A stretch of DNA of 63,898 nt, counting the filler, from Patellaria atrata CBS 101060 (lineage: Eukaryota), in assembly GCA_010093705.1 (NCBI GenBank). It is 7 parts of 6 records of this genome, joined end to end, with 100 filler letters (N's around TTAATTAATTAA, not from the genome) between each part and the next. Parts side by side here need not be neighbours in the genome. Positions count along the whole stretch, not along the records: positions 2,918 to 20,771 come from MU006125.1; 6 more parts are not named here. One strand, given 5' to 3'. The position numbers and the translations under genes are program-made. Numbering within the stretch: position 1 is the stretch's first letter; each line of letters begins with the position of its first letter. The notes under the pieces were generated by a model. The model was not told the DNA's origin, ran no database searches, and saw only the letters and a list, made by a program, of their open reading frames with translations. Positions 1-63,898 of the stretch are shown one piece after another.

Positions 1-161
1 GTTAAACGGAAGATAGTCGGGCCGAGGCTTGGCAAGGCGGGACTGTTATATGCGGATATTCGGCCCACGATATTATTGTTCCTTAACTTAATCTCTATAC
101 TTAGTAGTTAGTAATAGAGATAGTCAAAATACGATTACTATAGCTATACTACATTGTCACA
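1..161. mobile_element. LTR terminus (family A), ending ...TGTCACA
   Basis: 46-161 is the near-exact reverse complement of 1100-1215; terminal TG..CA typical of LTRs; differences are transitions. Confidence 0.7.
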
Positions 162-1099
162 AAGTCTAGAAGAGCTAGATAAAAGATAAATTTAAGATTA
201 ATACTAACTAGTATAAAATAGAACGGGTTAAGATAGCTTATATAAAGATATAGGTTAGAGATTACGTGTCCCTTTATCTATACTCTCTTATAGAAGTTAA
301 AGCCGAAGATAATAAATTACTTATAATAAAAGAGTTATATAAATTCTTAGGTTAAATTTTAGAAAATCTTTATAAATATCTAACGACTAAGAATAATCTA
401 AGAAAATTAAAGTAGAGCTATTTAATAAACTTTATTAATTTTTAAGCCGAATTTATACGCTTAACTATTAAAGTTAAGGTTTCACGAGACTAATAGAAAG
501 AAAAGATCCACGATAAACTATATAACTTTCTACGTTAGTTAATATCTCTTTAAAGCGTTAATAATAGTGTCACCTTTAAAGTCTATTATAAATAGGCTAT
601 ACTATAAGCTCGAGGTCTCGAGAAGTTAAGTGAGGAGAGTAAGAAATAAAATAAGAATAAAAATAAGAAACCTTTTAATATAATATTAAATTCTATCTTA
701 ATTATAATAAAGACGATAATATTTTAAGCCGCTTTAACTATATCTCTAGTAATAAGCGTATCTATTTTTAAGACGACGATATTCTTAAGCTCGTGCTATA
801 ATTATAGTAAACTAGGTTATTAAGCTATAGACTATAGATAATTAAAGATTAGTAAGATAATTAAAGTTAAAATAATAATTAAAGAGAAGTTTAACTAGAG
901 TTTAGATTTAGAAAATAAATAACTCTAAATAAAGACTCCGCTTTAAAGTTAATAATTAGAGTATTATAAACCCTAATTAACGAGTTAATCACGGAAAGAT
1001 TATTTATTATACTCTATAGAATCTTAAGAAACGGTATCGTTATATAACTTAAAGCGTTAATTAATATCGGAGCTTAAAACTATATATTACTATATAAAG
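162..1099 (+). mobile_element. Heavily RIP-mutated Ty3/Gypsy gag-protease fragment
   Basis: Aligns by eye to the reverse complement of 63.27-63.9 kb (gaaaagatccacgataaactatata vs gaagagatccacgagaagctatata; agaaacggtatcgttatataactt..atcggagct = RNGIAIQL..IGA); TpA-rich with many stops. Confidence 0.85.
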
Positions 1100-1215
1100 T
1101 GTGACAATATAGTATAGCTATAGTAATCGTATTTTAACTATCTCTATTACTAACTACTAAGTGTGGAGATTAAGTTAAGGAACAATAATATCGTGGGCCG
1201 AATGTCCGTATATAA
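1100..1215. mobile_element. LTR terminus (family A), starting TGTGACA, inverted relative to 1-161
   Basis: Reverse complement of 46-161; truncated by gap. Confidence 0.7.
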
Positions 1216-1315
1216 NNNNNNNNNNNNNNNNNNNNNNNNNNNNNNNNNNNNNNNNNNNNTTAATTAATTAANNNNNNNNNNNNNNNNNNNNNNNNNNNNN
1301 NNNNNNNNNNNNNNN
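1216..1315. other. Assembly linker N44-TTAATTAATTAA-N44 (also 2818-2917, 20772-20871, 51205-51304, 52875-52974, 61913-62012)
   Basis: Identical 100-nt artificial spacer with stops in all frames, repeated six times. Confidence 0.97.
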
Positions 1316-2508
1316 ATCGCCACCTCGGCTACCGCCACCCGGGTCCCGGGCCCTAACTTTGGAGCGTACTTTTCTACCGCCCCCTCTCTAGAGGTTACAC
1401 GTTTCTTGCTACTCTAAGATATCTTCTTAGGTAGTAGTTATTGTTTTATTAAGAGCTAAAGAGGTGCCACCGTTATATTCGGGTCGATTAGCACCTAGGT
1501 CCGTGCCGTAATATTTTTATCTTTCGCTGTCTTTAGGTCTTCTTGTTTATAGGAGAGCGCGTTTACCACGACGTTTTAGGCTCCGGGCCGATACGTGATT
1601 CGGAAGTGGAAATTAGAGAGAGCTTCACTCCATCGGGCTTATCTAGCATTAAGTAACCGTTTCGTGGTGAAGTATTCTAGTGCTCTATAGTCAGTGATCA
1701 CGGTGAAGGGAACTTGCTGTAGCCCTACTAGCATGCTTCTCCACTCGGCTAGTGCTCTCACCACGGCTAGCATTTCCTTGTCGTGGATTTCGTACCTCAG
1801 TTCTATCTCCGATAACGTCTTGGTCTAGAAGGCAACTAGCCTCTAGACGTGTCCGTGGAGCTGCGACATAACTGCTACGGCAACCCCGTCACTATAGTCG
1901 GACTCGACTTTCGTCTCGAGTAGAGGGTTATAGTGCGCCAGCACTTAATCTAATAGAATTAGCTCTTTTACTTTCTTAAATACCTCTTCTTCTTTCTACC
2001 TAAGTGGTTTCCAAACCCCTTTTCGTGTCCGTATCGTTAATGGTCGTATGACTCGTCCGAATTTCTCTAGGAACTTCCGGTAGAAGTTGTAGAATCCGTT
2101 AAACGATAAGATCCCCTTTACGTTCGTTGGTAACTTCTAGTTTCGGACTACTTCAGTCTTTTCTAGATCTATCGCTATTCCGTCGGTGCTGATAATAAAG
2201 CCGAGGAACTTCGTCTTTATCACGTGGAACTCGCTTTTCTTAATATCGGCTTATAGGCCGGCCTTAGCTAGTGCTTCTAGCACTTTCGCGATGTGGGTCT
2301 AGTGCTCTAGTGGGCACTTAGAGTAGATCAGTATATCGTCAACATATACTATATAGAAGTCGTCTAGGTATTGAAAGAGCGCCTTATTAATAAACCGTTA
2401 GAACGAGGCTAGGCCGTTATATAACCCGAAGGGTAGTACCTTGTACTTAAACGATCTATATCTCGTTCGGAAGGTGGTAAGATCTTCGGCTAACTCCTTT
2501 ATCCTAAC
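1316..2508 (-). mobile_element. RIP-degraded Ty3/Gypsy pol fragment (RT-RNase H)
   Basis: Minus strand reads DLTTFRTRY..FKYKVLPFGL, VYVDDILI (2326-2349), FNGFYNFYRKF, YDKEMLAVV; same family as the 62 kb element; many stops. Confidence 0.9.
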
Positions 2509-2615
2509 TACAATGCTTAAGTGTTTTAAGGTCTAAAACACTTTTTTTTGGCGCCAAGATTCTGAAAACCGGGGGCTTAAAACACTTTCTTACTTTCAAA
2601 AGTGTTTTAAGGTCA
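2509..2615. repeat. Nested inverted repeats of AAGTGTTTTA/TAAAACACTT (possible DNA-transposon or MITE terminus)
   Basis: aagtgttttaaggtctaaaacactt and cttaaaacacttt..aaagtgttttaag hairpins; begins exactly where the Gypsy RT homology stops. Confidence 0.45.
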
Positions 2616-2920
2616 AAATCTTCAGATATATTGCGATGCAAACCGATAGAAGGGTGCAATTGACCTAGGTGAATATTCTGATAAAGTCAGATTCGTTTAT
2701 TAGCTAGTTTTTTGATGCTAGACTGTCATGTTAACATATCAGGTTGGAATTCTTTGGATGAGGCAAATTTCCATCCGTGCGCACTGCCAAGGGCCTCCAT
2801 CTCCTAGTCTAGGGGGANNNNNNNNNNNNNNNNNNNNNNNNNNNNNNNNNNNNNNNNNNNNTTAATTAATTAANNNNNNNNNNNNNNNNNNNNNNNNNNN
2901 NNNNNNNNNNNNNNNNNCCT

Positions 2921-3004
2921 AGTAGGTATAAACGCTGTAACCTGCATGTTCTCATGTATTTAAACGCTCTTTAGTACAGTCATTAAACAATCGAGCGATT
3001 ATCT
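2921..3004 (+). repeat. Dispersed repeat R1, copy 1 (5' truncated by gap)
   Basis: agtaggtata..ttctcatg..aacgctctttagtacagtcattaaacaatcgagcgattat matches 53630-53717 and 55764-55848. Confidence 0.8.
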
Positions 3005-3051
3005 TGATCATTTTCAGCACCCTTACGTCTGACAATTAACCTTCTTAGCTC

Positions 3052-3720
3052 TTAAAGCATCTCCGCTCTTCTAGCTGACTTGCAATTTAGCACTACCATC
3101 TCCGACGACTTAATAGCTAAAAGTACCTCTTCAGCCATTTGGTATTGGTGGTCCCAGTATCCTTTGATCAATATGCAGCCTCTTAACCTGGATATATCTA
3201 GGGAGAGACCCACTTCAAACATCTTTTTCACGTCAGACTCATAAGAGTATTTTTCTTCCATAGTTACCGGGAGCAGCCCCTCTCTATACGGCCAGTATCC
3301 TGCGAGAATAGTGTTAATGATAGATCCCAGACTGAAGATATCAACTGCCGGTGACGAAACCCACGGCAGATGGGGGTCAAAAAAGGGATCGTCGGGCAAG
3401 TGGTGGACATTCAATCCCAGCTCATCACACCTCGCTCTACCAAAGTCGTAGAGCCAGAGGTCCAGCGATAGTTCAGTTGTAGTATGTACTTAGTGCTTAA
3501 GAATGGAATGGTCTGTGGTATTTAATGAGGAAGAGAGTCTCGGTTTTGGATGCGATGTTAGAACGTTGCCCATCTCACCTTTCCTTTTGTCAACCTCTAC
3601 GACAGAATGCGGGCTTCAAAACCTTCGGAAAAAATTGTTTCTCTGGAGAAGGAAAGGAGTCGAATCTCTGACCCCTTTTATAAGCCGGCAGAAGATAGAC
3701 TCCAAAGGTGGATTGAATTA
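3052..3720 (-). pseudogene. Protein kinase-like pseudogene
   Basis: LDLWLYDFGRARC (DFG), PFFDP, DIFSLGSII..GYWPY; stops/frameshifts upstream; 5' limit approximate. Confidence 0.7.
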
Positions 3721-5012
3721 CGCGAAACAGAACCCGAGATAATAAGTAAAATTTTTAAAAAGAATATAAATGGTATTGAAAGAATTTAAATATTTAATAA
3801 TTATTTCAATCAATATTGTTGTCTAAGGCCTTGTTAGAATTCCGTGGTTGTTTTACACGTTGATTGACTGCAGGTAGCATTTATCGCATTAGCTCACTCA
3901 ACATCTTCTCCATAATATATTCGGTGGCCTACGACTTTCGCGAGATTAACTGTCAAATTCGGCGTGAATATAAATACGTTCATCTCTCACACCATTTCCG
4001 TCTTTCCCACATCCTTTCTCACAATGGCCTCAACTCAACTCATACACTCAGACATCTCACCTTTCACCGCAGAGGAAGAGGAAGAGATGTAAAAGGAGCC
4101 ACCAAATCATGATGCAACAGTTGGTTCAGCTAAGGTCCGAAATCTTTTTTGTGCTTTTCTAACCGCTGATTCACATTGTTATCCAAGGTTGTGCGCAGTC
4201 TTTTGTCGACATTGGTCAGCTGCTACAGTAGCAATATCACTTTGGGACAGAACTTCTCACAATACACATTACTAATTTTGACCGTATTCGCGTGATTCAC
4301 AGCGCTCCATTCTTGGCATAAAAACATACACCGCGAGACCTCCGTACCGCTCCTCTCTCCTTCTTTCTCCTCCAGGGTCGAATGATAGATCTTTCACGTA
4401 CTACCGCATTGTTTGTGGTGGGTGCTGAGAGTTGAAAGACGGACCATATTATGATTTAACGGTTGGCTTAGCTACTGGCTTCGGAATCCTTTTGGGCGTT
4501 TCGAATCGCTGGGTTGTATTGTTATCTGAGGTTTCGAGATGGTCTTGACGTTCGCGACTCCTCCCGATATTGCATTTGTTGAATGTCTTTTTCCATCTTA
4601 ATCATGGCGAGTAGTATCTGCAATCCCGTAGTTAGATGAGCTAACAGACTCGGGAATAGACTCGTTATAGGTTTTACGGCAAACTTGACAGCGGACCTGA
4701 GAGCGGACTTGACAGTAGAGTTCCAGAAGAGTTGACAGCAATACAATCTATCTTGTCTAGAAGCAAAGAGATACGCAGTAGAAGAAGGGTCATACAATCG
4801 TAGTTATTGAATATCAACTCTATACAATTTCAAAAACCCATTCATGTTTCCGGACGCCATGCTAGAAATACCATAATTCACCTAAGTCCCATATATACAC
4901 GGAACAAATAATCAACTCCATAACCCAACAACACCAGAAATCCCTAGAGAAATGAGAATAGACCAAAAGAAACCCTACGCCCATACCCACTATATACAGC
5001 ATACCTCCCTTA

Positions 5013-6178
5013 CTAGTGTATTCCTCCCATCAAACTCTGCCTCACATTCTTATTCACCACTCCTCCAACACCAAAAGCAGGTACGATCCTTCCTACTCTT
5101 GCGAGACAACTCTTTCCCCACTCACTTGTGACCTTCCTCATCCTCTCCGCCAACCCTATGTGTTGTCTATTATACATATCCAGGCCCAAAAGATGTAACG
5201 GCGTGCTCACAATTTGCACCGCAGCAGGAGTAAGGAACTGCGCTGCTGAAGCGCTCGAGAAGTACTGATCTAGACTCTTCGTAAACCCGGGAATATGGTA
5301 TTTCTCAAGCTGTAGCCGCGGTGCAATCAGAGGCGGTAGATTGAAGGACGCGAAGATCGTCAGGCAGTCACGTAGGGTAAAGAGGGCAAATGTGGGAAGT
5401 GGGACGGCACGGGGAGCTTGGTTAACGGCGCCGAACATGCGTGTGTAGGAACGGTCTTTGATCAGTCCGAGGGAGAGATTGGCGGTGGAGGTTGCGGCGA
5501 ACTTGGTGAAGGAGGGATGTTGGGCGCTGTATGGGGTTGAGGAGGAGGAGGAGGATACAGTGGTGGTGATTGTATCGACTGTGTTGGCTGTTAGGTAAGT
5601 GCCGCCGTAGACCATCTGCGAGGTTGTTAGTTCTGAATTCTGATAATAGGAGGAAAGCGCGGCGAGGAGCTAGGAGTCCCTAATCGGAAGGAAGTGGTAG
5701 GAGAGTGAACTTAGAACATGGTCTACGTACGAATATGAGGGCAAATGGTTTCGAAAAGATAAACTGGTGTGGACGGAGCAGGAAAGTAGCTAAGGAGGTT
5801 TTTATGCTTGCACCGAGTGTATTGCGGCCGGACGCGTTCTCAATGATTCCCCTGGGAGTCAAATCAGAAACCAACTGTCAAAATCATGCATACAGGACCC
5901 GTATGCAGTTGCATATATTTCAAATGGACGAACCTATCAATAATCGAAATAATGGGTGCAACAAGGGCTCCCGCTGAAGCAGCGGCCGCAACATCCGCGC
6001 CCAACCTAAGTCCTAGATGCTGTGTATTCCATTCCGTCAATTTCGGTACATTCGGCGTAGGAACCACCGTAGGGATGGTCGCAGCAATCGGCTGCTTCAG
6101 CGTTGCGGCGTTGAAAGCTATCGAGGTTACTGCGTTACCTGGCGGAGGTGCTACTGGGTGCGTGTTGCGTTCTTCCAT
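5013..6178 (-). CDS. Conserved fungal multi-pass membrane protein (mitochondrial carrier-like fold suspected), 3 exons
   Basis: Spliced ORFs MEERN..WNTQHLGLRLGADVAAAASAGALVAPIISIIDR / GIIENASG..PFALIF / MVYGGTYLTAN..QIVSTPLHLLGLDMYNR..RIVPAFGVGGVVN; GT-AG introns. Confidence 0.75.
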
Positions 6179-6667
6179 AGGTCCTCCGCAATTCTTGTAT
6201 GAAAGACCTGTTCTGGGGATACATGAGATTAAGTACTTTAGGGGTACGAGAGCAGCGGTAAGCAAATAAGCTGCAGATGATGATGAGGCTGCAGTAGAGC
6301 TCTAGACGTTCAAGTATTTGCAATGGAAGTGCCCCGGTCAAAAAGTTGCGGATTGGCTCTTGCGGCCGACAAAAAGCGTCAGCTAAACCCTTCTCCGTAT
6401 TCAAGGATGCGAGATCGGGGATCTACAGGACTATGGCCTAAAATAGTAGTGAAGCAGAGTTCATCAGGCTGTATTTGCTTATCCAGTAGTGTGTGATTGG
6501 TGTATTCATTATAGTGGGTATATATACAAGATCTATGTCCGAATGTACTCCTCCTGTAGTACAAAAGCGTGTCAGGCACCACGTATGGGCATCAGCATAA
6601 GCATAAAGGATTCCACTCGTTGCCACCGCAACTCCACTGCGTTCCATATGGGGCTGCGGGATCAACA

Positions 6668-8603
6668 TCATGTTGGGAGGTTGACAATCCAGTTCTCCCA
6701 GAATCGCAGACCATCAAAGCTTTGCTCACGACACAAAACACCCCTTTCTTCGGCCATTTCTAACTCCTCGGTTGCGACTCCCACACTCCAGCCAAAATGC
6801 TCAGCTGTCTCCTGAGCTGTAACGCCTTTCCCAAACATAGTCCAGTCCCAAGAAACTTTATCAGGAGGGGGGATAGAGTGCAGACTATTTAGCCAGCTCT
6901 GTAAGCTAGCAATTGTCTTTTCATCGGTACGATCACGACCTTGCACTGCGAGAAGACCACTTTTGAACTTTCGTAACCTGACGGGTAGTTTAAGTTTATC
7001 CCAGAGCTGTGCAGCTTTTTCGAAATCAGTAGGGCTGATGAGTTCTACACCACCTCTGAATCTGTTAAAAATTGCCCACAGATCAACTAGACTCATAATT
7101 CCCCCTTCTTTTCTCAATATGCCTCTAGCATCGTCTGTGAGAAATTCCGCTAGGTTCCTTGATAATTCAGAGAGATACAAGGAATTGGACCCTGACCCTA
7201 ACATGTCCTTTGTTGTGACAAGACCCAAGGCAGAAGCAGATTGGGAAACTAGGGCATTAGTTTCTGTAGTATTTCCGTTTGTGATGTTTCGTTGAGACGC
7301 GAACTGCTCAGCGAGGGCGATAATTTCCTTTGCAGATGTCATAAGAGCCTCTAGATCTTCGAAGGCATTACCAATCACCAATTCATTGGTTTTTCGAAGT
7401 TCCATCCCTCGTCGCTCAAGTGCCGCTATGCCTACGCTTTTATTTCGATCTAATGACTCACCAGAACCAGCGTAAGGGCCGTCATCGAACGTCCCCGAGT
7501 TTCGGCCTGGTTTGGGAACAGGGGGAGCGCTTTCAAGGAGCCATTTACGCTGAACCATGGCCCCTTTCAGTCTTTCATGGAAAATCTTCTCACCTCCATC
7601 GCGGAAGGAGAATTTGATACTTTCAATAATATCGTGGTCTAAGGGTGCGCTACCGAGACTGGGACCTGGAGATTCTACGCGATTCACACCGTCTCTTAGA
7701 TCCAGTCGCCTATCCATAGCAACCAATGATGTACCGCACATTTCACACGAGACAAGTGCTGGATCATTGTCAAATGTACAGCGCGGACATCGGTATGTTG
7801 GCGTTGCAAAGGGATCTGATAGATTATCTGAACTTGTAGAAGGTGCGAAATTTCCAGCAGGCCCCTGAGGTCTTAAAGGTACAGGAGCAATTGGAGCAGA
7901 CTGTCTATTTGTCATTGAGGAAATGGTTGCCTTAACCACATGAACCAAAGGCGGTTTAATACCACACGCTAGGCAAGGCGGTAGAGGAGTGTGTATATTG
8001 GCGGTCGAAGGATCGAAATTCGACGGAACAGGATTAGAGAAGGAACAGATAGGACAGATCCATGTTGCTTTAACACTGACTTGCGGTGTTGGCGAACTGA
8101 GGGAATGTGCTGGACTTCCATATCGTGCGGGAGGTGTTCTAGGCGAGGCAGTATTTGAGATATTCGCAGAATTTGGACCACGGAGAGAGAGTGATGCCCT
8201 TTTGGAGAGTTTCGGGAAGAAAGTGACCTTGGGCGATGATTTCAAGAATCCTGCCTTTGGGATTGTTATAAGCCATTATCCACAACTCTATATTGAGCAA
8301 AACATACATAGAATTCTACCCTCTCCACTTCTTTAAGACTTATAGCGACTGAATATTTTCGAGGCTCCTCGTTGTCTACGTAACAAGCTCGGTGGGATGT
8401 CAGGTATGCATGACCATTTTGGTAGTGGGGAATTTTATATTTCCTGTTTGGGCCAAACTGGGTCAGTATAACGGTGGAATAGATATTGGGGGAAATACAA
8501 ACCCTTCGTAGAGACCAATGGAATCCTGTACGAAGAGTAAAGTCTCATCTGGGAGCAATAAAGGCCGTAGAGCGGTGGTGAGATCTATTTGACGAAGGAA
8601 CAT
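6668..8603 (-). CDS. VPS36: ESCRT-II subunit Vps36 (GLUE domain split by two NZF zinc fingers, EAP30 C-terminus)
   Basis: Exon 1 MFLRQIDLTTALRPLLLPDETLLFVQDSIGLYEG; WICPICSFSN, CPRCTFDNDPALVSCEMCG, IKFSFRDGG, AFEDLEALM, GGIMSLVDLWAIFNR. Confidence 0.95.
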
Positions 8604-9140
8604 TCAGGACATGCGACGGTGGGGATTGGATGGTTATGGTATGTAATTAGAATGTAACTTCCCGGTGTTGAATGTGTCGGAGTGGAATTGTCGATAAAAG
8701 CATTCAAAAGGAGAAACCATAAAGAACTGACCTTATCGTTACAGTAGTATATCTTACCTTTAGCTACGTCGGCCATCTCGGGCTTTCAAACGGGGCTGGG
8801 TATGGCCCGCAAGTACTCACATCGTTAACCCCCCGGAGCCAGCCGCCCCTTAGAGTCTTGGTATGCTCGCACTACAGGTCACATTGACTTTGTCTTCACT
8901 CACTCAAGTCTTCACTTATTATCCTGTCTACCTTGTCAACGCGCCGTTTGTCCTCAAACCTCGACTGATTCTGTTTTCATTGTCTCTTTGAATTCTCATT
9001 TTCTTCTTTCTCAACTCCACACTTGAGCATCTCGCAACCCCTACCTCTCGGCCCTCGCATAGTTCTATTGCCATTCAGCTAAGTCGTGAACTGCTCATTC
9101 AAGATTCCTACAAAGACCAACAGCTAGCTCTCAGCTTGCT

Positions 9141-11164
9141 ATGGAGGGCGATTTCGATGGTGTGGATTTCAAGAATTCTAAGATTGAACAAAAATCTCAC
9201 CCTCGTTTTACAGCCAACTCCGTGCCCGCCTATTCCACTGTCAACACCAGACGCAGTTTCAACAACCCTAATTTGTCTACCCGAAACATGCATTCTGCAG
9301 CCCCGCCGTCTCTATCGTCGTTAACAATGGAGGGTGGACATTCTTCTACTGTGCAACCAAGTCCACCGCTCCCTAAATCAGCGGAAGATTATGTTTATAG
9401 GACTTTCCAGTATTTCCAGGGACACGAATCAAACCAGAAAGATAGGATAGCGGCCGAGAACAAGCTTAGGGAAATCCTCGAGGCCGCTGTAAAAAACAAC
9501 ACAATAACCAAGGTAGACTGGGATCACTATCCCCTTCCCCAAGATATCATCCGCCAGGAGAACTTGACGCTCAGTAGCCAAAAGTTCCGCACCCAAGGCG
9601 TTAGCACTAACTCCGATGCCGTGCCGTTCCCAAACAGATCTAAGAAGCGTAAATCTACTGATACCAGTTTCACTAATTCCTCTAATGATGCTACAACCCA
9701 TGGGGACGTATCCGAAAATGTGCCGTCAAAAAAAAGGAAGAGCAAGAAGGCCCGAAAGAAGGAGAAGGAGGCCATCAAGCGTGCGGAGCAACAGCAGCAG
9801 AACGTTGATCAGCTCAGTAACAATACTAACACTTTCGAAGAAGCTTTGCAGAGGCGAGCAGCTCGTTTCGGAACGGGAAATAGTACCTCTCATCCGCTAG
9901 GTCCATCCAGATCCCAATCCCCGGTCTCGACACCACCCAAGATCTCAACCCAGCTCATCGACAGGATTTCCTTCCAGTCGCATACCAACAACGATCAGAC
10001 CATGTACCAGTTTCACTCTTCAAGCCCATTTCAGGCCTCAGTCCAGCATATCGACACAACAATGTACTCAAATTCCCAGCTCCCTATTGGCCAATCTTTT
10101 TATTCTTTTGCACCACAACCGATTGTCGGCAGATGCATGCAATGGGAAAAGAGTTACTTCCGATTAACGGATGTTGCTAACCCGAAATCTGTACGGCCGT
10201 TGCCAATTCTGCGTGAGGCGTTCAAACAACTCAAGTTAAGAGATGATCGAGATTATGGTTACCTTGCCGACCAGTATAAGTCTATCCGCCAAGACCTCAA
10301 TGTTCAAAATATCAAAAATGAGTTTACTCTTGAAATCTATGAGTATAACACTTGTCTTGCCCTGCAGCATGACGACCTGGGTGAGTATAATCAGTGCGCG
10401 GCGCAGCTACCAGCCCTCTATTCTAAATTTCCGGGACCGCGCAAGATTGAGTTCATCTCATATCGAATTCTATACCTTGTGTATACACTCAATCTGCACG
10501 AAGTATGTGACCTTATTAACGAGCTAACCCAGGAAGAGCTGTCCTCTTGGCCAGTTCAACACGCTCTTGCCGTATGGCGAGTTGCCCATAACCCAATATA
10601 TGATGGGTCTGGAAATTACAGAGATCTGTTTATTTTGTATAGGTTCCGTCCAGCCCACCTTCAGGTCCGTCTTATGGACATGTTCCTCGAGCGGGAAAGA
10701 CTTCTTGCCACGGAAAAGATTTGCAAATCGTAAGTTCTAAAGTGTTCATATACCTAAGGTAACTTATTTGTACTGATTATGATTCTAGTTTCAGACCTGA
10801 GGTGCCAATAACCTTTCTCGCAAAGGTTTTGGGTTTCCGTAGATCTTTGTGTGTCGCGAACGATGACACCATCTATTACACTCCCGAAATTCGCAAACTC
10901 CTGCTGCATCCTCCTGACAAGGCTCTATGTCGTCCAGCAGAAGCCCCACCGACCTGGGCACAGCTCTTGGAGATGACCGATGAAGTGAAGAAATGGCTCG
11001 TTCACCACGGCGCTGAGGATTACCTCAGTGTGAAGAATGATGAGACATACCTTGATATTCTGAAATACAAGAACGATGCAACTAAGCCTCACGCATTCAC
11101 GATTTTCCGTACCGCGCGAATGGCAGCATTCAAAACCATTGACATCAAGGGCCAGCGGGCATAA
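9141..11164 (+). CDS. THP3: SAC3/GANP/THP3-family (Thp3/LENG8-like) PCI protein; intron ~10730-10789
   Basis: IVGRCMQWEKSYFRLT..VRPLPIL, YLADQYKSIRQDLNVQNIKNEFT..YE, DLGEYNQCAAQL, EFISYRILY; C-terminus IDIKGQ. Confidence 0.85.
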
Positions 11165-13541
11165 TCGACAAAACGACCTTTTGGTCTTCCAACGGGTCAA
11201 GTGACAACCTACTTTCCTTCTGAAACGGCTGCTTCTTATCTCATATGAACTTACGACAATATCCTTCTTTCCCTTGTAGTTCATATGGGATGCGAAGAGC
11301 TTCAACTGTGTCGGCGTCCCGTATCGGTCATATCCATTTTGTTTTCCCTTGTCGATACTAATGAGTTTCTGAATTTTCCTTTTGAGATACCAAGTTTGGA
11401 AGGAGGGAGGGGGGATTTAGTGCTCTAGCTACGGGATGATGGAGTTTCTGGACTGATAGATGTCAGTCACGGTGTTCCGATTTCAAATGATACGGCCTCG
11501 GTTTGAATTTTAAGGTATCAAGAGTCGACTCCCTAGGTTCTCAATATCAAGGGTTGGCGTCTCCGTCCTGATATCAAACGTTAAGATAACGGGTCTGTGG
11601 GTCATGCGACATCATTGACCTCGGTCGCTGGCTCATATCATGCCATGGAGTATCGGTCCCTGGAAATTACGATGATATGGCGACCTTTCAGTCTTCTTTC
11701 TGGACAACGCCCGGATGTATTAGTCTTGCTTTCTCCGTGGCATGTTCCTCAACATTTGCTTTTCATTCGTGTAACTCATAAAAATCTAGTTTGCGTGCGA
11801 CAGAAATGAACAATTGAATGTTCAGCACTTGTCTTTCACGTTTGATTCGTAGAACTACCGTTTAAGCCGGAGTCTGTGACGACGACTGACAATCGCGAGA
11901 TGGATTAATATTCTTGTGATAGTGATCGAGCTGCAGGACCAAAAGTACAATTTCACCATGCAAACATCTTGCTTGTGAAGTGATTTGTGTTCTTCCTACG
12001 CTTTCATGTTTCCGTCTTCAGCGTGATATTTTGTGGATCGTAGTAGAGTTAAAGTTACCGATACCGCGCGCCGAAACCGGTAATGCAGTGTTGAACGTAC
12101 TATATACTTGTCTTGGGTATGATATTAAGGTACTTATTTACAATCCCGAATAAGAGTTATGGGATTCAGCGTCTTCCAAAACCCTACCGTCTACACTGTG
12201 AGTCTGTGAGGTAGAACTACCTTTTAGGCCCCTTTGGGCGCTCGGGTGTCCCCTTAGTGCCTTGTAAAACTGCCCATTTCTTCCTTCTATGTTATTCCTA
12301 CCCAATGTATATTCATGGAGCATATGGAGTATGGGAGAGTACGCGTTAAGAGTTGCGAAATTGAAAGCAAATTATGAGACGTTTCGACTACGATTTGGAA
12401 TTAGAGCAGAATGGAGAACTATACAACAATGAGACAAATTGACAAAGAGTCGTTCAAACCCACTGCTTTGGGTCAAGTCTATGACGGTCTTTACACTTTC
12501 TTTTACCACGTTTTCCGCAAACCTAAACGCAGTAGTAGATCGTAAGAGCCATGGCTAACAGTTCTTTACTGTTTTACTACTGCATTCCGATCAGCTGGAG
12601 TAACCGTATGAGGTGGAGCGCTGTGTACTGTAGTTCTAGAGAGAAGTGATCGAGATCCGGCCCAAGGATTGCGGATTTGACCCCTTCCTTTGGAAACAGC
12701 CCAACGCGCATAACCATCACACGTAACTCTGTGTATGATGGTATCCTTAAGGTGGAGCCCAATAATAAATGACAGTATATGACAAGAGAATGTCCCACAC
12801 TGACATCGTCTCGCAACTGCCAACTGCCAACTGCCCCGTTCGTTAGGTTTGCTTTATCGATAGATCCCCGTCCCAACGTCCTTGTTGCTGGGATTGTCGT
12901 TTGACCTTTAGCAAAAAGACGATTCCGCCGTGCGAACCGGATACAGTAGAGACGAAATTCTTCAACAAGCCTTCAAAACTTCTCCATCACACCCCCTTCC
13001 AGATCAGCGAGAACGTTTGATAAGCAGTTAACGTGTGGGGCACACAATTGAAGCACGTCTTGTTCGCCTTTCCAGTGAATCTAGTCAGCCATTAGTGTGG
13101 CAACCACGAGTCTTCCACCCTTGGTATTCTCCTTCTAGGGCTGGCTCGCAGGGTTCGCAGACAGACCCCTCATCTTTTCTTGACCATAACACCTCCTCTC
13201 ATTTCCCCATCTGAACGTTGATAAAGCTCGGTGCTTCTACACTGCGGACGCTGAAGGCTCCTCGATCGCATTTCCTTGACCTTTACATTCCATTGAACGT
13301 CCCCTATACCGGAATTCTGCTCCCAGCGACATTCGTGCGGCACGGCGCGCTTGAAGTGAACGTGAAGCAGGACTATTTTGCTACAACGCAAAGCTTGCGA
13401 GGGATTACCTTACGACGGTTTGCATATTCGGATTTACCTACATTAGAATCATACAAACGACAACAACGCGTGCGCGCTCTGGTAGAAGGTATAAATTACT
13501 TCGACAGACTTCTCAAAAGCGATTGTGTACACAACGACAAA

Positions 13542-15257
13542 ATGATCAAGGTGTGTACTCTTTCCTTGCGCAACTGTTCTCTGAAGTAAAATAAGTTGAC
13601 TGAGATTATCAGTTCTCGAGGAAGTCGAGGACTTCGAAGATACAAGGAGAAGGATCACGCCATAATTCGATTACCACGAAAGACATTACGGCCAAATTAG
13701 CCCCAAAAAAGGTACGACGTTCAGTGGAAAAGTATTTGCGCCATAATAGGACCTGGAGTTCCTAACGTATATTCACAGATTATTCGGGCACGATATGATT
13801 ACGCTCCTCCAGACTCCGACGGCTATCTGTCGTTCACGAAAGGAGAATTTCTTTCCGTAATCGGTCGTGAAAATGATGACAGTTGGTACGAGGTGTATAA
13901 CGAGAATGGAAAACGGGGTCTCGTCCCGGCGAGATACTTCGAAGATGTCCCGAAAACTGCTACTAGGGATAGTCGAGATTCGAATACTTTTCCTGCAAAG
14001 CTCACAGTCAGCCATGATTCGGGTATACAAGGTATCGAGCCGGAAAAACCGCCTGCAAAGCCGCACATTGCGGTCAAACTCTTGTATAATTTCAAAGCGG
14101 AACGATCAGACGAGTTGGAGGCCAGCGAAGGAGATGTGCTTATAGCTGAGGCGCAATCCGATCCAGAATGGTTTTTATGTAAAACGACATTCGGCGGTGG
14201 CGGACCGGGACTGGTACCTTCTTCATATGTGGAGATCTGGGACAAACAAGGTGTTCCTGTTCCTGACGCCGATCGCGCTGAGTTTATACGACAAGTTGGC
14301 CTTCGCACGATCGAAAAGTGGAAGGAGGATGCCCAACGGTTGAAGGACGGGGCTATCGATCTCCGCAAGGTCACCCCTTCGCAACCCGCCTATCCCGTCA
14401 AGGCGTCAGTGCCTCAATACTATTTTGCAGAAGACATATTTTGGTTCATCGTGGAGTGTCAGATGTCGGACGGCAGCTACTGGGCGCTCTCCCGAGTCTA
14501 TCAAGACTTTTATGATCTTCAGATCCTATTGATTCAGAGCTTTCCCGTAGAAGCTGGCGCCATTGAGGGAACGATACGTACGCTCCCTTATATGCCAGGA
14601 CCTGTTACCTATGTCACCGATGCTATCTCCAAGGGCCGTCGCGGAACTCTGAACGAGTACATCGAAAAGTTATTGGAGTTGGGCTTGCATATCGCCAATT
14701 CAGTCCACGTGAGAAATTTCTTCAAGCCCCGTGAATCGGATTACGAAATCGATCCAAATGTGGACGCTGGGAATAATTTCCGTGACTCCAACGCATCATT
14801 CCCGTCCTATCGCGGAGCCTCGCAAGATATGACTCCTCAAGGAAACCTGCCTCCAGACCAACATTACACCGAGTCTTCCACTATGCTCAATCACCCTACC
14901 ATTGGAACCTCTCAGCCGTACAATGGTCACTCCAGCTTCAGCACACCTGCATTCCAACCCCAATCAAGCACTCTGACACAGAACTCTTCCCAGTCCGCGC
15001 AGAGTACCACTAAGATCAAGGTTTGGTTTAGCGAAGAGAACTGTGTCATCATTCGCATGCCTGCAAACTTTAACTACAATGACCTCTACAAGAAGCTTAT
15101 CGAGCGCCGTAATATGGAAGAGCCGCATCATAATGGAAGGGCCCTGGTAGTCGAGTACAGGGATGAGATGGAGAACCAATACTTTACACTTACGGACGAC
15201 CAAGACCTAGAAATCGCAATGGAGAGAAACCCGAAGTTGACGCTTGTTGTCAGGTAG
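13542..15257 (+). CDS. BEM1: Polarity/NADPH-oxidase scaffold Bem1 (SH3-SH3-PX-PB1), 2 short 5' introns
   Basis: MIK / ..APKK / IIRARYDY..LSFTKGEF..GLVPARYF; LLYNFKAERSDEL..GGPGLVPSSYVEI; PX LSRVYQDFYDLQI..LPYMPGP; PB1 KIKVWF..YRDE. Confidence 0.93.
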
Positions 15258-16688
15258 GACCAACATCGACCGATTGTATAATAGTATCCTACCACCGTGA
15301 AACGTTTCAACATTATTTTATGGACTTATCCTCGATGCGAAGTACACTTTAGATCCCTTGCCATGGATCCAAGGAGAGTGTACTATACGATATCCCGAGC
15401 GTCCCGCGAATCTTTTCTGTTGTTGCACAGTTCCTGTATCCTAAGCGTTACTAATCTGGTTCGTTTTTTATAGTCGTCTGATCAAAGTTGGTAATGGTTC
15501 GAAGTAGAAGAGGAATCCTTTTCGTCTGCACGTGATTGGCACCATGCTCATCTGCCTACGTTAGGGACGTCCTCATCCTGGAGCCAAGTCTTGAGGCCGC
15601 TGAAGACTTTCCGTACAGTACATGGGGCGTTTTCTACTGTTCCGGTGCGCTACTTTGGACGCCATGCTCATGTTTATGGTAGGAGTATAGGGGTTGATGG
15701 GCGTTCTCTATCCAGGTTGATCTGCATCGTATGATGTTATTGAATGAATGAGCGGCAGAATCGGATTGTGTGCATCTTATGAAAAGGGCCAGATCTTTGT
15801 CTCTTTTCTTAATCATCAAAGGAATGGATATACGTGCCTCTGGGAATTTCTCAGGTCATCTCATTGTGAAATTGACTGCTAGCTCTCTCAGGTCGTAGTT
15901 TCCCTTTGTTCTTATCAGTCCATCCGGTGTATCTTTTCTCTCCTAATCTGTACGGAAGCGTGATATGGGATGGAGAGAAGTGATCGGTATCACGGTCGGA
16001 AGCGGGTAGTGGTTCATTCGTGGTGTATTCCAGAGGAAACTCGTGCTGTCTATTTTATTCATCGCTTGCAATATCCTGTTACTTTGGTCTTCCTATTAAA
16101 TGTACTCGGTTCTTTGTTCGTATCGTACACTGGCTTAGCACTCGTTTTTCTACGAGTCGTTAGCGTACCCGTCTCATTATGTCTTCGTTTCAAATATGAG
16201 CCAATCTTATGTCGGAAAAGAGAACCTCTTGGATGATTAATGGGGTGTATTTTTCAGCTGAACCGTGTCTGTAAGATGCGCTAACGACTCATAGAAAATC
16301 GGCTGCTGTTTGCTATAGCGGTGACTTCCAGTGAGGGGAGGAGTGAGCAGTTGACAAACCTGAAAAGTTAATATAGAGATTACTTCCATTTCTGGATTGG
16401 ATTACTCAGGTTTATAGATATAGGTTAGGTACTGGTTACTTCATGTATTGGTTTCTTTTGCACACAGATAAATGAGAAATAGTAAAATTAAGTTCCGTTA
16501 TCCCAGCGATCACCGTGGATAAACAATAGACTATTAATTGGATAAAATATAACCCAACACCGCGGTCAAAGCCTCAAAAGATGTTGAGCAAGCTAATCAC
16601 GCTTGCTCATCCTTCCTCTCTTACATGAGAATCAAAAAGAGAAAGCTACCATGATCAAAAGACTGAGTAGTGAATTTGCAAAAAATGA

Positions 16689-16781
16689 TTCCGTTGCGGG
16701 GAATCGAACCCCGGCCTTGTCGGAACTATATCACTAGAGGTGAATGAGAGCGACAAATCCTAGCCACTAGACCACAACGGA
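16689..16781 (-). tRNA. tRNA-Glu(CTC) with intron
   Basis: Minus strand TCCGTTGTGGTCTAGTGGCTAGGATTTGTCGCT-CTC-A[intron]CCGACAAGGCCGGGGTTCGATTCCCCGCAACGGAA; acceptor stem, A/B boxes, downstream T-tract. Confidence 0.95.
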
Positions 16782-17209
16782 GATGACATGTCTTTTTCCA
16801 AGTTTTATGCAGCTTATACCCCGCCAACAAATCATACGCCGCATATTCTCCGGTCTTCGCTCTTCGCTAACCTCCTCCCCTTTTAGTTTTCAGTTTCCCG
16901 TATTTCATAAGTTTTTTACACGATTCTTCAAACTCCATTCTTACATTAATCATAGAATAACCGCGTAAGGCCACTAATGCTTTAACTTTCTTCCAACAGC
17001 GCCTAGAATCTATACATGGAACTAGAGCAATTCTTAGGAAGGATGGGGGTGCCCACTTCGCCCTCGCTGTGTCTCTCTATCGCGTTTCCTCGTCTCCTTA
17101 ACTTTCTTACCTTATATTCTGATAATATCCGTTGAAGTTCTCTTTATTTTACTCCTTTCTATCGTTTCTTCCTTTATCTTTATTCATCTGCTCAAGTGTG
17201 TTACCTAAC

Positions 17210-19834
17210 ATGGACGACGAGGATAATTTTATCAACGAGATCCTCAGGACGGAAGCTGCGAACGACGATAACGTACAGCCCGTTATTCGTCCTTACTTGA
17301 AGGAGAAGTTCGACCTTCTTCACCGTCGATTTTAACAGTACATTCTTGTTCTAAGTTATAGTTTCTACAGCTGATATATAGAATAGATATGCTGTTCAAT
17401 ATCTACCGAACACGCGCCATGTAGATGTACCTCTCTCGGAAGTTCCTACACTTTCACAAATAAAGGCTTTTCTACATTTCTGGGTTCGAAATACTCGGGG
17501 CAAAATCGAATAGAAAGTCACCATCCGTACTTTAGAAAGGGTATAGAGAGAGATACAACTACTCCTTTTCCTTAAGCATAACTATAAATTTGGACGGAAA
17601 GAAATCGACTTAATCACCGACTATATTCACATAGATATTCGAGAAAGATTAGGGGCATCAAGTAAATGTCAACCGAAACCTGTGGCATCGTATCCCGTCA
17701 CGAAGGATCTACTCGAGTATTCATGGAAATTCGATACCTTCGAGTACGCACACCCTCGCTGTCGGATCTAGCTTCACTTTATAATTCTTCTACTCAGTGA
17801 TTTAGGCCTCCGCCCTGGCGAACTAATCGAGTCGAGATGCTGGCCAGAGAGCAATAAGGGTTTACATTACAAAGACATCACTCTCACTAAGTCTATGACT
17901 GCGTCCAAAGGAGCAATTTGGACCATAAGTGTGGCAGTTCGCAATCAGAAGGGTCGTAGGTTCAAACCAGATAGGTAATCTTGCCAGGTCCTAAACATAG
18001 TTCGTAAATGCCTATGAGCTAACAACTTGAGTAGCCTAGAGATTACTCTAACTCCAATGGCCGATAAAGCGACTTGCGTCTTCACACATTTCTTAGCTCT
18101 AGCGATTGCGGATCAAGCTTATTCTACGCTTCCTGATCTAGCGGCCTTTAATACGATCTAGGTTCCGGCCTCCCGAGCCGTAATTACCTTAGAAGCTAAA
18201 CCTGAAATGAGGGATATTCCTATCGTACGAGCTGTTACACCGTCCGGCCTCATATCAGAGACGCAGATTTTGAAACACAAAAGCTGTGGAGGGCAACTCC
18301 GAGCCCTTAGGGAAAGAGCAGGATATAAAGACCCCATATCCGCGTACTACTTTAGACGTGGTTTCGCAAATAAGCTTGATCAAGCCGCAACTACAGCCCA
18401 AAGGAGATAACGCATGGGACATACAAATGATAACACCTTTCAGGCCTATATTTCCCGAAAGTCGGTAGTGGATGGCCAATCGATCATGCGTGGTTTGCCT
18501 CAGCGCGCAAAACTTTTCGATTTCTCAAGAACAATGCTTCTAGAGAGGGATGTTAACGCACCACCACCCCACGGCGCCGACCTGACGGCCCCGAGACGTA
18601 GGCCTATCGCGATACCTACCGTGACCACCGCCGAAAGGAGGCGTGCAGATATTAGTCGCATGCGCCGAGACCAATTCCGTGAGGCTCGTTCAGCCCATTT
18701 CAATTGCATCCCTTAGTCGGATATGGTTCAAGATGACCACCAGTTTGATGGGGATATTGAAGCTTCGGATATACTTCTCCCTTCACGAACGGAGCATATA
18801 CTTATGCAGACAGTTTTGAGATACGAGCCTCAACGGGCTAAGCTTATCGATGTCTTATATAACTTAAACGGGGCTCCTCTTGTTGCTGAGAGGTCTATAC
18901 TCGAACCGATGATACTGATGTCTTCTCCCTCATACGGAGGTGTATGGTACCCTGAGGCGAAGCCTAATGAGAAGGGTGATTGTCCGAACTGCGATACGGA
19001 TTTGGCAAGGTGAAATTTCTCTCCTACACGCCAATAGCACGCGAAAACTAATCAAGCTATGATAGCGCTGGAAAAGCGCGAAAGAGTAAGCACTTACTCT
19101 TATGTGCTCGGCAAAAGCGTATTGCCCAAAAGATAGAGGCACTGGACCTTATCACACGAGCTCACGTGTCCTGGTGTAGGTGGGGAGACGGAAAGAAATG
19201 CGACAAGGATCTCAAAGCCTGTTCGGGAAAAGAGGTCGCGAAACATATAACAGGTCACTTAAAGAATTCCTGTCAGAACGTATATCTTTGGGAAAACTGT
19301 CAAGGAAAAGGGTTCATCGGGTATGAATTAGCTGCCCACTTGACAACTAAGCACTATGTTCCGAACGATTTAACAATACCGGATCGACAGTACTTCTACT
19401 ACAGTTGCGCAGGATATGTTGATAATAAAATAGTCTGGGAGGCGCACTGTTACTCACACCTGGAAAACCTTGGACTATTCTGCGGAGTAATAACAATTCA
19501 TAGTATAGTTATTCAGGCCGGCACCTGTCCGTTCTGTATAGGGACTAAAGGAGCAGCTGCGAAGCGATATCGTCAGTTTCCCGATGTGCATACTCTTCAT
19601 AGGTATATCGACGCGCATATTAATGAAAAACTACGGAGTCGTGTATTATCCTTTCCTTGTCCTCATCCTCGCTGCTTTTATAACTCAGGTTCCGCTGTCT
19701 TATTTTCTTCCAGAGAGGATTTCTGGGAACATTTGTTCGATGTCCACAGAGTACAGCCGACGGAGCCTCAAAAAAGGCCTGGGGGGATTGTAGCACAGGA
19801 TATAGAAGTTGGACATGTAATGAGGCAGGTCTAA
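17210..19834 (+). pseudogene. Starship captain-type tyrosine recombinase (DUF3435-like) with Cys/His-rich C-terminal extension; RIP-inactivated
   Basis: Tyr-recombinase motifs LGLRPGELIES..GLHYKDI, VRNQKG, HFLALAIADQA, AGYKDPISAYYFRRGFANKL, MGH..TFQAYIS; several introns; multiple in-frame TAA/TAG consistent with C>T. Confidence 0.85.
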
Positions 19835-19850
19835 TCGTAAGAAAGGAGTT

Positions 19851-20010
19851 AGCAAGTTATATCGTTAACTTGAAGTGCAAACATTTACGTTTTCTATCAT
19901 TAGCTAAACCCCCCATCCAAAGGGAGGATCACGTTAGTGAGAAACCTTGCGCGTTTCTAGACTTACCAAGTTCCGTCTTAGTGAGGTGAGTATAGACTCC
20001 CGTTAACAAC
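19851..20010 (+). repeat. Non-coding element R2, copy 1 (immediately after captain stop)
   Basis: agcaagttatatcgttaacttgaagt..agtgagaaaccttgcgcgt..agtatagactcccgt matches reverse complement of 53979-54139. Confidence 0.8.
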
Positions 20011-20345
20011 GACCTAGACTTGTTAAGTTCCATATCTACTAGTATAGACTCTATTAAAGTCTCGTTCACAAGACCACCTCCCTTTAACACAAGGTTACCT
20101 TTGTCCTATTCTACACCGTATACTGCCATATCTTGTCACTATAGTTTATTCAGTTGCTGCAACCAGCTTTTCATGCCGTAACCGGTTAACCGTTTGCGGA
20201 CAGTACTTGTTTAGTCCATCTGGCTTTGTGACTGACCATCTGAGCTGGTTAGTGAGTGACAGTCTAGGCGGGCCGGGACCAGAATTATAATAATATTATA
20301 ATTTCAAATCGAACTTTTGTAATTTAATATAAATACAAGGTCAAC

Positions 20346-20771
20346 TTAAGAGGAGGTGGGTGGGGTGGAGGTAAGAGCTTTAATCCCAAGCAAAGTGATA
20401 AAGCCTGATGCATGACCTAGTACAAGAAGACCATCCCTGAAATCCTCTATGGGTGCTCGAAAATCCGGCGGGAGCCAAATAAGTTTTTCCATTTTATCAT
20501 TACATACCCAGTCTTGTTGAACGAAGGGACCAGATGAACACACCTGTGGTGGTAAAAAACTTGAGCTAGTAGGATAAATACTAATCCTTCCTCTATTCGT
20601 ATCCAGATAATATCCATTTAAGGAGAACTTAAGGTGCTTAATATCCTCACCTACATTAATAACATTTTGGTTAGTTCCCGTCTTCGAGTCCCAGAGCCTG
20701 ACGGTGCGGTCGTGTGATGCCGATGCCACGACCTGGCCGTCCGGCGAGAACGCTACGGCGTTGATCCAGCT
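20346..20771 (-). CDS. C-terminus of a WD40-repeat NLR (NACHT-WD/HET-E-like); 5' part lost in gap
   Basis: WINAVAFSPDGQVVASASHDRTVRLWDSKTG; LKFSLNGYYLDTNRG; WLPPDFR..LVLGHASGFIT terminal motif. Confidence 0.85.
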   Translation of the reverse strand, partial: SWINAVAFSPDGQVVASASHDRTVRLWDSKTGTNQNVINVGEDIKHLKFSLNGYYLDTNRGRISIYPTSSSFLPPQVCSSGPFVQQDWVCNDKMEKLIWLPPDFRAPIEDFRDGLLVLGHASGFITLLGIKALTSTPPTSS

Positions 20772-20871
20772 NNNNNNNNNNNNNNNNNNNNNNNNNNNNN
20801 NNNNNNNNNNNNNNNTTAATTAATTAANNNNNNNNNNNNNNNNNNNNNNNNNNNNNNNNNNNNNNNNNNNN

Positions 20872-21244
20872 TGGCAGATCGTCTTGATGAGTCGGCTTCA
20901 GGTCTGATGTCAGATAGCTGATCCCCGATAGCCTTATGTTGGAAGATCGTCAGGATCTCCAGGAGTTCGTGTTGGAGATCTTCAGAGCTAAATGCTCAGC
21001 TCCGACTTATCGGTTAAGTATCACCAAAACTATAACATTAGCTCACTCTTTTGATGTCATCTCTTATTTTATATCTGACGTAGGTAGTATCGTTATGTTC
21101 GCCTTGATTTGGAGATTACGTAGCTAGGCTTCGTGACGTCAAAGGGTTAATCAATAAGGTGGTCTGTCATTATATAAACACTAGATAGAATCCGTAGTTG
21201 TACGGAGAAGGAAGCGACTACATTCAGTTACCCACAATCTCACA
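20872..21244. mobile_element. LTR (family B), partial, ending ..AATCTCACA
   Basis: Reverse complement of 59285-59495 and 61729-61912. Confidence 0.8.
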
Positions 21245-21499
21245 GAAACGTAATCGCGAGGACAGATTACCAAGAAACGCAGATATCACGGGAATAACTT
21301 GGAAATTTTGAGTGGGAAAGATCCGGGTCTCCATTCTCTAATTGGTCAAAGCATCATCTTTTCTCTCTCCGCTATTGCTTCCCCATAGTATAAGTATGAA
21401 AAATATTCCTGGAACCATAATGTAATGCTTGTCTCATTGAATGGATATCTATAAGATCAACTATATATATACTGTACTTCATCTATATCCTCCTCGGCA

Positions 21500-22428
21500 A
21501 ATTCATCATCTCCTAGAAGTCTAGTATATCGGACTTATTTCTAGTTGTTTGTAAGCCGGATGAAGGCCGAGTCTCCGCTGGCTTGACCCCTCTTTTAATC
21601 ATAATCATGACGAAGGAAATGGCCTGGCAAAGCTGTACGAGGTTTAACACCTAACAGTGTCAGCTAGTGTTTATAGATTATAGGGTATTGTCCTACTATA
21701 TAGATAATATGAGTAGCTTTCATTACTCTTATATCTTTATTTGCAAGCATGATAGTAATAACAAGCGTTCCGGTGAGTAAAAGGGCCACAGTTGACGCTT
21801 TATAGGCTATGAGACAGGATACCCATCTGCGAAGCGGTTTACTCGAGGTATTGTGAGTAAAGCCGAACATAGGGATTATAATATAGCTAATTTGGCAGGC
21901 TAAAGCTAGTAAAGCAAAGGACTCTAAGATAGTGTTAATCTTAGTTATTCTCGTATCATTTCTAGAGTACTATCAGTAGTGAACGGTTTATTTCGAGCAA
22001 TAAGCGTACGGTACGAAGAGTATTCCTTGCAGGATGCTAAGTACTGGGACGATGCTTTGGATCCACGCGGGCGATAAAGCTTCATGGACTATATAAAAAT
22101 TAATACGTGTTAAACAAGTCCACAACATTTTACTTACATGTATGAGAAATCGACATAGGAATGCCCATTTCAATACTAGGAGTATACATCGACCAGACAC
22201 TGATTGACCAATTACGTCTATCCACGAAAAAATAATTAAGCAAGATTGTGCAATAATCACCGATAGACTAAAGATAAAGGAAAATGTACTAATAAGTGCT
22301 AGTACTTGATCCCGAGAGAAGACTGCACGTCTATTCACCGGTGTAAAACCGAATAGAAGGATATCATATAGAAGGACGATAGACGAGAGCGCGAAAACAG
22401 AGGTATCAAGAGCTAAGAATTCCGCCAT
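21500..22428 (-). pseudogene. Multi-pass membrane protein, RIP-degraded
   Basis: Hydrophobic ORFs 21988-22428 and 21664-21870 separated by stops; 3' end approximate. Confidence 0.5.
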
Positions 22429-22767
22429 ATGGGAACAGGTAGAATAAAGAAAGGAGGCAATAAAGCGTCGAGGTATAGACTAAGTAACCCTTTACGCATA
22501 AGCGGCTCTTTAAATATAAACGGACTGAGCTAGTTGTCCGTCGCTTCAGAGTTCTGGCTTCTTATCCGCGCGATATTGTACCATATTTGCTGTTTGAGGC
22601 GTTGATGCTGGCCAACATTAACACGCCTTCACACCACAACGTCGTCTCACGAGCCTTCCGCAGCATCCCTTCCGTATTTGCTGACGGAGGTCCAAGTCAC
22701 TCTGGGTTTCAGCGATAGCCAGTGGTAAGAATCCCTGGTAATCAACTGTCATTGATAGTTTAATTCC

Positions 22768-24600
22768 CTAGAATAACTTGCTACAGCAAATCAGCTGGGA
22801 AAAGGTTGGCCACTCTGTTTTGACGCCACTGATATTTGGTGTAGTTTTTGCAATTAGCGCATACTTAGATTTATAGAGTGAGGAGATGCGCAATAGAATT
22901 GTTGTATTAGATCGAGATTTATCCCCTGTTCTACTCCTACCATGTAACTCCATCAAAGTAACGATTTAAGATGATGAGTATAGTTCATCCATCAGCTCGG
23001 CAGTATTGATCGAACCAGCAAAAACAGAGCAGAAGGTTCTGCGGCCTATAGTATTAAGGATCTTGTGAAATTGCACTTATTTTTGCTATCGCCAGGGAAA
23101 TATGTGCGATTACCCATTAAATCGATCTACAAGAATATATTTTTATGTACTAATCGAAGTCTAATACAATCCTCCTCAACTAGACACATGTCATTGGGAT
23201 ACAGCCCACGGAGGCATACGCGTTGGCTGTTGCTTAACAGAACTTGTTTATTTAAACAGCTCGTGAGTTCTGTAACGTGCTTCTCCGGACTAGAGTCAAT
23301 AGGTCGAATGGTAGCAATATATGACTGGATGTCCCTGAAAATATTTTGACCCTTGCACGTGAGGTTGTTTGAAGCGTATCGACGCCAGTTGGAGTGGTAG
23401 GTAGAACTAGGACCATAGATATCCTCAGTTAAAATGTTGACGAGTCGAATCAAGGTGATGACTTTGCCTCTACTCGGGAAGTAAGATAGTAACGTGTTTG
23501 GAAGGAGAATCGGGAATAATAGCCTAGTCTGACGTCCTAGTACTCTTATATGATGCTGAACAACACGACAAATTTTGCTAGAAGAGATGTTACTAGGACA
23601 CCAAGTCTGCTCCGAAAGGCTGGATGCGGAAGTCGATACGAATTCCTCATCGGAGGGTGGATGTTTCTGCGTGTGGTGCTCCGGTGTCCGTTCGACCTCC
23701 ATGTATTCTAGTGTGGTAGAGACTTCATCGAGAGACGCTGGCATGCTTGCAGCATCCAAGTCTAGTAATGAATCATCAGCCAAAAAAGGATGAGACGCTC
23801 GTGAAGGGCCGTTATGCTGGGTGCGGAAAGGGTCAAGTATCGGCCGCGCCTCGATTGTAGGAGTTTGCACTTCGCTGTACCCATTCCTCGCGCCCGGCAG
23901 ATCCATCCAGGTCTTAGTCAGTTGGTGGGAAGAAAATTGTTGGTTTGAAGCTGTCCACGAAGATTCTGTTGGTGCTGCTCCACTTGGATGATTAAGTTGC
24001 TCAGTATGCATAAGCTTGCCCGGAGGTATGCTTAGCGCGCAGCTGATGGGAATCGAATAACCTGACGCATCGTCTTCCATAGGCACGTAAGGTGAAGGTA
24101 GGATTTCTTGTATAGAGTAGGATGTAGTATTTTGGGTTCCATCCTTGGAAATAAACAAGTCAGATTAGCTCTATGAAGATGGAAGATACATACTTCTAGG
24201 TTGGTTATTAAGGTTTATGTGGGGAGCTGGTGAAGAGCTGGGGACCTCTTCTACTGTACGTCGTGTTGCGCCTGTTTACGCCGTTGTGGAAGGGTTTGCT
24301 TGGAAACCTTCTGGTTCCCGAAACCCTTCTTATCAGGCCGCCTCCGCTTGGGGGTGCCGCTCTGACGTTCGAAATTTGACCAGCCATGAACGCGACGCAT
24401 GTGTTCATCGCAAAGGGATCGTCGGCGAAACCCCTCATATTCCTTAGATCGCTCACAATTGAGATACGGGCATAGATAGACACCCACACCGTGAATCTCC
24501 CTGTCATGACGGAGAAGAGAAGAACGCGATGCAAAGCGGGTCTTCTCGCACGACGCGGCCTTCTCATAACGATATGGCTTTATGTGACATTCTAGGTACT
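22768..24600 (-). pseudogene. C2H2 zinc-finger protein with long C-terminal region; probably disrupted
   Basis: HIKPYRYEKAASCEKTRFASRSLLRHDREIH and YLCPYLNCERS..GFRRRSLCDEHMRRVHGW fingers, followed by 343-aa ORF; exon structure uncertain. Confidence 0.55.
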
Positions 24601-25508
24601 TGCTACACGATAATTAGGCTATTATGCATAAAGACGAAGATGTGACGATTTACATGTATAAATAACTGTACTAGGTTGGTTTGTGGTTACAGTTCTCTTT
24701 TTCCTTAAAGGGGCAGCAGTATTCACCATTATCATTTAGCTTAGCTTTATATAGTAGGTCGCTAGAACCTTCATCCATCCGTTCTAGGGTGAATTTTTCT
24801 TCTTTCATAGACTTTTCGCCATCTTGGAGGCCAATTGTTGGTTGGTAAAGAGGAATAGTGAGTTTTTGGTTGAACTGTCGATCCGTATGATTCTCAAGTA
24901 GTCTGATTGGAATGACCTGAGAGGCCTATACCTTTAGATGTAGGTGTGGAGCTTGGTTCCGACTGTCGTTGTACGAGACCTTGTAAAAATGCAACAGGTG
25001 AGGGACGTCGTCGAGCGTGTTGAGAGCAATATATTATTAGCATGATTCCCCCTGGGTATCATTCTAAGTCATCCTTGGATTTCAATGAGGCGTCGCCTAA
25101 GACGCCCATCATGAACTTGCTATACCTGATAGTTCTTCGAATAGCGGACATTGCTAGTCCTGGCGGGCTGCGGTAGAGCTTCCTATAGGTGACTCCGTTC
25201 AACGGCACGTCCTTCGGGATTATAGACTTGCGAATAGCGCTAATAAGGCTGTAGATAGAAAGCAAGGTATCACGGCAAATGAGTATATGTCCAGGGGTGC
25301 TAGGGCATCTCTCCATGCTGCGGGAAGCAGGGGTCACTTGATAGTAAACTTTAGCCAATAAAATTTAGAATCTTGTATATCACCTTCAAGACTTTAGATC
25401 TTATTGGCTGTAGTTGTCTCGTGCGAAGCGTTTCCTAATCCATCTAGAGCGAACCACCTTAAGCCTGTCATGCCCTAAGTTCCTCTCCTTCTCTCTTCAC
25501 TTTTTCAA

Positions 25509-26430
25509 ATGGATTACCTCCCAGCGGTCGGAGATGCTCTCTGCAATGCTACTGATCAAGATATCCAACGATATGTCTGCACGATTGAACGATTTAAATT
25601 CGATCAAGCGATTCAAAAGCTCAGATGCCTTGCCAGAAAATTGGATAAGGCACCTCCAACTCCCAATCCTCCCCCAGAAACCAATGAGTTAGCTGAGGCA
25701 TTAGTGAGAAGACTCCCAGAGCTTAAGAATTTCTTCTCCGAGAAGACTGAAATCGCGGTTGGACAGCCACCATGGAAAGTGGACGACTACCGTCCAACTA
25801 ATATTCGCCTTGTTGATGGTAGAGCTCGTAAGAAGACACTTCAAGCTGAGCTGCGGAGAGCGCTTGCGGAACGGAGTCTTGCGGTCAATTTTGATGCATG
25901 GAATCCATATGGGCTTAAAGAGATTGTCAAAACCAAATCTTTTGAGGTTCGGAAAACCCGCCAAGGTTCCGTCCGTGACTTTGTTAGAAAATGGTATCGA
26001 GAGTGTATATAGATGCAAGCCCATCGGGGTCGAATAATGGGAGACTTAGGCTTCCGGCAATCTTAAAGACTTTACATTTCGATAGACTTTATAAACTGTT
26101 ATTAGCTAAGTACTTCATTCTATACTAGAGTAGCATACCAAAATTGCCCTCAAACGTCCAAGACGAGTGTCTAGCTCTGGATCGCCGCATAAGTAGACTC
26201 CTTTTAGACCTTCCACTTCTTTCCAATATTCTGAAGTCTTAAGCCACGCAACAAACTCTTGCGTTGCAGCAGATCGGTCGTCTGACCCCATTATCACGAT
26301 AACAAATCACGGAGATGATGTTCGGGGACTTCCCGAGGAGGCTGCGGTATTGCTGTGTGTATAAGATTCTCTAAAAGCGTTTACCCGAGGACGACAAGGA
26401 CTACAAGAAATATAAGAGATACCTTAAGGT
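25509..26430 (+). pseudogene. Hypothetical protein, interrupted after 167 aa
   Basis: ATG ORF 25509-26012, then stops; protein-like composition continues; no family recognised. Confidence 0.4.
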
Positions 26431-26726
26431 AAGTTATTAGTTACTTTGGTTCGTTTGGAGGTATGAGACTTTCGCCAAGTGGGCCGATGCGCCAAGGGCC
26501 AATGGGAGGGAGGTAGTTGGGGCTGAGCTTAATTGAACGGCCTCCAGCATTTATTTAGCTCGAGATGTTCTCAAGGATATTCTAATTTTTCGTTCAGAGT
26601 TCAGATATCGAGAAAGCGAACGATAAGCTGTAGGGTGCGCTAATCACCGTAGATTCTTGATTGCTATAAACTTCTAAAATCAAAGATAAAGCTATAAAGC
26701 TATGTGCGAGCCTGGCTAGGTCCTTT

Positions 26727-27819
26727 TCACTCAATAGCATTCGTCTTTACACCATCCAGACCACTAGACTGTCCGACTTTTTCCTTTCCCTTGACTAGTT
26801 TAGTAAACTTCTCTTCCTCCTGCTTGATTCGATTGTTTCCCAGCCTATCAATGCCGGCCGTTTTAGCGATAATGAGAAGTAATGCGTGAAGGACAAAGAA
26901 GCGTCCTGCATCCCATCCGAATTTCCTAATAACGCCTGGCAAAGTTACTGCGAGCTGAAAGGCCAATTCTCCCTGTGTGGAAGAAAGAAATTGTCAGTTG
27001 ATGCTCCGGTATTATACTTTGATACAGTACATACCCAACGAACTGATAGATCGTTACAAGCTCGAGAACAATCCAATACATCTCTGATACCCTGCCCAAT
27101 GTTGAAACTTATTTTAGTATGATCTATCTCGGTGTCACTTGTTTCGGCGTCATCTGTCTTAAGCTCATCTGCCTCGAGGTGCCGGGCGAGATTTATCAGC
27201 ATCCAATGCCTATAGAGCTCGAGGAACCTCCAACTAGCGTGATGTTCGACCGTCGCTTGTGGGTGTACTCTGAAAACGTGTGCCAACGCTTTCTTAGCTG
27301 GTTGCGATAGCTGATCTGAAGTTATATGGGAACCGCAAAAGCTAGCACACCATTCTTCAGTTGCAAAGCCATAAAGTTTGCAGTGTGCTCGTAGGAACGG
27401 GTATTCACGACTGGGTTGTGGCAAGGAGAGGAGCCTTGGTGGCATCGAACGCCTCCCCCGTACGATATGCTCCCTGATAATATGTCAGAATGGCCTCAGC
27501 TAAGTATTAGGGAAGAGTACTTTTCCATAATCCATGCCAGTGCATATCCCGGATCGTCGTTCTTTAGAAGTGATCCTATTTTCATGCCATCGGAAACAAT
27601 ATCACTAAGGATTCGGTCATCATAACCACTCCATAGGCTTAAATTATACCGCACGAAATTATCCGACGAAGGAGACAAGTTAGATTCTCTGGGTGCCTGA
27701 TAGATTCGGCTCATGACCCACGCCTCGACGAGTGTACAATGTTCTTTATCAGCGTCTCCTCTAAGCTGTTCTATGGTTCGAGAATTGAGGACCTCCGGCC
27801 CATGAATAGTGCTGTTCAT
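26727..27819 (-). pseudogene. Hypothetical protein broken into three ORFs
   Basis: Consecutive minus-strand ORFs 27496-27819, 26945-27445, 26727-26966 joined by stop/frameshifts. Confidence 0.5.
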
Positions 27820-30729
27820 GTTGACTGGAGGGAAGGTTTTTCAGATTGAGTAGATTGTCGACTGAAAGTTGCACCTAGGCAGTACGCGGAAGAAAGAGAA
27901 AACTTAGAGGGCAATAGCTTACTTCTAAATCATCTCATGCAACAATGTCCTAACTATTTCTGGCTATGTGGATCCTAAGGATGCCAGGAGTTAAGGTTGG
28001 ACCCGATGAAGAGAAAGGAAAAAAGAAATACAAGTGAACGATAGAGCGGTAGGAAGAAGGGTCGCAGAGTGGGGGGGGCAACGGACGACTATGGTCTGCG
28101 CTCTCTTGGTACGTTCCCGTGCTGCATAATATTCGCCAATACTAAGGTGCATAAGGGTATCAGTAAAGGCTCTCACACTAGGAGAATGTATGTGTAAAGT
28201 CTCACTGCCAGGGAACATAAGAGCGGTATGGCGCATCAGTGTCCGACTTCAAAGTATTCCAGTCAAGTTGAACCGGCTTTTATCGGTGGATCACGTTGAA
28301 TCACAGTCTCTCCTAAGCTGTGTTAGAGGAAGGGATCCTGTCAATATGACCTGGACTAAAGAAAGTAGAAACCGCCACCCTTTCCGGCCTCTCGGCTCTT
28401 ACCAATGGTCGATAGCTGTTGTAAGTCAAGACAGTATACTTTCTCACACTCCCTACGATTTTTGACTACAATAGCAGAGCAAGTTACTCAAGGTAGCTAG
28501 TCGTAGGTATCACGAATGTGTTTAGATCCGAAACCTACCTCCAGTTACTGCAGCATATTTGTCACACTGAGGGTGTCACAGTCCCTGGGTACGTGAACAA
28601 GATAACCATTCGTCCTAGCAGTGATTCTTATCGCTTACGGTCATAACTTCCAGGGTTCTGATATAAATTGATCTTGTAACGTAAACGTCATGCATGGGCA
28701 GAGACGGGTGAGCGTATAAGCGAGTTGTGCTGCGTAGCCCTCGTGATATATGCGGGAATGTGCATGCTCTCTTTGAATATGTGGTGTGTACACTTACTTT
28801 CGACTCTATCTCTCTCTACACGCTCATTAATACTTGAAGAAAAGATGAGCTCTGCCTTATTTCTAGTCGACCGATATCCCTTAAAAGATGTATACCTCAA
28901 GGCACCATATGATAAATGTCACGCACATACTATCTTTTACCATTTCGATAAAGATGCGAGGTTGAAAATATATACCACAATCGTACAGTACATGAAAGGA
29001 AAGTGGTCAGATAAACAAATCTCACCAAATTGTTTCTTACACTTAGAGGTAGGGTGAAGTTCCATCATTGTATACCAATACTAACATCTCGCAGGCCGTT
29101 GTTAAATATAAGATCTCAACTCTCAAGCAGCGCACACAGAATTTGGGCTTAGGGGAAGGAAGAGAGAGCGGGATGGAGTATGCGGAAGTGCCTCGTACTG
29201 TAGGCCCAGATCTGACCTATTTTCTGGTTGAATAACTCGCCATATTGCTTTTGGATTGGAAATGACTAGTCAACCCCCTTGAATAGATACTATGGGCTCG
29301 AAAATCAATTTTGTTCGTTACTTTGCTTTGTAGACTCTCCGACACACCTTTTCGGTAAAGCAGAGTAATCGAAAGTGATGGGCCAAGTCATGAGGCGTGC
29401 TAAGACCACAATACTCTCAAGACCAGGGAATATGATGGTGTCGCTGTCATGGTTAATCGGTTAGAGCTTTCCGACCGCTGATGCCACCTTCAACACCTTT
29501 TACGCCACGTTCTGCTTTTAGAATGCTCCTTAGGACTTAGGAGGGAGGGGAGGTTTGCATTAAAAGTGCATTTGCAATTAACACATAAAAGCGAAAGATG
29601 GTCCCGAGAACGAGTACATAATTCAATTTTAAGTACCTCCTCTCTTTCCAACATCTTCATAAAGCGTTAGGTGTATCTATAGTGAATATCACGCAGACAA
29701 CCTTAGAGTTCCGTATTCTAGACTAGATCTGGGAACTAAGAGCCAGAACTTATTAAAAACTGTTGTAAAACGAGTATAGAGAACTAGTAAATCTAGTTGC
29801 TCGACTCCCCTGCTTGATCCGGAATCCGCGACGAATCGCGAACAGGATCATAGAACTTCCTTCCTGATTCATGCGACTTGGGGGTTGATTCCAGCACGGG
29901 GTTTGTGGGTGCTAATGAAGTTAACTTGTGTTCACCCATATTTTATGAATACTCGCCCGTTTGGAGGATTGCAACTCTAGTGGTTTGAAGCACTTTTGGC
30001 ATGCGCCAACCCGCAATATCGGTATTCCAGGACGTTAGGCCATTACCGCTTAAGATTCCGTTTATTCGGTTGATAAAGTTTGTCTGGACCAGTAAGGGTA
30101 TCTTACTCCACGACATTTGGTTTTCGAAAGAGACCCCTATATCCGCCCAATACTTATCACTTCCAAATGCGAGAGCGTCTCCCTCATCCCTAGTGATAGA
30201 CTTATACTAAATATTTGGTTCATGGAGAGTGAGAGGTTATACTCACCAGAAATTGTTTCCACTGGTCATTGCTATACCCTAAAGCCACTTGGACCTCTTC
30301 CTTGGTAGACCCCAGTGTGATATGCATTCCGTCGGTATCGAGTTGTGCTGCTGTTGAAATGAGGGGCGGCGTGTCAGCTTGGCCGGAACATGAGTAGGTA
30401 CCGTAAGAGCTAGGGCGCCACTACCTATTAAGCTAAGAGCTTATCATTGCACTCTATTGGTCTGAAAAACACAGGAGTGGGGCTGCATAGGGCTGCAATG
30501 AGCGAACTAGTTCTAGTCGTGCACAGACACAGTTTATTTCTGACTAGTCGCTGTGCACAGACATAGCATATTTCTTCCCACGCTTCCTTGGATGTCTCAT
30601 ATGATTCTTCTCCGTCAATGGCTGATAATGATTCCGGCCATAAATCCCTGACAATTGTAAAGCTCCCGTATGTTAATCAAGCCATATTCCACTTTCGTAG
30701 GCTCTAAGATATCTTTTTTTTGAAGAAGT

Positions 30730-31203
30730 ATGCCAGACTTATTGGTCGATTATCTGTCCCTAATATATATCTGGGCTGCGACGCCCGACTTTGCAGTGAT
30801 GAGTATGCATCTTTGCCTTCTTTCCTGCATCTTTATCACAGCTAATTCATTTCTTTTGGCCCCTTTTGCTTCTACGATCCTGGCGTCAAACCAATCCCAC
30901 CAGATGACTCTTGCATTCCCTATCACAGCTTGGACTGTAATAGTACTATGTTGGCCGATCGTGGTCAAAAGTGTCTTTGAAATCCGGCGCATATCGGAGT
31001 TCCAGACCGCTAATACAGCCGTGTGTTTCTTGTACCTCGTCGGGCATACTATTTCCGCCTGGATTGGCTTTTCCGTGCAGGTAATTAAATGGTGCAACGT
31101 TTCCCATCCTCCCCGATTTCTACAGGATACAAATTCCCCTGTATTATGCGCTATGCAGATGTTAGTCTATTATGATGTAAGACGTCACGAACTCGAAGGT
31201 TAA
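30730..31203 (+). CDS. Hypothetical membrane protein (first exon; likely continues to ~31.5 kb)
   Basis: ATG ORF with several hydrophobic segments; candidate downstream introns. Confidence 0.4.
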   Translation: MPDLLVDYLSLIYIWAATPDFAVMSMHLCLLSCIFITANSFLLAPFASTILASNQSHQMTLAFPITAWTVIVLCWPIVVKSVFEIRRISEFQTANTAVCFLYLVGHTISAWIGFSVQVIKWCNVSHPPRFLQDTNSPVLCAMQMLVYYDVRRHELEG

Positions 31204-32404
31204 CTTTACAGGTACTAGTTCTAACTTAGCACTTAGTTTACAAGACAAATGATTCTGCGCCGAGGTTCCCAATTATGGCATATATCGTACCTTCTTCTAT
31301 GTTTTATTGGATCTGTCCTTATCATAGTTTTAAGCCGGTGCGTTAACCTATATAATGTGAGATGTTTATTCAACAGCTAAAATCTTTAGAAGGCAAGGAA
31401 AGGGGAACCGAGCAGCGTATATCGCACAGATTGTAATCCTTTCAGGTCCACCATGCTTTTCTCTGTATTGGTTCATTCAGTACAAAAGAGAGACTCAGAA
31501 CTGTGGCCGTCCACCACTTTCTTACACAGCATTCACTTTGGCAGTACTTGCTATTGAAGGACTCTTATTTGTCACTTCTCTAGTAGCAACTGTATTGCCA
31601 ACCGATCGTACTAGCGATTCATCTTTAACTCACAATCTACATTTAGTATGTCCACTGTAGCAACTTCAGTGTTCAGTAACTAACAGTTTAGGCCGCGTTC
31701 GGCACCCTCTCCATCTTAACCGCTCGCTGGCAACGCACAATTTTGAGACGCATTCTTGGCTTCATAGCGAGATTTAGATCTGATGATGACCAAGAAGATC
31801 TCGCAAGACAGTTCTCTTCTACTTTGGATGAACTTCCCATCGCCATCTCTACTCCCGGTGTCAAATCTCAGTCTGAATTTGATCCTGAATTTGATAATAT
31901 AACTGGCCATAGTGAGGGTTCCTAAGGGCCCTTACGTTGTTCTTTTCGTTTCGCAAGTTAAACTGAATATTTTTTGTTGTCCTTCGTTTATATATGTTAA
32001 TTGATATTTCTATTTCAGCTATGGGCGTGCATTTCAGGGCTGACCCCTATCTCATGGGTTTTTTTTTTTCGCAATTTTCTTCGTCTCTATCTAACTAATA
32101 TGACTTGATTACCATAAAGCTGCTGCATAAGGGTGTCAAAGGATAAATAGGCGTATAATTTCTACCACCTAGGAGTCGCACAGAGCTCAAATTTTCCACA
32201 GCCTGGAGGAGTCAATGATAGCAATCAACTCCTGAAATGTATGCATATATTAGCTATTTAAGGACCTCAGATACAATAGTTCCAATTGTTGCTCTAGTTG
32301 GAAGTGACTGGGCTGAATTATGCACCTCATCAATTCACCTCCATATATTCTATGGTACTGCCGCATACGCAGCCTATTTCAAAAACCAAGAGCATTATTT
32401 TCAT

Positions 32405-33163
32405 TTACATACAAATGTGGGAATAGAAAATTCGAACAGACAGACATGACTTAATAGCTTGCAATATCGTCCAATCATTCACATCCTTAAGGCCAAGTTC
32501 CTGTATGGGCCCTATCATGTGCCGAAGACCTACTCCTCTGAGTTGCCATATTCTTAACGCTTTATACCCAATACTGATCAGAATATTGGTCAAAACAGCC
32601 CAGTATTGGCGTAGCTTTCCTAAGAAAAGTTAGTATGGTCTCTGAGAATGAAAAAGTGGGGAGTGTACGGATATATCCTCAGCTAAGAAAGCCTGCTCGA
32701 GAGGAGCTTGTAAACCATGTGATCGGGCGATATCGCAGTAACATAACTCGAGTCCTCGGCCCAGTCCACTTCGGATCGCCTTTACAGCATTTCGGAGGAA
32801 ACGTGTTTCCGCCCTCTTTTTGGCGTGCGACTTGCCGTGTATTCGAATGTCGGCATCTACTGGCTCGACGGGATCATAATTGAAATCGCATTCGAATTTA
32901 TAGAATTGGAGCAATGGAACATATGACGGATCCACGGCAACCTCGTAAAACTTGTCGCCAATGCATTTCTGAGCAAGGTAAATTCCCGGCGCAGACCGTA
33001 GTTGGTGCCAACCGGATAATGAACACTCAATTTGGTCTGTTGGAATGAGGCAGAGTCTCCATGGTTTCAGGGAGGCATCCGATGATAGATACGTCGGAGA
33101 ATTAATGACCGAATATACGTTGGGCGATTCGCTATTCAGCATGGCGAAGAAGGCAAGTCTCAC
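32405..33163 (-). pseudogene. Hypothetical protein, probably disrupted
   Basis: 177-aa ORF plus downstream exon; no clean in-frame upstream start. Confidence 0.4.
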
Positions 33164-33536
33164 GGGTAGTGAACTGCAGAAAGCGCGGAAATTTCATGCG
33201 CTTTATCCTCTGCATAGAAGAAGCTGGTAAACATCGACAGAGAGGCCAACAAGAAAGGTAATACTCCGCTCACTTCAAGAGAAGGAAGCAGTTGAAGGCG
33301 ATGACGTCTATAAAGGGGTCAAGATGTGTTGATTTGTTACTTGATCTGTGAGTGGAAGAGCGTAGCGAGCTTATCGTCCGTTTCATCTCTCTATAATCAA
33401 GTTCGGTTTCACGCGTTCAATACACTGTGCCGTACGATCCATGGCGGATGGAGAGAATGCGGTATCCTACACCCACAGGCTCTTTGTGATCAAAAGTACT
33501 CTAAAATCCAGGAAATCGGTGGGTTCCATGTCGTCG

Positions 33537-33720
33537 AACTAAAAGTCGGGGAATCTGTGGATACCTTGTCGAGGTAATCGAACTAAAAGCCGGGAGATCA
33601 GCAACTAAGGGTCGGGAAATCTGCAGGTCCCTTGTCGAGCTAAAAGTTGAGAGATCGACAACTAAAAGTCGGGGAATCTGCACGTCCCTTGTCGAGATAA
33701 AAAGTTAAGAGATCGACAAC
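33537..33720. repeat. ~57-bp imperfect tandem repeat x3
   Basis: aactaaaagtcggggaatctg..ccttgtcgag..taaaag..gagatc recurs three times. Confidence 0.85.
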
Positions 33721-34240
33721 AAATCTGTTATCAGGATAAGCGAACTACAAACCCAGAACTATTATGCCGCAGCTCCATCTAATTAATGTTAGACATTATT
33801 GAGTTTATCGCTTCCCAAATTCTCAAATGCTTTTACGATCACAACTGAAGGCCGACACCCTATCACTAATGCGATAAAGGTGAATCCATTCATCTGGACG
33901 GAGATCTAATATATCAGTGGGTTTCCTGTCCATCTCGTCGACATGCAGAAGCAGGTTTAATTCAGTCGTGGGAGGTTGGGTAGACTGGACGTCTTCATGG
34001 CTAGAAAGACGGCGCTGGAGCATCTTCCCTCACATCTTTGCAGTTGTTAACTCTAGCCGGCGTGGAATTCAGGAGAAAGCGGATGGAGCAAAGCATGTTC
34101 TAGAATTATCTATAGAAATTTTTATCATCATCTCAATATAGATTGGTGAAAATAATTGAAACACATCGATCCTCATTCGAATGCTTTCGAACTTCACATT
34201 CAGCTTTGATTGCGCTAAAGCACAGAGACGCAATATCATC

Positions 34241-35177
34241 CTATGACTCGCCGTCGTAGTACTGGTCCTGTAGCTTTCTCAACTGCGATGACCCACTGCT
34301 TACCTCGCCCGCCTCGCCAGCGACGAGTTTCCCGCTCCAGACCCTATCCCGCTCTTGAAGGATCTCCTCTGCCCAAGCTTTGGTCTCCGGCAGAGACACT
34401 TTGGTTGCCACATAGGTAAACTCGCTGAGGTCGACCCTGCCCCCTCCACGCTTCTCATACTCCACCATCTGAAGAAGGAGTTCTACCTTATCGATATCTT
34501 GGACGAACCGGCTTTCTAGCGTCTCGGAGTCCTCGTGTTCCTGCCATAGAGCACGAATTTCTGTGCCCACAATTGAGGCTCCAGCACCTTGAACGTTTCC
34601 TAATAGGTGTTGTGTAATATAGTCCATAGTCAATGTCTCTCGTCGAATCTTCTCCCTCTTCGGAACCCCGTCCGCAGGTGTAATATCACCCACCAGTAAC
34701 TCGGCCATATCATGGATCAGGCACATCTTCATACACTTAAACAGGTCCAGGCGTGACGTAAGGGACGCGGGGCCGAGCATTGTCATCAGAGACATCCGGT
34801 ACATGTGATCGGCAATTGATTCGCCTCTAAGGGGCCAACAGTTAGTATATGGTACTAGCAAATCCAGGTGACAGTCTCACCCATTGATACCAAACCTTCG
34901 CCATCCCTCACGCTTCGTAGTCTTAAGTCGCTCCAATATGTGGAAGAATGGTACGGGAGAACTTGAATCTTCCATCGGCTTGTCGAAAGTAATAGCAGCC
35001 AGTGCTTTATCTACTGTCCATGGGTTGGATATCTTTGGAGTGATTACGATAGAAGGGTCTAAGGGTAGTTAGTAGGAGCACGAAGATAGATAGCATAACG
35101 CCGATGAGATATAAACCTAGGATCTCCTTGCTGACATTATTAGTACCGGTATCGTCGTTCATTGTGCTCAGCGACAT
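34241..35177 (-). CDS. HD-domain 5'-deoxynucleotidase (HDDC2/YGK1-like), 3 exons, ~274 aa
   Basis: Exons 35177-35117, 35058-34881, 34826-34241 splice in frame; PVPFFHILERLKTTKREGWRRFGI..ESIADHMYRM..CLIHDMAE..GDITP..FVQDIDKVELLLQMVEYE. Confidence 0.92.
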
Positions 35178-35367
35178 GTTACTGGCGTTGTGATAATTCG
35201 ACAAGTGATTTTCTGCCCAGCCTACTCTTGGCGAATCTTTAGTTACTATACCACATTAGACCTAGGTAGTTTCGAGCGATTACCTGCTTCCCCAACCAAC
35301 AAAATCGGATCTTCTATCACGGCGCCGCTTGACATAGAAACACGTATTTAGACCATTTCAAAACGTT

Positions 35368-36762
35368 ATGGAAGTTAATCTATCCCAGTTGGATATGTCA
35401 CCGCTTCCATTCCTGCATTTAATGCAGGAACTCAAGCACATGGATAGGACTGGCTGGTTGAGAACGGTCCGGAAGCCTGAGAGCGTGGGAAGTCACAGCT
35501 TTCGATTAGCACTTCTGGGTGGTTTCGCGCCGGTTGGTTCTGCTTTTCATTTTCATTTTCTATTTGCTGACCTAGTAGTGTATAGGATCCTTTGGATCGG
35601 AGGAAGTGTATGTTTATAGGACTGTGCCACGACTTAGCAGAATCAGTAGTGGGAGACATACCAACATATGCTGGTATGTCTAAAGGTAAGTAGGTAGATT
35701 TTTTCTTTAATCGCTACTAATTGAGTGATATGTGTTAGAGCGGAAGCATAAACTAGAATTCTTTGGCTTCCGGTATATTATATCGTTGGTAACGCCTTGC
35801 AATGCAAAATATGCGGACGAGATGATGACCGCCTGGTTAGAGTATGAAGAGGGCAAGACTGCAGAAGGTCGGTGGATGAAAGAGATGGATAAATTAGAAT
35901 GCTTGATACAGGCACACGAATACGAACAGAAGACGTATGGGGAGAAGAACCTCGAAGAATTTCAGGGACTCTCATCAAAAATTAAATCTCCCGAGGGAAT
36001 AGCGTGGTTAAACTTATTAGGACAAGAGAGAAGCGCTCATCTCTCAAAACGAAAACGGCGGCTCCCTGTCATCTTCATCACTGGTATGTCCCGAAGGTCC
36101 TAACTGTCTTCGGTGCTAAGTAGTATAGGTGCCCTAAGTGTCGGCGAGACACAATGCGCTCTTTTGTCCCAGGAGTTTGGATTTCAGTACATATCCTTGC
36201 AGAGTGTCCTGCGTGAAATGTCTGAAGACCAGACATATCTTCACGCAGAGTTCGTGAGAGATTGCCTGAAGGAGGAAGTCGATGTTCCGGTGGGTTTGGT
36301 AGTTAGCTTGCTTGAAGGGAAGATTGAAGAAGGCATAAATGAAGGAACGCGGTGGAGCCTAGTCCATGGATTTCCGAAGAGCATGGAACATGTTCTTGAG
36401 TTTGAAAGAAAGGTTAGTATCCCTACTCCCGATAGCATCTTACTAAAACTAGTAGGCCCAAAAACCTAACTACACACTATTTCTGAACTGCTCCGCAGAA
36501 GAAAAGCGTGTTGGAAACCCGAAGCAATATTATGGGGCTGATGATGAACTAGACGGGTGGAAGACTGGGGGTTTAGATCTCAAGGATTACTTAAGATCAA
36601 TGGAGGGATATTTCAAGGAGGTAAGTAGAGCGTAACAAAAAAAACGAGTCATGTACTGATTGCATGTCGCAGATAAATTGCGATGGATCTGTGGCAGAGG
36701 TCTTTAACTTAGTGAAGAATGCAGTCAACGATTTTATTGAATATGCAGAGAGGGAGAAATAG
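35368..36762 (+). CDS. HD-domain phosphohydrolase fused to a UMP-CMP/adenylate kinase-like domain, 6 exons, ~382 aa
   Basis: Exons 35368-35532, 35586-35685, 35739-36083, 36129-36412, 36456-36620, 36673-36762 give an open frame; LKHMDRTGW..ESVGSHSFR..CHDLAESVVGDI..DKLECLIQAHEYE; then VIFITGALSVGETQC..FGFQYISL..LVHGFPK..INCDGSVAEVF. Confidence 0.85.
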
Positions 36763-36914
36763 GACTCTATGCTTGCGTTTGCTAAGTACATAACGAAATC
36801 CACCAGGCGTACAAAAAGAACACGGGTTCAAGTTGTCTCCGGCAATTTATAGCAGCTACCGAGATAGTTATGCGCTCAGTCCAAGTTCCTCGTGAAACTG
36901 TCAACACTTGGCTC

Positions 36915-38724
36915 CTAATGGAAGTCGTCTACCTTTGAATCGTTAATACTTGCAAACATCAATGAGCTTACTGTTAACGCAACACTGTTTGGATTCCCGT
37001 CCTCGTATAAGTCTGATGCCTTCCGACCGATCAAACGATCCTGTTCTATCCACTGGTAAGATTCTGAGAATGACTTAAGATTTTTAGTTACTCACTCAGC
37101 TTCGACACGTACGATTGAAGCGCTTTCATAGAGATCACAATCGTATCGTTATTATCTACCAAATCCATCGATTTTTGGCTATCCCAATTTAGAGTGAGTG
37201 GCTGTTGTCCTACCGAACAGTGGTAATGCCACAACAAGGAATTACAAGAGGCGACCATTTCGTCAATAAGGGCTGTTGGCATAGATGGATGTATCCAAAA
37301 TCCGCCCTTCGATAGTTAATGATTCTAGTTCCCTCAAATGCAGGAATGGCCTTACAGAGTCTCTGTAACGTCTCCAGTAGATGTTCCTCCCTGCATCCAG
37401 CTCACGAACATGCAGGAGGAGGAACACAGCCAAAGTCCCAACTACCCACATACGGCGGTCTCTCTTTTCTAATATGACATGAAGAGCTTTTAAGATCTTC
37501 TCATCTAAATCAATTATATGTAACTCAAATAGGTGGCCTAGTTGGTTTTGGACCATACGTGGTACCGGGATAGTGTCGTACCATGCGGACTGTTTATCTT
37601 TAATGGTGGCCATCCCCAGAGTTTCCTCACCAGAAAATCGCCATCCAATGCGAATAAGGCGAAGAGTCGTATACATCTCTAGACAATCTCGTATGATTGA
37701 AACCTTGACAAATTAGCAACCGACTTATAAAGTTCGGGAAATGCTCACCTCGTTATGATAACGTGCAAGTTGGAAGAAGAAACTAACTGGATGTTGCGAC
37801 TGACATACTTCATCCATTGCAAAGCTAACGCACGCCCTGATATATAACGAGATATCAATATTGTTGTTCGCTACGCAATACGCGGTAGTCTTTGTCCAGT
37901 GCCAGCCAGACGAATTCTTTCTGAGTGCGTGAATCTGGTAACTCTGGGTTGGGGTAAATTTACAGCAAGCGACTTTCAGAGTAGGACCATCGACATAATG
38001 TTGTAACTGGGCTACCTTTTGGTCTTTCAACGAAGTCTGAATTACAGTTGTGAATAGAATTTGGTATGTTTCATCTTTCCCTGTAATATTATTAGCTCTA
38101 TTATGGAAGTAACGTAAATTAGGTAGTAGAGGACATTTTTGGAACGGCTTATGCAATGTTACGCGCTCCGAGGTACAAATGTACGCCGGGATATCGAATT
38201 TAATGCATCGGAGGCAGCGAGAATCTCTTACGCTAGAGGGTTCTTTCTCGCACTATACTAACGTTAATCTGGTTCAAGTTGCGATTCACTTAAAGACATA
38301 CTTTTTTCCTCGCTACCCAACACTTTATGCACAGTTTGGACTTTCTATCAACTCGTGCGAGACTTTGTGTAGAAGGCAATTGTTTGACTCCAGAAAGATA
38401 CTCCGTATGATGGTCTTGAGGCTCCGGCGGTAAGACTACGCTAGCTAGGGGATTGGTGGCGGAGAAGGCTGCAGAGTTGTATGTGTTTAAGGAGAGAGCT
38501 GTGTTGGCGCTATGATGTTCAATCCTTAGATGTGTTGTAAGGTCTTGGCCATCAACTAAATATCCAGGACGAGTTGAATCTAAAGAAAGGTCGGAATCAT
38601 TCTTTGGTCCCAAAATTGCGGTTGTAACTTGACCCTCCCCTACAACATCCCAATTGAAATCGCATAATCCCGTGACTAACGCACCCGCGTGCGTCCAAGT
38701 ATTTTCATAATTTCCCTCATCCAT
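36915..38724 (-). CDS. Zn(II)2Cys6-like transcription factor, multi-exon
   Basis: CIKCWVARKK|CEKEPSSVRDSRCLRCIKFDIPAYICT across an intron; C-terminal exons IPVPRMVQNQL..LAVFLLLHVRE..LLWHYHC; start uncertain. Confidence 0.7.
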
Positions 38725-40582
38725 ACTTCTCGTAGGATGCCGATCGAATGTTATCACCACACGACCTTAGTTCATGGATGGTAAAGCGCACAATATATTG
38801 GAGGGATCAATGGTTTAGGAGGAGCTCTTGTTATGACGCAGCAGCCCACAAATCCACTTAGGAGTGTGAAGTGAGAACAGAATTTTGACACAAGTTTGTG
38901 AGGAGGAACATGACAAGAGGTGGATAATTGGAGATTGGATGGGAGGAGGGGAATGAGACAAGGGATAACAGGCAGGGAGTAAACGAGCAGTGATGATATT
39001 GGAAATGAGGAAGCAGAAGGAATCGAAACTGAAAGAAAGGGAGCATTTTCGATGGTCAAGGGAAGTGGAAAGGGTGGGAGGATTTCAATAAAGCCGCAGT
39101 TGCTTAGTCAAACAACCCTACCCGAAGGAGAATAACGACACTTGTGGAAGATCTATTAAGCACTATAGGCGTGTACCTGGGTGTTAAGTTTACATGTTTA
39201 TTTCGAATCTTGTTCTCTGGAAATTTGTTACATTCCTATTACTATCTGGCTGATCGCGACGTCTTCAACCAAGGTTTTAGTTTAACCAGCGTCCCATTTT
39301 GAAGGAGCCCTCTTCTATAGCCTGTACTGTATAGAAACTAGCTAGGGCTGGGTGGATCACTTCTCTCAATCTCCAACGTTTCTCTTATACGCAGATATGA
39401 TGAACTGAGATGCATACTTAGCTGAGTCAACTCTGCATGCACACGGCGAGCTTGTTGTACCAATAAAACTGGAGCAGTGAAGGAGTCAGAACCTTAAATA
39501 AGGATAGTACATTGGTTATTTAGAATCTCAGTCCATAACCCTTTTCGTTCTCTTGTAATACGATCTCTTGGTCGTATCGCACTGGGCGGGTGAAATGTGA
39601 GGGAACAAGCTTAAGCCAATGTTCTTCCAGTTAAAAGAAGTAATACGTTGGTTGACCCTTCCAAAGATGCACGTTTCCGATTCTTACTTGTCTCGTCATT
39701 CCATTCTCCACCTTCCAGCACGTAACCCGCTTTAAGTCTCCTCTCCGGCGATTGATGTACGATGTTCCGGGCTGGCTTCTTGTATAATGAGAGAAAGTAG
39801 CGAGGGCTGCGGATTGCGCCGGGATGCATCCGTTTTGATCCTCTTATTCATTGACGGCCAGATCATCGTGCAGTTCATAGTTCTCGTCATCCTAGACCGT
39901 GTATTTAGTTAGCAACGTCACCCCTGGAAGTTGAAAAACGGGACACACTGCTTCTGACGCTGGCCGCTAATAGATTAGTGGGTCTTTCACCATTGCATTA
40001 CCCTCGGAACGAAGTAACAGCTCCGGGGTTTGCGAAGCTGAAGATCGGGGGAAGCTGGTTACATTGTGCTTGGGGCTTTTTGAAACCCCCCTGGACGGAC
40101 TGATGGTTCTGATTCATTGGCGCTACCTGCGAGGTGGAGTAACGTTGGTGGCGATGGTAACTCGAAAGCAAGGCGTCGAGATTTCCATAGCCTTGCCGAC
40201 GCGTCTTTTTAATATTGGCGAGAGGAGATCCCCCTAAATTGATCAGGCCGATCCAACAATGTGTGGCTTGGAAACCATGTCGAACCTATTCCCAGGACAA
40301 GCCGGATCATAACTCATTTTAGGAGCGTTGCATAGTACTACCCTACCAGCAGTCAACGCTTTACTGCAGGAGGTATTTGTCATAAAGGGCGGGATACTAT
40401 ATTAACGAATGGTGGCTGCATCTACATATCGCTTGCGGAGACGGTTATGATGGTTTACGGCGCAAAGGAGCAGATGAGAACTGGATGCTATGAATTGTTA
40501 GATTATTTTAAGTGACCGTAGTAGACCTCTTTCTCCCCTCGCTCTACTTCAAGAACTAACTTCAGTCAACTTTTATGTAGCA

Positions 40583-41701
40583 ATGGCGGCGATAAAGGAA
40601 AGCCCGACGCAAGCTGAGGAAGATAGACCGCATCCGAATCAAGATCAAATGGTATGAACTTGAGTAACTTGAATACTGACCAGCTTACTGACATCTATAT
40701 AGAAGTCAATATGCTCTGAGCGCCCTCCACAAAAGTTGATCGTGGTGAAAAATGGCAACCATCGTCTTGAATTGCCCATGAAAGGATTGGACACCTTGGA
40801 AGTGAGCGCTCTTTCTGTGATATTGACGGGTCGTTAATTTAATTAGGCGGCCGAGGAAGCATTCCTAAAGACACAGTTCGGGCTCGATACCTGTTCCTTT
40901 TCGCATAATGGAAAAACTGTCAACGAGGAAGACTGGAAATTGCACCTTCAGGATAGTAGAGATTTAGAAGTTACCCTACTTCTTCCAAGTCAGAAGCTAT
41001 CCGGTGATTACGTACCCGCGCCAGTACATGTGTACCCAGGACCTCCGCCTCCACTTCCACCTTTTCTCTCAGTTAAGCTCCACTATAATCAGAACACGCC
41101 TCTGAATTGGGAGTATGATCTTCCCTTTATCCGATCACCGGAAGACTTTCTTAAGCACACCGATCGCTTTATATTAGCTTCTATGCCTGCACTCACACCG
41201 TCCATAAGCCCCAGCATCGCGATTATTATTGAAAACCCAAAACCGTTACCAAATCGCCTGAACTGTTACAAGGAGATTCTGATGAAGGGTCTTATTGACA
41301 CTTGGTGTGATCGATTGGGTCAGCTTTGTTACTCACCTTCCGACGAGCCCGACACCTGCCGTGTGGTTATCGACCCAGTTCTTAGAGAGCCAAAGTTATA
41401 TGAGCTATGTGTGAAAGAAGGACTTGCCCCAACGCTTTGGAGCATTCAATCGTCAGCAGCATCACGGTCTGACAACCGTCATTACCGGCTTGTGCAAGCA
41501 GGTGATCTCGGAGGCGTATTGTACGAGATTTTTCATTGTGCTAACAAAAGAATCAATACCCATGCTACGTTCATGATTGTAGCCATATCGGAGCGTACCC
41601 TTGCATTAACAGAGACAATGGCGAGTATGGGAGCAAACGTGGAGTATTTAACACAGGCAGTGAAGGACGGCAGCTACATCAATAACTTGATGATTTACTG
41701 A
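40583..41701 (+). CDS. Hypothetical protein (multi-exon, main ORF 253 aa)
   Basis: MAAIKES.. exon with GT-AG introns leading into ORF 40940-41701; no family recognised. Confidence 0.5.
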
Positions 41702-42521
41702 ACTGGGGGACCTTTATGATTTCAGAGTTATTCTCACTTTAGGTTGTAACGTAAAGGCTAGAGCGTAGGTCTATTCACTACTTATCCAGAGCTCCGAGAT
41801 TAGACATCAAGCAAAAGTTATAGTGAGTTAACATCCTAGATCTGTATCAACAATTTCCGTGTCAACCTTGCTAGAAGTATCTGTTCAACGCTGGACCGGG
41901 TTCTGAGTCCGATCTACTGTGGTAGCATGTTGTAAAGTGACGTTAGTGTCATCATTCAAACAATCTTTTGGTCTTCAATACCCGCTGTCGAGGCGTTCCA
42001 CAATACCCTCATCCGCATTCCCGGTGGTCGATAGCTCGCGGGCACTCTCGCCATCGTTGGAGAGCTCTGGTCATATTAGAGACAGTTTCGGAGATTCTCG
42101 CACAAATAAAACTAACCCGTAGTTTTGAATTTAACTTTACTCATCCGCCAATGAATTACTCTATCGTTAATTTGTGGCACACCTTCCTTGGTAAGACCTT
42201 CGTTGACTCGATCTAACAGAAGTTGTTGTTGGCGTCTTGGAACATCTTTCCATGACTTGATACCTGATAGTGCTTGTGCCCTATCAGAGTCCCAATACGG
42301 TTCCTCATTTAATACGAGTAAATCAGCTTCGGCTTTAGTGATAAACTATCGGTGATTAGAGCGATATTATATAGGAACGGGAAGTAACTACCAGAAATTT
42401 TCTCCACGTAATCATATCAAAGCGTGTAGCAAGTCTAACATCAGAAGATGAGGACTTAGTTGTAATAAAGTCCATGTTGCTGCTTTCCCTGTTTGCTATA
42501 TGGTGTTAATGAGGTTGGTTA

Positions 42522-42566
42522 GGCGAAAATGGCGAAGATGGCGAAAATGGCGAAGATGGCGAAAAG
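42522..42566. repeat. 9-bp tandem repeat (GGCGAARAT)x5
   Basis: ggcgaaaat ggcgaagat ggcgaaaat ggcgaagat ggcgaaaag. Confidence 0.9.
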
Positions 42567-43070
42567 TGCAAACAGGACCACCTCCGCCTCCCGGACCTCA
42601 AAAAGAGGCTTAGGCGTGCGGCTAGTTCGAGCCGCTTCACAACGTATCCTACCGTGCAACCAACCGTAACTTATCTACCTTACTTTGTTATTGCCCAGAA
42701 CAGCACCTCCTCTTAGTCTCGATATTCACGGAAGGAAGCATACTCCAACATTACATAAATAAACGCCCGTCGGAGCATTCGAGGTCAAAAGTCACGTCTT
42801 AAGCTGGGAAATCAGAACATCGTGTCAAGGTTCAGCGGGAACAACTGGAGTTATTATCTCGCTAGACTCGACCATAGCTAAGTTGAACGGGAGTAGAGGC
42901 ACTTGCAAAAAGAGCAACGTTGGCTAAAGATTTGGTAGGGAGACAATCCATTGCATTCAACTCTCTAAGTGTCTTACGTACGTACCCAAGTTTGAAGGTT
43001 GATTGTGGCATATTTGACTCCTTGGAAAAGCAACAACTTTCTAACGAGATACGTTAGCTTCGAATGTCCC

Positions 43071-44272
43071 TCATGTCTTCCGAGACTTTGCCCCACGCCT
43101 TCCTTTGCCGGTTCTGTTTGAATGGTTGCTAGACTGGCTTGGAGTGTGGTAAGCTGCATTATCTTCCACGAAGGCTTGCAGAAGCTCTTTGCGTTTCCTC
43201 GCTAAGCTCTCGCCAAACTCTTGCGCGTTACGTAGATGTTTGCACGCGTCTCGAAATGTATTATAGTCTTGAATTACATCATCGCGAATGACACGGTGTT
43301 GAGAGTACACTACATGTGGTTCAAAATTCCGGGAATCTACGATACATTAGCGATGTATGAAGAGGAATACTAAAAAGTCAACCTACCGCCGGAAGTTTCT
43401 ATATCAGTACCATAGTTAGCGTATATATTTAGCTCGATTCCGTTGAAAGTCGCAGTGATAGCTTGAGTTTCCCCGTAAGGAGACGTCAAATTGGCTGGGT
43501 GTAAGTACGTTAAAGCGTATGCAGACTGAGCTACAGAACTGTGGGTCATCAGTGCGCCGTCATATCCAGCCTGGATCTCGGCTGTTTGAAGTCCTGCGCC
43601 CGTATTTTTGATCTCCACGGCGAAGGCAGGCATCATAAAATCGTAGTCTGAGGGTTGGACTTCACCCTCTAGCGTTTCTTTTGCTTCTTGAGGAAGATGT
43701 TCAGAAGTGTATGCCTCGAAAAAATCCGGCTTGGCATGAGGAAGCTCTCTTGTGAGTTCATTACACACATTGTTGAAGATGTGCTCCGAGTATTGGTTGT
43801 ATCCGGGTGCCTTTGGTGTCTTAGCGAGCGTGGAGTAGAGCGTTGACTTGCAAGTTGCTTCGTTCTGTTTCTTGCTCGCAATCTCACGGTATCGCTCGAA
43901 CTCCTCTTGGGTTGGTTGGGGAGATTCTCGCGACCGATCGAAATATTCTCGAACTTTTGCGATATCGCCGGGAGGTTTTGCGTAGGAGTAGCGATACTCC
44001 ACATCATTTTTCAGTAGTTGTTGGCCAAATACGACACTGCTACTACTTGTAGTCCTGCTTCCGTTCGAGATACCAGTTGACGATCTCTTGCGGCTCCCCA
44101 TGTCGATATCGTGAAGTTTAAGGTTATGCGCAGTCAGTCGAAATCGTTTTCGAAGGGGCGGAGTTGGATACCGGTATTCGTCATTAATGCTTCCTGCATA
44201 TATTAGAGACAGTACCTGGGAATCAGTGATACCGCAAACCTCTAGACCGAGTTGTTTCAGTATCCTCCTCAT
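43071..44272 (-). CDS. Fungal accessory protein with PD-(D/E)xK-like motif
   Basis: LPHAKPDFFEAY..MPAFAVEIKN..AEIQAGYDGALM..AITATFNG; second exon 43071-43330; start uncertain (an in-frame TAG lies just upstream). Confidence 0.6.
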
Positions 44273-45902
44273 CAGCTAGAACACGCTTTCGCTTGCGGTT
44301 TGAGGCAGGTTGAGCGAACCGCTTCGCCTTGCGGATAGTCTCTGAGCGCAACTGCATCTTGATACCATCGAAGATGAAAGGGTGCGCTTTATAAATGAGG
44401 GGGACGGCTTAGATGAAAGATGAGGTGGACGTGGCGGGATGGCTCGGCGTTGTGCCAAGATAATAGAATCAACGTACTGAGGTAAGGTATCCCTGTTCGC
44501 GCAGATATATCTGAAGAAGTTCACGGCAAGCGCTCACAATGTGCGTAACGCTTCGGAATCATTCTTGAGTTCATAATAAATCAACAGAAAAAAAGAAAAG
44601 ACCGAAAATCCTCACCTCCTATGGGCCTAGTTCTAATAGGGAGTTCTGCAGCTAGAGGGTCGATACGGTTAATTTTGTGTTAGCTATCATCTCCTCGTAT
44701 GTAGCGATCCTCAGTATGAAAGTGAGTAATAATATCATGGAAGCCGCGAATATCGCTGACAATGCTAACAGAGACCTGCAAAAAGGACGCTATCATCGAA
44801 TTGAGGGATACTTACCGATGGTGGGACCGCGAAAATGCTGCACATTATAGACGTATCGCTCTACGTAGGAATACCACTCTATGCATGCACATGTGCGGCG
44901 GCACCCAAGAATGACTATATGTCCTCTATATCTGAGACGCAAGGGAGGATGCTCCTGGAAGAAGGCACGTTTCGACCCACGCTTGTGAGCAAACACGGGA
45001 GGAAGGGTCGATAATTGGATAGTTGGGGTGAAAGAGGGGAGGGTTCTATGGTCGGGATATGCAACGTCAAAAGCGGCAGCTGCTTAATCGGGCAGGTTTT
45101 AGATACATCCATCTAGGCCAGTAGCTTTATTGACGAAACGTTCGCGTCTTGCACTCCGTTATTGTGGCATTATCACTGTTCCAGTAGGAGAAGAAAGCCA
45201 CTCTCTCTGGATTAGGGCAAAAATCAAAGGATTGTTAGGCAATGACAAATAACTGTGACCTAGAGGCACTTCAAACGTACGGATTCAAGCTAAGTGAGTA
45301 GCTGAGAATGTCTTATCGTCCTCAAAACCTCGTCAATGAACGGAACACGCTGATTTAATCGGCCGGAAGGTGCTAGACTTTATTCGAGGACGGAAATACA
45401 GCAATCATGGAAGGTTGTAACGTAAGCGAGTCCTCCTTCGAGCCTACATAGCATATCTGCCGCCCAAATCGCAATAGTTTGGGCCTTTCGTTCCTTCCGC
45501 CCTCCGTGGAGCTTAGATGCTTGAATCAGAGTTTCGGACAGCCAGCAGCACTCCATTTGGATGACCACTATGACCCTGAATGCTCTACTAGCCACAAGTC
45601 CAGCGGGTGACTTATCAAAGAGGTAGTCATGAAATACGACGAAGAGTAAAGGGGACACTCCAGGCTAGACTAACTCTATTACGCAGCAATGATCCTCCAT
45701 GTCCTAACTCACACGCTGCCACAAAGGATCAAGGATTCCCAGAATTTCAGAATAAGCGGGTGCACTTTCCCGAGCCGTAGTAAGCAGGTCTGGGCAGAGG
45801 TTCTGTACGTGTATATAAGGCATAGAACCTGAAATCCGCGACGCAAACTTCCCTTCCACAAATTTTCGCCCCTTGCAATTCAGTCAAATCTCATACACCA
45901 GC

Positions 45903-46577
45903 ATGGCCAAGCTCGCGAATCCCAGTCCAGCAAGTCTAATCCCATTCGTTTCTCCGTCTGGATATCCGAGTAGTCGACTTCAAGACAGGTCAATCAATTA
46001 CTCGCTTTCTATTGCAAACTCCGACGGGGACACGAGTATGTGACAGCTTCTCACAAAAGATTTCTTTGCAGCTAACTAATAATCCATAGCATGTGCATCA
46101 TATAATATCGCCAATCAACTCCACGCCCATACTCCTTCGGCGGTCTCTCCAAACGGACCCGGTAATGAAGTGATTCATTATTGCCGGTTCACGGTTCCAA
46201 AAGAGACGGAAGTCACTGTCACAATAGTTCGCTGTCCACACGGGTCTGCATTCTTGACCGAGGGGGTGACTGACGCTCAGCGTCACAACGTCACCAAAAT
46301 CTCTCCAGACAGGTATCTGTGGATACAAGCGCGCGCTACGTGTGGAGAAAAGCCGCTCTCAAGGCGACGCGGAAGACCAAGGCGTCGTATTCGCGAACTG
46401 TGGACTGAACAGGAGATTGAATGCATGAAGAAAATAAAGAATAATGTAACTGAGGGCAATGGAATGGACTGGGATAGCATTTGCAAGAAGTTTCCAGGGC
46501 GAACTGGCCCTGCTGTGAAGACACGGTACTTACTCAACGCAATGCTCTTGAATCTGGCAAATGAGAAGGGCTCTTGA
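45903..46577 (+). CDS. Small AT-hook plus Myb/SANT-like protein, copy 1
   Basis: MAKLANPSPAS.. exon, intron, then RRRGRPRR and WTEQEIECMKK..MDWDSICKKFPGRTGPAVKTRY; 3' end may be spliced. Confidence 0.6.
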
Positions 46578-47050
46578 TATGAACTCTTTGATATCGATTT
46601 TCTTTTGTCTGCGTTTATCAACTGCTTCCCTAGAGATTTTACTAGTACACTATCCCAATTTCTATCGTATTTCGAAGTATACTTTGCAATCCTACTTTAC
46701 TCAACTCTGCCAACTCAGCAGATGGTTTCAACACCGCGATAATCGGAACGATAAGACCAAGAGCCATGCAACCCTGCCTACTCGAAAGCGAGATATACAG
46801 GATTTACTGTGGGCCAGCTGAAGTACATAGTGTCATGAAAACACAATAATTTAGGCGTACTCATTGTGAACAAGGGTTATGGTTAGAATTAGGAAGGCGC
46901 TTACGCGGGCGCTTGCGCAGATTTATCAGTTCTAGTTTCCAAGAACTTGAAACCGCAAAAACGTTTCGTGAAACAAGGTTCTTACCGTTCTCAGTAGAAA
47001 CGCGCTTAACTGAACAATGTGTTCAACAGTTTAACCCAAAATCAAGAGCA

Positions 47051-47490
47051 ATGAAGGTAAAGATGCCTAATAGTGCTATTTTCCAGTGCGCAGCTTGCAA
47101 AACTACTTTTAAAAGAAGATGGAATCTTCGACAGCACGAGAAGACTCACTTACTCGAGCGGACGCGATATAAGTGCGATGAACAGGACTGCACTAAAAGC
47201 TTCCTTAGAAAAGAGGAGTTAACGCGACATATCAACACAGTAAGTAATGTTTGTCGAGATAAGCAACAAACTAAATATAATATATTTCTTTTATACAGGT
47301 CCATCTAGATAGAGAATTTCCGTTTGAATGCCGAAATTGCGGAAAGAAATACAATAGAAGTGATACTTTATTAAGGTAGGCTTCAGTATCAGTTAAATAG
47401 TATAGATAATACTAATTAGATAGACATTTTAGAAACATCTGCTCACATATATCTAAGGTGGAAGTGAAAATCGAATTACACGAGTCTTAA
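47051..47490 (+). CDS. Small triple C2H2 zinc-finger protein, 3 exons
   Basis: FQCAACKTTFKRRWNLRQHEKTH; YKCDEQDCTKSFLRKEELTRHINT|VH; FECRNCGKKYNRSDTLLR|HFRNIC. Confidence 0.75.
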
Positions 47491-47700
47491 CTCCATTAGA
47501 GTAGTCTTCCTCGCGAAAAGAGTCCATTTGATTAAGCTATCTATATATATTATACCTAAAATACATTCAAAGGATAACGTCGTGAAGAATGGAACCTTCA
47601 TCGTCAATAATTCTAATTCGTAATCAACAGGTCATAATGATGAAACAGTAATCAGCTATCGCCTTCGGACAATTCGGAGTATCTTTGATCACCGTTAACC

Positions 47701-49054
47701 CTTGGAGAGAGCTACAAGCTGGCAAGATTTGCATAACATCTTGCGAACCATTTTGGGGACAGATCCAGGAGGACAGAACAAGGATAAGGAAAAAGCATCA
47801 AAGCAACATGATAAACTAATCAGAGACCTAGAATCAGGCATGAAGGATGGGCTGGTCAGTGCTTACTACACTGATGGGTCAAAAGAAGGCAACAGAAATG
47901 CTGCAGGAGCATGCCAGATAGGAAACAATCAGCGCATTTTGTTTGCCAGCAACTGAAACTTAGGGGATAGCGTTGAGATTATGGATGCAGAGCTATTTGC
48001 CATCCTCAAAGCACTTGAAAGAGAAAAGACCCAACGTGAGAAGGGACAATCCATGCCAAAAACCTATGGGTTTTTGTGGACAGCCAGCAGCACTCAAGAG
48101 GCTACAAAAGAACAGCCTTGATGGAGGACAAGAATTAAGTGTGCTGATAACTGACCTATGCAATACTCTTACCAATGAATGGGAAATGAAAATTACCTTC
48201 AGCTGGGTTCCTGGCCATAAGAACATCTTTGGGAATGACATAGCAGACAAGCTGGCTAAAAAGGGACTGGGCGGCAAGCCTATAGGCACTTCATTCACAT
48301 CACTCAGTTATATTAAACGAAAATGCAAGGAAAAGATCTTATCTAATTGGAAACAAAGCTGGGAAGCTAATAGCAAGAGACAAGGTAAACACTATACACG
48401 CATTTGCAGAGATCTTGTGCGTTTCTCACTCGGTATACCCAAATCCAATGTCCAGAAAAAGATTCAAGCAGCCTACTTTGAACTTAAGACTGGTATTGGA
48501 TTCTTCAAGTCTTACTCTAAGGTGATTGGGAAAGATGAAGAAGGGAAGTGCTTCAGAGACTGTCAATCACTTCAAACACCAACACCCCTTATTTTACATT
48601 GTGCACACTACTCTAAAGAGAGTAAGGAAATCAGGAGGCAACTAAGATCAAAGCTAACAATACAAAGCTTTTTTGCACAAAGTTAGGCAAACAGGTGTTA
48701 TTTAAGTATATAGCAAGAACTCCAATCTCTACTGCCAGATGGCTGATGCACGTAGGAGATGTAGACAGAGTCTACAGAAGATAACAAGATGTATGGCATA
48801 TAACTGGAAATAGAAAAGAGATGGTAAAGAGGAAGAAAGATGGTTTCCAACAATTCCTTTATATGGAATTTAAACGTCCTAACTTTCCTTTGCATATAAA
48901 ATATCAGTGGGTTAAGCCACTGAAGACTTCACTAAGCATATGAGGGCCCTGAAAAGGGATTTATGTATATAGGGAGTTGCGCCATAGCTTGAAGGCTGCA
49001 TGCGCAGTATTGCAGATAATACAACACAAGGGAATAAAAAAAAAGAAAGAAAAA
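47701..49054 (+). mobile_element. 5'-truncated LINE (Tad1-like): RNase H, C-terminal Cys/His region, 3' UTR, A-rich tail
   Basis: YYTDGSKEG, AELFAILKAL, WVPGHKNIFGNDIADKLAK, LILHCAHY; frameshifts; poly(A) at 49036-49054. Confidence 0.88.
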
Positions 49055-49295
49055 GGGGTAGCTATGAAATACAACGAACAGACTGAACCTATTGATCCTC
49101 CATGCCCCTAATGGGATCGAGGATTCCTCAGCATTTCAAAAAAAAAGTGGCTGAACTTTGCCGCGCCGTAGGAAACAGGCGCTTGGCAGAAGTTTTGTGC
49201 GTATATATAAGGCACAGAACCTGCAAGCCGCGACACAAATTCCCCTTCCACAAATTTTCACCTCTTCTAAATCAGTCAGGATTTCATATACCAGC

Positions 49296-49975
49296 ATGGC
49301 CAATCTCGCGAACCCCAATCCAGCAAGCTGGATCCTACCTGTTTCTCAGTATGGAGATCAGAGCAGTGGTAGAATTCACGACAGACCAATCAATTGCTCG
49401 CCTTCTACTGCAAACTGCGACGGGAGCACGAGTACGTGTCAGCTTATCGCAACGATTTCTTTACAATTAACCAATAGTCCATAGCTTGCGCATCACATAG
49501 TATCAATCAGTCCCCCGACCAGACCCCTTTGGTGGTCTCTCCAAGCGGACTGTGCAACGAAGTGATCTCTTATAGCCGGGTCATGGTTCTAAAAGACACG
49601 GAAGTCATTACTACAGTAGTTCGCTGTCCAATCGGCCCTGTATCCTTGATGGAGACGGTGACTGACAGTCAAAGCCACATTGTTATCAAGGTCTCTTCAG
49701 ACAAATGGCTGCTCATATAAGGGCGTAGGACGTGTCCAGAAAGGGGGGTAGATACGGCGCAAAGAGAAGAAAAAAGATTACCGAGGCGACGAGGCAGACC
49801 AAGGCGTCCTATCAACAAGCGATGGACTGAAGCCGAGCTTTTATGCATGAAGCATATGAAGATGGGAGTACATGAGGACCATGGAGTGGACTGGGAAAGC
49901 ATTTACAAGGAGTTTCCTGAGCGATCTCCCGCTGCCGTGAAAGCACGGTACTACTTAACGCAATGCTCTTGATTA
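49296..49975 (+). pseudogene. AT-hook plus Myb/SANT-like protein, copy 2 (in-frame stop)
   Basis: Diverged duplicate of 45.8-46.6 kb; RRRGRPRR..WTEAELLCM..VDWESIYKEFPERSPAAVKARY; TAA at 49718-49720 where copy 1 has CAA. Confidence 0.6.
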
Positions 49976-50172
49976 AGGTAGCAGGGAAGGACTTTGGACC
50001 TTACCTCTTTGATATCTACGTTCCTTTGTCTTAGTACATCCAACTCTTCTCTGGTAGTGCAAAGGAAATCAGAGGTAGTGAGTAGTCGTTCGAGGCCACA
50101 GAAGCGGGTAGTGATTTTACTACTATAATACTCCAATCTTTATCGTAATTCCAATTTATCCTTTTATTGAGA

Positions 50173-50879
50173 ACAATCTGCAGCAAAGACAAGGAAAACA
50201 TTACACCCAAGTGTGTAGAGCAGCAATCTCATTCTCAACCAATCATCGATCCCAAAATATCCAAAGAGGACTCAAGCAGCATTCTTTCAGCTGAAGAGTG
50301 GAGCAGGCTTCTTCAAGTCATACTCCAAGAGAATTGGAAAGGATACCGAAGGGAAATGTTTTGGAGACTGTAGGTTTATCTAAAGCCCAAGACACCTAAT
50401 TCTTCACTGCAAACATTACTCCAAGGAACGCAAAATCATGGAGAAGCAGCTAAAGTCAAGAATGACATTAACAAAACTCTTTTATACAGAGAAGGGGAAA
50501 GTACTCTTCTAATACTTACACAAAACGCAATCTCAACAGCTAAATGGCTAAATGGCTGCTATATAAAAGAGAAATAAATGAAGAAGAACAAGAAACATAC
50601 TAAAAATGATAGTATACAGGGGAAAAACTAGATTGATATATAATGCAGGGAATTGAAGAGCAAAGGACACAGTGGAGTTGGTTCAGTTTTTCTAATGCTT
50701 GGATTAGACTATAAAGTTTGGACAACTGGAGAGCTTCACTCCTCAGGCACTCTCACTAGACATATTATTGCCCTAGGATAGGGATTTATGTAGATAGAAG
50801 AGCAGCGCCATAGCCTAAGAGGCTACATGCGCAGTATTGTAGATAATGCAATACAATGGATAAAAAAAAAAAAAAAAAA
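50173..50879 (+). mobile_element. Second 5'-truncated LINE 3' end with poly(A)
   Basis: QAAFFQLKSGAGFFKSYSKRIGKD..LILHCKHY parallels the first LINE; shared 3' UTR gggatttatgta..catgcgcagtattg; A-tail to 50879. Confidence 0.85.
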
Positions 50880-51109
50880 CTGTCATGGCTTAACCTCAGA
50901 TGAAAGCTGAAAGGTATATTGTTGTATGTACATGAAGCTTAAACTTAAGGAAAGAAAGTGTCGAGACAGCATATGCTATTCTACTAAAGTACAGTGTGAC
51001 TAAGCCGCTGGGTCATCCAAGGCACTTATACTTATCGGGTCTAACTCGTGACAAGTACCCTTTCTCTCGTCGAGCGTCGAGCACCGATCACTTCAATTAC
51101 GTGACCTCT

Positions 51110-51204
51110 TGTTAGATGGTGGAGCTATCGGGGTGTTGATTCTTGTGGTAACCAGGGGTAGTGAGCTAGTCGCTTATACCACCACAATTACGGTATCGTC
51201 GTAA
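51110..51204. mobile_element. LTR terminus (family C), starting TGTTAGATGG
   Basis: Identical to 54248-54341; both truncated by gaps. Confidence 0.75.
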
Positions 51205-51304
51205 NNNNNNNNNNNNNNNNNNNNNNNNNNNNNNNNNNNNNNNNNNNNTTAATTAATTAANNNNNNNNNNNNNNNNNNNNNNNNNNNNNNNNNNNNNNNN
51301 NNNN

Positions 51305-52874
51305 TTTCTTTATTTAAATTTAATAAAATATTTATTTTATATTAAATTTTATAAATATCTTTATTTATTAAAAATATATTAATATTTCTTTAATTAAAAG
51401 TAATAAATATTTATTCTTTTTAATAATATTATTTAACTTTTTATAATTAATATATAATTTTTAATCTTTTTTTAACTTTTTAATAAATAATATTAAAAAT
51501 ATATATAATATCTTATTTAAAATAATAAATTTCTTTTAAAAATATTATTTTAAATAATTTTTTATTAATTATAAATATTTAATAAATATATTATATAAAA
51601 AATTAATAGTAAAATTATTATTTTAATTTAATATTATATTATAATCTATATTTTCTCTAAATAATAATAATTTATTAAATATAAATTTCGAGAATATTTA
51701 AATTAAATAATAATATTTTTTAAATAATTTTTTATAAATTATTATTTTATAAATATTTTTATTTTTATTTAAAAAATTTTATCTTTTAAAAGTTAATTTT
51801 ATATTAAAAAGTTAATTTTATATAAATTTATAATATTTATAATAATATTTTTATATTTTATATTTTTTAAATAATTTTCTCTATTAATTAAATAAATATT
51901 TATATAAATTTTAATAATATTAATTTATTTATTTAACTTTAATTTTAATTTTTTAAAAAATTTTAATATTTTTCTTTTTATTAAATTTAATAGTTTTAAT
52001 TTTATCTTTTAAAGATTAAAGTTAATATTTTTAATTTATAAATTTAATTATTTTTATTAAAATAATTATAATTTTTTTCTTTAATTAATTAATATTTTCT
52101 ATTAATTATATTTTTATTTATTAATAATTTTATTTTATTATTTTAAATTAAATTAATATTATAAATTAATTATTTTCTTTAATTTATATTTAAAAATTAT
52201 AATATTTTATTATTAATTTTTTATTTCTAATATTTATAATAGTTAAAAGATAAATTTATATTAATAATTTAATAAATTTTTTATTTTAAAAATTATTTTT
52301 AATTAATTAATAAATTATTATTATTTATATTTATTATTAATATTAATATATATTATTAATAATTTTTAAATATAATATTTTCTTTAAATATCTCTTTAAT
52401 TAATATTATTATAATATTATTAAAAGTTATAATATTAATATATTATTTTATTTTTTTTATTTTAATTTTAAAATATTATTTAAAAATTAAAAGTTATTTT
52501 TTATATAATAAAATATATTTTTAAATTTTAATATTAATTAATACTTTTAATTAAATTATAATATTATTATTTAAAATTTATTATAATTTTATAAATAATA
52601 CTTTATTAATTAATTTATTAATTAATATTTTTATTATTTTTATTATTAATTTTAATATAAAGTATTTATTTAAAGTTTATTATTTTTTAACTTTTAATTA
52701 TTATTTAATATAATAGTTAATTTAATATTATTTTTTTAAATTATTTTAAATTTAATAATTTTTTTTAATAATTTATAATTTATTTTTTAATAATTTATTT
52801 TATTATAATTAAAATATTTTTTTATAAATTTATATATTATTATTATTTTAATTTATTAAATTATTATAAATATA
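51305..52874. repeat. Extremely AT-rich, fully RIP-eroded repeat relic
   Basis: Almost no G/C over 1.57 kb yet not a simple tandem repeat. Confidence 0.7.
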
Positions 52875-52974
52875 NNNNNNNNNNNNNNNNNNNNNNNNNN
52901 NNNNNNNNNNNNNNNNNNTTAATTAATTAANNNNNNNNNNNNNNNNNNNNNNNNNNNNNNNNNNNNNNNNNNNN

Positions 52975-53346
52975 AACCTGGCGTCGACGTACAGGAATCA
53001 GAAGCGGTGGAAGGAAGCCGAAGATCTGGAGGTGCAAGTCATGGAGACGAGCAAGAGGGTACTTGGAGATGAGCATCCAAACACGCTGACCAGCATGGCC
53101 AACCTGGCGTTGACGTACAGGGATCAGGGGTGGTGGAAGGAAGCCGAAGAGCTGGAGGTGCAAGTGATGGAGACGAGGAAGAGGGTGCTGGGGGACGAGC
53201 ATCCAAACACGCTGACCAGCATGGCCAACCTGGCGTCGACATACAGGAATCAAGGGCGGTGGAAGGAAGCCGAAGATCTGGAGGTGCAAGTGATGGAGAC
53301 GAGCAAGAGGGTGCTTAGGGTGCTGTCAAGAAGCATTGCCAGATGA
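52975..53346 (+). CDS. C-terminal TPR array (42-aa repeats) of an NLR-like gene; 5' part lost in gap
   Basis: Near-identical 126-bp repeats (starts 52975, 53101, 53227) encoding NLASTYRNQGRWKEAEDLEVQVMETSKRVLGDEHPNTLTSMA. Confidence 0.88.
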   Translation, partial: NLASTYRNQKRWKEAEDLEVQVMETSKRVLGDEHPNTLTSMANLALTYRDQGWWKEAEELEVQVMETRKRVLGDEHPNTLTSMANLASTYRNQGRWKEAEDLEVQVMETSKRVLRVLSRSIAR

Positions 53347-53553
53347 AGCATAGATGGATCAACAAGCAAGGACGAGTTCGTTCCTTAATGCAGCGGCAGA
53401 TGGCACACAGTGCCAGTCAACCAAGGCAAAAAGGATATGCATGCCAGTGGTTTTTCAAGACCGGTCGCCGGCAGAATATCTTGTCAGACGGCTAAATCCC
53501 GATAGCCTTCTTTTGTATCTGATAAAGTTAGTATCTGTCAGACTAAACATCCT

Positions 53554-53717
53554 AGTGGAAAGGATAATTAGGCATATCTCCTACTGTCTCACGCTAGTTT
53601 TTAGCACTATTCCTTTAATATAGCTGCCCAGTAGGTATACACGTTGTTGCCTACTTGTTCTCATATGTTTTAACACTCGTTAGAACAGTCATTAAACAAT
53701 TAAGCGATTATTTTCAG
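53554..53717 (+). repeat. Dispersed repeat R1, copy 2
   Basis: ggaaaggataattag..gctagtt..taggtatac..aacactcgttagaacagtcattaaacaattaagcgattattttcag. Confidence 0.8.
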
Positions 53718-53978
53718 TTGTCCGTAATCTCACATGAGTTCTCTAATATCAATAGTGGTTTTATTAACCGTAAGAACGACCGAAGATGTTTAATAATAAA
53801 GTTTAGGCTAAACGCGACTCCACCGATAAAGAGGGATTCAAATACGAGTTTATGGAGTAGTAACGGTGAAGGAACATGTTCTGCAGTTCTAGAGGTGAGG
53901 ATAATATATGCTCCCAATGAGCATGCAAGTGGTATAGCGTCCATAATATATTCTTAATGGTAAAATATTTAGCTCTCT

Positions 53979-54139
53979 GTTACTGACGGGAGTTTATACT
54001 TCTCTAAGCCGGAACCAGATAGGTATAAACACGCGCAAGGTTTCGCACTGATGAGAGGCCTCCTTCCTAGAAGGGTAGGTTTCCGCTTCGTGATAGAACG
54101 TGTAAAGGTTTGTACTTGAAGTTAACGATAAAACTTGCT
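53979..54139 (-). repeat. Non-coding element R2, copy 2 (inverted)
   Basis: Reverse complement aligns colinearly with 19851-20010. Confidence 0.8.
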
Positions 54140-54247
54140 TCCCCTTAACTCTCTCTCAAAGGCTTTACAGTAGAGACAAGTGATACTGTACGAACATAGT
54201 ATGACAAAGGTGAGTTAAGTTAAAGATCGTAACATCTAATCTTATAG

Positions 54248-54341
54248 TGTTAGATGGTGGAGCTATCGGGGTGTTGATTCTTGTGGTAACCAGGGGTAGT
54301 GAGCTAGTCGCTTATACCACCACAATTACGGTATCGTCGTA
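54248..54341. mobile_element. LTR terminus (family C), copy 2
   Basis: Identical to 51110-51203. Confidence 0.75.
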
Positions 54342-55691
54342 NNNNNNNNNNNNNNNNNNNNNNNNNNNNNNNNNNNNNNNNNNNNNNNNNNNNNNNNNNN
54401 NNNNNNNNNNNNNNNNNNNNNNNNNNNNNNNNNNNNNNNNNNNNNNNNNNNNNNNNNNNNNGACATAGATTTCATACTGTTCCGTCCGTTTTAGTACACA
54501 CCTGCAGTATATAACAGCTAGATAGAACCTCTCTTTTGAGAATCAAGCGACATATTCTATGCACCTGCAGATCCAGTTTATCTCACATGAGCCGACATAC
54601 TAAGCGAATTGGTATAGGAGATTTAATAGGCTCAATATTGAAATCCATCATCCTCTACTTAAAACTAGTCCCGATTGTATAAGACGCTTACCTATTCCAC
54701 TTCTTCTTCGACTTAATATAAGAATCCACAACGGCATAATAGTCTGCATTCCCGATAGGTTCTCTATCATTCCCGTCATATTCTTCACTATCCTTAATAG
54801 CTTCTATATCCTCCTCAGCTGATTCTTTATCTCCCTCGGTAGATGCTTCACCATATCATTCACAATCTTCGCCTTTCCCGTTAGTGCGAACTTCGACTCG
54901 GACACCGCTCTTGACTGGCTCTTCGATCTTCACTTAGCATTCCTCATCGGACACATCATTCTGGTCGTCCGACTTAGAACATTACATAGATCCCTAGTTA
55001 TGGGCCGGTCACGGACATGAATCCTTCTAGACTTATATCAAGTCCTTGCCTTTTCTCTTTAAATTCAGATTCATTGTCTAAATCTGTAGCTCCGGAGCTC
55101 GATGAGGAAGCGGAGAGTAGAAGCGAAGGATGGAAGCGGAGGATAGAAGAGAAGGGAGGATCAAGGAATGCGAAGAAGGATGCGGAGGAGGCTAGCGGAG
55201 GAACCAATAAGTGTGGAGCTGCGAGAGTAACTATCAGTATACTAGGTCTAATATAAGCTAACCATTACACATAGTAAGAGCAAACCCCGGTATAGAATTA
55301 CTTGTAATGATAGGCACTACCCCTACAACACTACCTACAACACATTGGGAATCGCTCTTAACTATTTCGTCTGTGATCATTCTGTCCGACAATGATTCCT
55401 TTACCCTCTGCCTGCGTAGGTATTGTGTCCTTACTATAAGCTCCACGCTGCTGTTCGTGAGTGATTGTTCGTTACTACTTACCTACCCTTCGCTTCCTAC
55501 GAGCAAGCAATCGGTCCGTCCGCCTTAAATGCTCTAAAGCACCGGATAAACGGTCACGTCCCATCTTCGTGATCCTCATCTTCGTCAGCCTTAATGTCAC
55601 ATTCTACAAATTGGCTGGGGAAGAGATCGGATCTCCCGATACAAAAAAAGTTGCGACTGACTAAATCTTTCCTCGGTCTACATCAGTTGAA

Positions 55692-55848
55692 TGGGGAAAG
55701 AATAATTAGTAATATCTTCTAGTCCCTGAAGCTAGTTGTATCATTCATTTAACACAGTTAGCTATAGGCATACATGCTGTTGCTACTTACTCTCATGATT
55801 CAAAACACTCGTTAGTATAGTCATTAAGCAATCAAGCGACATTCTCAG
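55692..55848 (+). repeat. Dispersed repeat R1, copy 3
   Basis: ggaaagaataattag..gctagtt..taggcatac..aacactcgttagtatagtcattaagcaatcaagcgacattctcag. Confidence 0.8.
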
Positions 55849-56044
55849 ATGTATTTCAGCTATCCGAGATCTGAGAGTAGATACGTCGAAACATTAAGAG
55901 AATGAAACTTATTTTCCTATTTCTATAGTTTCACTACCTTAATTTCTACTACTTTTCATGGCACACTTCTGACTAATACTCTTATCTACTGTGCTTGTAT
56001 ACCGGGATCAATCTAATGCGAAGCAAATACGATTGACGTTGATC

Positions 56045-58392
56045 TTATATCAAAATCTTCCTTCCAGTCTCAAGGTCCTGAATCTCCTGTTTGAGCTGAG
56101 CTCGCTTCCGCTTTAGACCAAGATCCTCACCAGCAATCTCTTGAAGCTGCTCTTGAGAGAGACCCAAAACGAAGCTTGGGGAGAAGAGCTTGAGTGGGGT
56201 ATCTGGGCCACAGACCAAATGGTAACCTGCGGCCTGCATGCATACATTGTCTACGAAGCGTTTTCGTGCAACTTTGTAGTAGGAACGTAAGATGTCGTGC
56301 ATGTCACGAGTTGTATGGTCAAAGTTGCTCATGGGATGCGCCTGCACAAGGAAAGACAGTGGGACAACAGAGCCATGCTTGCAGTTGTCGATTGAGTTAG
56401 ATTCCATTTCGGATTCGATACGTTGTTGTCGACTATGTCAGAAAATGTCAGCGAATTTGACTGAGACAACGAACCTTATCGATCTTACCACTTTTCCAAG
56501 TTATCGCTGAAGTAGTGGTTGAGCGTCATAGGCACTATGGATAATTCTACATTGACCAGAAACGCAGCTTGCGCTAGGCTTTTCTTGTATTTCTCGATCA
56601 ATCCATCCAAAAGCATATCCAAAACCCCTTGAGATACACGATTGTCCCGGCAAAGTGAGTGAAGTAACGTAGTGATGAAGTTGTGAACCAGTACAACAGC
56701 ATCACTGATGTACCCAGAGCATATCACTTGCCACTTGGTGGACTGCTGTCGCATTGCCGATGTCAATAGAGAGGAGTGGAACGTACCAAGCTCAAAACCT
56801 CGAGACTCCTTATACATATCCTTCAACCATTTATGAATGGCAACGGGCGAGGAGACGGTAACCGTATCTTCGTTGAAGAGTATTTCACTCAGCTCGAGAG
56901 CATTTGCAATATATCTAGTATTAGCGTGTTTCTGCTTCTCACCCATAATGTCACTTTCAAGTTGGGAGGCTTCAGTGTCCGAGGATTTCTCAGCGGCGTC
57001 ATCACTCTTCTCGAATTGAAATTGGTGACCGAAATCTGTCATGTCGGCCGAAAACCTCTCATTTCGATCCACAAGCTGTGTAGCTAGGCGAAGGGCGGTG
57101 AGTTTGTCAAAGATACTGTCCCCTCCATAATCCGCTTTCACGGCAAGGTCCGCAATATGTTGGAATCGCGTCGCAAGATTGAGGAGGTACATTGTTTGCT
57201 TGTCTGCAGTTTCGCGCTCTGCACCAAGTGAGTCTAGAATATGCTTACACTCTCCTAGTTTCTTATTGATCTCGGCTTTGACCTACGCAGATCTGTTAGC
57301 AAAGAGAGATGCGCAGATGCAGTTAAACTAACTTTAGGGAACTCGCGGCGAATATGCTGGGCAAGAACCTCTTCCAAGCGCTTTCGAAGGGCATTCACAC
57401 CTCTGCGTTCGCGTGGCAAAGTATTCCAGGGCGCTTTGCGGCGAAAGAAAGATTCTTCGAGAGCACCACGGTCCATTGTTGAGCTGTTCAACTCCTGTTG
57501 TCCTGGGTTACGAACAATACTCCACTCCAACTGTGAATCCGGACCTTTTCCTTCAATAATCTCCATGACCTTCGGCTCGGCGCCCTTGTCAACGAGGTCC
57601 GGCTTTGTGAAGACTCCAATGGTGCGATGACAGTTAGGATCAACCTCCTTGGCCATTTCTAGAATTTCCTGTGTGGCAGGATCAACGTTAGCAGGAACAA
57701 CTACTAACATCACCGTCCTTGGGTTTCTCATATATGTCTCCACCATATTTCTAACAAGTTCCTTGTCCGCAGTAGTCGTGATTCCGGCGGTGGTGGTTCT
57801 GAAGATACCTGGGACGTCAATAACGCTGAGATGCGCTTCATCTGGGCCATGGATCTCTAAACGAAGGACATCATTTGAGAATGTTTTACGTAAACCAGAT
57901 GCGTGCGCTGTGTTGTGGGATAATCCCATCACAGTATGGACCTGTGAACTCTTGTTAGTCTTTAGTCTGAAACAGATTATGGAGATATATGTGATGATTG
58001 GTAACAACGGTTTAACTCACATCAGCAATGATTGATGCGAAGGTGGTAGCATCAAGTTGCTTGATTTCAGACTTGTTCCACTCTTTTATACGCTCCTTGT
58101 AATCCTCAGTACTGTTCGTATCAGGAAGGATAGAAACATGGACCGAGTGGTAGGAAGCCCTCCGAAAGGTAATTTGAGTGGCAAATTTGGTGCATAAACC
58201 GCTATCACGAGGGAATGGTAAACGGGTTAAGCCTTCCAGAACAGAGCTCTTGCCACTAGACTGGTCCCCAAGAACAACCAATTGGGGAAGATCTATGTAT
58301 TCGCCTACATTACAAGCGAATAACTTGTCAATTTTATCGAGTAAGATAGGATCACCAATCTTCTTGTACGTGGTGTCAGGAGCAGAAGACAT
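56045..58392 (-). CDS. Dynamin-related GTPase (Mx-like accessory type), 4 exons
   Basis: LPQLVVLGDQSSGKSSVLEGL..GLCTKFATQI, FSNDVLRLEI..VIDVPGIF, RTIGVFTKPDLVD, GED YYKVARKRFVDNVCMQ. Confidence 0.93.
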
Positions 58393-58612
58393 TTTCGTAA
58401 GTTGAGTTTCGATAGTGATCTAGTTCGTGTACGCACCAGCGGAGTAACAATTTACTGGGATTGTGGTAGGTTCAGGTTTGAAATAAACTTGATTTTGTTT
58501 TGTACTTGGGTTTCGAGAATCTGTTGAGAAGTAATACTGTAAGAATGAGATTAAGCGATCTTAAATATGGAAATACATAGTAGCTTGCTGAATGGCTATG
58601 CAAACAAATTAA

Positions 58613-58724
58613 CAAGATTGTTTTCCTTAGGATAGAATATAAAGATACAATTTAATTGGTAAGATTGTTTTTGTAAAGATAGAATATGTAGATTGAAATT
58701 GATTGATGTGATTGTTTTTGTAAA
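58613..58724. repeat. ~47-bp imperfect tandem repeat upstream of the dynamin gene
   Basis: gattgtttt..gatagaatat unit twice plus a partial third. Confidence 0.7.
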
Positions 58725-59284
58725 CGTAATAACTTAGACTGAATGAGAGACTTGTTTTCTTATAGCTCTTACGAAATACTCATGCAAACTAGAAACATTA
58801 AATGTGCCTCAATATTACTATGCAGTACATGAGCGTTGACATAAGGATAGGTTTGTTAGAAGTCAAACCAACGAGGACTATTATATTTGTCATCTAATTA
58901 ATTGGGAACCTATATACTGGATGAAGAGGAAGAAAACCAATCACGGAAGCAGAAACTGTCAAATAAACGAATGGAAACATGAGTTGGGCTATAATTGAGG
59001 AACTTTATACCAACTCTGTCAGTTGTAAGCATAGCATGAATGATGCTAAAGAGATGATACCAGGTATGATGCCAGAGACACTAGAGAGGAGATGGTGTCA
59101 TCAAAGAGGTGATATCAAAGATGGTTATGCTAAAGCGACGATATCAAAGATAGTAATGCCACTTGAAACTTTCCCGTAGTACCGTTCTGTATTTCTAAAG
59201 TGACAAAATATTGGGTAGGGAGCGCTCTAGATGGGATATTGTTTGCCATTTGAATTATAAACGGCGTTGGTGAGTGGGTGATTT

Positions 59285-59495
59285 TGTGAGATTGTGGGTA
59301 ACTGAATGTAGTCGCTTGATTCTCCGTACAACTACGGATTCTATCTAGTGTTTATATAATGACAGACCACCTTATTGATTAACCCTTTGACGTCATAAAG
59401 CCTAGCATTTAGCTCTGAAGATCTCCAACACGAACTCCTGGAGACCCTGACGATCTTCCAACATAAGGCTGTCGGGGATCAGCCATCTGACATCA
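59285..59495. mobile_element. LTR family B, internally deleted and truncated
   Basis: Matches reverse complement of ~20904-21244 minus ~130 bp. Confidence 0.8.
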
Positions 59496-59937
59496 CCTAG
59501 GGGGTTAGTAGTCTCACAGATTTCTTTGAAGCTTTTCCATACCCTAACTCCATACTCTGCGAAAACCCGTAGAATACTATATGTGCCGATTCTTGGAAAT
59601 AGAAGAAGACTAAAGGGTATACGTATCGTGCTTGATCTGGTGCTTGATGTGAATCTTCTGAACCTATCCCCGCTAAGCTGCTTCGTTCTATGTAGGTACT
59701 AGGCAAGAAGGGGGGTATTAAGATGCGTGAGGAGTTCGGTAAGCGTATCATCCCTTTTATCACCTAGTAAACCGACTTAAGCGCTTGCAGACAAGGAGCT
59801 TACAGCTACTATATTCTGAGGATACTATGCTGTGAACGTAGATGTGATAGAAGAAATGCGAAGATGTAACAATCGCGCAGCTGAGGGAAATTGTTGCTTA
59901 ACGTATGCAGACGAGGAAGATGCTGAGGAAGAGGAAA

Positions 59938-59983
59938 GAGAAGAAGAAGAAGAAGAAGAAGAAGAAGAAGAAGAAGAAGAAGA
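59938..59983 (+). repeat. (GAA)n microsatellite within a purine tract
   Basis: About 14-15 GAA units. Confidence 0.95.
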
Positions 59984-60651
59984 AGGAGTGGAGGAGGAAG
60001 AGGAGGAGAAGGAGGGAGATGGTATAAATTAAAAGGAGGAAGAGGGTGATAATGAAGGTGAGGAGGAAGACGAGGTTATTACCGCCTGACGCTGAAATTT
60101 AAAACCGAGTCTCATGCTGAATCTAAGCAGTGTTGGGGGAGAATCAGTCGCGGAATAGAACACCGAACCTAAGCTATTCAGGGGCTTACTGATACCGTAG
60201 CGCCGTATGGAAAGCTCGGTAGAGGTAAGTTTGATGCCGTATCTAAGGTTGTACAAACGTCCGACTAGGCCTGATCTGATATCGAATTTAAACCGTGCCG
60301 ATCGTTCAGCTTAGAGTAAACCAGATGTAGTATCCAGAGCCGTATCTAAAGCCGTATTTGAAGCCGTTTCTGATACTGAATCTAATGGCGAATTAGAGCT
60401 ATACGGATCGCTCAGTTAAGGCTAGATCTAATGCTGATTTCAACTCTACAGATTGCTCATTTATGGGTGTACGAACGAAGAACTCGAGGACGATTGCTGG
60501 GGCCAAAATGAGCCAAATGTTAATTGTGATTGTTCGCATACGTTGCTCACCTTAGTTTTGCAACCGCCACTCAAGGCAAAGGTTTAGCCAAGACACTAGA
60601 ACCAGAACTAGTATAGTCAAGCTTTCCCCGAAAATGTTCTCCTAAGCTTCT

Positions 60652-61728
60652 ATGCCAGGAGATGTCGAACCCTTCGCCTCTATTCAATGTCTCGTAAATG
60701 ATCAACACCTTCAATTATCTTCTTCCAAAGCATAAGCACCATTGTTCGAATTTTGATATCATTGCGAGACCAGATGTTGTGAACTCCCCCAGCCACCGCC
60801 TCGCCTATGTGCGATCACCCAGCGCACCCACGTCGTTCCCAAAGCGCTACTAATCTTCCACCAGAAATCTTCCAAGCGACCCCTTTCAGAACCGCAGCGT
60901 CCTAAGCGAGCTGTCTGCCAATATTGGCCGAGGACGCGACTAGAGCCATCGGCCACATCTCAAACTTAGAGCAGAGTGAGGGCATCGATTCAAAGTTGTA
61001 GCAGGATGGAAACAGCCGGACAGCAGAAGGCTTCAGTGTCCAGATAAGGCGAAGGATTTAGTACATCGAGTCCCATGTTCCGCCCAGTACAGAAGGCGAC
61101 AGGCTCATCATAGGAATACAGGAATAAGGATACCACAGGACATTCGAATGCTGGTTACTGGATACTTTGAAGGACCACCCGACTCACCATGGCTTAGAAG
61201 AGAGGAAGTAGACCAAGCTCTTCCACTAATCGAGCTTGCCTGAGATAGCGCCGAGCCGACCACGTTACCGGCTATCATAACTCGCCCATCCTTTTCCCCC
61301 TGGAGCATCAGGACTTCATGCTGGGAGGTGATGTACTCTGGATCATCAAACCATTACCTCTCTCCCTGCGCCTAAGACTGGCCGTCATGTTGTGTTCCTG
61401 AACATACTACATTTGACTTGGTCTCTTGAAGATTACTCTGCCGCCGACCATCCTACCAAGTTACTATGCTCACAACCCACAAAGGGAAACATCTTTCCAT
61501 CTTTCCCTTTGGAAACCAAATCCCAGGTCAAAGGCGGCACGCTATACGCGGCCGAGGGACAGTTGGCCAGCGCCGGTGTACATGGTGTTAACTGTTGGAT
61601 CTATACGCTCCAGCTATTAGATCCGGTCCAGATTCATTCGAGTGTGGATGCTGACGCTTTCTCAATGTCCGTAACCCAGCGGATGGCCATCGCATACATC
61701 CATTACTTTAGCTTCGAGGGCGGCTTCC
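60652..61728 (+). pseudogene. PD-(D/E)xK-like accessory gene, degraded and interrupted by LTR B
   Basis: QPTKGNIFPSFPLETKSQVKGGTLYAAEGQLASAG..AFSMSV..IHYF; stops upstream; LTR begins at 61729. Confidence 0.55.
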
Positions 61729-61912
61729 TGTGAGATTGTGGGTAACTGAATGTAGTCGCTTGATTCTCCGTACAACTACGGATTCTATCTAGTGTTTATA
61801 AAATGACAGACCACCTTATTAACCCTTTGACGTCACGAAGCCTAGCTACGTAATCTCCAAATCAAGGCGAACATAACGATACTACCTACGTCAGATATAA
61901 AATAAGAGATGA
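61729..61912. mobile_element. LTR family B terminus, starting TGTGAGATTG
   Basis: Matches 59285 onward and reverse complement of ~21056-21244. Confidence 0.8.
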
Positions 61913-62012
61913 NNNNNNNNNNNNNNNNNNNNNNNNNNNNNNNNNNNNNNNNNNNNTTAATTAATTAANNNNNNNNNNNNNNNNNNNNNNNNNNNNNNNN
62001 NNNNNNNNNNNN

Positions 62013-63898
62013 ATAGACCAAATGGTAACACCTTATATTTGAAGGAGCCGTACCGGGTTCGGAACGTGGTGAGATCTTTAGCTGACTCCATCATCCGTAT
62101 CCGGTAGAATGCTTGCCGTACGTCAAGTTTCGTGAATATCTTTGCGCGCTGTAGCCGGGCTAACGTCTCTTCTATAAGTGGTAATGGGTACTTATCTTTC
62201 TTAGTGATACTATTAAGCTTTCGGTAGTCCACGCAGAATCTCCAACCACCACCCGGCTTCTTGGCGAACAATACTGGAGATGCATACGGTGCCTCGCTCG
62301 GCTCGATAAACCCTTTTTGGAGGTGCTCTTCTAGGTAGTCCTTTGCCAACTGAAGATGCTCGATCGGCATATTATATAGCGGGCTCGTTGCCAGATTGTT
62401 ATCTTGCTCTAGTACAATGTCATGGTCAACTCCCTCTCGATGGGGAGGTAGCTGGTCTGATGCGTGCTTTGAGAACACGTGAGAGAGGTGATGATACTCC
62501 ATAGGTAGCTTTTCTAGTACCATCGCCTTAAGCCCTTCCTCGTCGTTTGGTAACAGATCTTCGTCTTCCCCGAGCCTATCTTGGATTAGAGAATTAATCT
62601 CGTGTAAACTCGTGGCTCCAATAACCATGTCCGGTCTCCGAGCATTCCGTAGGTAACCTTCAGCACCGACCATACAAATGTTCAACTCTATTCCGGATAC
62701 GTCGACACGTCGGCCTGCTTTCGGCTTCTCTAAAAGCTCTAGGGTCTCTTTTTCTACTATATCCGATAGCTCTATCTCCATCCTTCGTATGCTCGAATTT
62801 AGTTCTCGTCTCCACGATCTCGGTTGTTTCCACCTGAATAGTGTGGGCTTTTCCTTCTGTCTGGCCCTGGCCTTCAGACGCTGCGCCTCTCGTTTATCGG
62901 ATGCTTTGTCTCTCCGTTCCATATCGACTTGGTGGACTGGATCTACTGTGGTCTGCAATTCTCTCTTTAGTATTACAATGTCTCGTTGCTGGTCCTCGAT
63001 CGCTGTGGCCCATAGTGGCCAGAAGATCGCGTTGTGCTTACAGTCTAGTAGGCCGCCCGTCTTTGAGAACCACTCTCTTCCGATCAGCATATCGGTACGG
63101 CCCGTGTTGGTTACTAGGATAGGGGTTTTCCATCGCCTACCAGCGAGCACGAGACTAGCTTCAACCATCTCGTCGATTGGTTCTGCTGTTAAGCTGTCAA
63201 AACCCTTCACGTCGATACGTGGTATCTTCTTCGGCTCGATGCCCAGTCGTTGTTTCAATACAGGTAACCACTTCCTATTTAGAAGGGCGTACCCTTGGGC
63301 TCCTATGTCGATTAGGGCCCTAAGCTGTATTGCGATTCCGTTTCTTGATACTCGGCACGGCATGGTGAAAGGTTCCTCCGTGATTGGATCGCTTACTGGT
63401 GCTCTTAATGCTCCCACTGATAACCCTAAAGCGGAGTCTCTACTTAGGGTTCCTCGTTTTCCGGTTCTAATTCCTGGCCTGACTCGTTTTGCTCCGCTTG
63501 AGCCGACTTAACCTCGGCTGTCTTTCTTTGTGCTCGGCAATTAGCCGATCGGTGCCCCGGCTTGCCGCAGTTGAAGCAATTTCCCGTGAACTTTCGAACC
63601 GTTGTGGTACTCTGGTCTATTGATTGTTGTGGAGGAGTAGCTATGCCCGAAACTCTATCCGATCGCTGGGTCGTGGTTCTACTCGTTACCGTGGTATTTG
63701 AAGCTGCTCCGATGGTCTTGCGCTTCTATTGCTTCTCTCGTCGCTCTTTCGACTCCTGGCTCTGCTTCTCTAGGCCTCGTGCTTGGAGCGTTGCTCGTTG
63801 ACAGAACTCTTCAAAACTAATATTGTCGTTCACCACGTCTAACGTCATAACCTGTCGTAGAGAACTATATAGCTTCTCGTGGATCTCTTCTTTCCATT
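62013..63898 (-). mobile_element. Ty3/Gypsy gag-pol (gag CCHC knuckle, protease, RT N-terminus), lightly RIP-mutated
   Basis: CFNCGKPGHRSANC; LIDIGAQ; ASPVLFAKKPGGGWRFCVDYRKLN..KLDVRQAFYRIR..VLPFGL; TAG in gag frame. Confidence 0.95.
63422..63462 (-). promoter_or_regulatory. Gag-pol -1 ribosomal frameshift signal
   Basis: G GAA AAC in gag frame, followed by hairpin AACCCTAA..TTAGGGTT; pol is in the -1 frame. Confidence 0.75.

Follow-up and report, generated by a model that had tools for sequence, protein, structure and literature searches.

A degraded Starship-like element, apparently of the Voyager family, at the 5′ ends of tRNA-Glu(CTC) genes in Patellaria atrata

Background

In a 63,898-nucleotide stretch of DNA from Patellaria atrata CBS 101060 (hereafter the window), a recombinase gene resembling the captains of Starship elements starts a few hundred bases from an intact tRNA-Glu gene, which raises the question of where the element ends and whether the tRNA gene was its target. 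Captains are reported to excise their element as a circle, which is then integrated by tyrosine recombination where the element end and the target have a short stretch in common (PMC10104507; 10.64898/2026.09.21.753150). Excision is described as scarless, with element ends that carry target-like sequence (PMC10104507), and a circular intermediate has been reported (10.64898/2026.09.21.753150). The specialist Starship targets described are 5S rDNA and AT-rich DNA (PMC11162782), and the text of the same survey, which covers 222 insertion sites and used tRNAscan, gives no tRNA class. No description of Starships inserting at tRNA genes was found in the literature searched outside subscription journals, which included accessible parts of PMC11162782, PMC9156397, PMC10104507, PMC8869645, 10.1101/2024.06.28.601215 and 10.64898/2026.09.21.753150; the supplement of PMC9156397 gave 0 matches to "tRNA".

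Results

The window is a concatenation of pieces, and its positions 2918-20771 correspond to G000:C37:1-17854. On the host side of the junction, left of the tRNA, stands a core gene of the BEM1/Scd2 type (SH3-SH3-PX, PB1), the main exon of which (13701..15257, plus strand) gave Pfam matches to SH3, PX and PB1. The tRNA-Glu(CTC) gene (16689..16781, minus strand) is intact, with a 21-nt intron at 16724-16744, a score of 50.2 bits against the Rfam tRNA model (cut-off 29) and, seen in the sequence, a T6 Pol III terminator (16680..16685, minus strand). The left arm of the element (16782..17209, plus strand) forms the 5′ flank of this gene and leads into the captain (17210..19834, plus strand). Directly past the captain stop lies a short, dispersed, MITE-like repeat (19843..20008, no strand assigned), whose first 57 bases match at about 30 places in the genome, followed by the 3′ (WD40) end of a HET-NACHT-WD40 NLR cargo gene (20009..20771, minus strand) that goes on at G000:C37:19050-21722. 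This gene is the true downstream neighbour of the captain, on the opposite strand. Both the intact tRNA-Glu gene near the captain and the core/accessory boundary at the captain, as described in an earlier note on this DNA, are borne out, with the BEM1-type core gene on the left and the HET-NACHT-WD40 neighbour on the right. The window's "accessory" genes past 20872 belong to another contig. The N linker at 20772..20871 (no strand) marks the change, and the DNA past it does not continue contig C37; window genes beyond 20872 were rejected as element cargo for this reason. Linkers of the form N-TTAATTAATTAA-N at 20772-20871, 51205-51304, 52875-52974, 61913-62012 and elsewhere join pieces of different contigs, so gene order across them is not genomic.

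The captain was recognised as a DUF3435 tyrosine recombinase from Pfam and from an alignment of relatives, and has a C-terminal Cys/His-rich region. Its exons, inferred from GT-AG sites and reading frame, lie at about 17210-17337, 17387-17974, 18035-19009 and 19066-19834. The third exon matches PF11917 (DUF3435) with an E-value of 1e-28, a positive outcome of the HMM check that the earlier note had proposed. Exons 2, 3 and 4 compare with full-length captains at 34%, 30% and 31%, respectively, and the RPGE, YxxRR, MGH and Y motifs align with those of the relatives. As in other Starships, the captain is the first gene and is directed into the element, with its ATG 428 bp inside the arm. The reading frame contains seven premature in-frame stops, all TAG or TAA (17333, 17511, 17544, 17769, 18159, 18408 and 18714), and 67 of the 90 transitions between the window captain and a sister copy fall in a CpA/TpG context, so the gene reads as a pseudogene killed by RIP. 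All three captains in the genome carry stops. The captain called at 17210 in the earlier note therefore stands as a DUF3435 recombinase gene, but it is dead, which the first reading had missed.

Judged from its captain, the element appears to be a degraded Starship-like element of the Voyager family (fam10). This placement is a look-up of the nearest captains in Table S4 of PMC11162782, where Zopfia P0002, Cucurbitaria P0006 and one Patellaria recombinase are listed as fam10, that is, Voyager. The nearest named proteins are Patellaria atrata records (93-97% over fragments), and after these come proteins from Zopfia, Pyrenophora, Cucurbitaria and Elsinoe at 31-40%, with Zopfia P0002 (40%) the nearest from outside Patellaria and Cucurbitaria P0006 at 31%. 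A search with captain exon 3 among longer proteins gave none that scored. Patellaria recombinases are catalogued in PMC11162782 with no element annotated for the species. In the supplement of PMC9156397, a Patellaria captain is named close to Alternaria Starship captains in the legend of a tree, a proximity that reflects label order only.

DUF3435 captains of one lineage occur three times in the genome: in the window, at C22:300587-303182 (copy1) and at C5:766568-769143. The C5 captain is cut at both ends, lies inside other accessory DNA and has no adjacent tRNA. The left arm also occurs three times, in the window, at C22-copy1 and at C22:290489-290819 (copy2), where it is cut by an LTR at the equivalent of window position 17023. 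The region of C22 that holds two of the arms, 12 kb apart, is rearranged. A module of left arm, captain and HET-NACHT-WD40 gene is common to the copies; the gene is 92-93% identical across three regions, with HET and NACHT Pfam matches on the C22 and C5 copies, and is an auxiliary NLR of the kind counted among Starship cargo. The MITE-like repeat is missing from the alignment of the C5 copy, in which homology picks up at 20009.

Comparison of the three arms locates the left end. Over 16782-17023, the copies are 91-92% identical (220/242, 220/238 and 218/238 in the pairwise comparisons, with 1-2.5% transversions). Followed outwards from the captain, the homology passes the motif TTCTTAC, enters the tRNA 5′ exon (32/37 and 35/37 matches) and ends there in all three copies, so that the zone holding the left junction comprises the tRNA 5′ exon and its edge (16745..16782, no strand). 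Farther on, the introns of the window and C22-copy2 genes match at 13/21 positions, with 19% transversions (P = 6e-4 at 90% identity), both retaining a hairpin through changes on both sides, and their 3′ flanks, with 39/89 matches, agree no more closely than does the unrelated C6 control (45/89). Since the three-copy homology starts at 16745-16782 while introns and 3′ flanks differ, the left end is placed within 16745-16782, at or inside the tRNA 5′ exon. The window and copy2 tRNA genes, with introns and 3′ flanks far more diverged than the arm, are thus old paralogs to which one arm was joined at an identical base. These two targets are firm, whereas C22-copy1, where the tRNA 5′ exon is present and the 3′ half is not recognisable, is only a probable third insertion site.

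The same contrast bears on whether the whole tRNA gene might be cargo carried at the left end, with the terminus beyond the tRNA 3′ end. Such an arrangement would suit the C22 copies, which lie in or near accessory DNA, but it sits poorly with an intron and 3′ flank far more diverged than the arm and with the lack of a 3′ half in copy1. The intron contrast largely refutes it, and we consider it very improbable.

The earlier note had placed the left end near 16.94 kb, at TTCTTAC (16938-16944), with an inverted GTAAG at 16965-16969 and the captain ATG at 17210, and referred to TTAC-type target repeats; the motif would then be a Hephaestus-like TTAC target upstream of the tRNA. The positions are as claimed, and the motif (16938..16969, plus strand) is kept in all three arms. 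It is, however, internal to the arm common to the three copies, about 155 bp in, and is not a terminus: the window arm matches each of the other two at 41/50 over 16782-16831 and at 100/106 over 16832-16937. The pattern CTTAC-N15-25-GTAAG is found twice in the window against 0.59 expected, a count reached by 12 of 100 shuffles, and the TTAC motif, described as the boundary target TTAC(N7)A, belongs to the Hephaestus family, whereas the nearest relatives of this captain are of the Voyager family. Shared sequence to the left of the motif refutes an end at TTCTTAC unless the three copies are segmental duplicates, which leaves this placement with scarcely any likelihood. The note's wider expectation of a boundary near the tRNA, rather than far from it, held, as the left end maps to the tRNA 5′ exon.

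Four tRNA-Glu(CTC) 5′ exons were found in the assembly by two pattern searches, one of them RIP-tolerant, and three of the four carry the left arm. The fourth, a paralog on C6 that starts TCCATT and not TCCGTT, has no arm (upstream match 17/50). Among the tRNA-Glu(CTC) genes found in the assembly, only the window gene and the C6 gene have an intact 3′ exon; the C22-copy2 gene (C22:290727-290819) is damaged in the T-loop, anticodon and acceptor stem, while the window tRNA beside the same arm is undamaged. This difference suggests that the window gene, which is one of only two intact ones, is under selection. Elsewhere in the genome, at least 39 other tRNA genes (a lower bound) and 13 full-length 5S genes or matches carry no arm, since the arm search of the genome gave three copies only. 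Relaxed ARAGORN calls were taken as noise except where they matched known copies. All three left arms are thus at a tRNA-Glu 5′ exon and none at a 5S gene (0/13 full-length 5S), in contrast to the 5S rDNA insertion typical of Voyager. A random insertion would fall within 500 bp of any tRNA with a probability of 0.001-0.004, and the link to tRNA is not due to chance. Of the preference for sites upstream of Pol III or tRNA genes that the earlier note had suggested, the tRNA link holds, but it is specific to tRNA-Glu(CTC) at one position and is not a loose preference.

This specificity also bears on Ty3-like tethering, in which Pol III factors would guide the element to the start of any tRNA gene with no recognition of sequence. 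Tethering would account for a junction that coincides with the mature tRNA 5′ end and for the survival of the tRNA, but all three arms sit at one isoacceptor despite the many other tRNA and 5S genes available, and the captains described use sequence microhomology (PMC10104507); we regard it as improbable.

Copying between paralogs requires closer attention. A single ancestral insertion upstream of one tRNA-Glu gene, followed by ectopic recombination or template switching within the 37-bp 5′ exon, could have spread the arm to the other paralogs without captain specificity and would produce the same junctions. In yeast, tRNA genes are rearrangement hot spots, and the C5 copy, cut at both ends, shows that the module can be copied. 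The first 60 bp of the arm, moreover, resemble an ordinary tRNA flank: a TATA stands at about -36 of the window tRNA, inside the element's left arm, and a TATA within -45..-21 is found at 13 of 30 tRNA genes, compared with 14 of 120 control slots. Copying would, however, depend on two or more rare events within 37 bp of homology. Each arm has diverged from the other two to about the same degree, so the C22 pair is no recent local duplication, and the Voyager family is known to target a Pol III gene. On balance, we judge spread by copying to be unlikely.

Starships have direct repeats at both ends, and a counterpart of the left junction was sought on the right-hand side. No inverted match to the arm's first 14-20 nt, such as terminal inverted repeats (optional in Starships) would give, was present in the stretches of C37, C22 and C5 searched, no displaced tRNA piece of 12 nt or longer was found in the right-hand regions examined, and a search of the assembly, which has gaps, gave no separate piece of tRNA-Glu nt 1-18 or 1-31. 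An exact 11-mer equal to tRNA nt 21-31 occurs at C37:22216, within the 42 bp that separate the module shared with C22 from an older captain remnant. Its probability in that slot is 2e-4, but the slot was picked post hoc, tRNA nt 1-20 do not follow, and the background is 2 occurrences in 240,891 positions against about 1.6 expected. In C22-copy1, the match to the tRNA is 22/23 over nt 1-23 and 10/14 over nt 24-37 (Fisher p = 0.057). An origin of nt 17-37 from another tRNA was rejected, as no other match was found at three or fewer mismatches. A 24-nt look-alike motif is present in direct orientation on both flanks of the C22 region (C22:260824-260847 and 303281-303304), but it was not used, having been built from those two places, and 5 of 200 shuffles reach its score.

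Behind the element on C37, at 22232-22326 and 24283-24415, are remnants of an older captain 3′ end and its following spacer, 75-90% identical and in the same orientation, placed as in a tandem array at one site. On C22, a 198-bp inverted repeat pair (279847-280044 and 300142-300339, 98.5% identical) encloses 20 kb with copy2, a PD-(D/E)XK nuclease gene and an Ap4A phosphorylase gene, which is possibly an inversion or a nested element.

Relatives of the captain were also looked for in metagenomes. A scan with P0002 gave 81 pattern matches and 0 confirmed, and a scan with the captain alignment A6 gave 43 loci, most of them distant (identity to the queries no higher than 47%) and only 16 with at least 1 kb of upstream sequence. 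The one close relative, L078 (44% to exon 3), has less than 300 bp before the ATG and no tRNA there. The set gave no support for the enrichment of related captains near tRNAs that the earlier note had proposed to test, with a tRNA in only 1 of the 43 loci (L109, which is distant and truncated). Rfam, run on 20 of the 43, gave one 5S. This 5S gene, at L089:8308-8427, lies about 1.3 kb past the matched part of a distant captain relative. At L109:4972-5663, two identical tRNA-Asp(GTC) genes stand in inverted orientation with shared flank pieces, and the 5′ end of one of them faces the 5′-truncated, distantly related captain about 340 bp away.

The arm was also compared with 5S. Its first ~35 nt have a weak colinear likeness to 5S nt 1-39 that meets the tRNA at a shared CCGTT, which is both 5S nt 35-39 and tRNA nt 2-6 and is absent from the C6 paralog with its TCCATT start. 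With the whole 5S, both strands included, as the reference, the window score is reached by 22-127 of 1000 shuffles (p = 0.02-0.13); the copy1 score is not significant, and 1-9 of 30 control flanks do as well as the window arm; a 5S profile search (nhmmer) on the arm ends gave no match. When the comparison was limited post hoc to 5S nt 1-40 in the sense direction, window and copy2 beat 30 of 30 control flanks and 0-10 of 500 shuffles reach their score, and with the tRNA bases removed from this post hoc test the shuffles doing so number 8-18 of 500 for the window and 21-106 of 500 for copy2. The likeness is only suggestive of a switch of target from 5S to tRNA. Voyager's listed repeat matches nt 20-31 of this genome's 5S, antisense, at 9 of 12 positions; a likeness of the arm to that repeat was rejected, since 315 of 1000 shuffles reach 9/12.

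Discussion

The reading we favour, and hold to be probable, is that a Voyager-family Starship recombined site-specifically into the 5′ ends of tRNA-Glu genes, antisense to the tRNA, and is now dead. The same end at the same spot of two other tRNA-Glu copies suggests a lineage aimed at tRNA genes and not at the 5S of its relatives. Under this site-specific reading, a circular element would integrate by a crossover somewhere in tRNA nt 1-37, the first few bases being the simplest position; integration would rebuild the mature tRNA and give it the arm as a new 5′ flank. Integration would have occurred separately at least twice and probably three times, with RIP killing the captains afterwards. 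The crossover may have taken place in the first few tRNA bases, leaving behind only a short repeat, which fits the lack of a displaced tRNA piece and a C6 gene starting TCCATT instead of TCCGTT. Alternatively, it may have taken place near nt 21-31 with a carried replacement piece, for which the drop in the copy1 match past nt 23 (p = 0.057) and the 11-mer at C37:22216 can be cited.

The locus shares much with the Voyager family (fam10, clade 3), which includes Voyager of Macrophomina phaseolina and Starship-2_Aten of Alternaria tenuissima (PMC9156397, PMC11162782): the captain family is the same, and the captain is first and points inward. Starship-2_Aten, which targets 5S, carries a HET-NACHT gene close to its start and on the minus strand (PMC9156397), and the present element is arranged in the same way. 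Voyager is reported to insert 20 bp from the 5S start (PMC9156397). In both cases a Pol III gene present in many copies is the target, near the 5′ end of the gene, and Voyager's repeat is antisense to 5S, the same polarity as that of the present element relative to the tRNA. The family differs in targeting 5S where the present element is at tRNA-Glu(CTC) with a dead captain, and insertions in 5S are predicted to disrupt the gene (PMC11162782), whereas the target tRNA here is intact. Hephaestus Starships likewise have a captain, but of another family and with the target TTAC-N7-A (PMC10104507), while the TTAC-like motif here is internal to the arm and at chance level.

If true, a tRNA-targeting lineage would add a classic bacterial integration site to the parallel between Starships and ICEs, would exemplify a switch of target from one Pol III gene to another within one family, and would suggest a safe-harbour integrase whose target goes on working. 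The claim is limited, since the element is dead and known from one genome. A more specific version is that a 5S-targeting Voyager-family ancestor switched to tRNA-Glu via CCGTT, so that the arm would keep a decayed 5S 5′ end, cross over in the first bases of the tRNA and leave a working tRNA, amounting to phage-like, non-disruptive tRNA integration in a eukaryote; we offer this tentatively, as a possibility with the odds against it.

Integration at tRNA genes by tyrosine-integrase elements is a familiar process in bacteria (PMC9156397). In bacterial prophages, ICEs and genomic islands, the tyrosine integrase lies beside the attachment site and the tRNA survives, as here; in contrast to those elements, the recombinase here is a eukaryotic, intron-bearing DUF3435 protein, and no displaced tRNA fragment was found at the far end. 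Dada transposons of fish and Perkinsus are eukaryotic elements with sequence-specific tRNA and 5S targets that switch between small-RNA genes, but, unlike the present element, they have a DDE transposase, lack large cargo and insert inside the A box or the anticodon arm (PMC8869645).

The pieces of other contigs in the window have features of their own. Positions 51305-52874 are a repeat of extreme AT content (3-13% GC) that resembles many stretches of other contigs; this DNA may be centromeric or fully mutated by RIP. A dynamin-like gene (56045-58419, minus strand), HD-domain genes (34241-36469) and TPR repeats (52927-53346) are typical of fungal accessory regions.

Follow-up and report, generated by a model that had tools for sequence, protein, structure and literature searches.

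What do two HD-domain genes, one of them fused to a kinase-like domain, do beside a gene for a Zn2Cys6-like transcription factor in the fungus Patellaria atrata, and do the three belong together? The locus lies in a window, by which we mean the whole stretch of DNA that was analysed, of 63,898 nucleotides (filler included), in which 7 parts of 6 records of the CBS 101060 genome (GCA_010093705.1) are joined end to end.

Gene models of the locus

Positions 34241-38724 hold three intact, canonically spliced genes, here called g1, g2 and g3 (Table 1). Their introns are all GT..AG and 43-58 nt long, and all frames are open after splicing. A preliminary description had proposed three intact genes and a 190-bp divergent spacer. 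All three genes were found where it had placed them, the spacer was recovered exactly, and the spliced products of g1 and g2 are identical to the deposited proteins P0001 and P0121, respectively. The convergent Zn2Cys6-like regulator of that description was recovered in the stated orientation, but its model lacked the fifth exon. The g3 stop lies 152 bp past that of g2, on which g3 converges. The product of g3 is 538 aa long, or 520 aa after removal of an extra in-frame 54-nt intron (38134-38081) that is probably present within exon 38252-37749; the deposited protein P0158 corresponds to no more than the last 220 aa of g3 and carries PF27566. Two DNA runs of a single study have contigs that cover 34000-38520 without differences, and these runs may be the window's own source sample.

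Beyond ~16 kb the window has few family matches and contains reverse transcriptase, RNase H and repeat copies. Inverted copies at ~21 kb and at ~59-62 kb resemble ordinary repeats.

Table 1. Features of the P. atrata locus, in positions of the window.
Feature	Position	Strand	Description
g1	34241-35177	-	exons 35177-35117, 35058-34881, 34826-34241; 274 aa
g1-g2 divergent spacer	35178-35367		190 bp, ATG to ATG
g2	35368-36762	+	six exons: 35368-35532, 35586-35685, 35739-36083, 36129-36412, 36456-36620, 36673-36762; 382 aa; HD_3 and UMP/CMP-kinase-derived domain
g2 P-loop relic	36131-36157	+	ALSVGETQC
g2 GFPK in GFPR position	36368-36379	+	aligned to LIDGFPR of 1uky and 1tev
g3	36915-38724	-	ATG at 38724, stop 36915-36917; exons 38724-38302, 38252-37749, 37703-37356, 37306-37096, 37045-36915; Zn2Cys6 and KpeA domain
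g3 Zn2Cys6-like cysteine cluster	38175-38331	-	residues 132-167, split by 49-nt intron 38301-38253
g3 KpeA domain region	36918-38080	-	beta sheet, then helical bundle

The HD domains and the kinase-like half of g2

Pfam HD_3 (PF13023) matched g1 at 6.6e-49 (166.4 bits, with exon 3 alone at 2e-41) and residues 20-170 of g2 at 1.4e-31 (110.1 bits), both against a cut-off of 22.5 bits, and all three HD exons of g2 were matched. The top solved relatives of both domains are YGK1 (5yox) and HDDC2 (4dmb); yeast YGK1 was matched by g1 at E 1.1e-38, with the H, HD and D ligands aligned, and by g2 residues 13-191 at E 7.3e-37. The motifs IHDMAE and CHDLAE, reported earlier, are present in g1 and g2, and the metal-site motifs of the two (DHMY, IHDMAE and DIDKVE in g1; SHSF, CHDLAE and EMDKLE in g2) occupy the same 5yox columns, although the proteins are only 33% identical. 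The H...HD...D ligands and an Asp eight residues past HD are kept in both domains, and the HDDC2/YGK1 type first assigned to the two genes is borne out by the alignment of all metal ligands to the solved relatives. In excerpts of the literature, YGK1 and YfbR are described as dNMP monophosphatases, with H61, H89, D90 and D159 forming the mononuclear metal site of YGK1 (PMC8177086), and dCMP, dUMP and dTMP are given as the preferred substrates of the T. brucei homologue (PMC5098729). The SAMHD1-like dNTP depletion proposed earlier is a misfit: monophosphatases are what the solved relatives turn out to be, and neither g2 (E<=0.01) nor g1 (E<=0.001) matched any SAMHD1 or dGTPase chain, all HD matches being YGK1/HDDC2/YfbR-like.

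The C-terminal half of g2 resembles a nucleotide kinase. Pfam ADK (PF00406) matched residues 211-313 at 7.9e-7 (29.8 bits, just above the cut-off of 26.8; exon 4 alone, 1.8e-6), and residues 196-374 matched almost the whole of yeast uridylate kinase (1uky residues 14-202, E 1.9e-15). The ADK match begins at profile position 11, past the P-loop, and the phmmer alignment to 1uky begins only at TQC. The P-loop itself is lost: g2 reads ALSVGETQC (GALSVGE) whereas active relatives read GPGxGKGTQC, so that the lysine and two glycines are gone. The Arg of GFPR, which serves to bind the phosphate of the NMP, is replaced (GFPK), and R follows GFP in none of the 31 GFP-bearing proteins among P0121-P0157. 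Also lost is the LID motif, with EEKRVGNPKQYYGADDELDG in g2 versus R..SGRIDDN/TRIDDN...KR..TF in P0190 and P0202; the LID Arg and DD(N) residues are those with a role in UMP/CMP-adenylate kinases. These two distant fusions, from Blastomyces percursus (P0190) and Alternaria atra (P0202), keep GGPGVGKGT, GFPR and GR/TRIDDN, and the motif losses in g2 are therefore derived. An intact P-loop is also found in P0149 and in the fusions of named lichen-forming fungi, the latter lacking GFPR.

The kinase-like domain of g2 is conserved as strongly as its HD domain. The Lojkania enalia copy is 84% identical to g2 overall, with 84% identity (163/195) in the HD domain and 83% (156/187) in the kinase-like one. 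Since the kinase motifs are lost and yet this 83% identity is kept, the domain is best read as a conserved pseudokinase and not as an NMP kinase. It descends from a UMP/CMP kinase and, judged by its motifs, appears to be catalytically dead. Thus, of the HD/NMP-kinase fusion put forward earlier, the fused kinase-derived domain stands, but a competent kinase, with P-loop Lys, GFPR Arg and LID, does not. Proteins with this HD_3-kinase fusion form a family that extends across Pezizomycotina, with 57 representatives at E<=1e-30, and, as judged from the listed ranges, 34 or more of the 150 best matches span the domain junction.

Recurrence of the genes and the nature of g3

A metagenome survey yielded 25 loci, which reduce to 16 non-redundant contig groups, 15 of them with a usable g2 match. 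In 8 of these 15 a g3 homologue adjoins the g2 homologue, although some groups may be close relatives and the eight do not equal eight independent events. The arrangement is convergent as in the window in five, upstream on the same strand in two and beyond g1 in one. In the other seven groups g3 was not seen in downstream sequence of at most 1.5 kb each. Homologues of g2 and g3 are apparently also on one contig in P. atrata, Zymoseptoria tritici 1A5, Niveomyces insectorum and Usnea florida, ENA pairings inferred from equal-sized contigs and not from inspected DNA. Moreover, in a Fusarium sp. Ph1 model an HD_3 and a KpeA domain are parts of one protein. The flanks of the homologous loci have nothing in common beyond g1-g3 except one unknown ORF.

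A g1-like gene was found beside the g2 homologue in 2/15 groups (L011/L012 and L014), as well as in the window. The spacers of these divergent pairs are also short (~260-340 bp, judging by where the matches to the proteins begin), and the g1-g2 spacer of the window is presumed to be a shared promoter. No cis-element common to the window's module and other loci was found when upstream regions were compared (n = 15); TGCGGGGT is found upstream of g2 in 7/15 regions, yet is missing from the window's module. Relatives of g1 were sought among proteins of 106-340 aa, and in a FastTree tree of those listed (120 of 1804 matches) g1 belongs to a 23-row clade supported at 99 (SH-like). The clade also contains four ENA proteins that apparently share contigs with g2 homologues, as well as the g1-like partners from L011/L012/L014; every member whose context can be seen is a g2 partner. 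The named Sordariomycete HDDC2 proteins among the listed relatives are all outside it, and no Lojkania or Z. tritici protein is among the 120 of 1804 matches listed.

The conserved core is g2 and g3, and g1 is an optional third member. The three-gene module of the preliminary description therefore survives in that the genes recur together, with its core narrowed to two. As the trio co-occurs in other fungi, co-occurrence does not speak against that description. Because they recur as neighbours, the three genes seem to form a genuine functional unit, as yet uncharacterised.

The cysteine cluster of g3, CX2CX6CX11CX2CX9C, departs from the Zn2Cys6 spacing rule (CX2CX6CX5-12CX2CX6-8C) in its last spacer, which is one residue longer than the rule allows. 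Its cysteines align in six full-length homologues; Pfam Zn_clus is over threshold in one homologue, P0164 (24.6 vs 21 bits), and four other full-length homologues are without a match. PF27566, named KpeA, is precomputed on P0158 and on all 22 homologues listed, and the motifs PVPRM...H..E and F..LH.RE.D..R are invariant in this region. For a predicted model of P0164 (pLDDT 80.8, pTM 0.78), the best structural rows are Upc2 ligand-binding domains (4n9n, Z 9.2, 179 aligned; 7vpr, Z 7.6, 143 aligned), Z values that, according to the tool, helical bundles often reach. Foldseek with the same model gave no match at E<=0.001. KpeA is described as a global regulator in an excerpt of PMC11121810, and the excerpts of KpeA literature searched mention no HD gene; among the papers searched, none has both 'KpeA' and 'HD domain'.

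Possible roles and known systems

With modest confidence, we favour a Pezizomycotina gene unit with g2 and g3 as its core, acting as a regulator-linked (deoxy)nucleotide monophosphatase. As their HD domains suggest, g1 and g2 would hydrolyse (deoxy)nucleoside monophosphates, probably pyrimidine ones, and the seemingly dead kinase domain of g2 may be a nucleotide-binding module that recruits substrate or acts allosterically. Transcription of g1 and g2 would be controlled by g3, although a transcription factor as neighbour does not prove regulation, and the unit would lower or clear particular (d)NMPs on demand. In the P. atrata lineage a second HD_3 paralogue, g1, would have been added, sharing the promoter region of g2.

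An alternative that we think unlikely is a sensor-regulator pair, in which the dead kinase domain senses nucleotides and putatively acts on g3, directly or via a partner, so that transcription by g3 would report pyrimidine nucleotide status and HD activity would be secondary or reset the signal. Enzyme-derived sensors are known to steer fungal transcription factors by a similar logic, such as Gal3 with Gal4 and NmrA with AreA. Such a pair would fit a kinase fold constrained after loss of catalysis, a g2-g3 linkage that outlasts rearrangement into three arrangements, the fusion of HD_3 and KpeA in Fusarium, and the Upc2 sterol-binding domain as the two best structural rows for the modelled C-terminal domain of g3. 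However, the scores of those rows are common for helical bundles, and the linkage is explained equally by plain regulation of a neighbouring target gene. More doubtful still is the stricter form, in which the UMP/CMP-kinase relic is a dedicated pyrimidine-nucleotide sensor and g2-g3 a nucleotide-sensing transcription switch of filamentous ascomycetes; if true, KpeA-family regulators, whose known roles are so far confined to development and secondary metabolism, would be linked to nucleotide status.

It is distinctly improbable that the locus is a cordycepin/pentostatin-like cluster for nucleoside-analogue biosynthesis or self-protection, in which a nucleoside intermediate would be the substrate of the HD and kinase domains. 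Fungal metabolite clusters typically have a Zn2Cys6 factor of their own, and an 'oxetanocin-like protein' (1xx7) is among the solved proteins related to the two HD domains. Likewise, the cordycepin cluster, as described in an excerpt of PMC8869658, has an HD-family phosphohydrolase (Cns2) and a nucleoside/nucleotide kinase at the N-terminus of Cns3, together with the oxidoreductase Cns1, a HisG domain in Cns3 and the ABC transporter Cns4. However, no Cns1-like oxidoreductase, HisG, ABC or other transporter, or core synthase was found among the 55 window ORFs of at least 110 aa, nor any of these families in the 85 flank ORFs tested (of 150 ORFs of at least 120 aa from ten homologous loci), searches that intron-split genes below these ORF limits could escape. 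The loci share one unknown ORF and nothing else besides g1-g3, and the kinase domain of g2 is apparently dead. The earlier view that this is not simply a cordycepin cluster is therefore reasonable, given that Cns1-like oxidoreductase, HisG and ABC transporter are lacking from those window ORFs.

Even less credible is the trio as cargo of a large element, spread horizontally and serving defence or detoxification through nucleotide depletion or removal of analogues. The family-poor, repeat-bearing part of the window would suit such cargo, as would the named g2 matches from scattered genera of five classes, the 84% identity of g2 between P. atrata and L. enalia, and the fact that the named entries in the list of 120 g1 relatives, P0001 aside, belong to genera which we take to be Sordariomycetes; the size limits of the g1 search could, however, hide other lineages. 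Starship-like elements are defined by a DUF3435 tyrosine-recombinase 'captain' and by element ends. No DUF3435-type recombinase had a Pfam match among the 55 window ORFs, in a window that may miss the element ends, and no terminal repeats bracketing the trio were found in it. Moreover, flanks differ between homologous loci, and the solved HD relatives are not dNTP triphosphohydrolases. The words 'mobile' and 'degraded cargo', used of the locus earlier, thus find no support.

That an ordinary housekeeping HDDC2 gene lies by mere chance beside a fusion gene and a transcription factor with which it has nothing to do is hardly believable and already disfavoured: short-spaced divergent pairs are common in compact fungal genomes, but g2-g3 adjacency is seen in 8 contig groups and three arrangements, the two genes apparently share contigs in four named genomes, and a divergent g1-like partner is found again in L011/L012 and L014.

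Among known systems, Cns1-Cns4 of Cordyceps militaris likewise bring an HD phosphohydrolase and a kinase domain into one neighbourhood, as at g2. However, Cns2 and Cns3 are separate proteins, whereas g2 holds both domains in one, with the kinase apparently dead, and the Cns1 oxidoreductase, HisG and ABC transporter have no counterparts found here; the likeness is one of domain types. Upc2, the yeast sterol-sensing factor, and g3 are both Zn2Cys6 factors with a helical C-terminal domain, but sequence identity between Upc2 and the P0164 model is 6-8% and the KpeA beta-sheet part is outside the match. KpeA of Aspergillus oryzae is a Zn2Cys6 protein with effects on conidiation and on the production of kojic acid; g3 resembles it by domain, with PF27566 behind Zn2Cys6-type cysteines.

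In common with the UMP/CMP kinases Ura6 of yeast (1uky) and human CMPK1 (1tev), g2 has TQC, the LR of the NMP site, the VP motif and GFP. It has lost their P-loop lysine and glycines, GFPR Arg and LID GRxDDN, and because of these losses the domain cannot be classed as an active kinase. The HD 5'-monophosphatases YGK1 (YGL101W), human HDDC2 and E. coli YfbR are matched by g1 and by the N-terminal half of g2 over the whole domain. Unlike these enzymes, g1 has an N-terminal extension of ~50 aa, and g2 carries a kinase-derived C-terminal domain that is absent from the solved YGK1, HDDC2 and YfbR enzymes.

Gene models and sequence context of the locus

The three genes studied here, from Patellaria atrata CBS 101060, are a stand-alone HD_3 gene of the YGK1/HDDC2 type (g1), a gene joining an HD_3 domain to a domain derived from UMP/CMP kinases (g2) and a gene for a Zn2Cys6 transcription factor carrying the KpeA domain PF27566 (g3). 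Their arrangement in the preliminary description, with two HD-domain genes diverging from a short spacer and a regulator converging on them, was confirmed. The g1 and g2 models agree with deposited proteins, the main exon of g1 giving a translation 100% identical to a protein entered for P. atrata CBS 101060, and exactly 190 bp lie between their start codons. Two DNA runs belonging to one study yielded contigs that match positions 34000-38520 without any difference. These runs behave as DNA, showing no joints and covering introns and spacers, and may derive from the very sample behind the assembly. All introns of the three genes are 43-58 nt long and GT..AG, with branch sites resembling CTAAC/CTAAT.

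Positions, strands and models of the three genes
Gene	Position	Strand	Model
g1	35177-34241	minus	three exons, 274 aa; spliced model identical letter for letter to deposited P0001
g2	35368-36762	plus	six exons, 382 aa; spliced model identical letter for letter to deposited P0121
g3	38724 (start) - 36915 (end)	minus	ends 152 bp past the g2 stop

The deposited model of g3 is corrected here. The deposited protein (P0158, 220 aa) is the C-terminal part only, the DNA-binding half being missing, and the full frame adds an intron-split cysteine cluster, CX2CX6CX11CX2CX9C. Moreover, comparison with homologues suggests an extra in-frame intron of 54 nt (38134-38081), removal of which brings back the conserved 'FQKW'. 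Between 38483 and 39000 the contigs of both runs fragment into short pieces, a second contig has 38483-38520 in common but is divergent beyond, and a variant copy of 38879-38995 with 3 changes and 2 indels is found in the runs. The 5′ end of g3 and the sequence upstream therefore seem to have further copies elsewhere in the genome.

The remainder of the window, which contains 648 N letters in total, is heterogeneous. Positions 5000-15300 carry common core genes, namely those for Vps36/EAP30, SAC3/GANP and an SH3-PX protein, and beyond about 16 kb family matches are found for few ORFs. A repeat at 20905-21248 has inverted copies, 95-100% identical and some 38-40 kb away, at 59282-59495 and 61725-61912; two direct copies of it stand 2444 nt apart beside reverse-transcriptase and DUF7924 ORFs (61332-63507), and these copies are probably retroelement long terminal repeats. 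A direct duplication (45790-46631 and 49182-50052, 71-84%, spacing about 3.39 kb) spans a Myb-like ORF region with C2H2 and RNase H ORFs beside it. The interval 51000-53352 comprises a very AT-rich stretch (GC 0.03-0.13) and then three 126-nt tandem units, which encode TPR_10 repeats (52975-53352).

HD domains and the kinase-like half of g2

Both g1 and g2 pass Pfam HD_3. The closest solved relatives of both HD domains are yeast YGK1 (5yox) and human HDDC2 (4dmb), with best E values of 1e-38 for g1 and 7e-37 for g2, and the metal ligands H, HD and D are aligned in both. The two are only 33% identical and are therefore regarded as old paralogues. The available text of PMC8177086 describes YGK1 and YfbR as mononuclear-metal dNMP monophosphatases, and that of PMC5098729 reports highest activity of the Trypanosoma brucei homologue with dCMP, dUMP and dTMP. 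Since the relatives of g1 and g2 are monophosphatases, the SAMHD1-like role raised in the preliminary description is a poor fit.

Residues 196-374 of g2 cover nearly the whole of yeast uridylate kinase 1uky (E 1.9e-15). The P-loop, however, reads GALSVGE in place of GPGxGKG, GFPK stands where kinases have GFPR, and the LID motif is no longer recognisable. With these three defining features failed, the reading of this half as an NMP kinase was rejected. Judged from aligned motifs, the loss among g2 relatives is a graded series. All motifs are intact (GGPGVGKGT, GFPR, GR/TRIDDN) in P0190 from Blastomyces percursus and P0202 from Alternaria atra. Named lichen-forming fungi and Trematosphaeria have fusions with an intact P-loop and no GFPR, and the P-loop has also disappeared from the copies of P. 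atrata, Lojkania, Z. tritici, Penicillium, Diaporthe, Niveomyces and Colletotrichum. The kinase-like domain of g2 is 83% (156/187) identical to that of Lojkania enalia, against 84% (163/195) for the HD domain, and on this comparison the relic is termed a conserved pseudokinase rather than a freely decaying one.

P0190 and P0202, in which HD_3 is fused to a fully canonical UMP/CMP kinase, are 34-38% identical to g1 and to the HD domain of g2 alike. They may represent a bifunctional nucleotidase/kinase lineage, from which the pseudokinase series probably started. HD-domain 5′-nucleotidases and UMP/CMP kinases have opposing actions on the same nucleotides, and a fusion family in which the kinase has repeatedly been killed while its fold was retained offers a clear case of an enzyme becoming a non-catalytic module.

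An exhaustive profile search returned 57 representatives of the fusion family at E<=1e-30, each standing for a 50% identity cluster, and by our reading of the listed ranges the match crosses the domain junction in at least 34 of the best 150. The genera of named members belong to the Dothideomycetes, Lecanoromycetes, Sordariomycetes, Eurotiomycetes and Leotiomycetes. Each of the domain families is already known and the proteins are already deposited. In a search of literature outside subscription journals, the titles and abstracts found did not treat an HD / UMP-CMP kinase fusion in Pezizomycotina, no other account of the graded motif loss or of linkage to KpeA-type factors was found, and no paper joined 'KpeA' and 'HD domain'.

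The placement of g1 was examined in a FastTree of 131 rows (the 120 best g1 hits, three locus partners and, as an outgroup, the HD domains of eight g2 sequences, with one fragment left out), the hits being the best 120 of 1804 matches among proteins of 106-340 aa. Within this set g1 falls in a 23-row clade (SH-like support 99) that, besides g1 itself, holds unnamed sequences only and takes in every partner with visible context; all named Sordariomycete HDDC2 proteins among the best 120 of 1804 matches lie outside it. The best named hits raised the alternative of a transfer from a Sordariomycete, which was not adopted because the search rests on proteins of that length range and on those best 120.

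Linkage of the fusion gene to a KpeA-type factor

A metagenome contig scan found 25 loci with a g2 relative (L001-L025), which collapse to 16 groups at >=95% DNA identity. One group (L024/L025) was set aside because its HD matches are only partial or distant, leaving 15, several of which may be close kin. A g3 homologue adjoins g2 in 8/15 groups: convergent and downstream, as in the window, in five (L007, L009, L013, L019, L022), upstream on the same strand in L002 and L003, and past a g1-like gene in L011. In the remaining 7/15 (L001, L008, L014, L015, L017, L018, L020) the contigs extend at most 1.5 kb downstream of g2. A g1-like gene, 55-74% identical over the tblastn segment, lies divergent and upstream of g2 in L011/L012 and L014. 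The grouping of the three genes first noted in the window is thus borne out elsewhere. Moreover, g2 and g3 relatives occur on records of equal length in P. atrata, Z. tritici 1A5, Niveomyces insectorum and Usnea florida, and four ENA g1 relatives are on records equal in length to those of ENA g2 relatives, the pairing being judged from lengths. In Fusarium sp. Ph1 a KpeA domain and an HD_3 domain of yet another subtype are found within a single model.

Several further features were seen around these loci. The g1-like partner accompanies 2/5 groups with a degenerate P-loop, plus the window, versus 0/6 with an intact one, in groups that are few and related. In L003 a regulator of the Gti1/Pac2 family (14620-15237) is found some 5 kb away from the g2 homologue, and in Kuettlingeria erythrocarpa such a regulator and a g2 homologue are merged in one 944-aa model (P0134). 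C2H2 zinc-finger ORFs recur near the g2-g3 pair (L002, L003 and window 46850-47305).

The motif TGCGGGGT or its complement occurs upstream of g2 homologues in 7/15 regions (350 nt each, L001-L022), often in the form TGCGGGGTCGGAT. With one mismatch allowed, the window holds 19 matches against 25.6 expected and none within 34000-39000, spacer included, and the motif was dropped as a cis-element common to the window. Its recurrence may reflect shared ancestry or a cis-element specific to one lineage.

A Pfam search of 85 flanking ORFs gave no enzyme or transporter common to homologous loci, only scattered C2H2, Gti1/Pac2, protein kinase, rhodopsin and gag matches. The mobility ascribed to the trio in the preliminary description found no support: there is no recombinase match among the ORFs of at least 110 aa in the window, no repeats surround the three genes, and the flanks share with those of homologous loci just one ORF of no known family. 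Its view that this is not simply a cordycepin cluster is reasonable: no oxidoreductase, HisG, transporter or synthase (pathway parts from the available text of PMC8869658) was seen among the ORFs of at least 110 aa in the window or the ORFs scanned in the other loci, and a cordycepin-like pathway is therefore unlikely.

Just downstream of g1 is a 187-aa open frame without a Pfam family (32633-33193, minus strand). Relatives (E down to 9e-23) are located close to homologues of g3 or g2 in L022/L023 and L003/L004, with weaker ones in L002/L005/L006. The frame may be a fourth gene loosely linked to the others, or may belong to a multi-copy family. In the ESM Atlas its recognition fell below the tool threshold, with unnamed bacterial clusters only. 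Between this ORF and the 3′ end of g1, a 41-nt unit is present four times (33499-33700; 66-100% identity, 38-66 nt apart).

Proposed mechanism and possible likeness to known regulators

From the observed gene structures, motif states, conservation and synteny we infer activities, regulation and a physiological role as follows. On a balance tipped slightly in its favour, we propose a regulator-linked nucleotidase unit, in which g3 would drive g1 and g2 from their common 190-bp spacer and both enzymes would remove the phosphate from (deoxy)nucleoside monophosphates, probably those of pyrimidines. In g2, the kinase relic would bind nucleotides and so serve to select substrates or to control the enzyme allosterically. 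That the relic is instead a sensor feeding g3 appears improbable to us. The lasting link between the fusion and a KpeA-type factor is a testable lead both on the role of fungal HDDC2/YGK1 paralogues and on the signal sensed by the poorly understood KpeA family.

PF27566, named KpeA in the Atlas, is present in 22/22 listed g3 relatives. The cysteine cluster is common to six full-length relatives, only one of which passes Pfam Zn_clus. According to the available text of PMC11121810, KpeA of Aspergillus oryzae is a conserved Zn2Cys6 protein whose loss raises kojic acid and lowers expression of brlA, abaA and wetA. The structure predicted for the g3 homologue P0164 is confident (pLDDT 80.8, pTM 0.78), with a helical bundle coming after a beta sheet. 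Against the PDB, Foldseek gave nothing at E<=0.001 for this model, only weak nuclear-receptor rows with TM <0.2. In a wider structural search, ligand-binding domains of Upc2, a Zn2Cys6 sterol sensor, ranked first and second with Z of 9.2 and 7.6, values that by the tool's own warning are common for helical folds, so that the likeness is only a lead.
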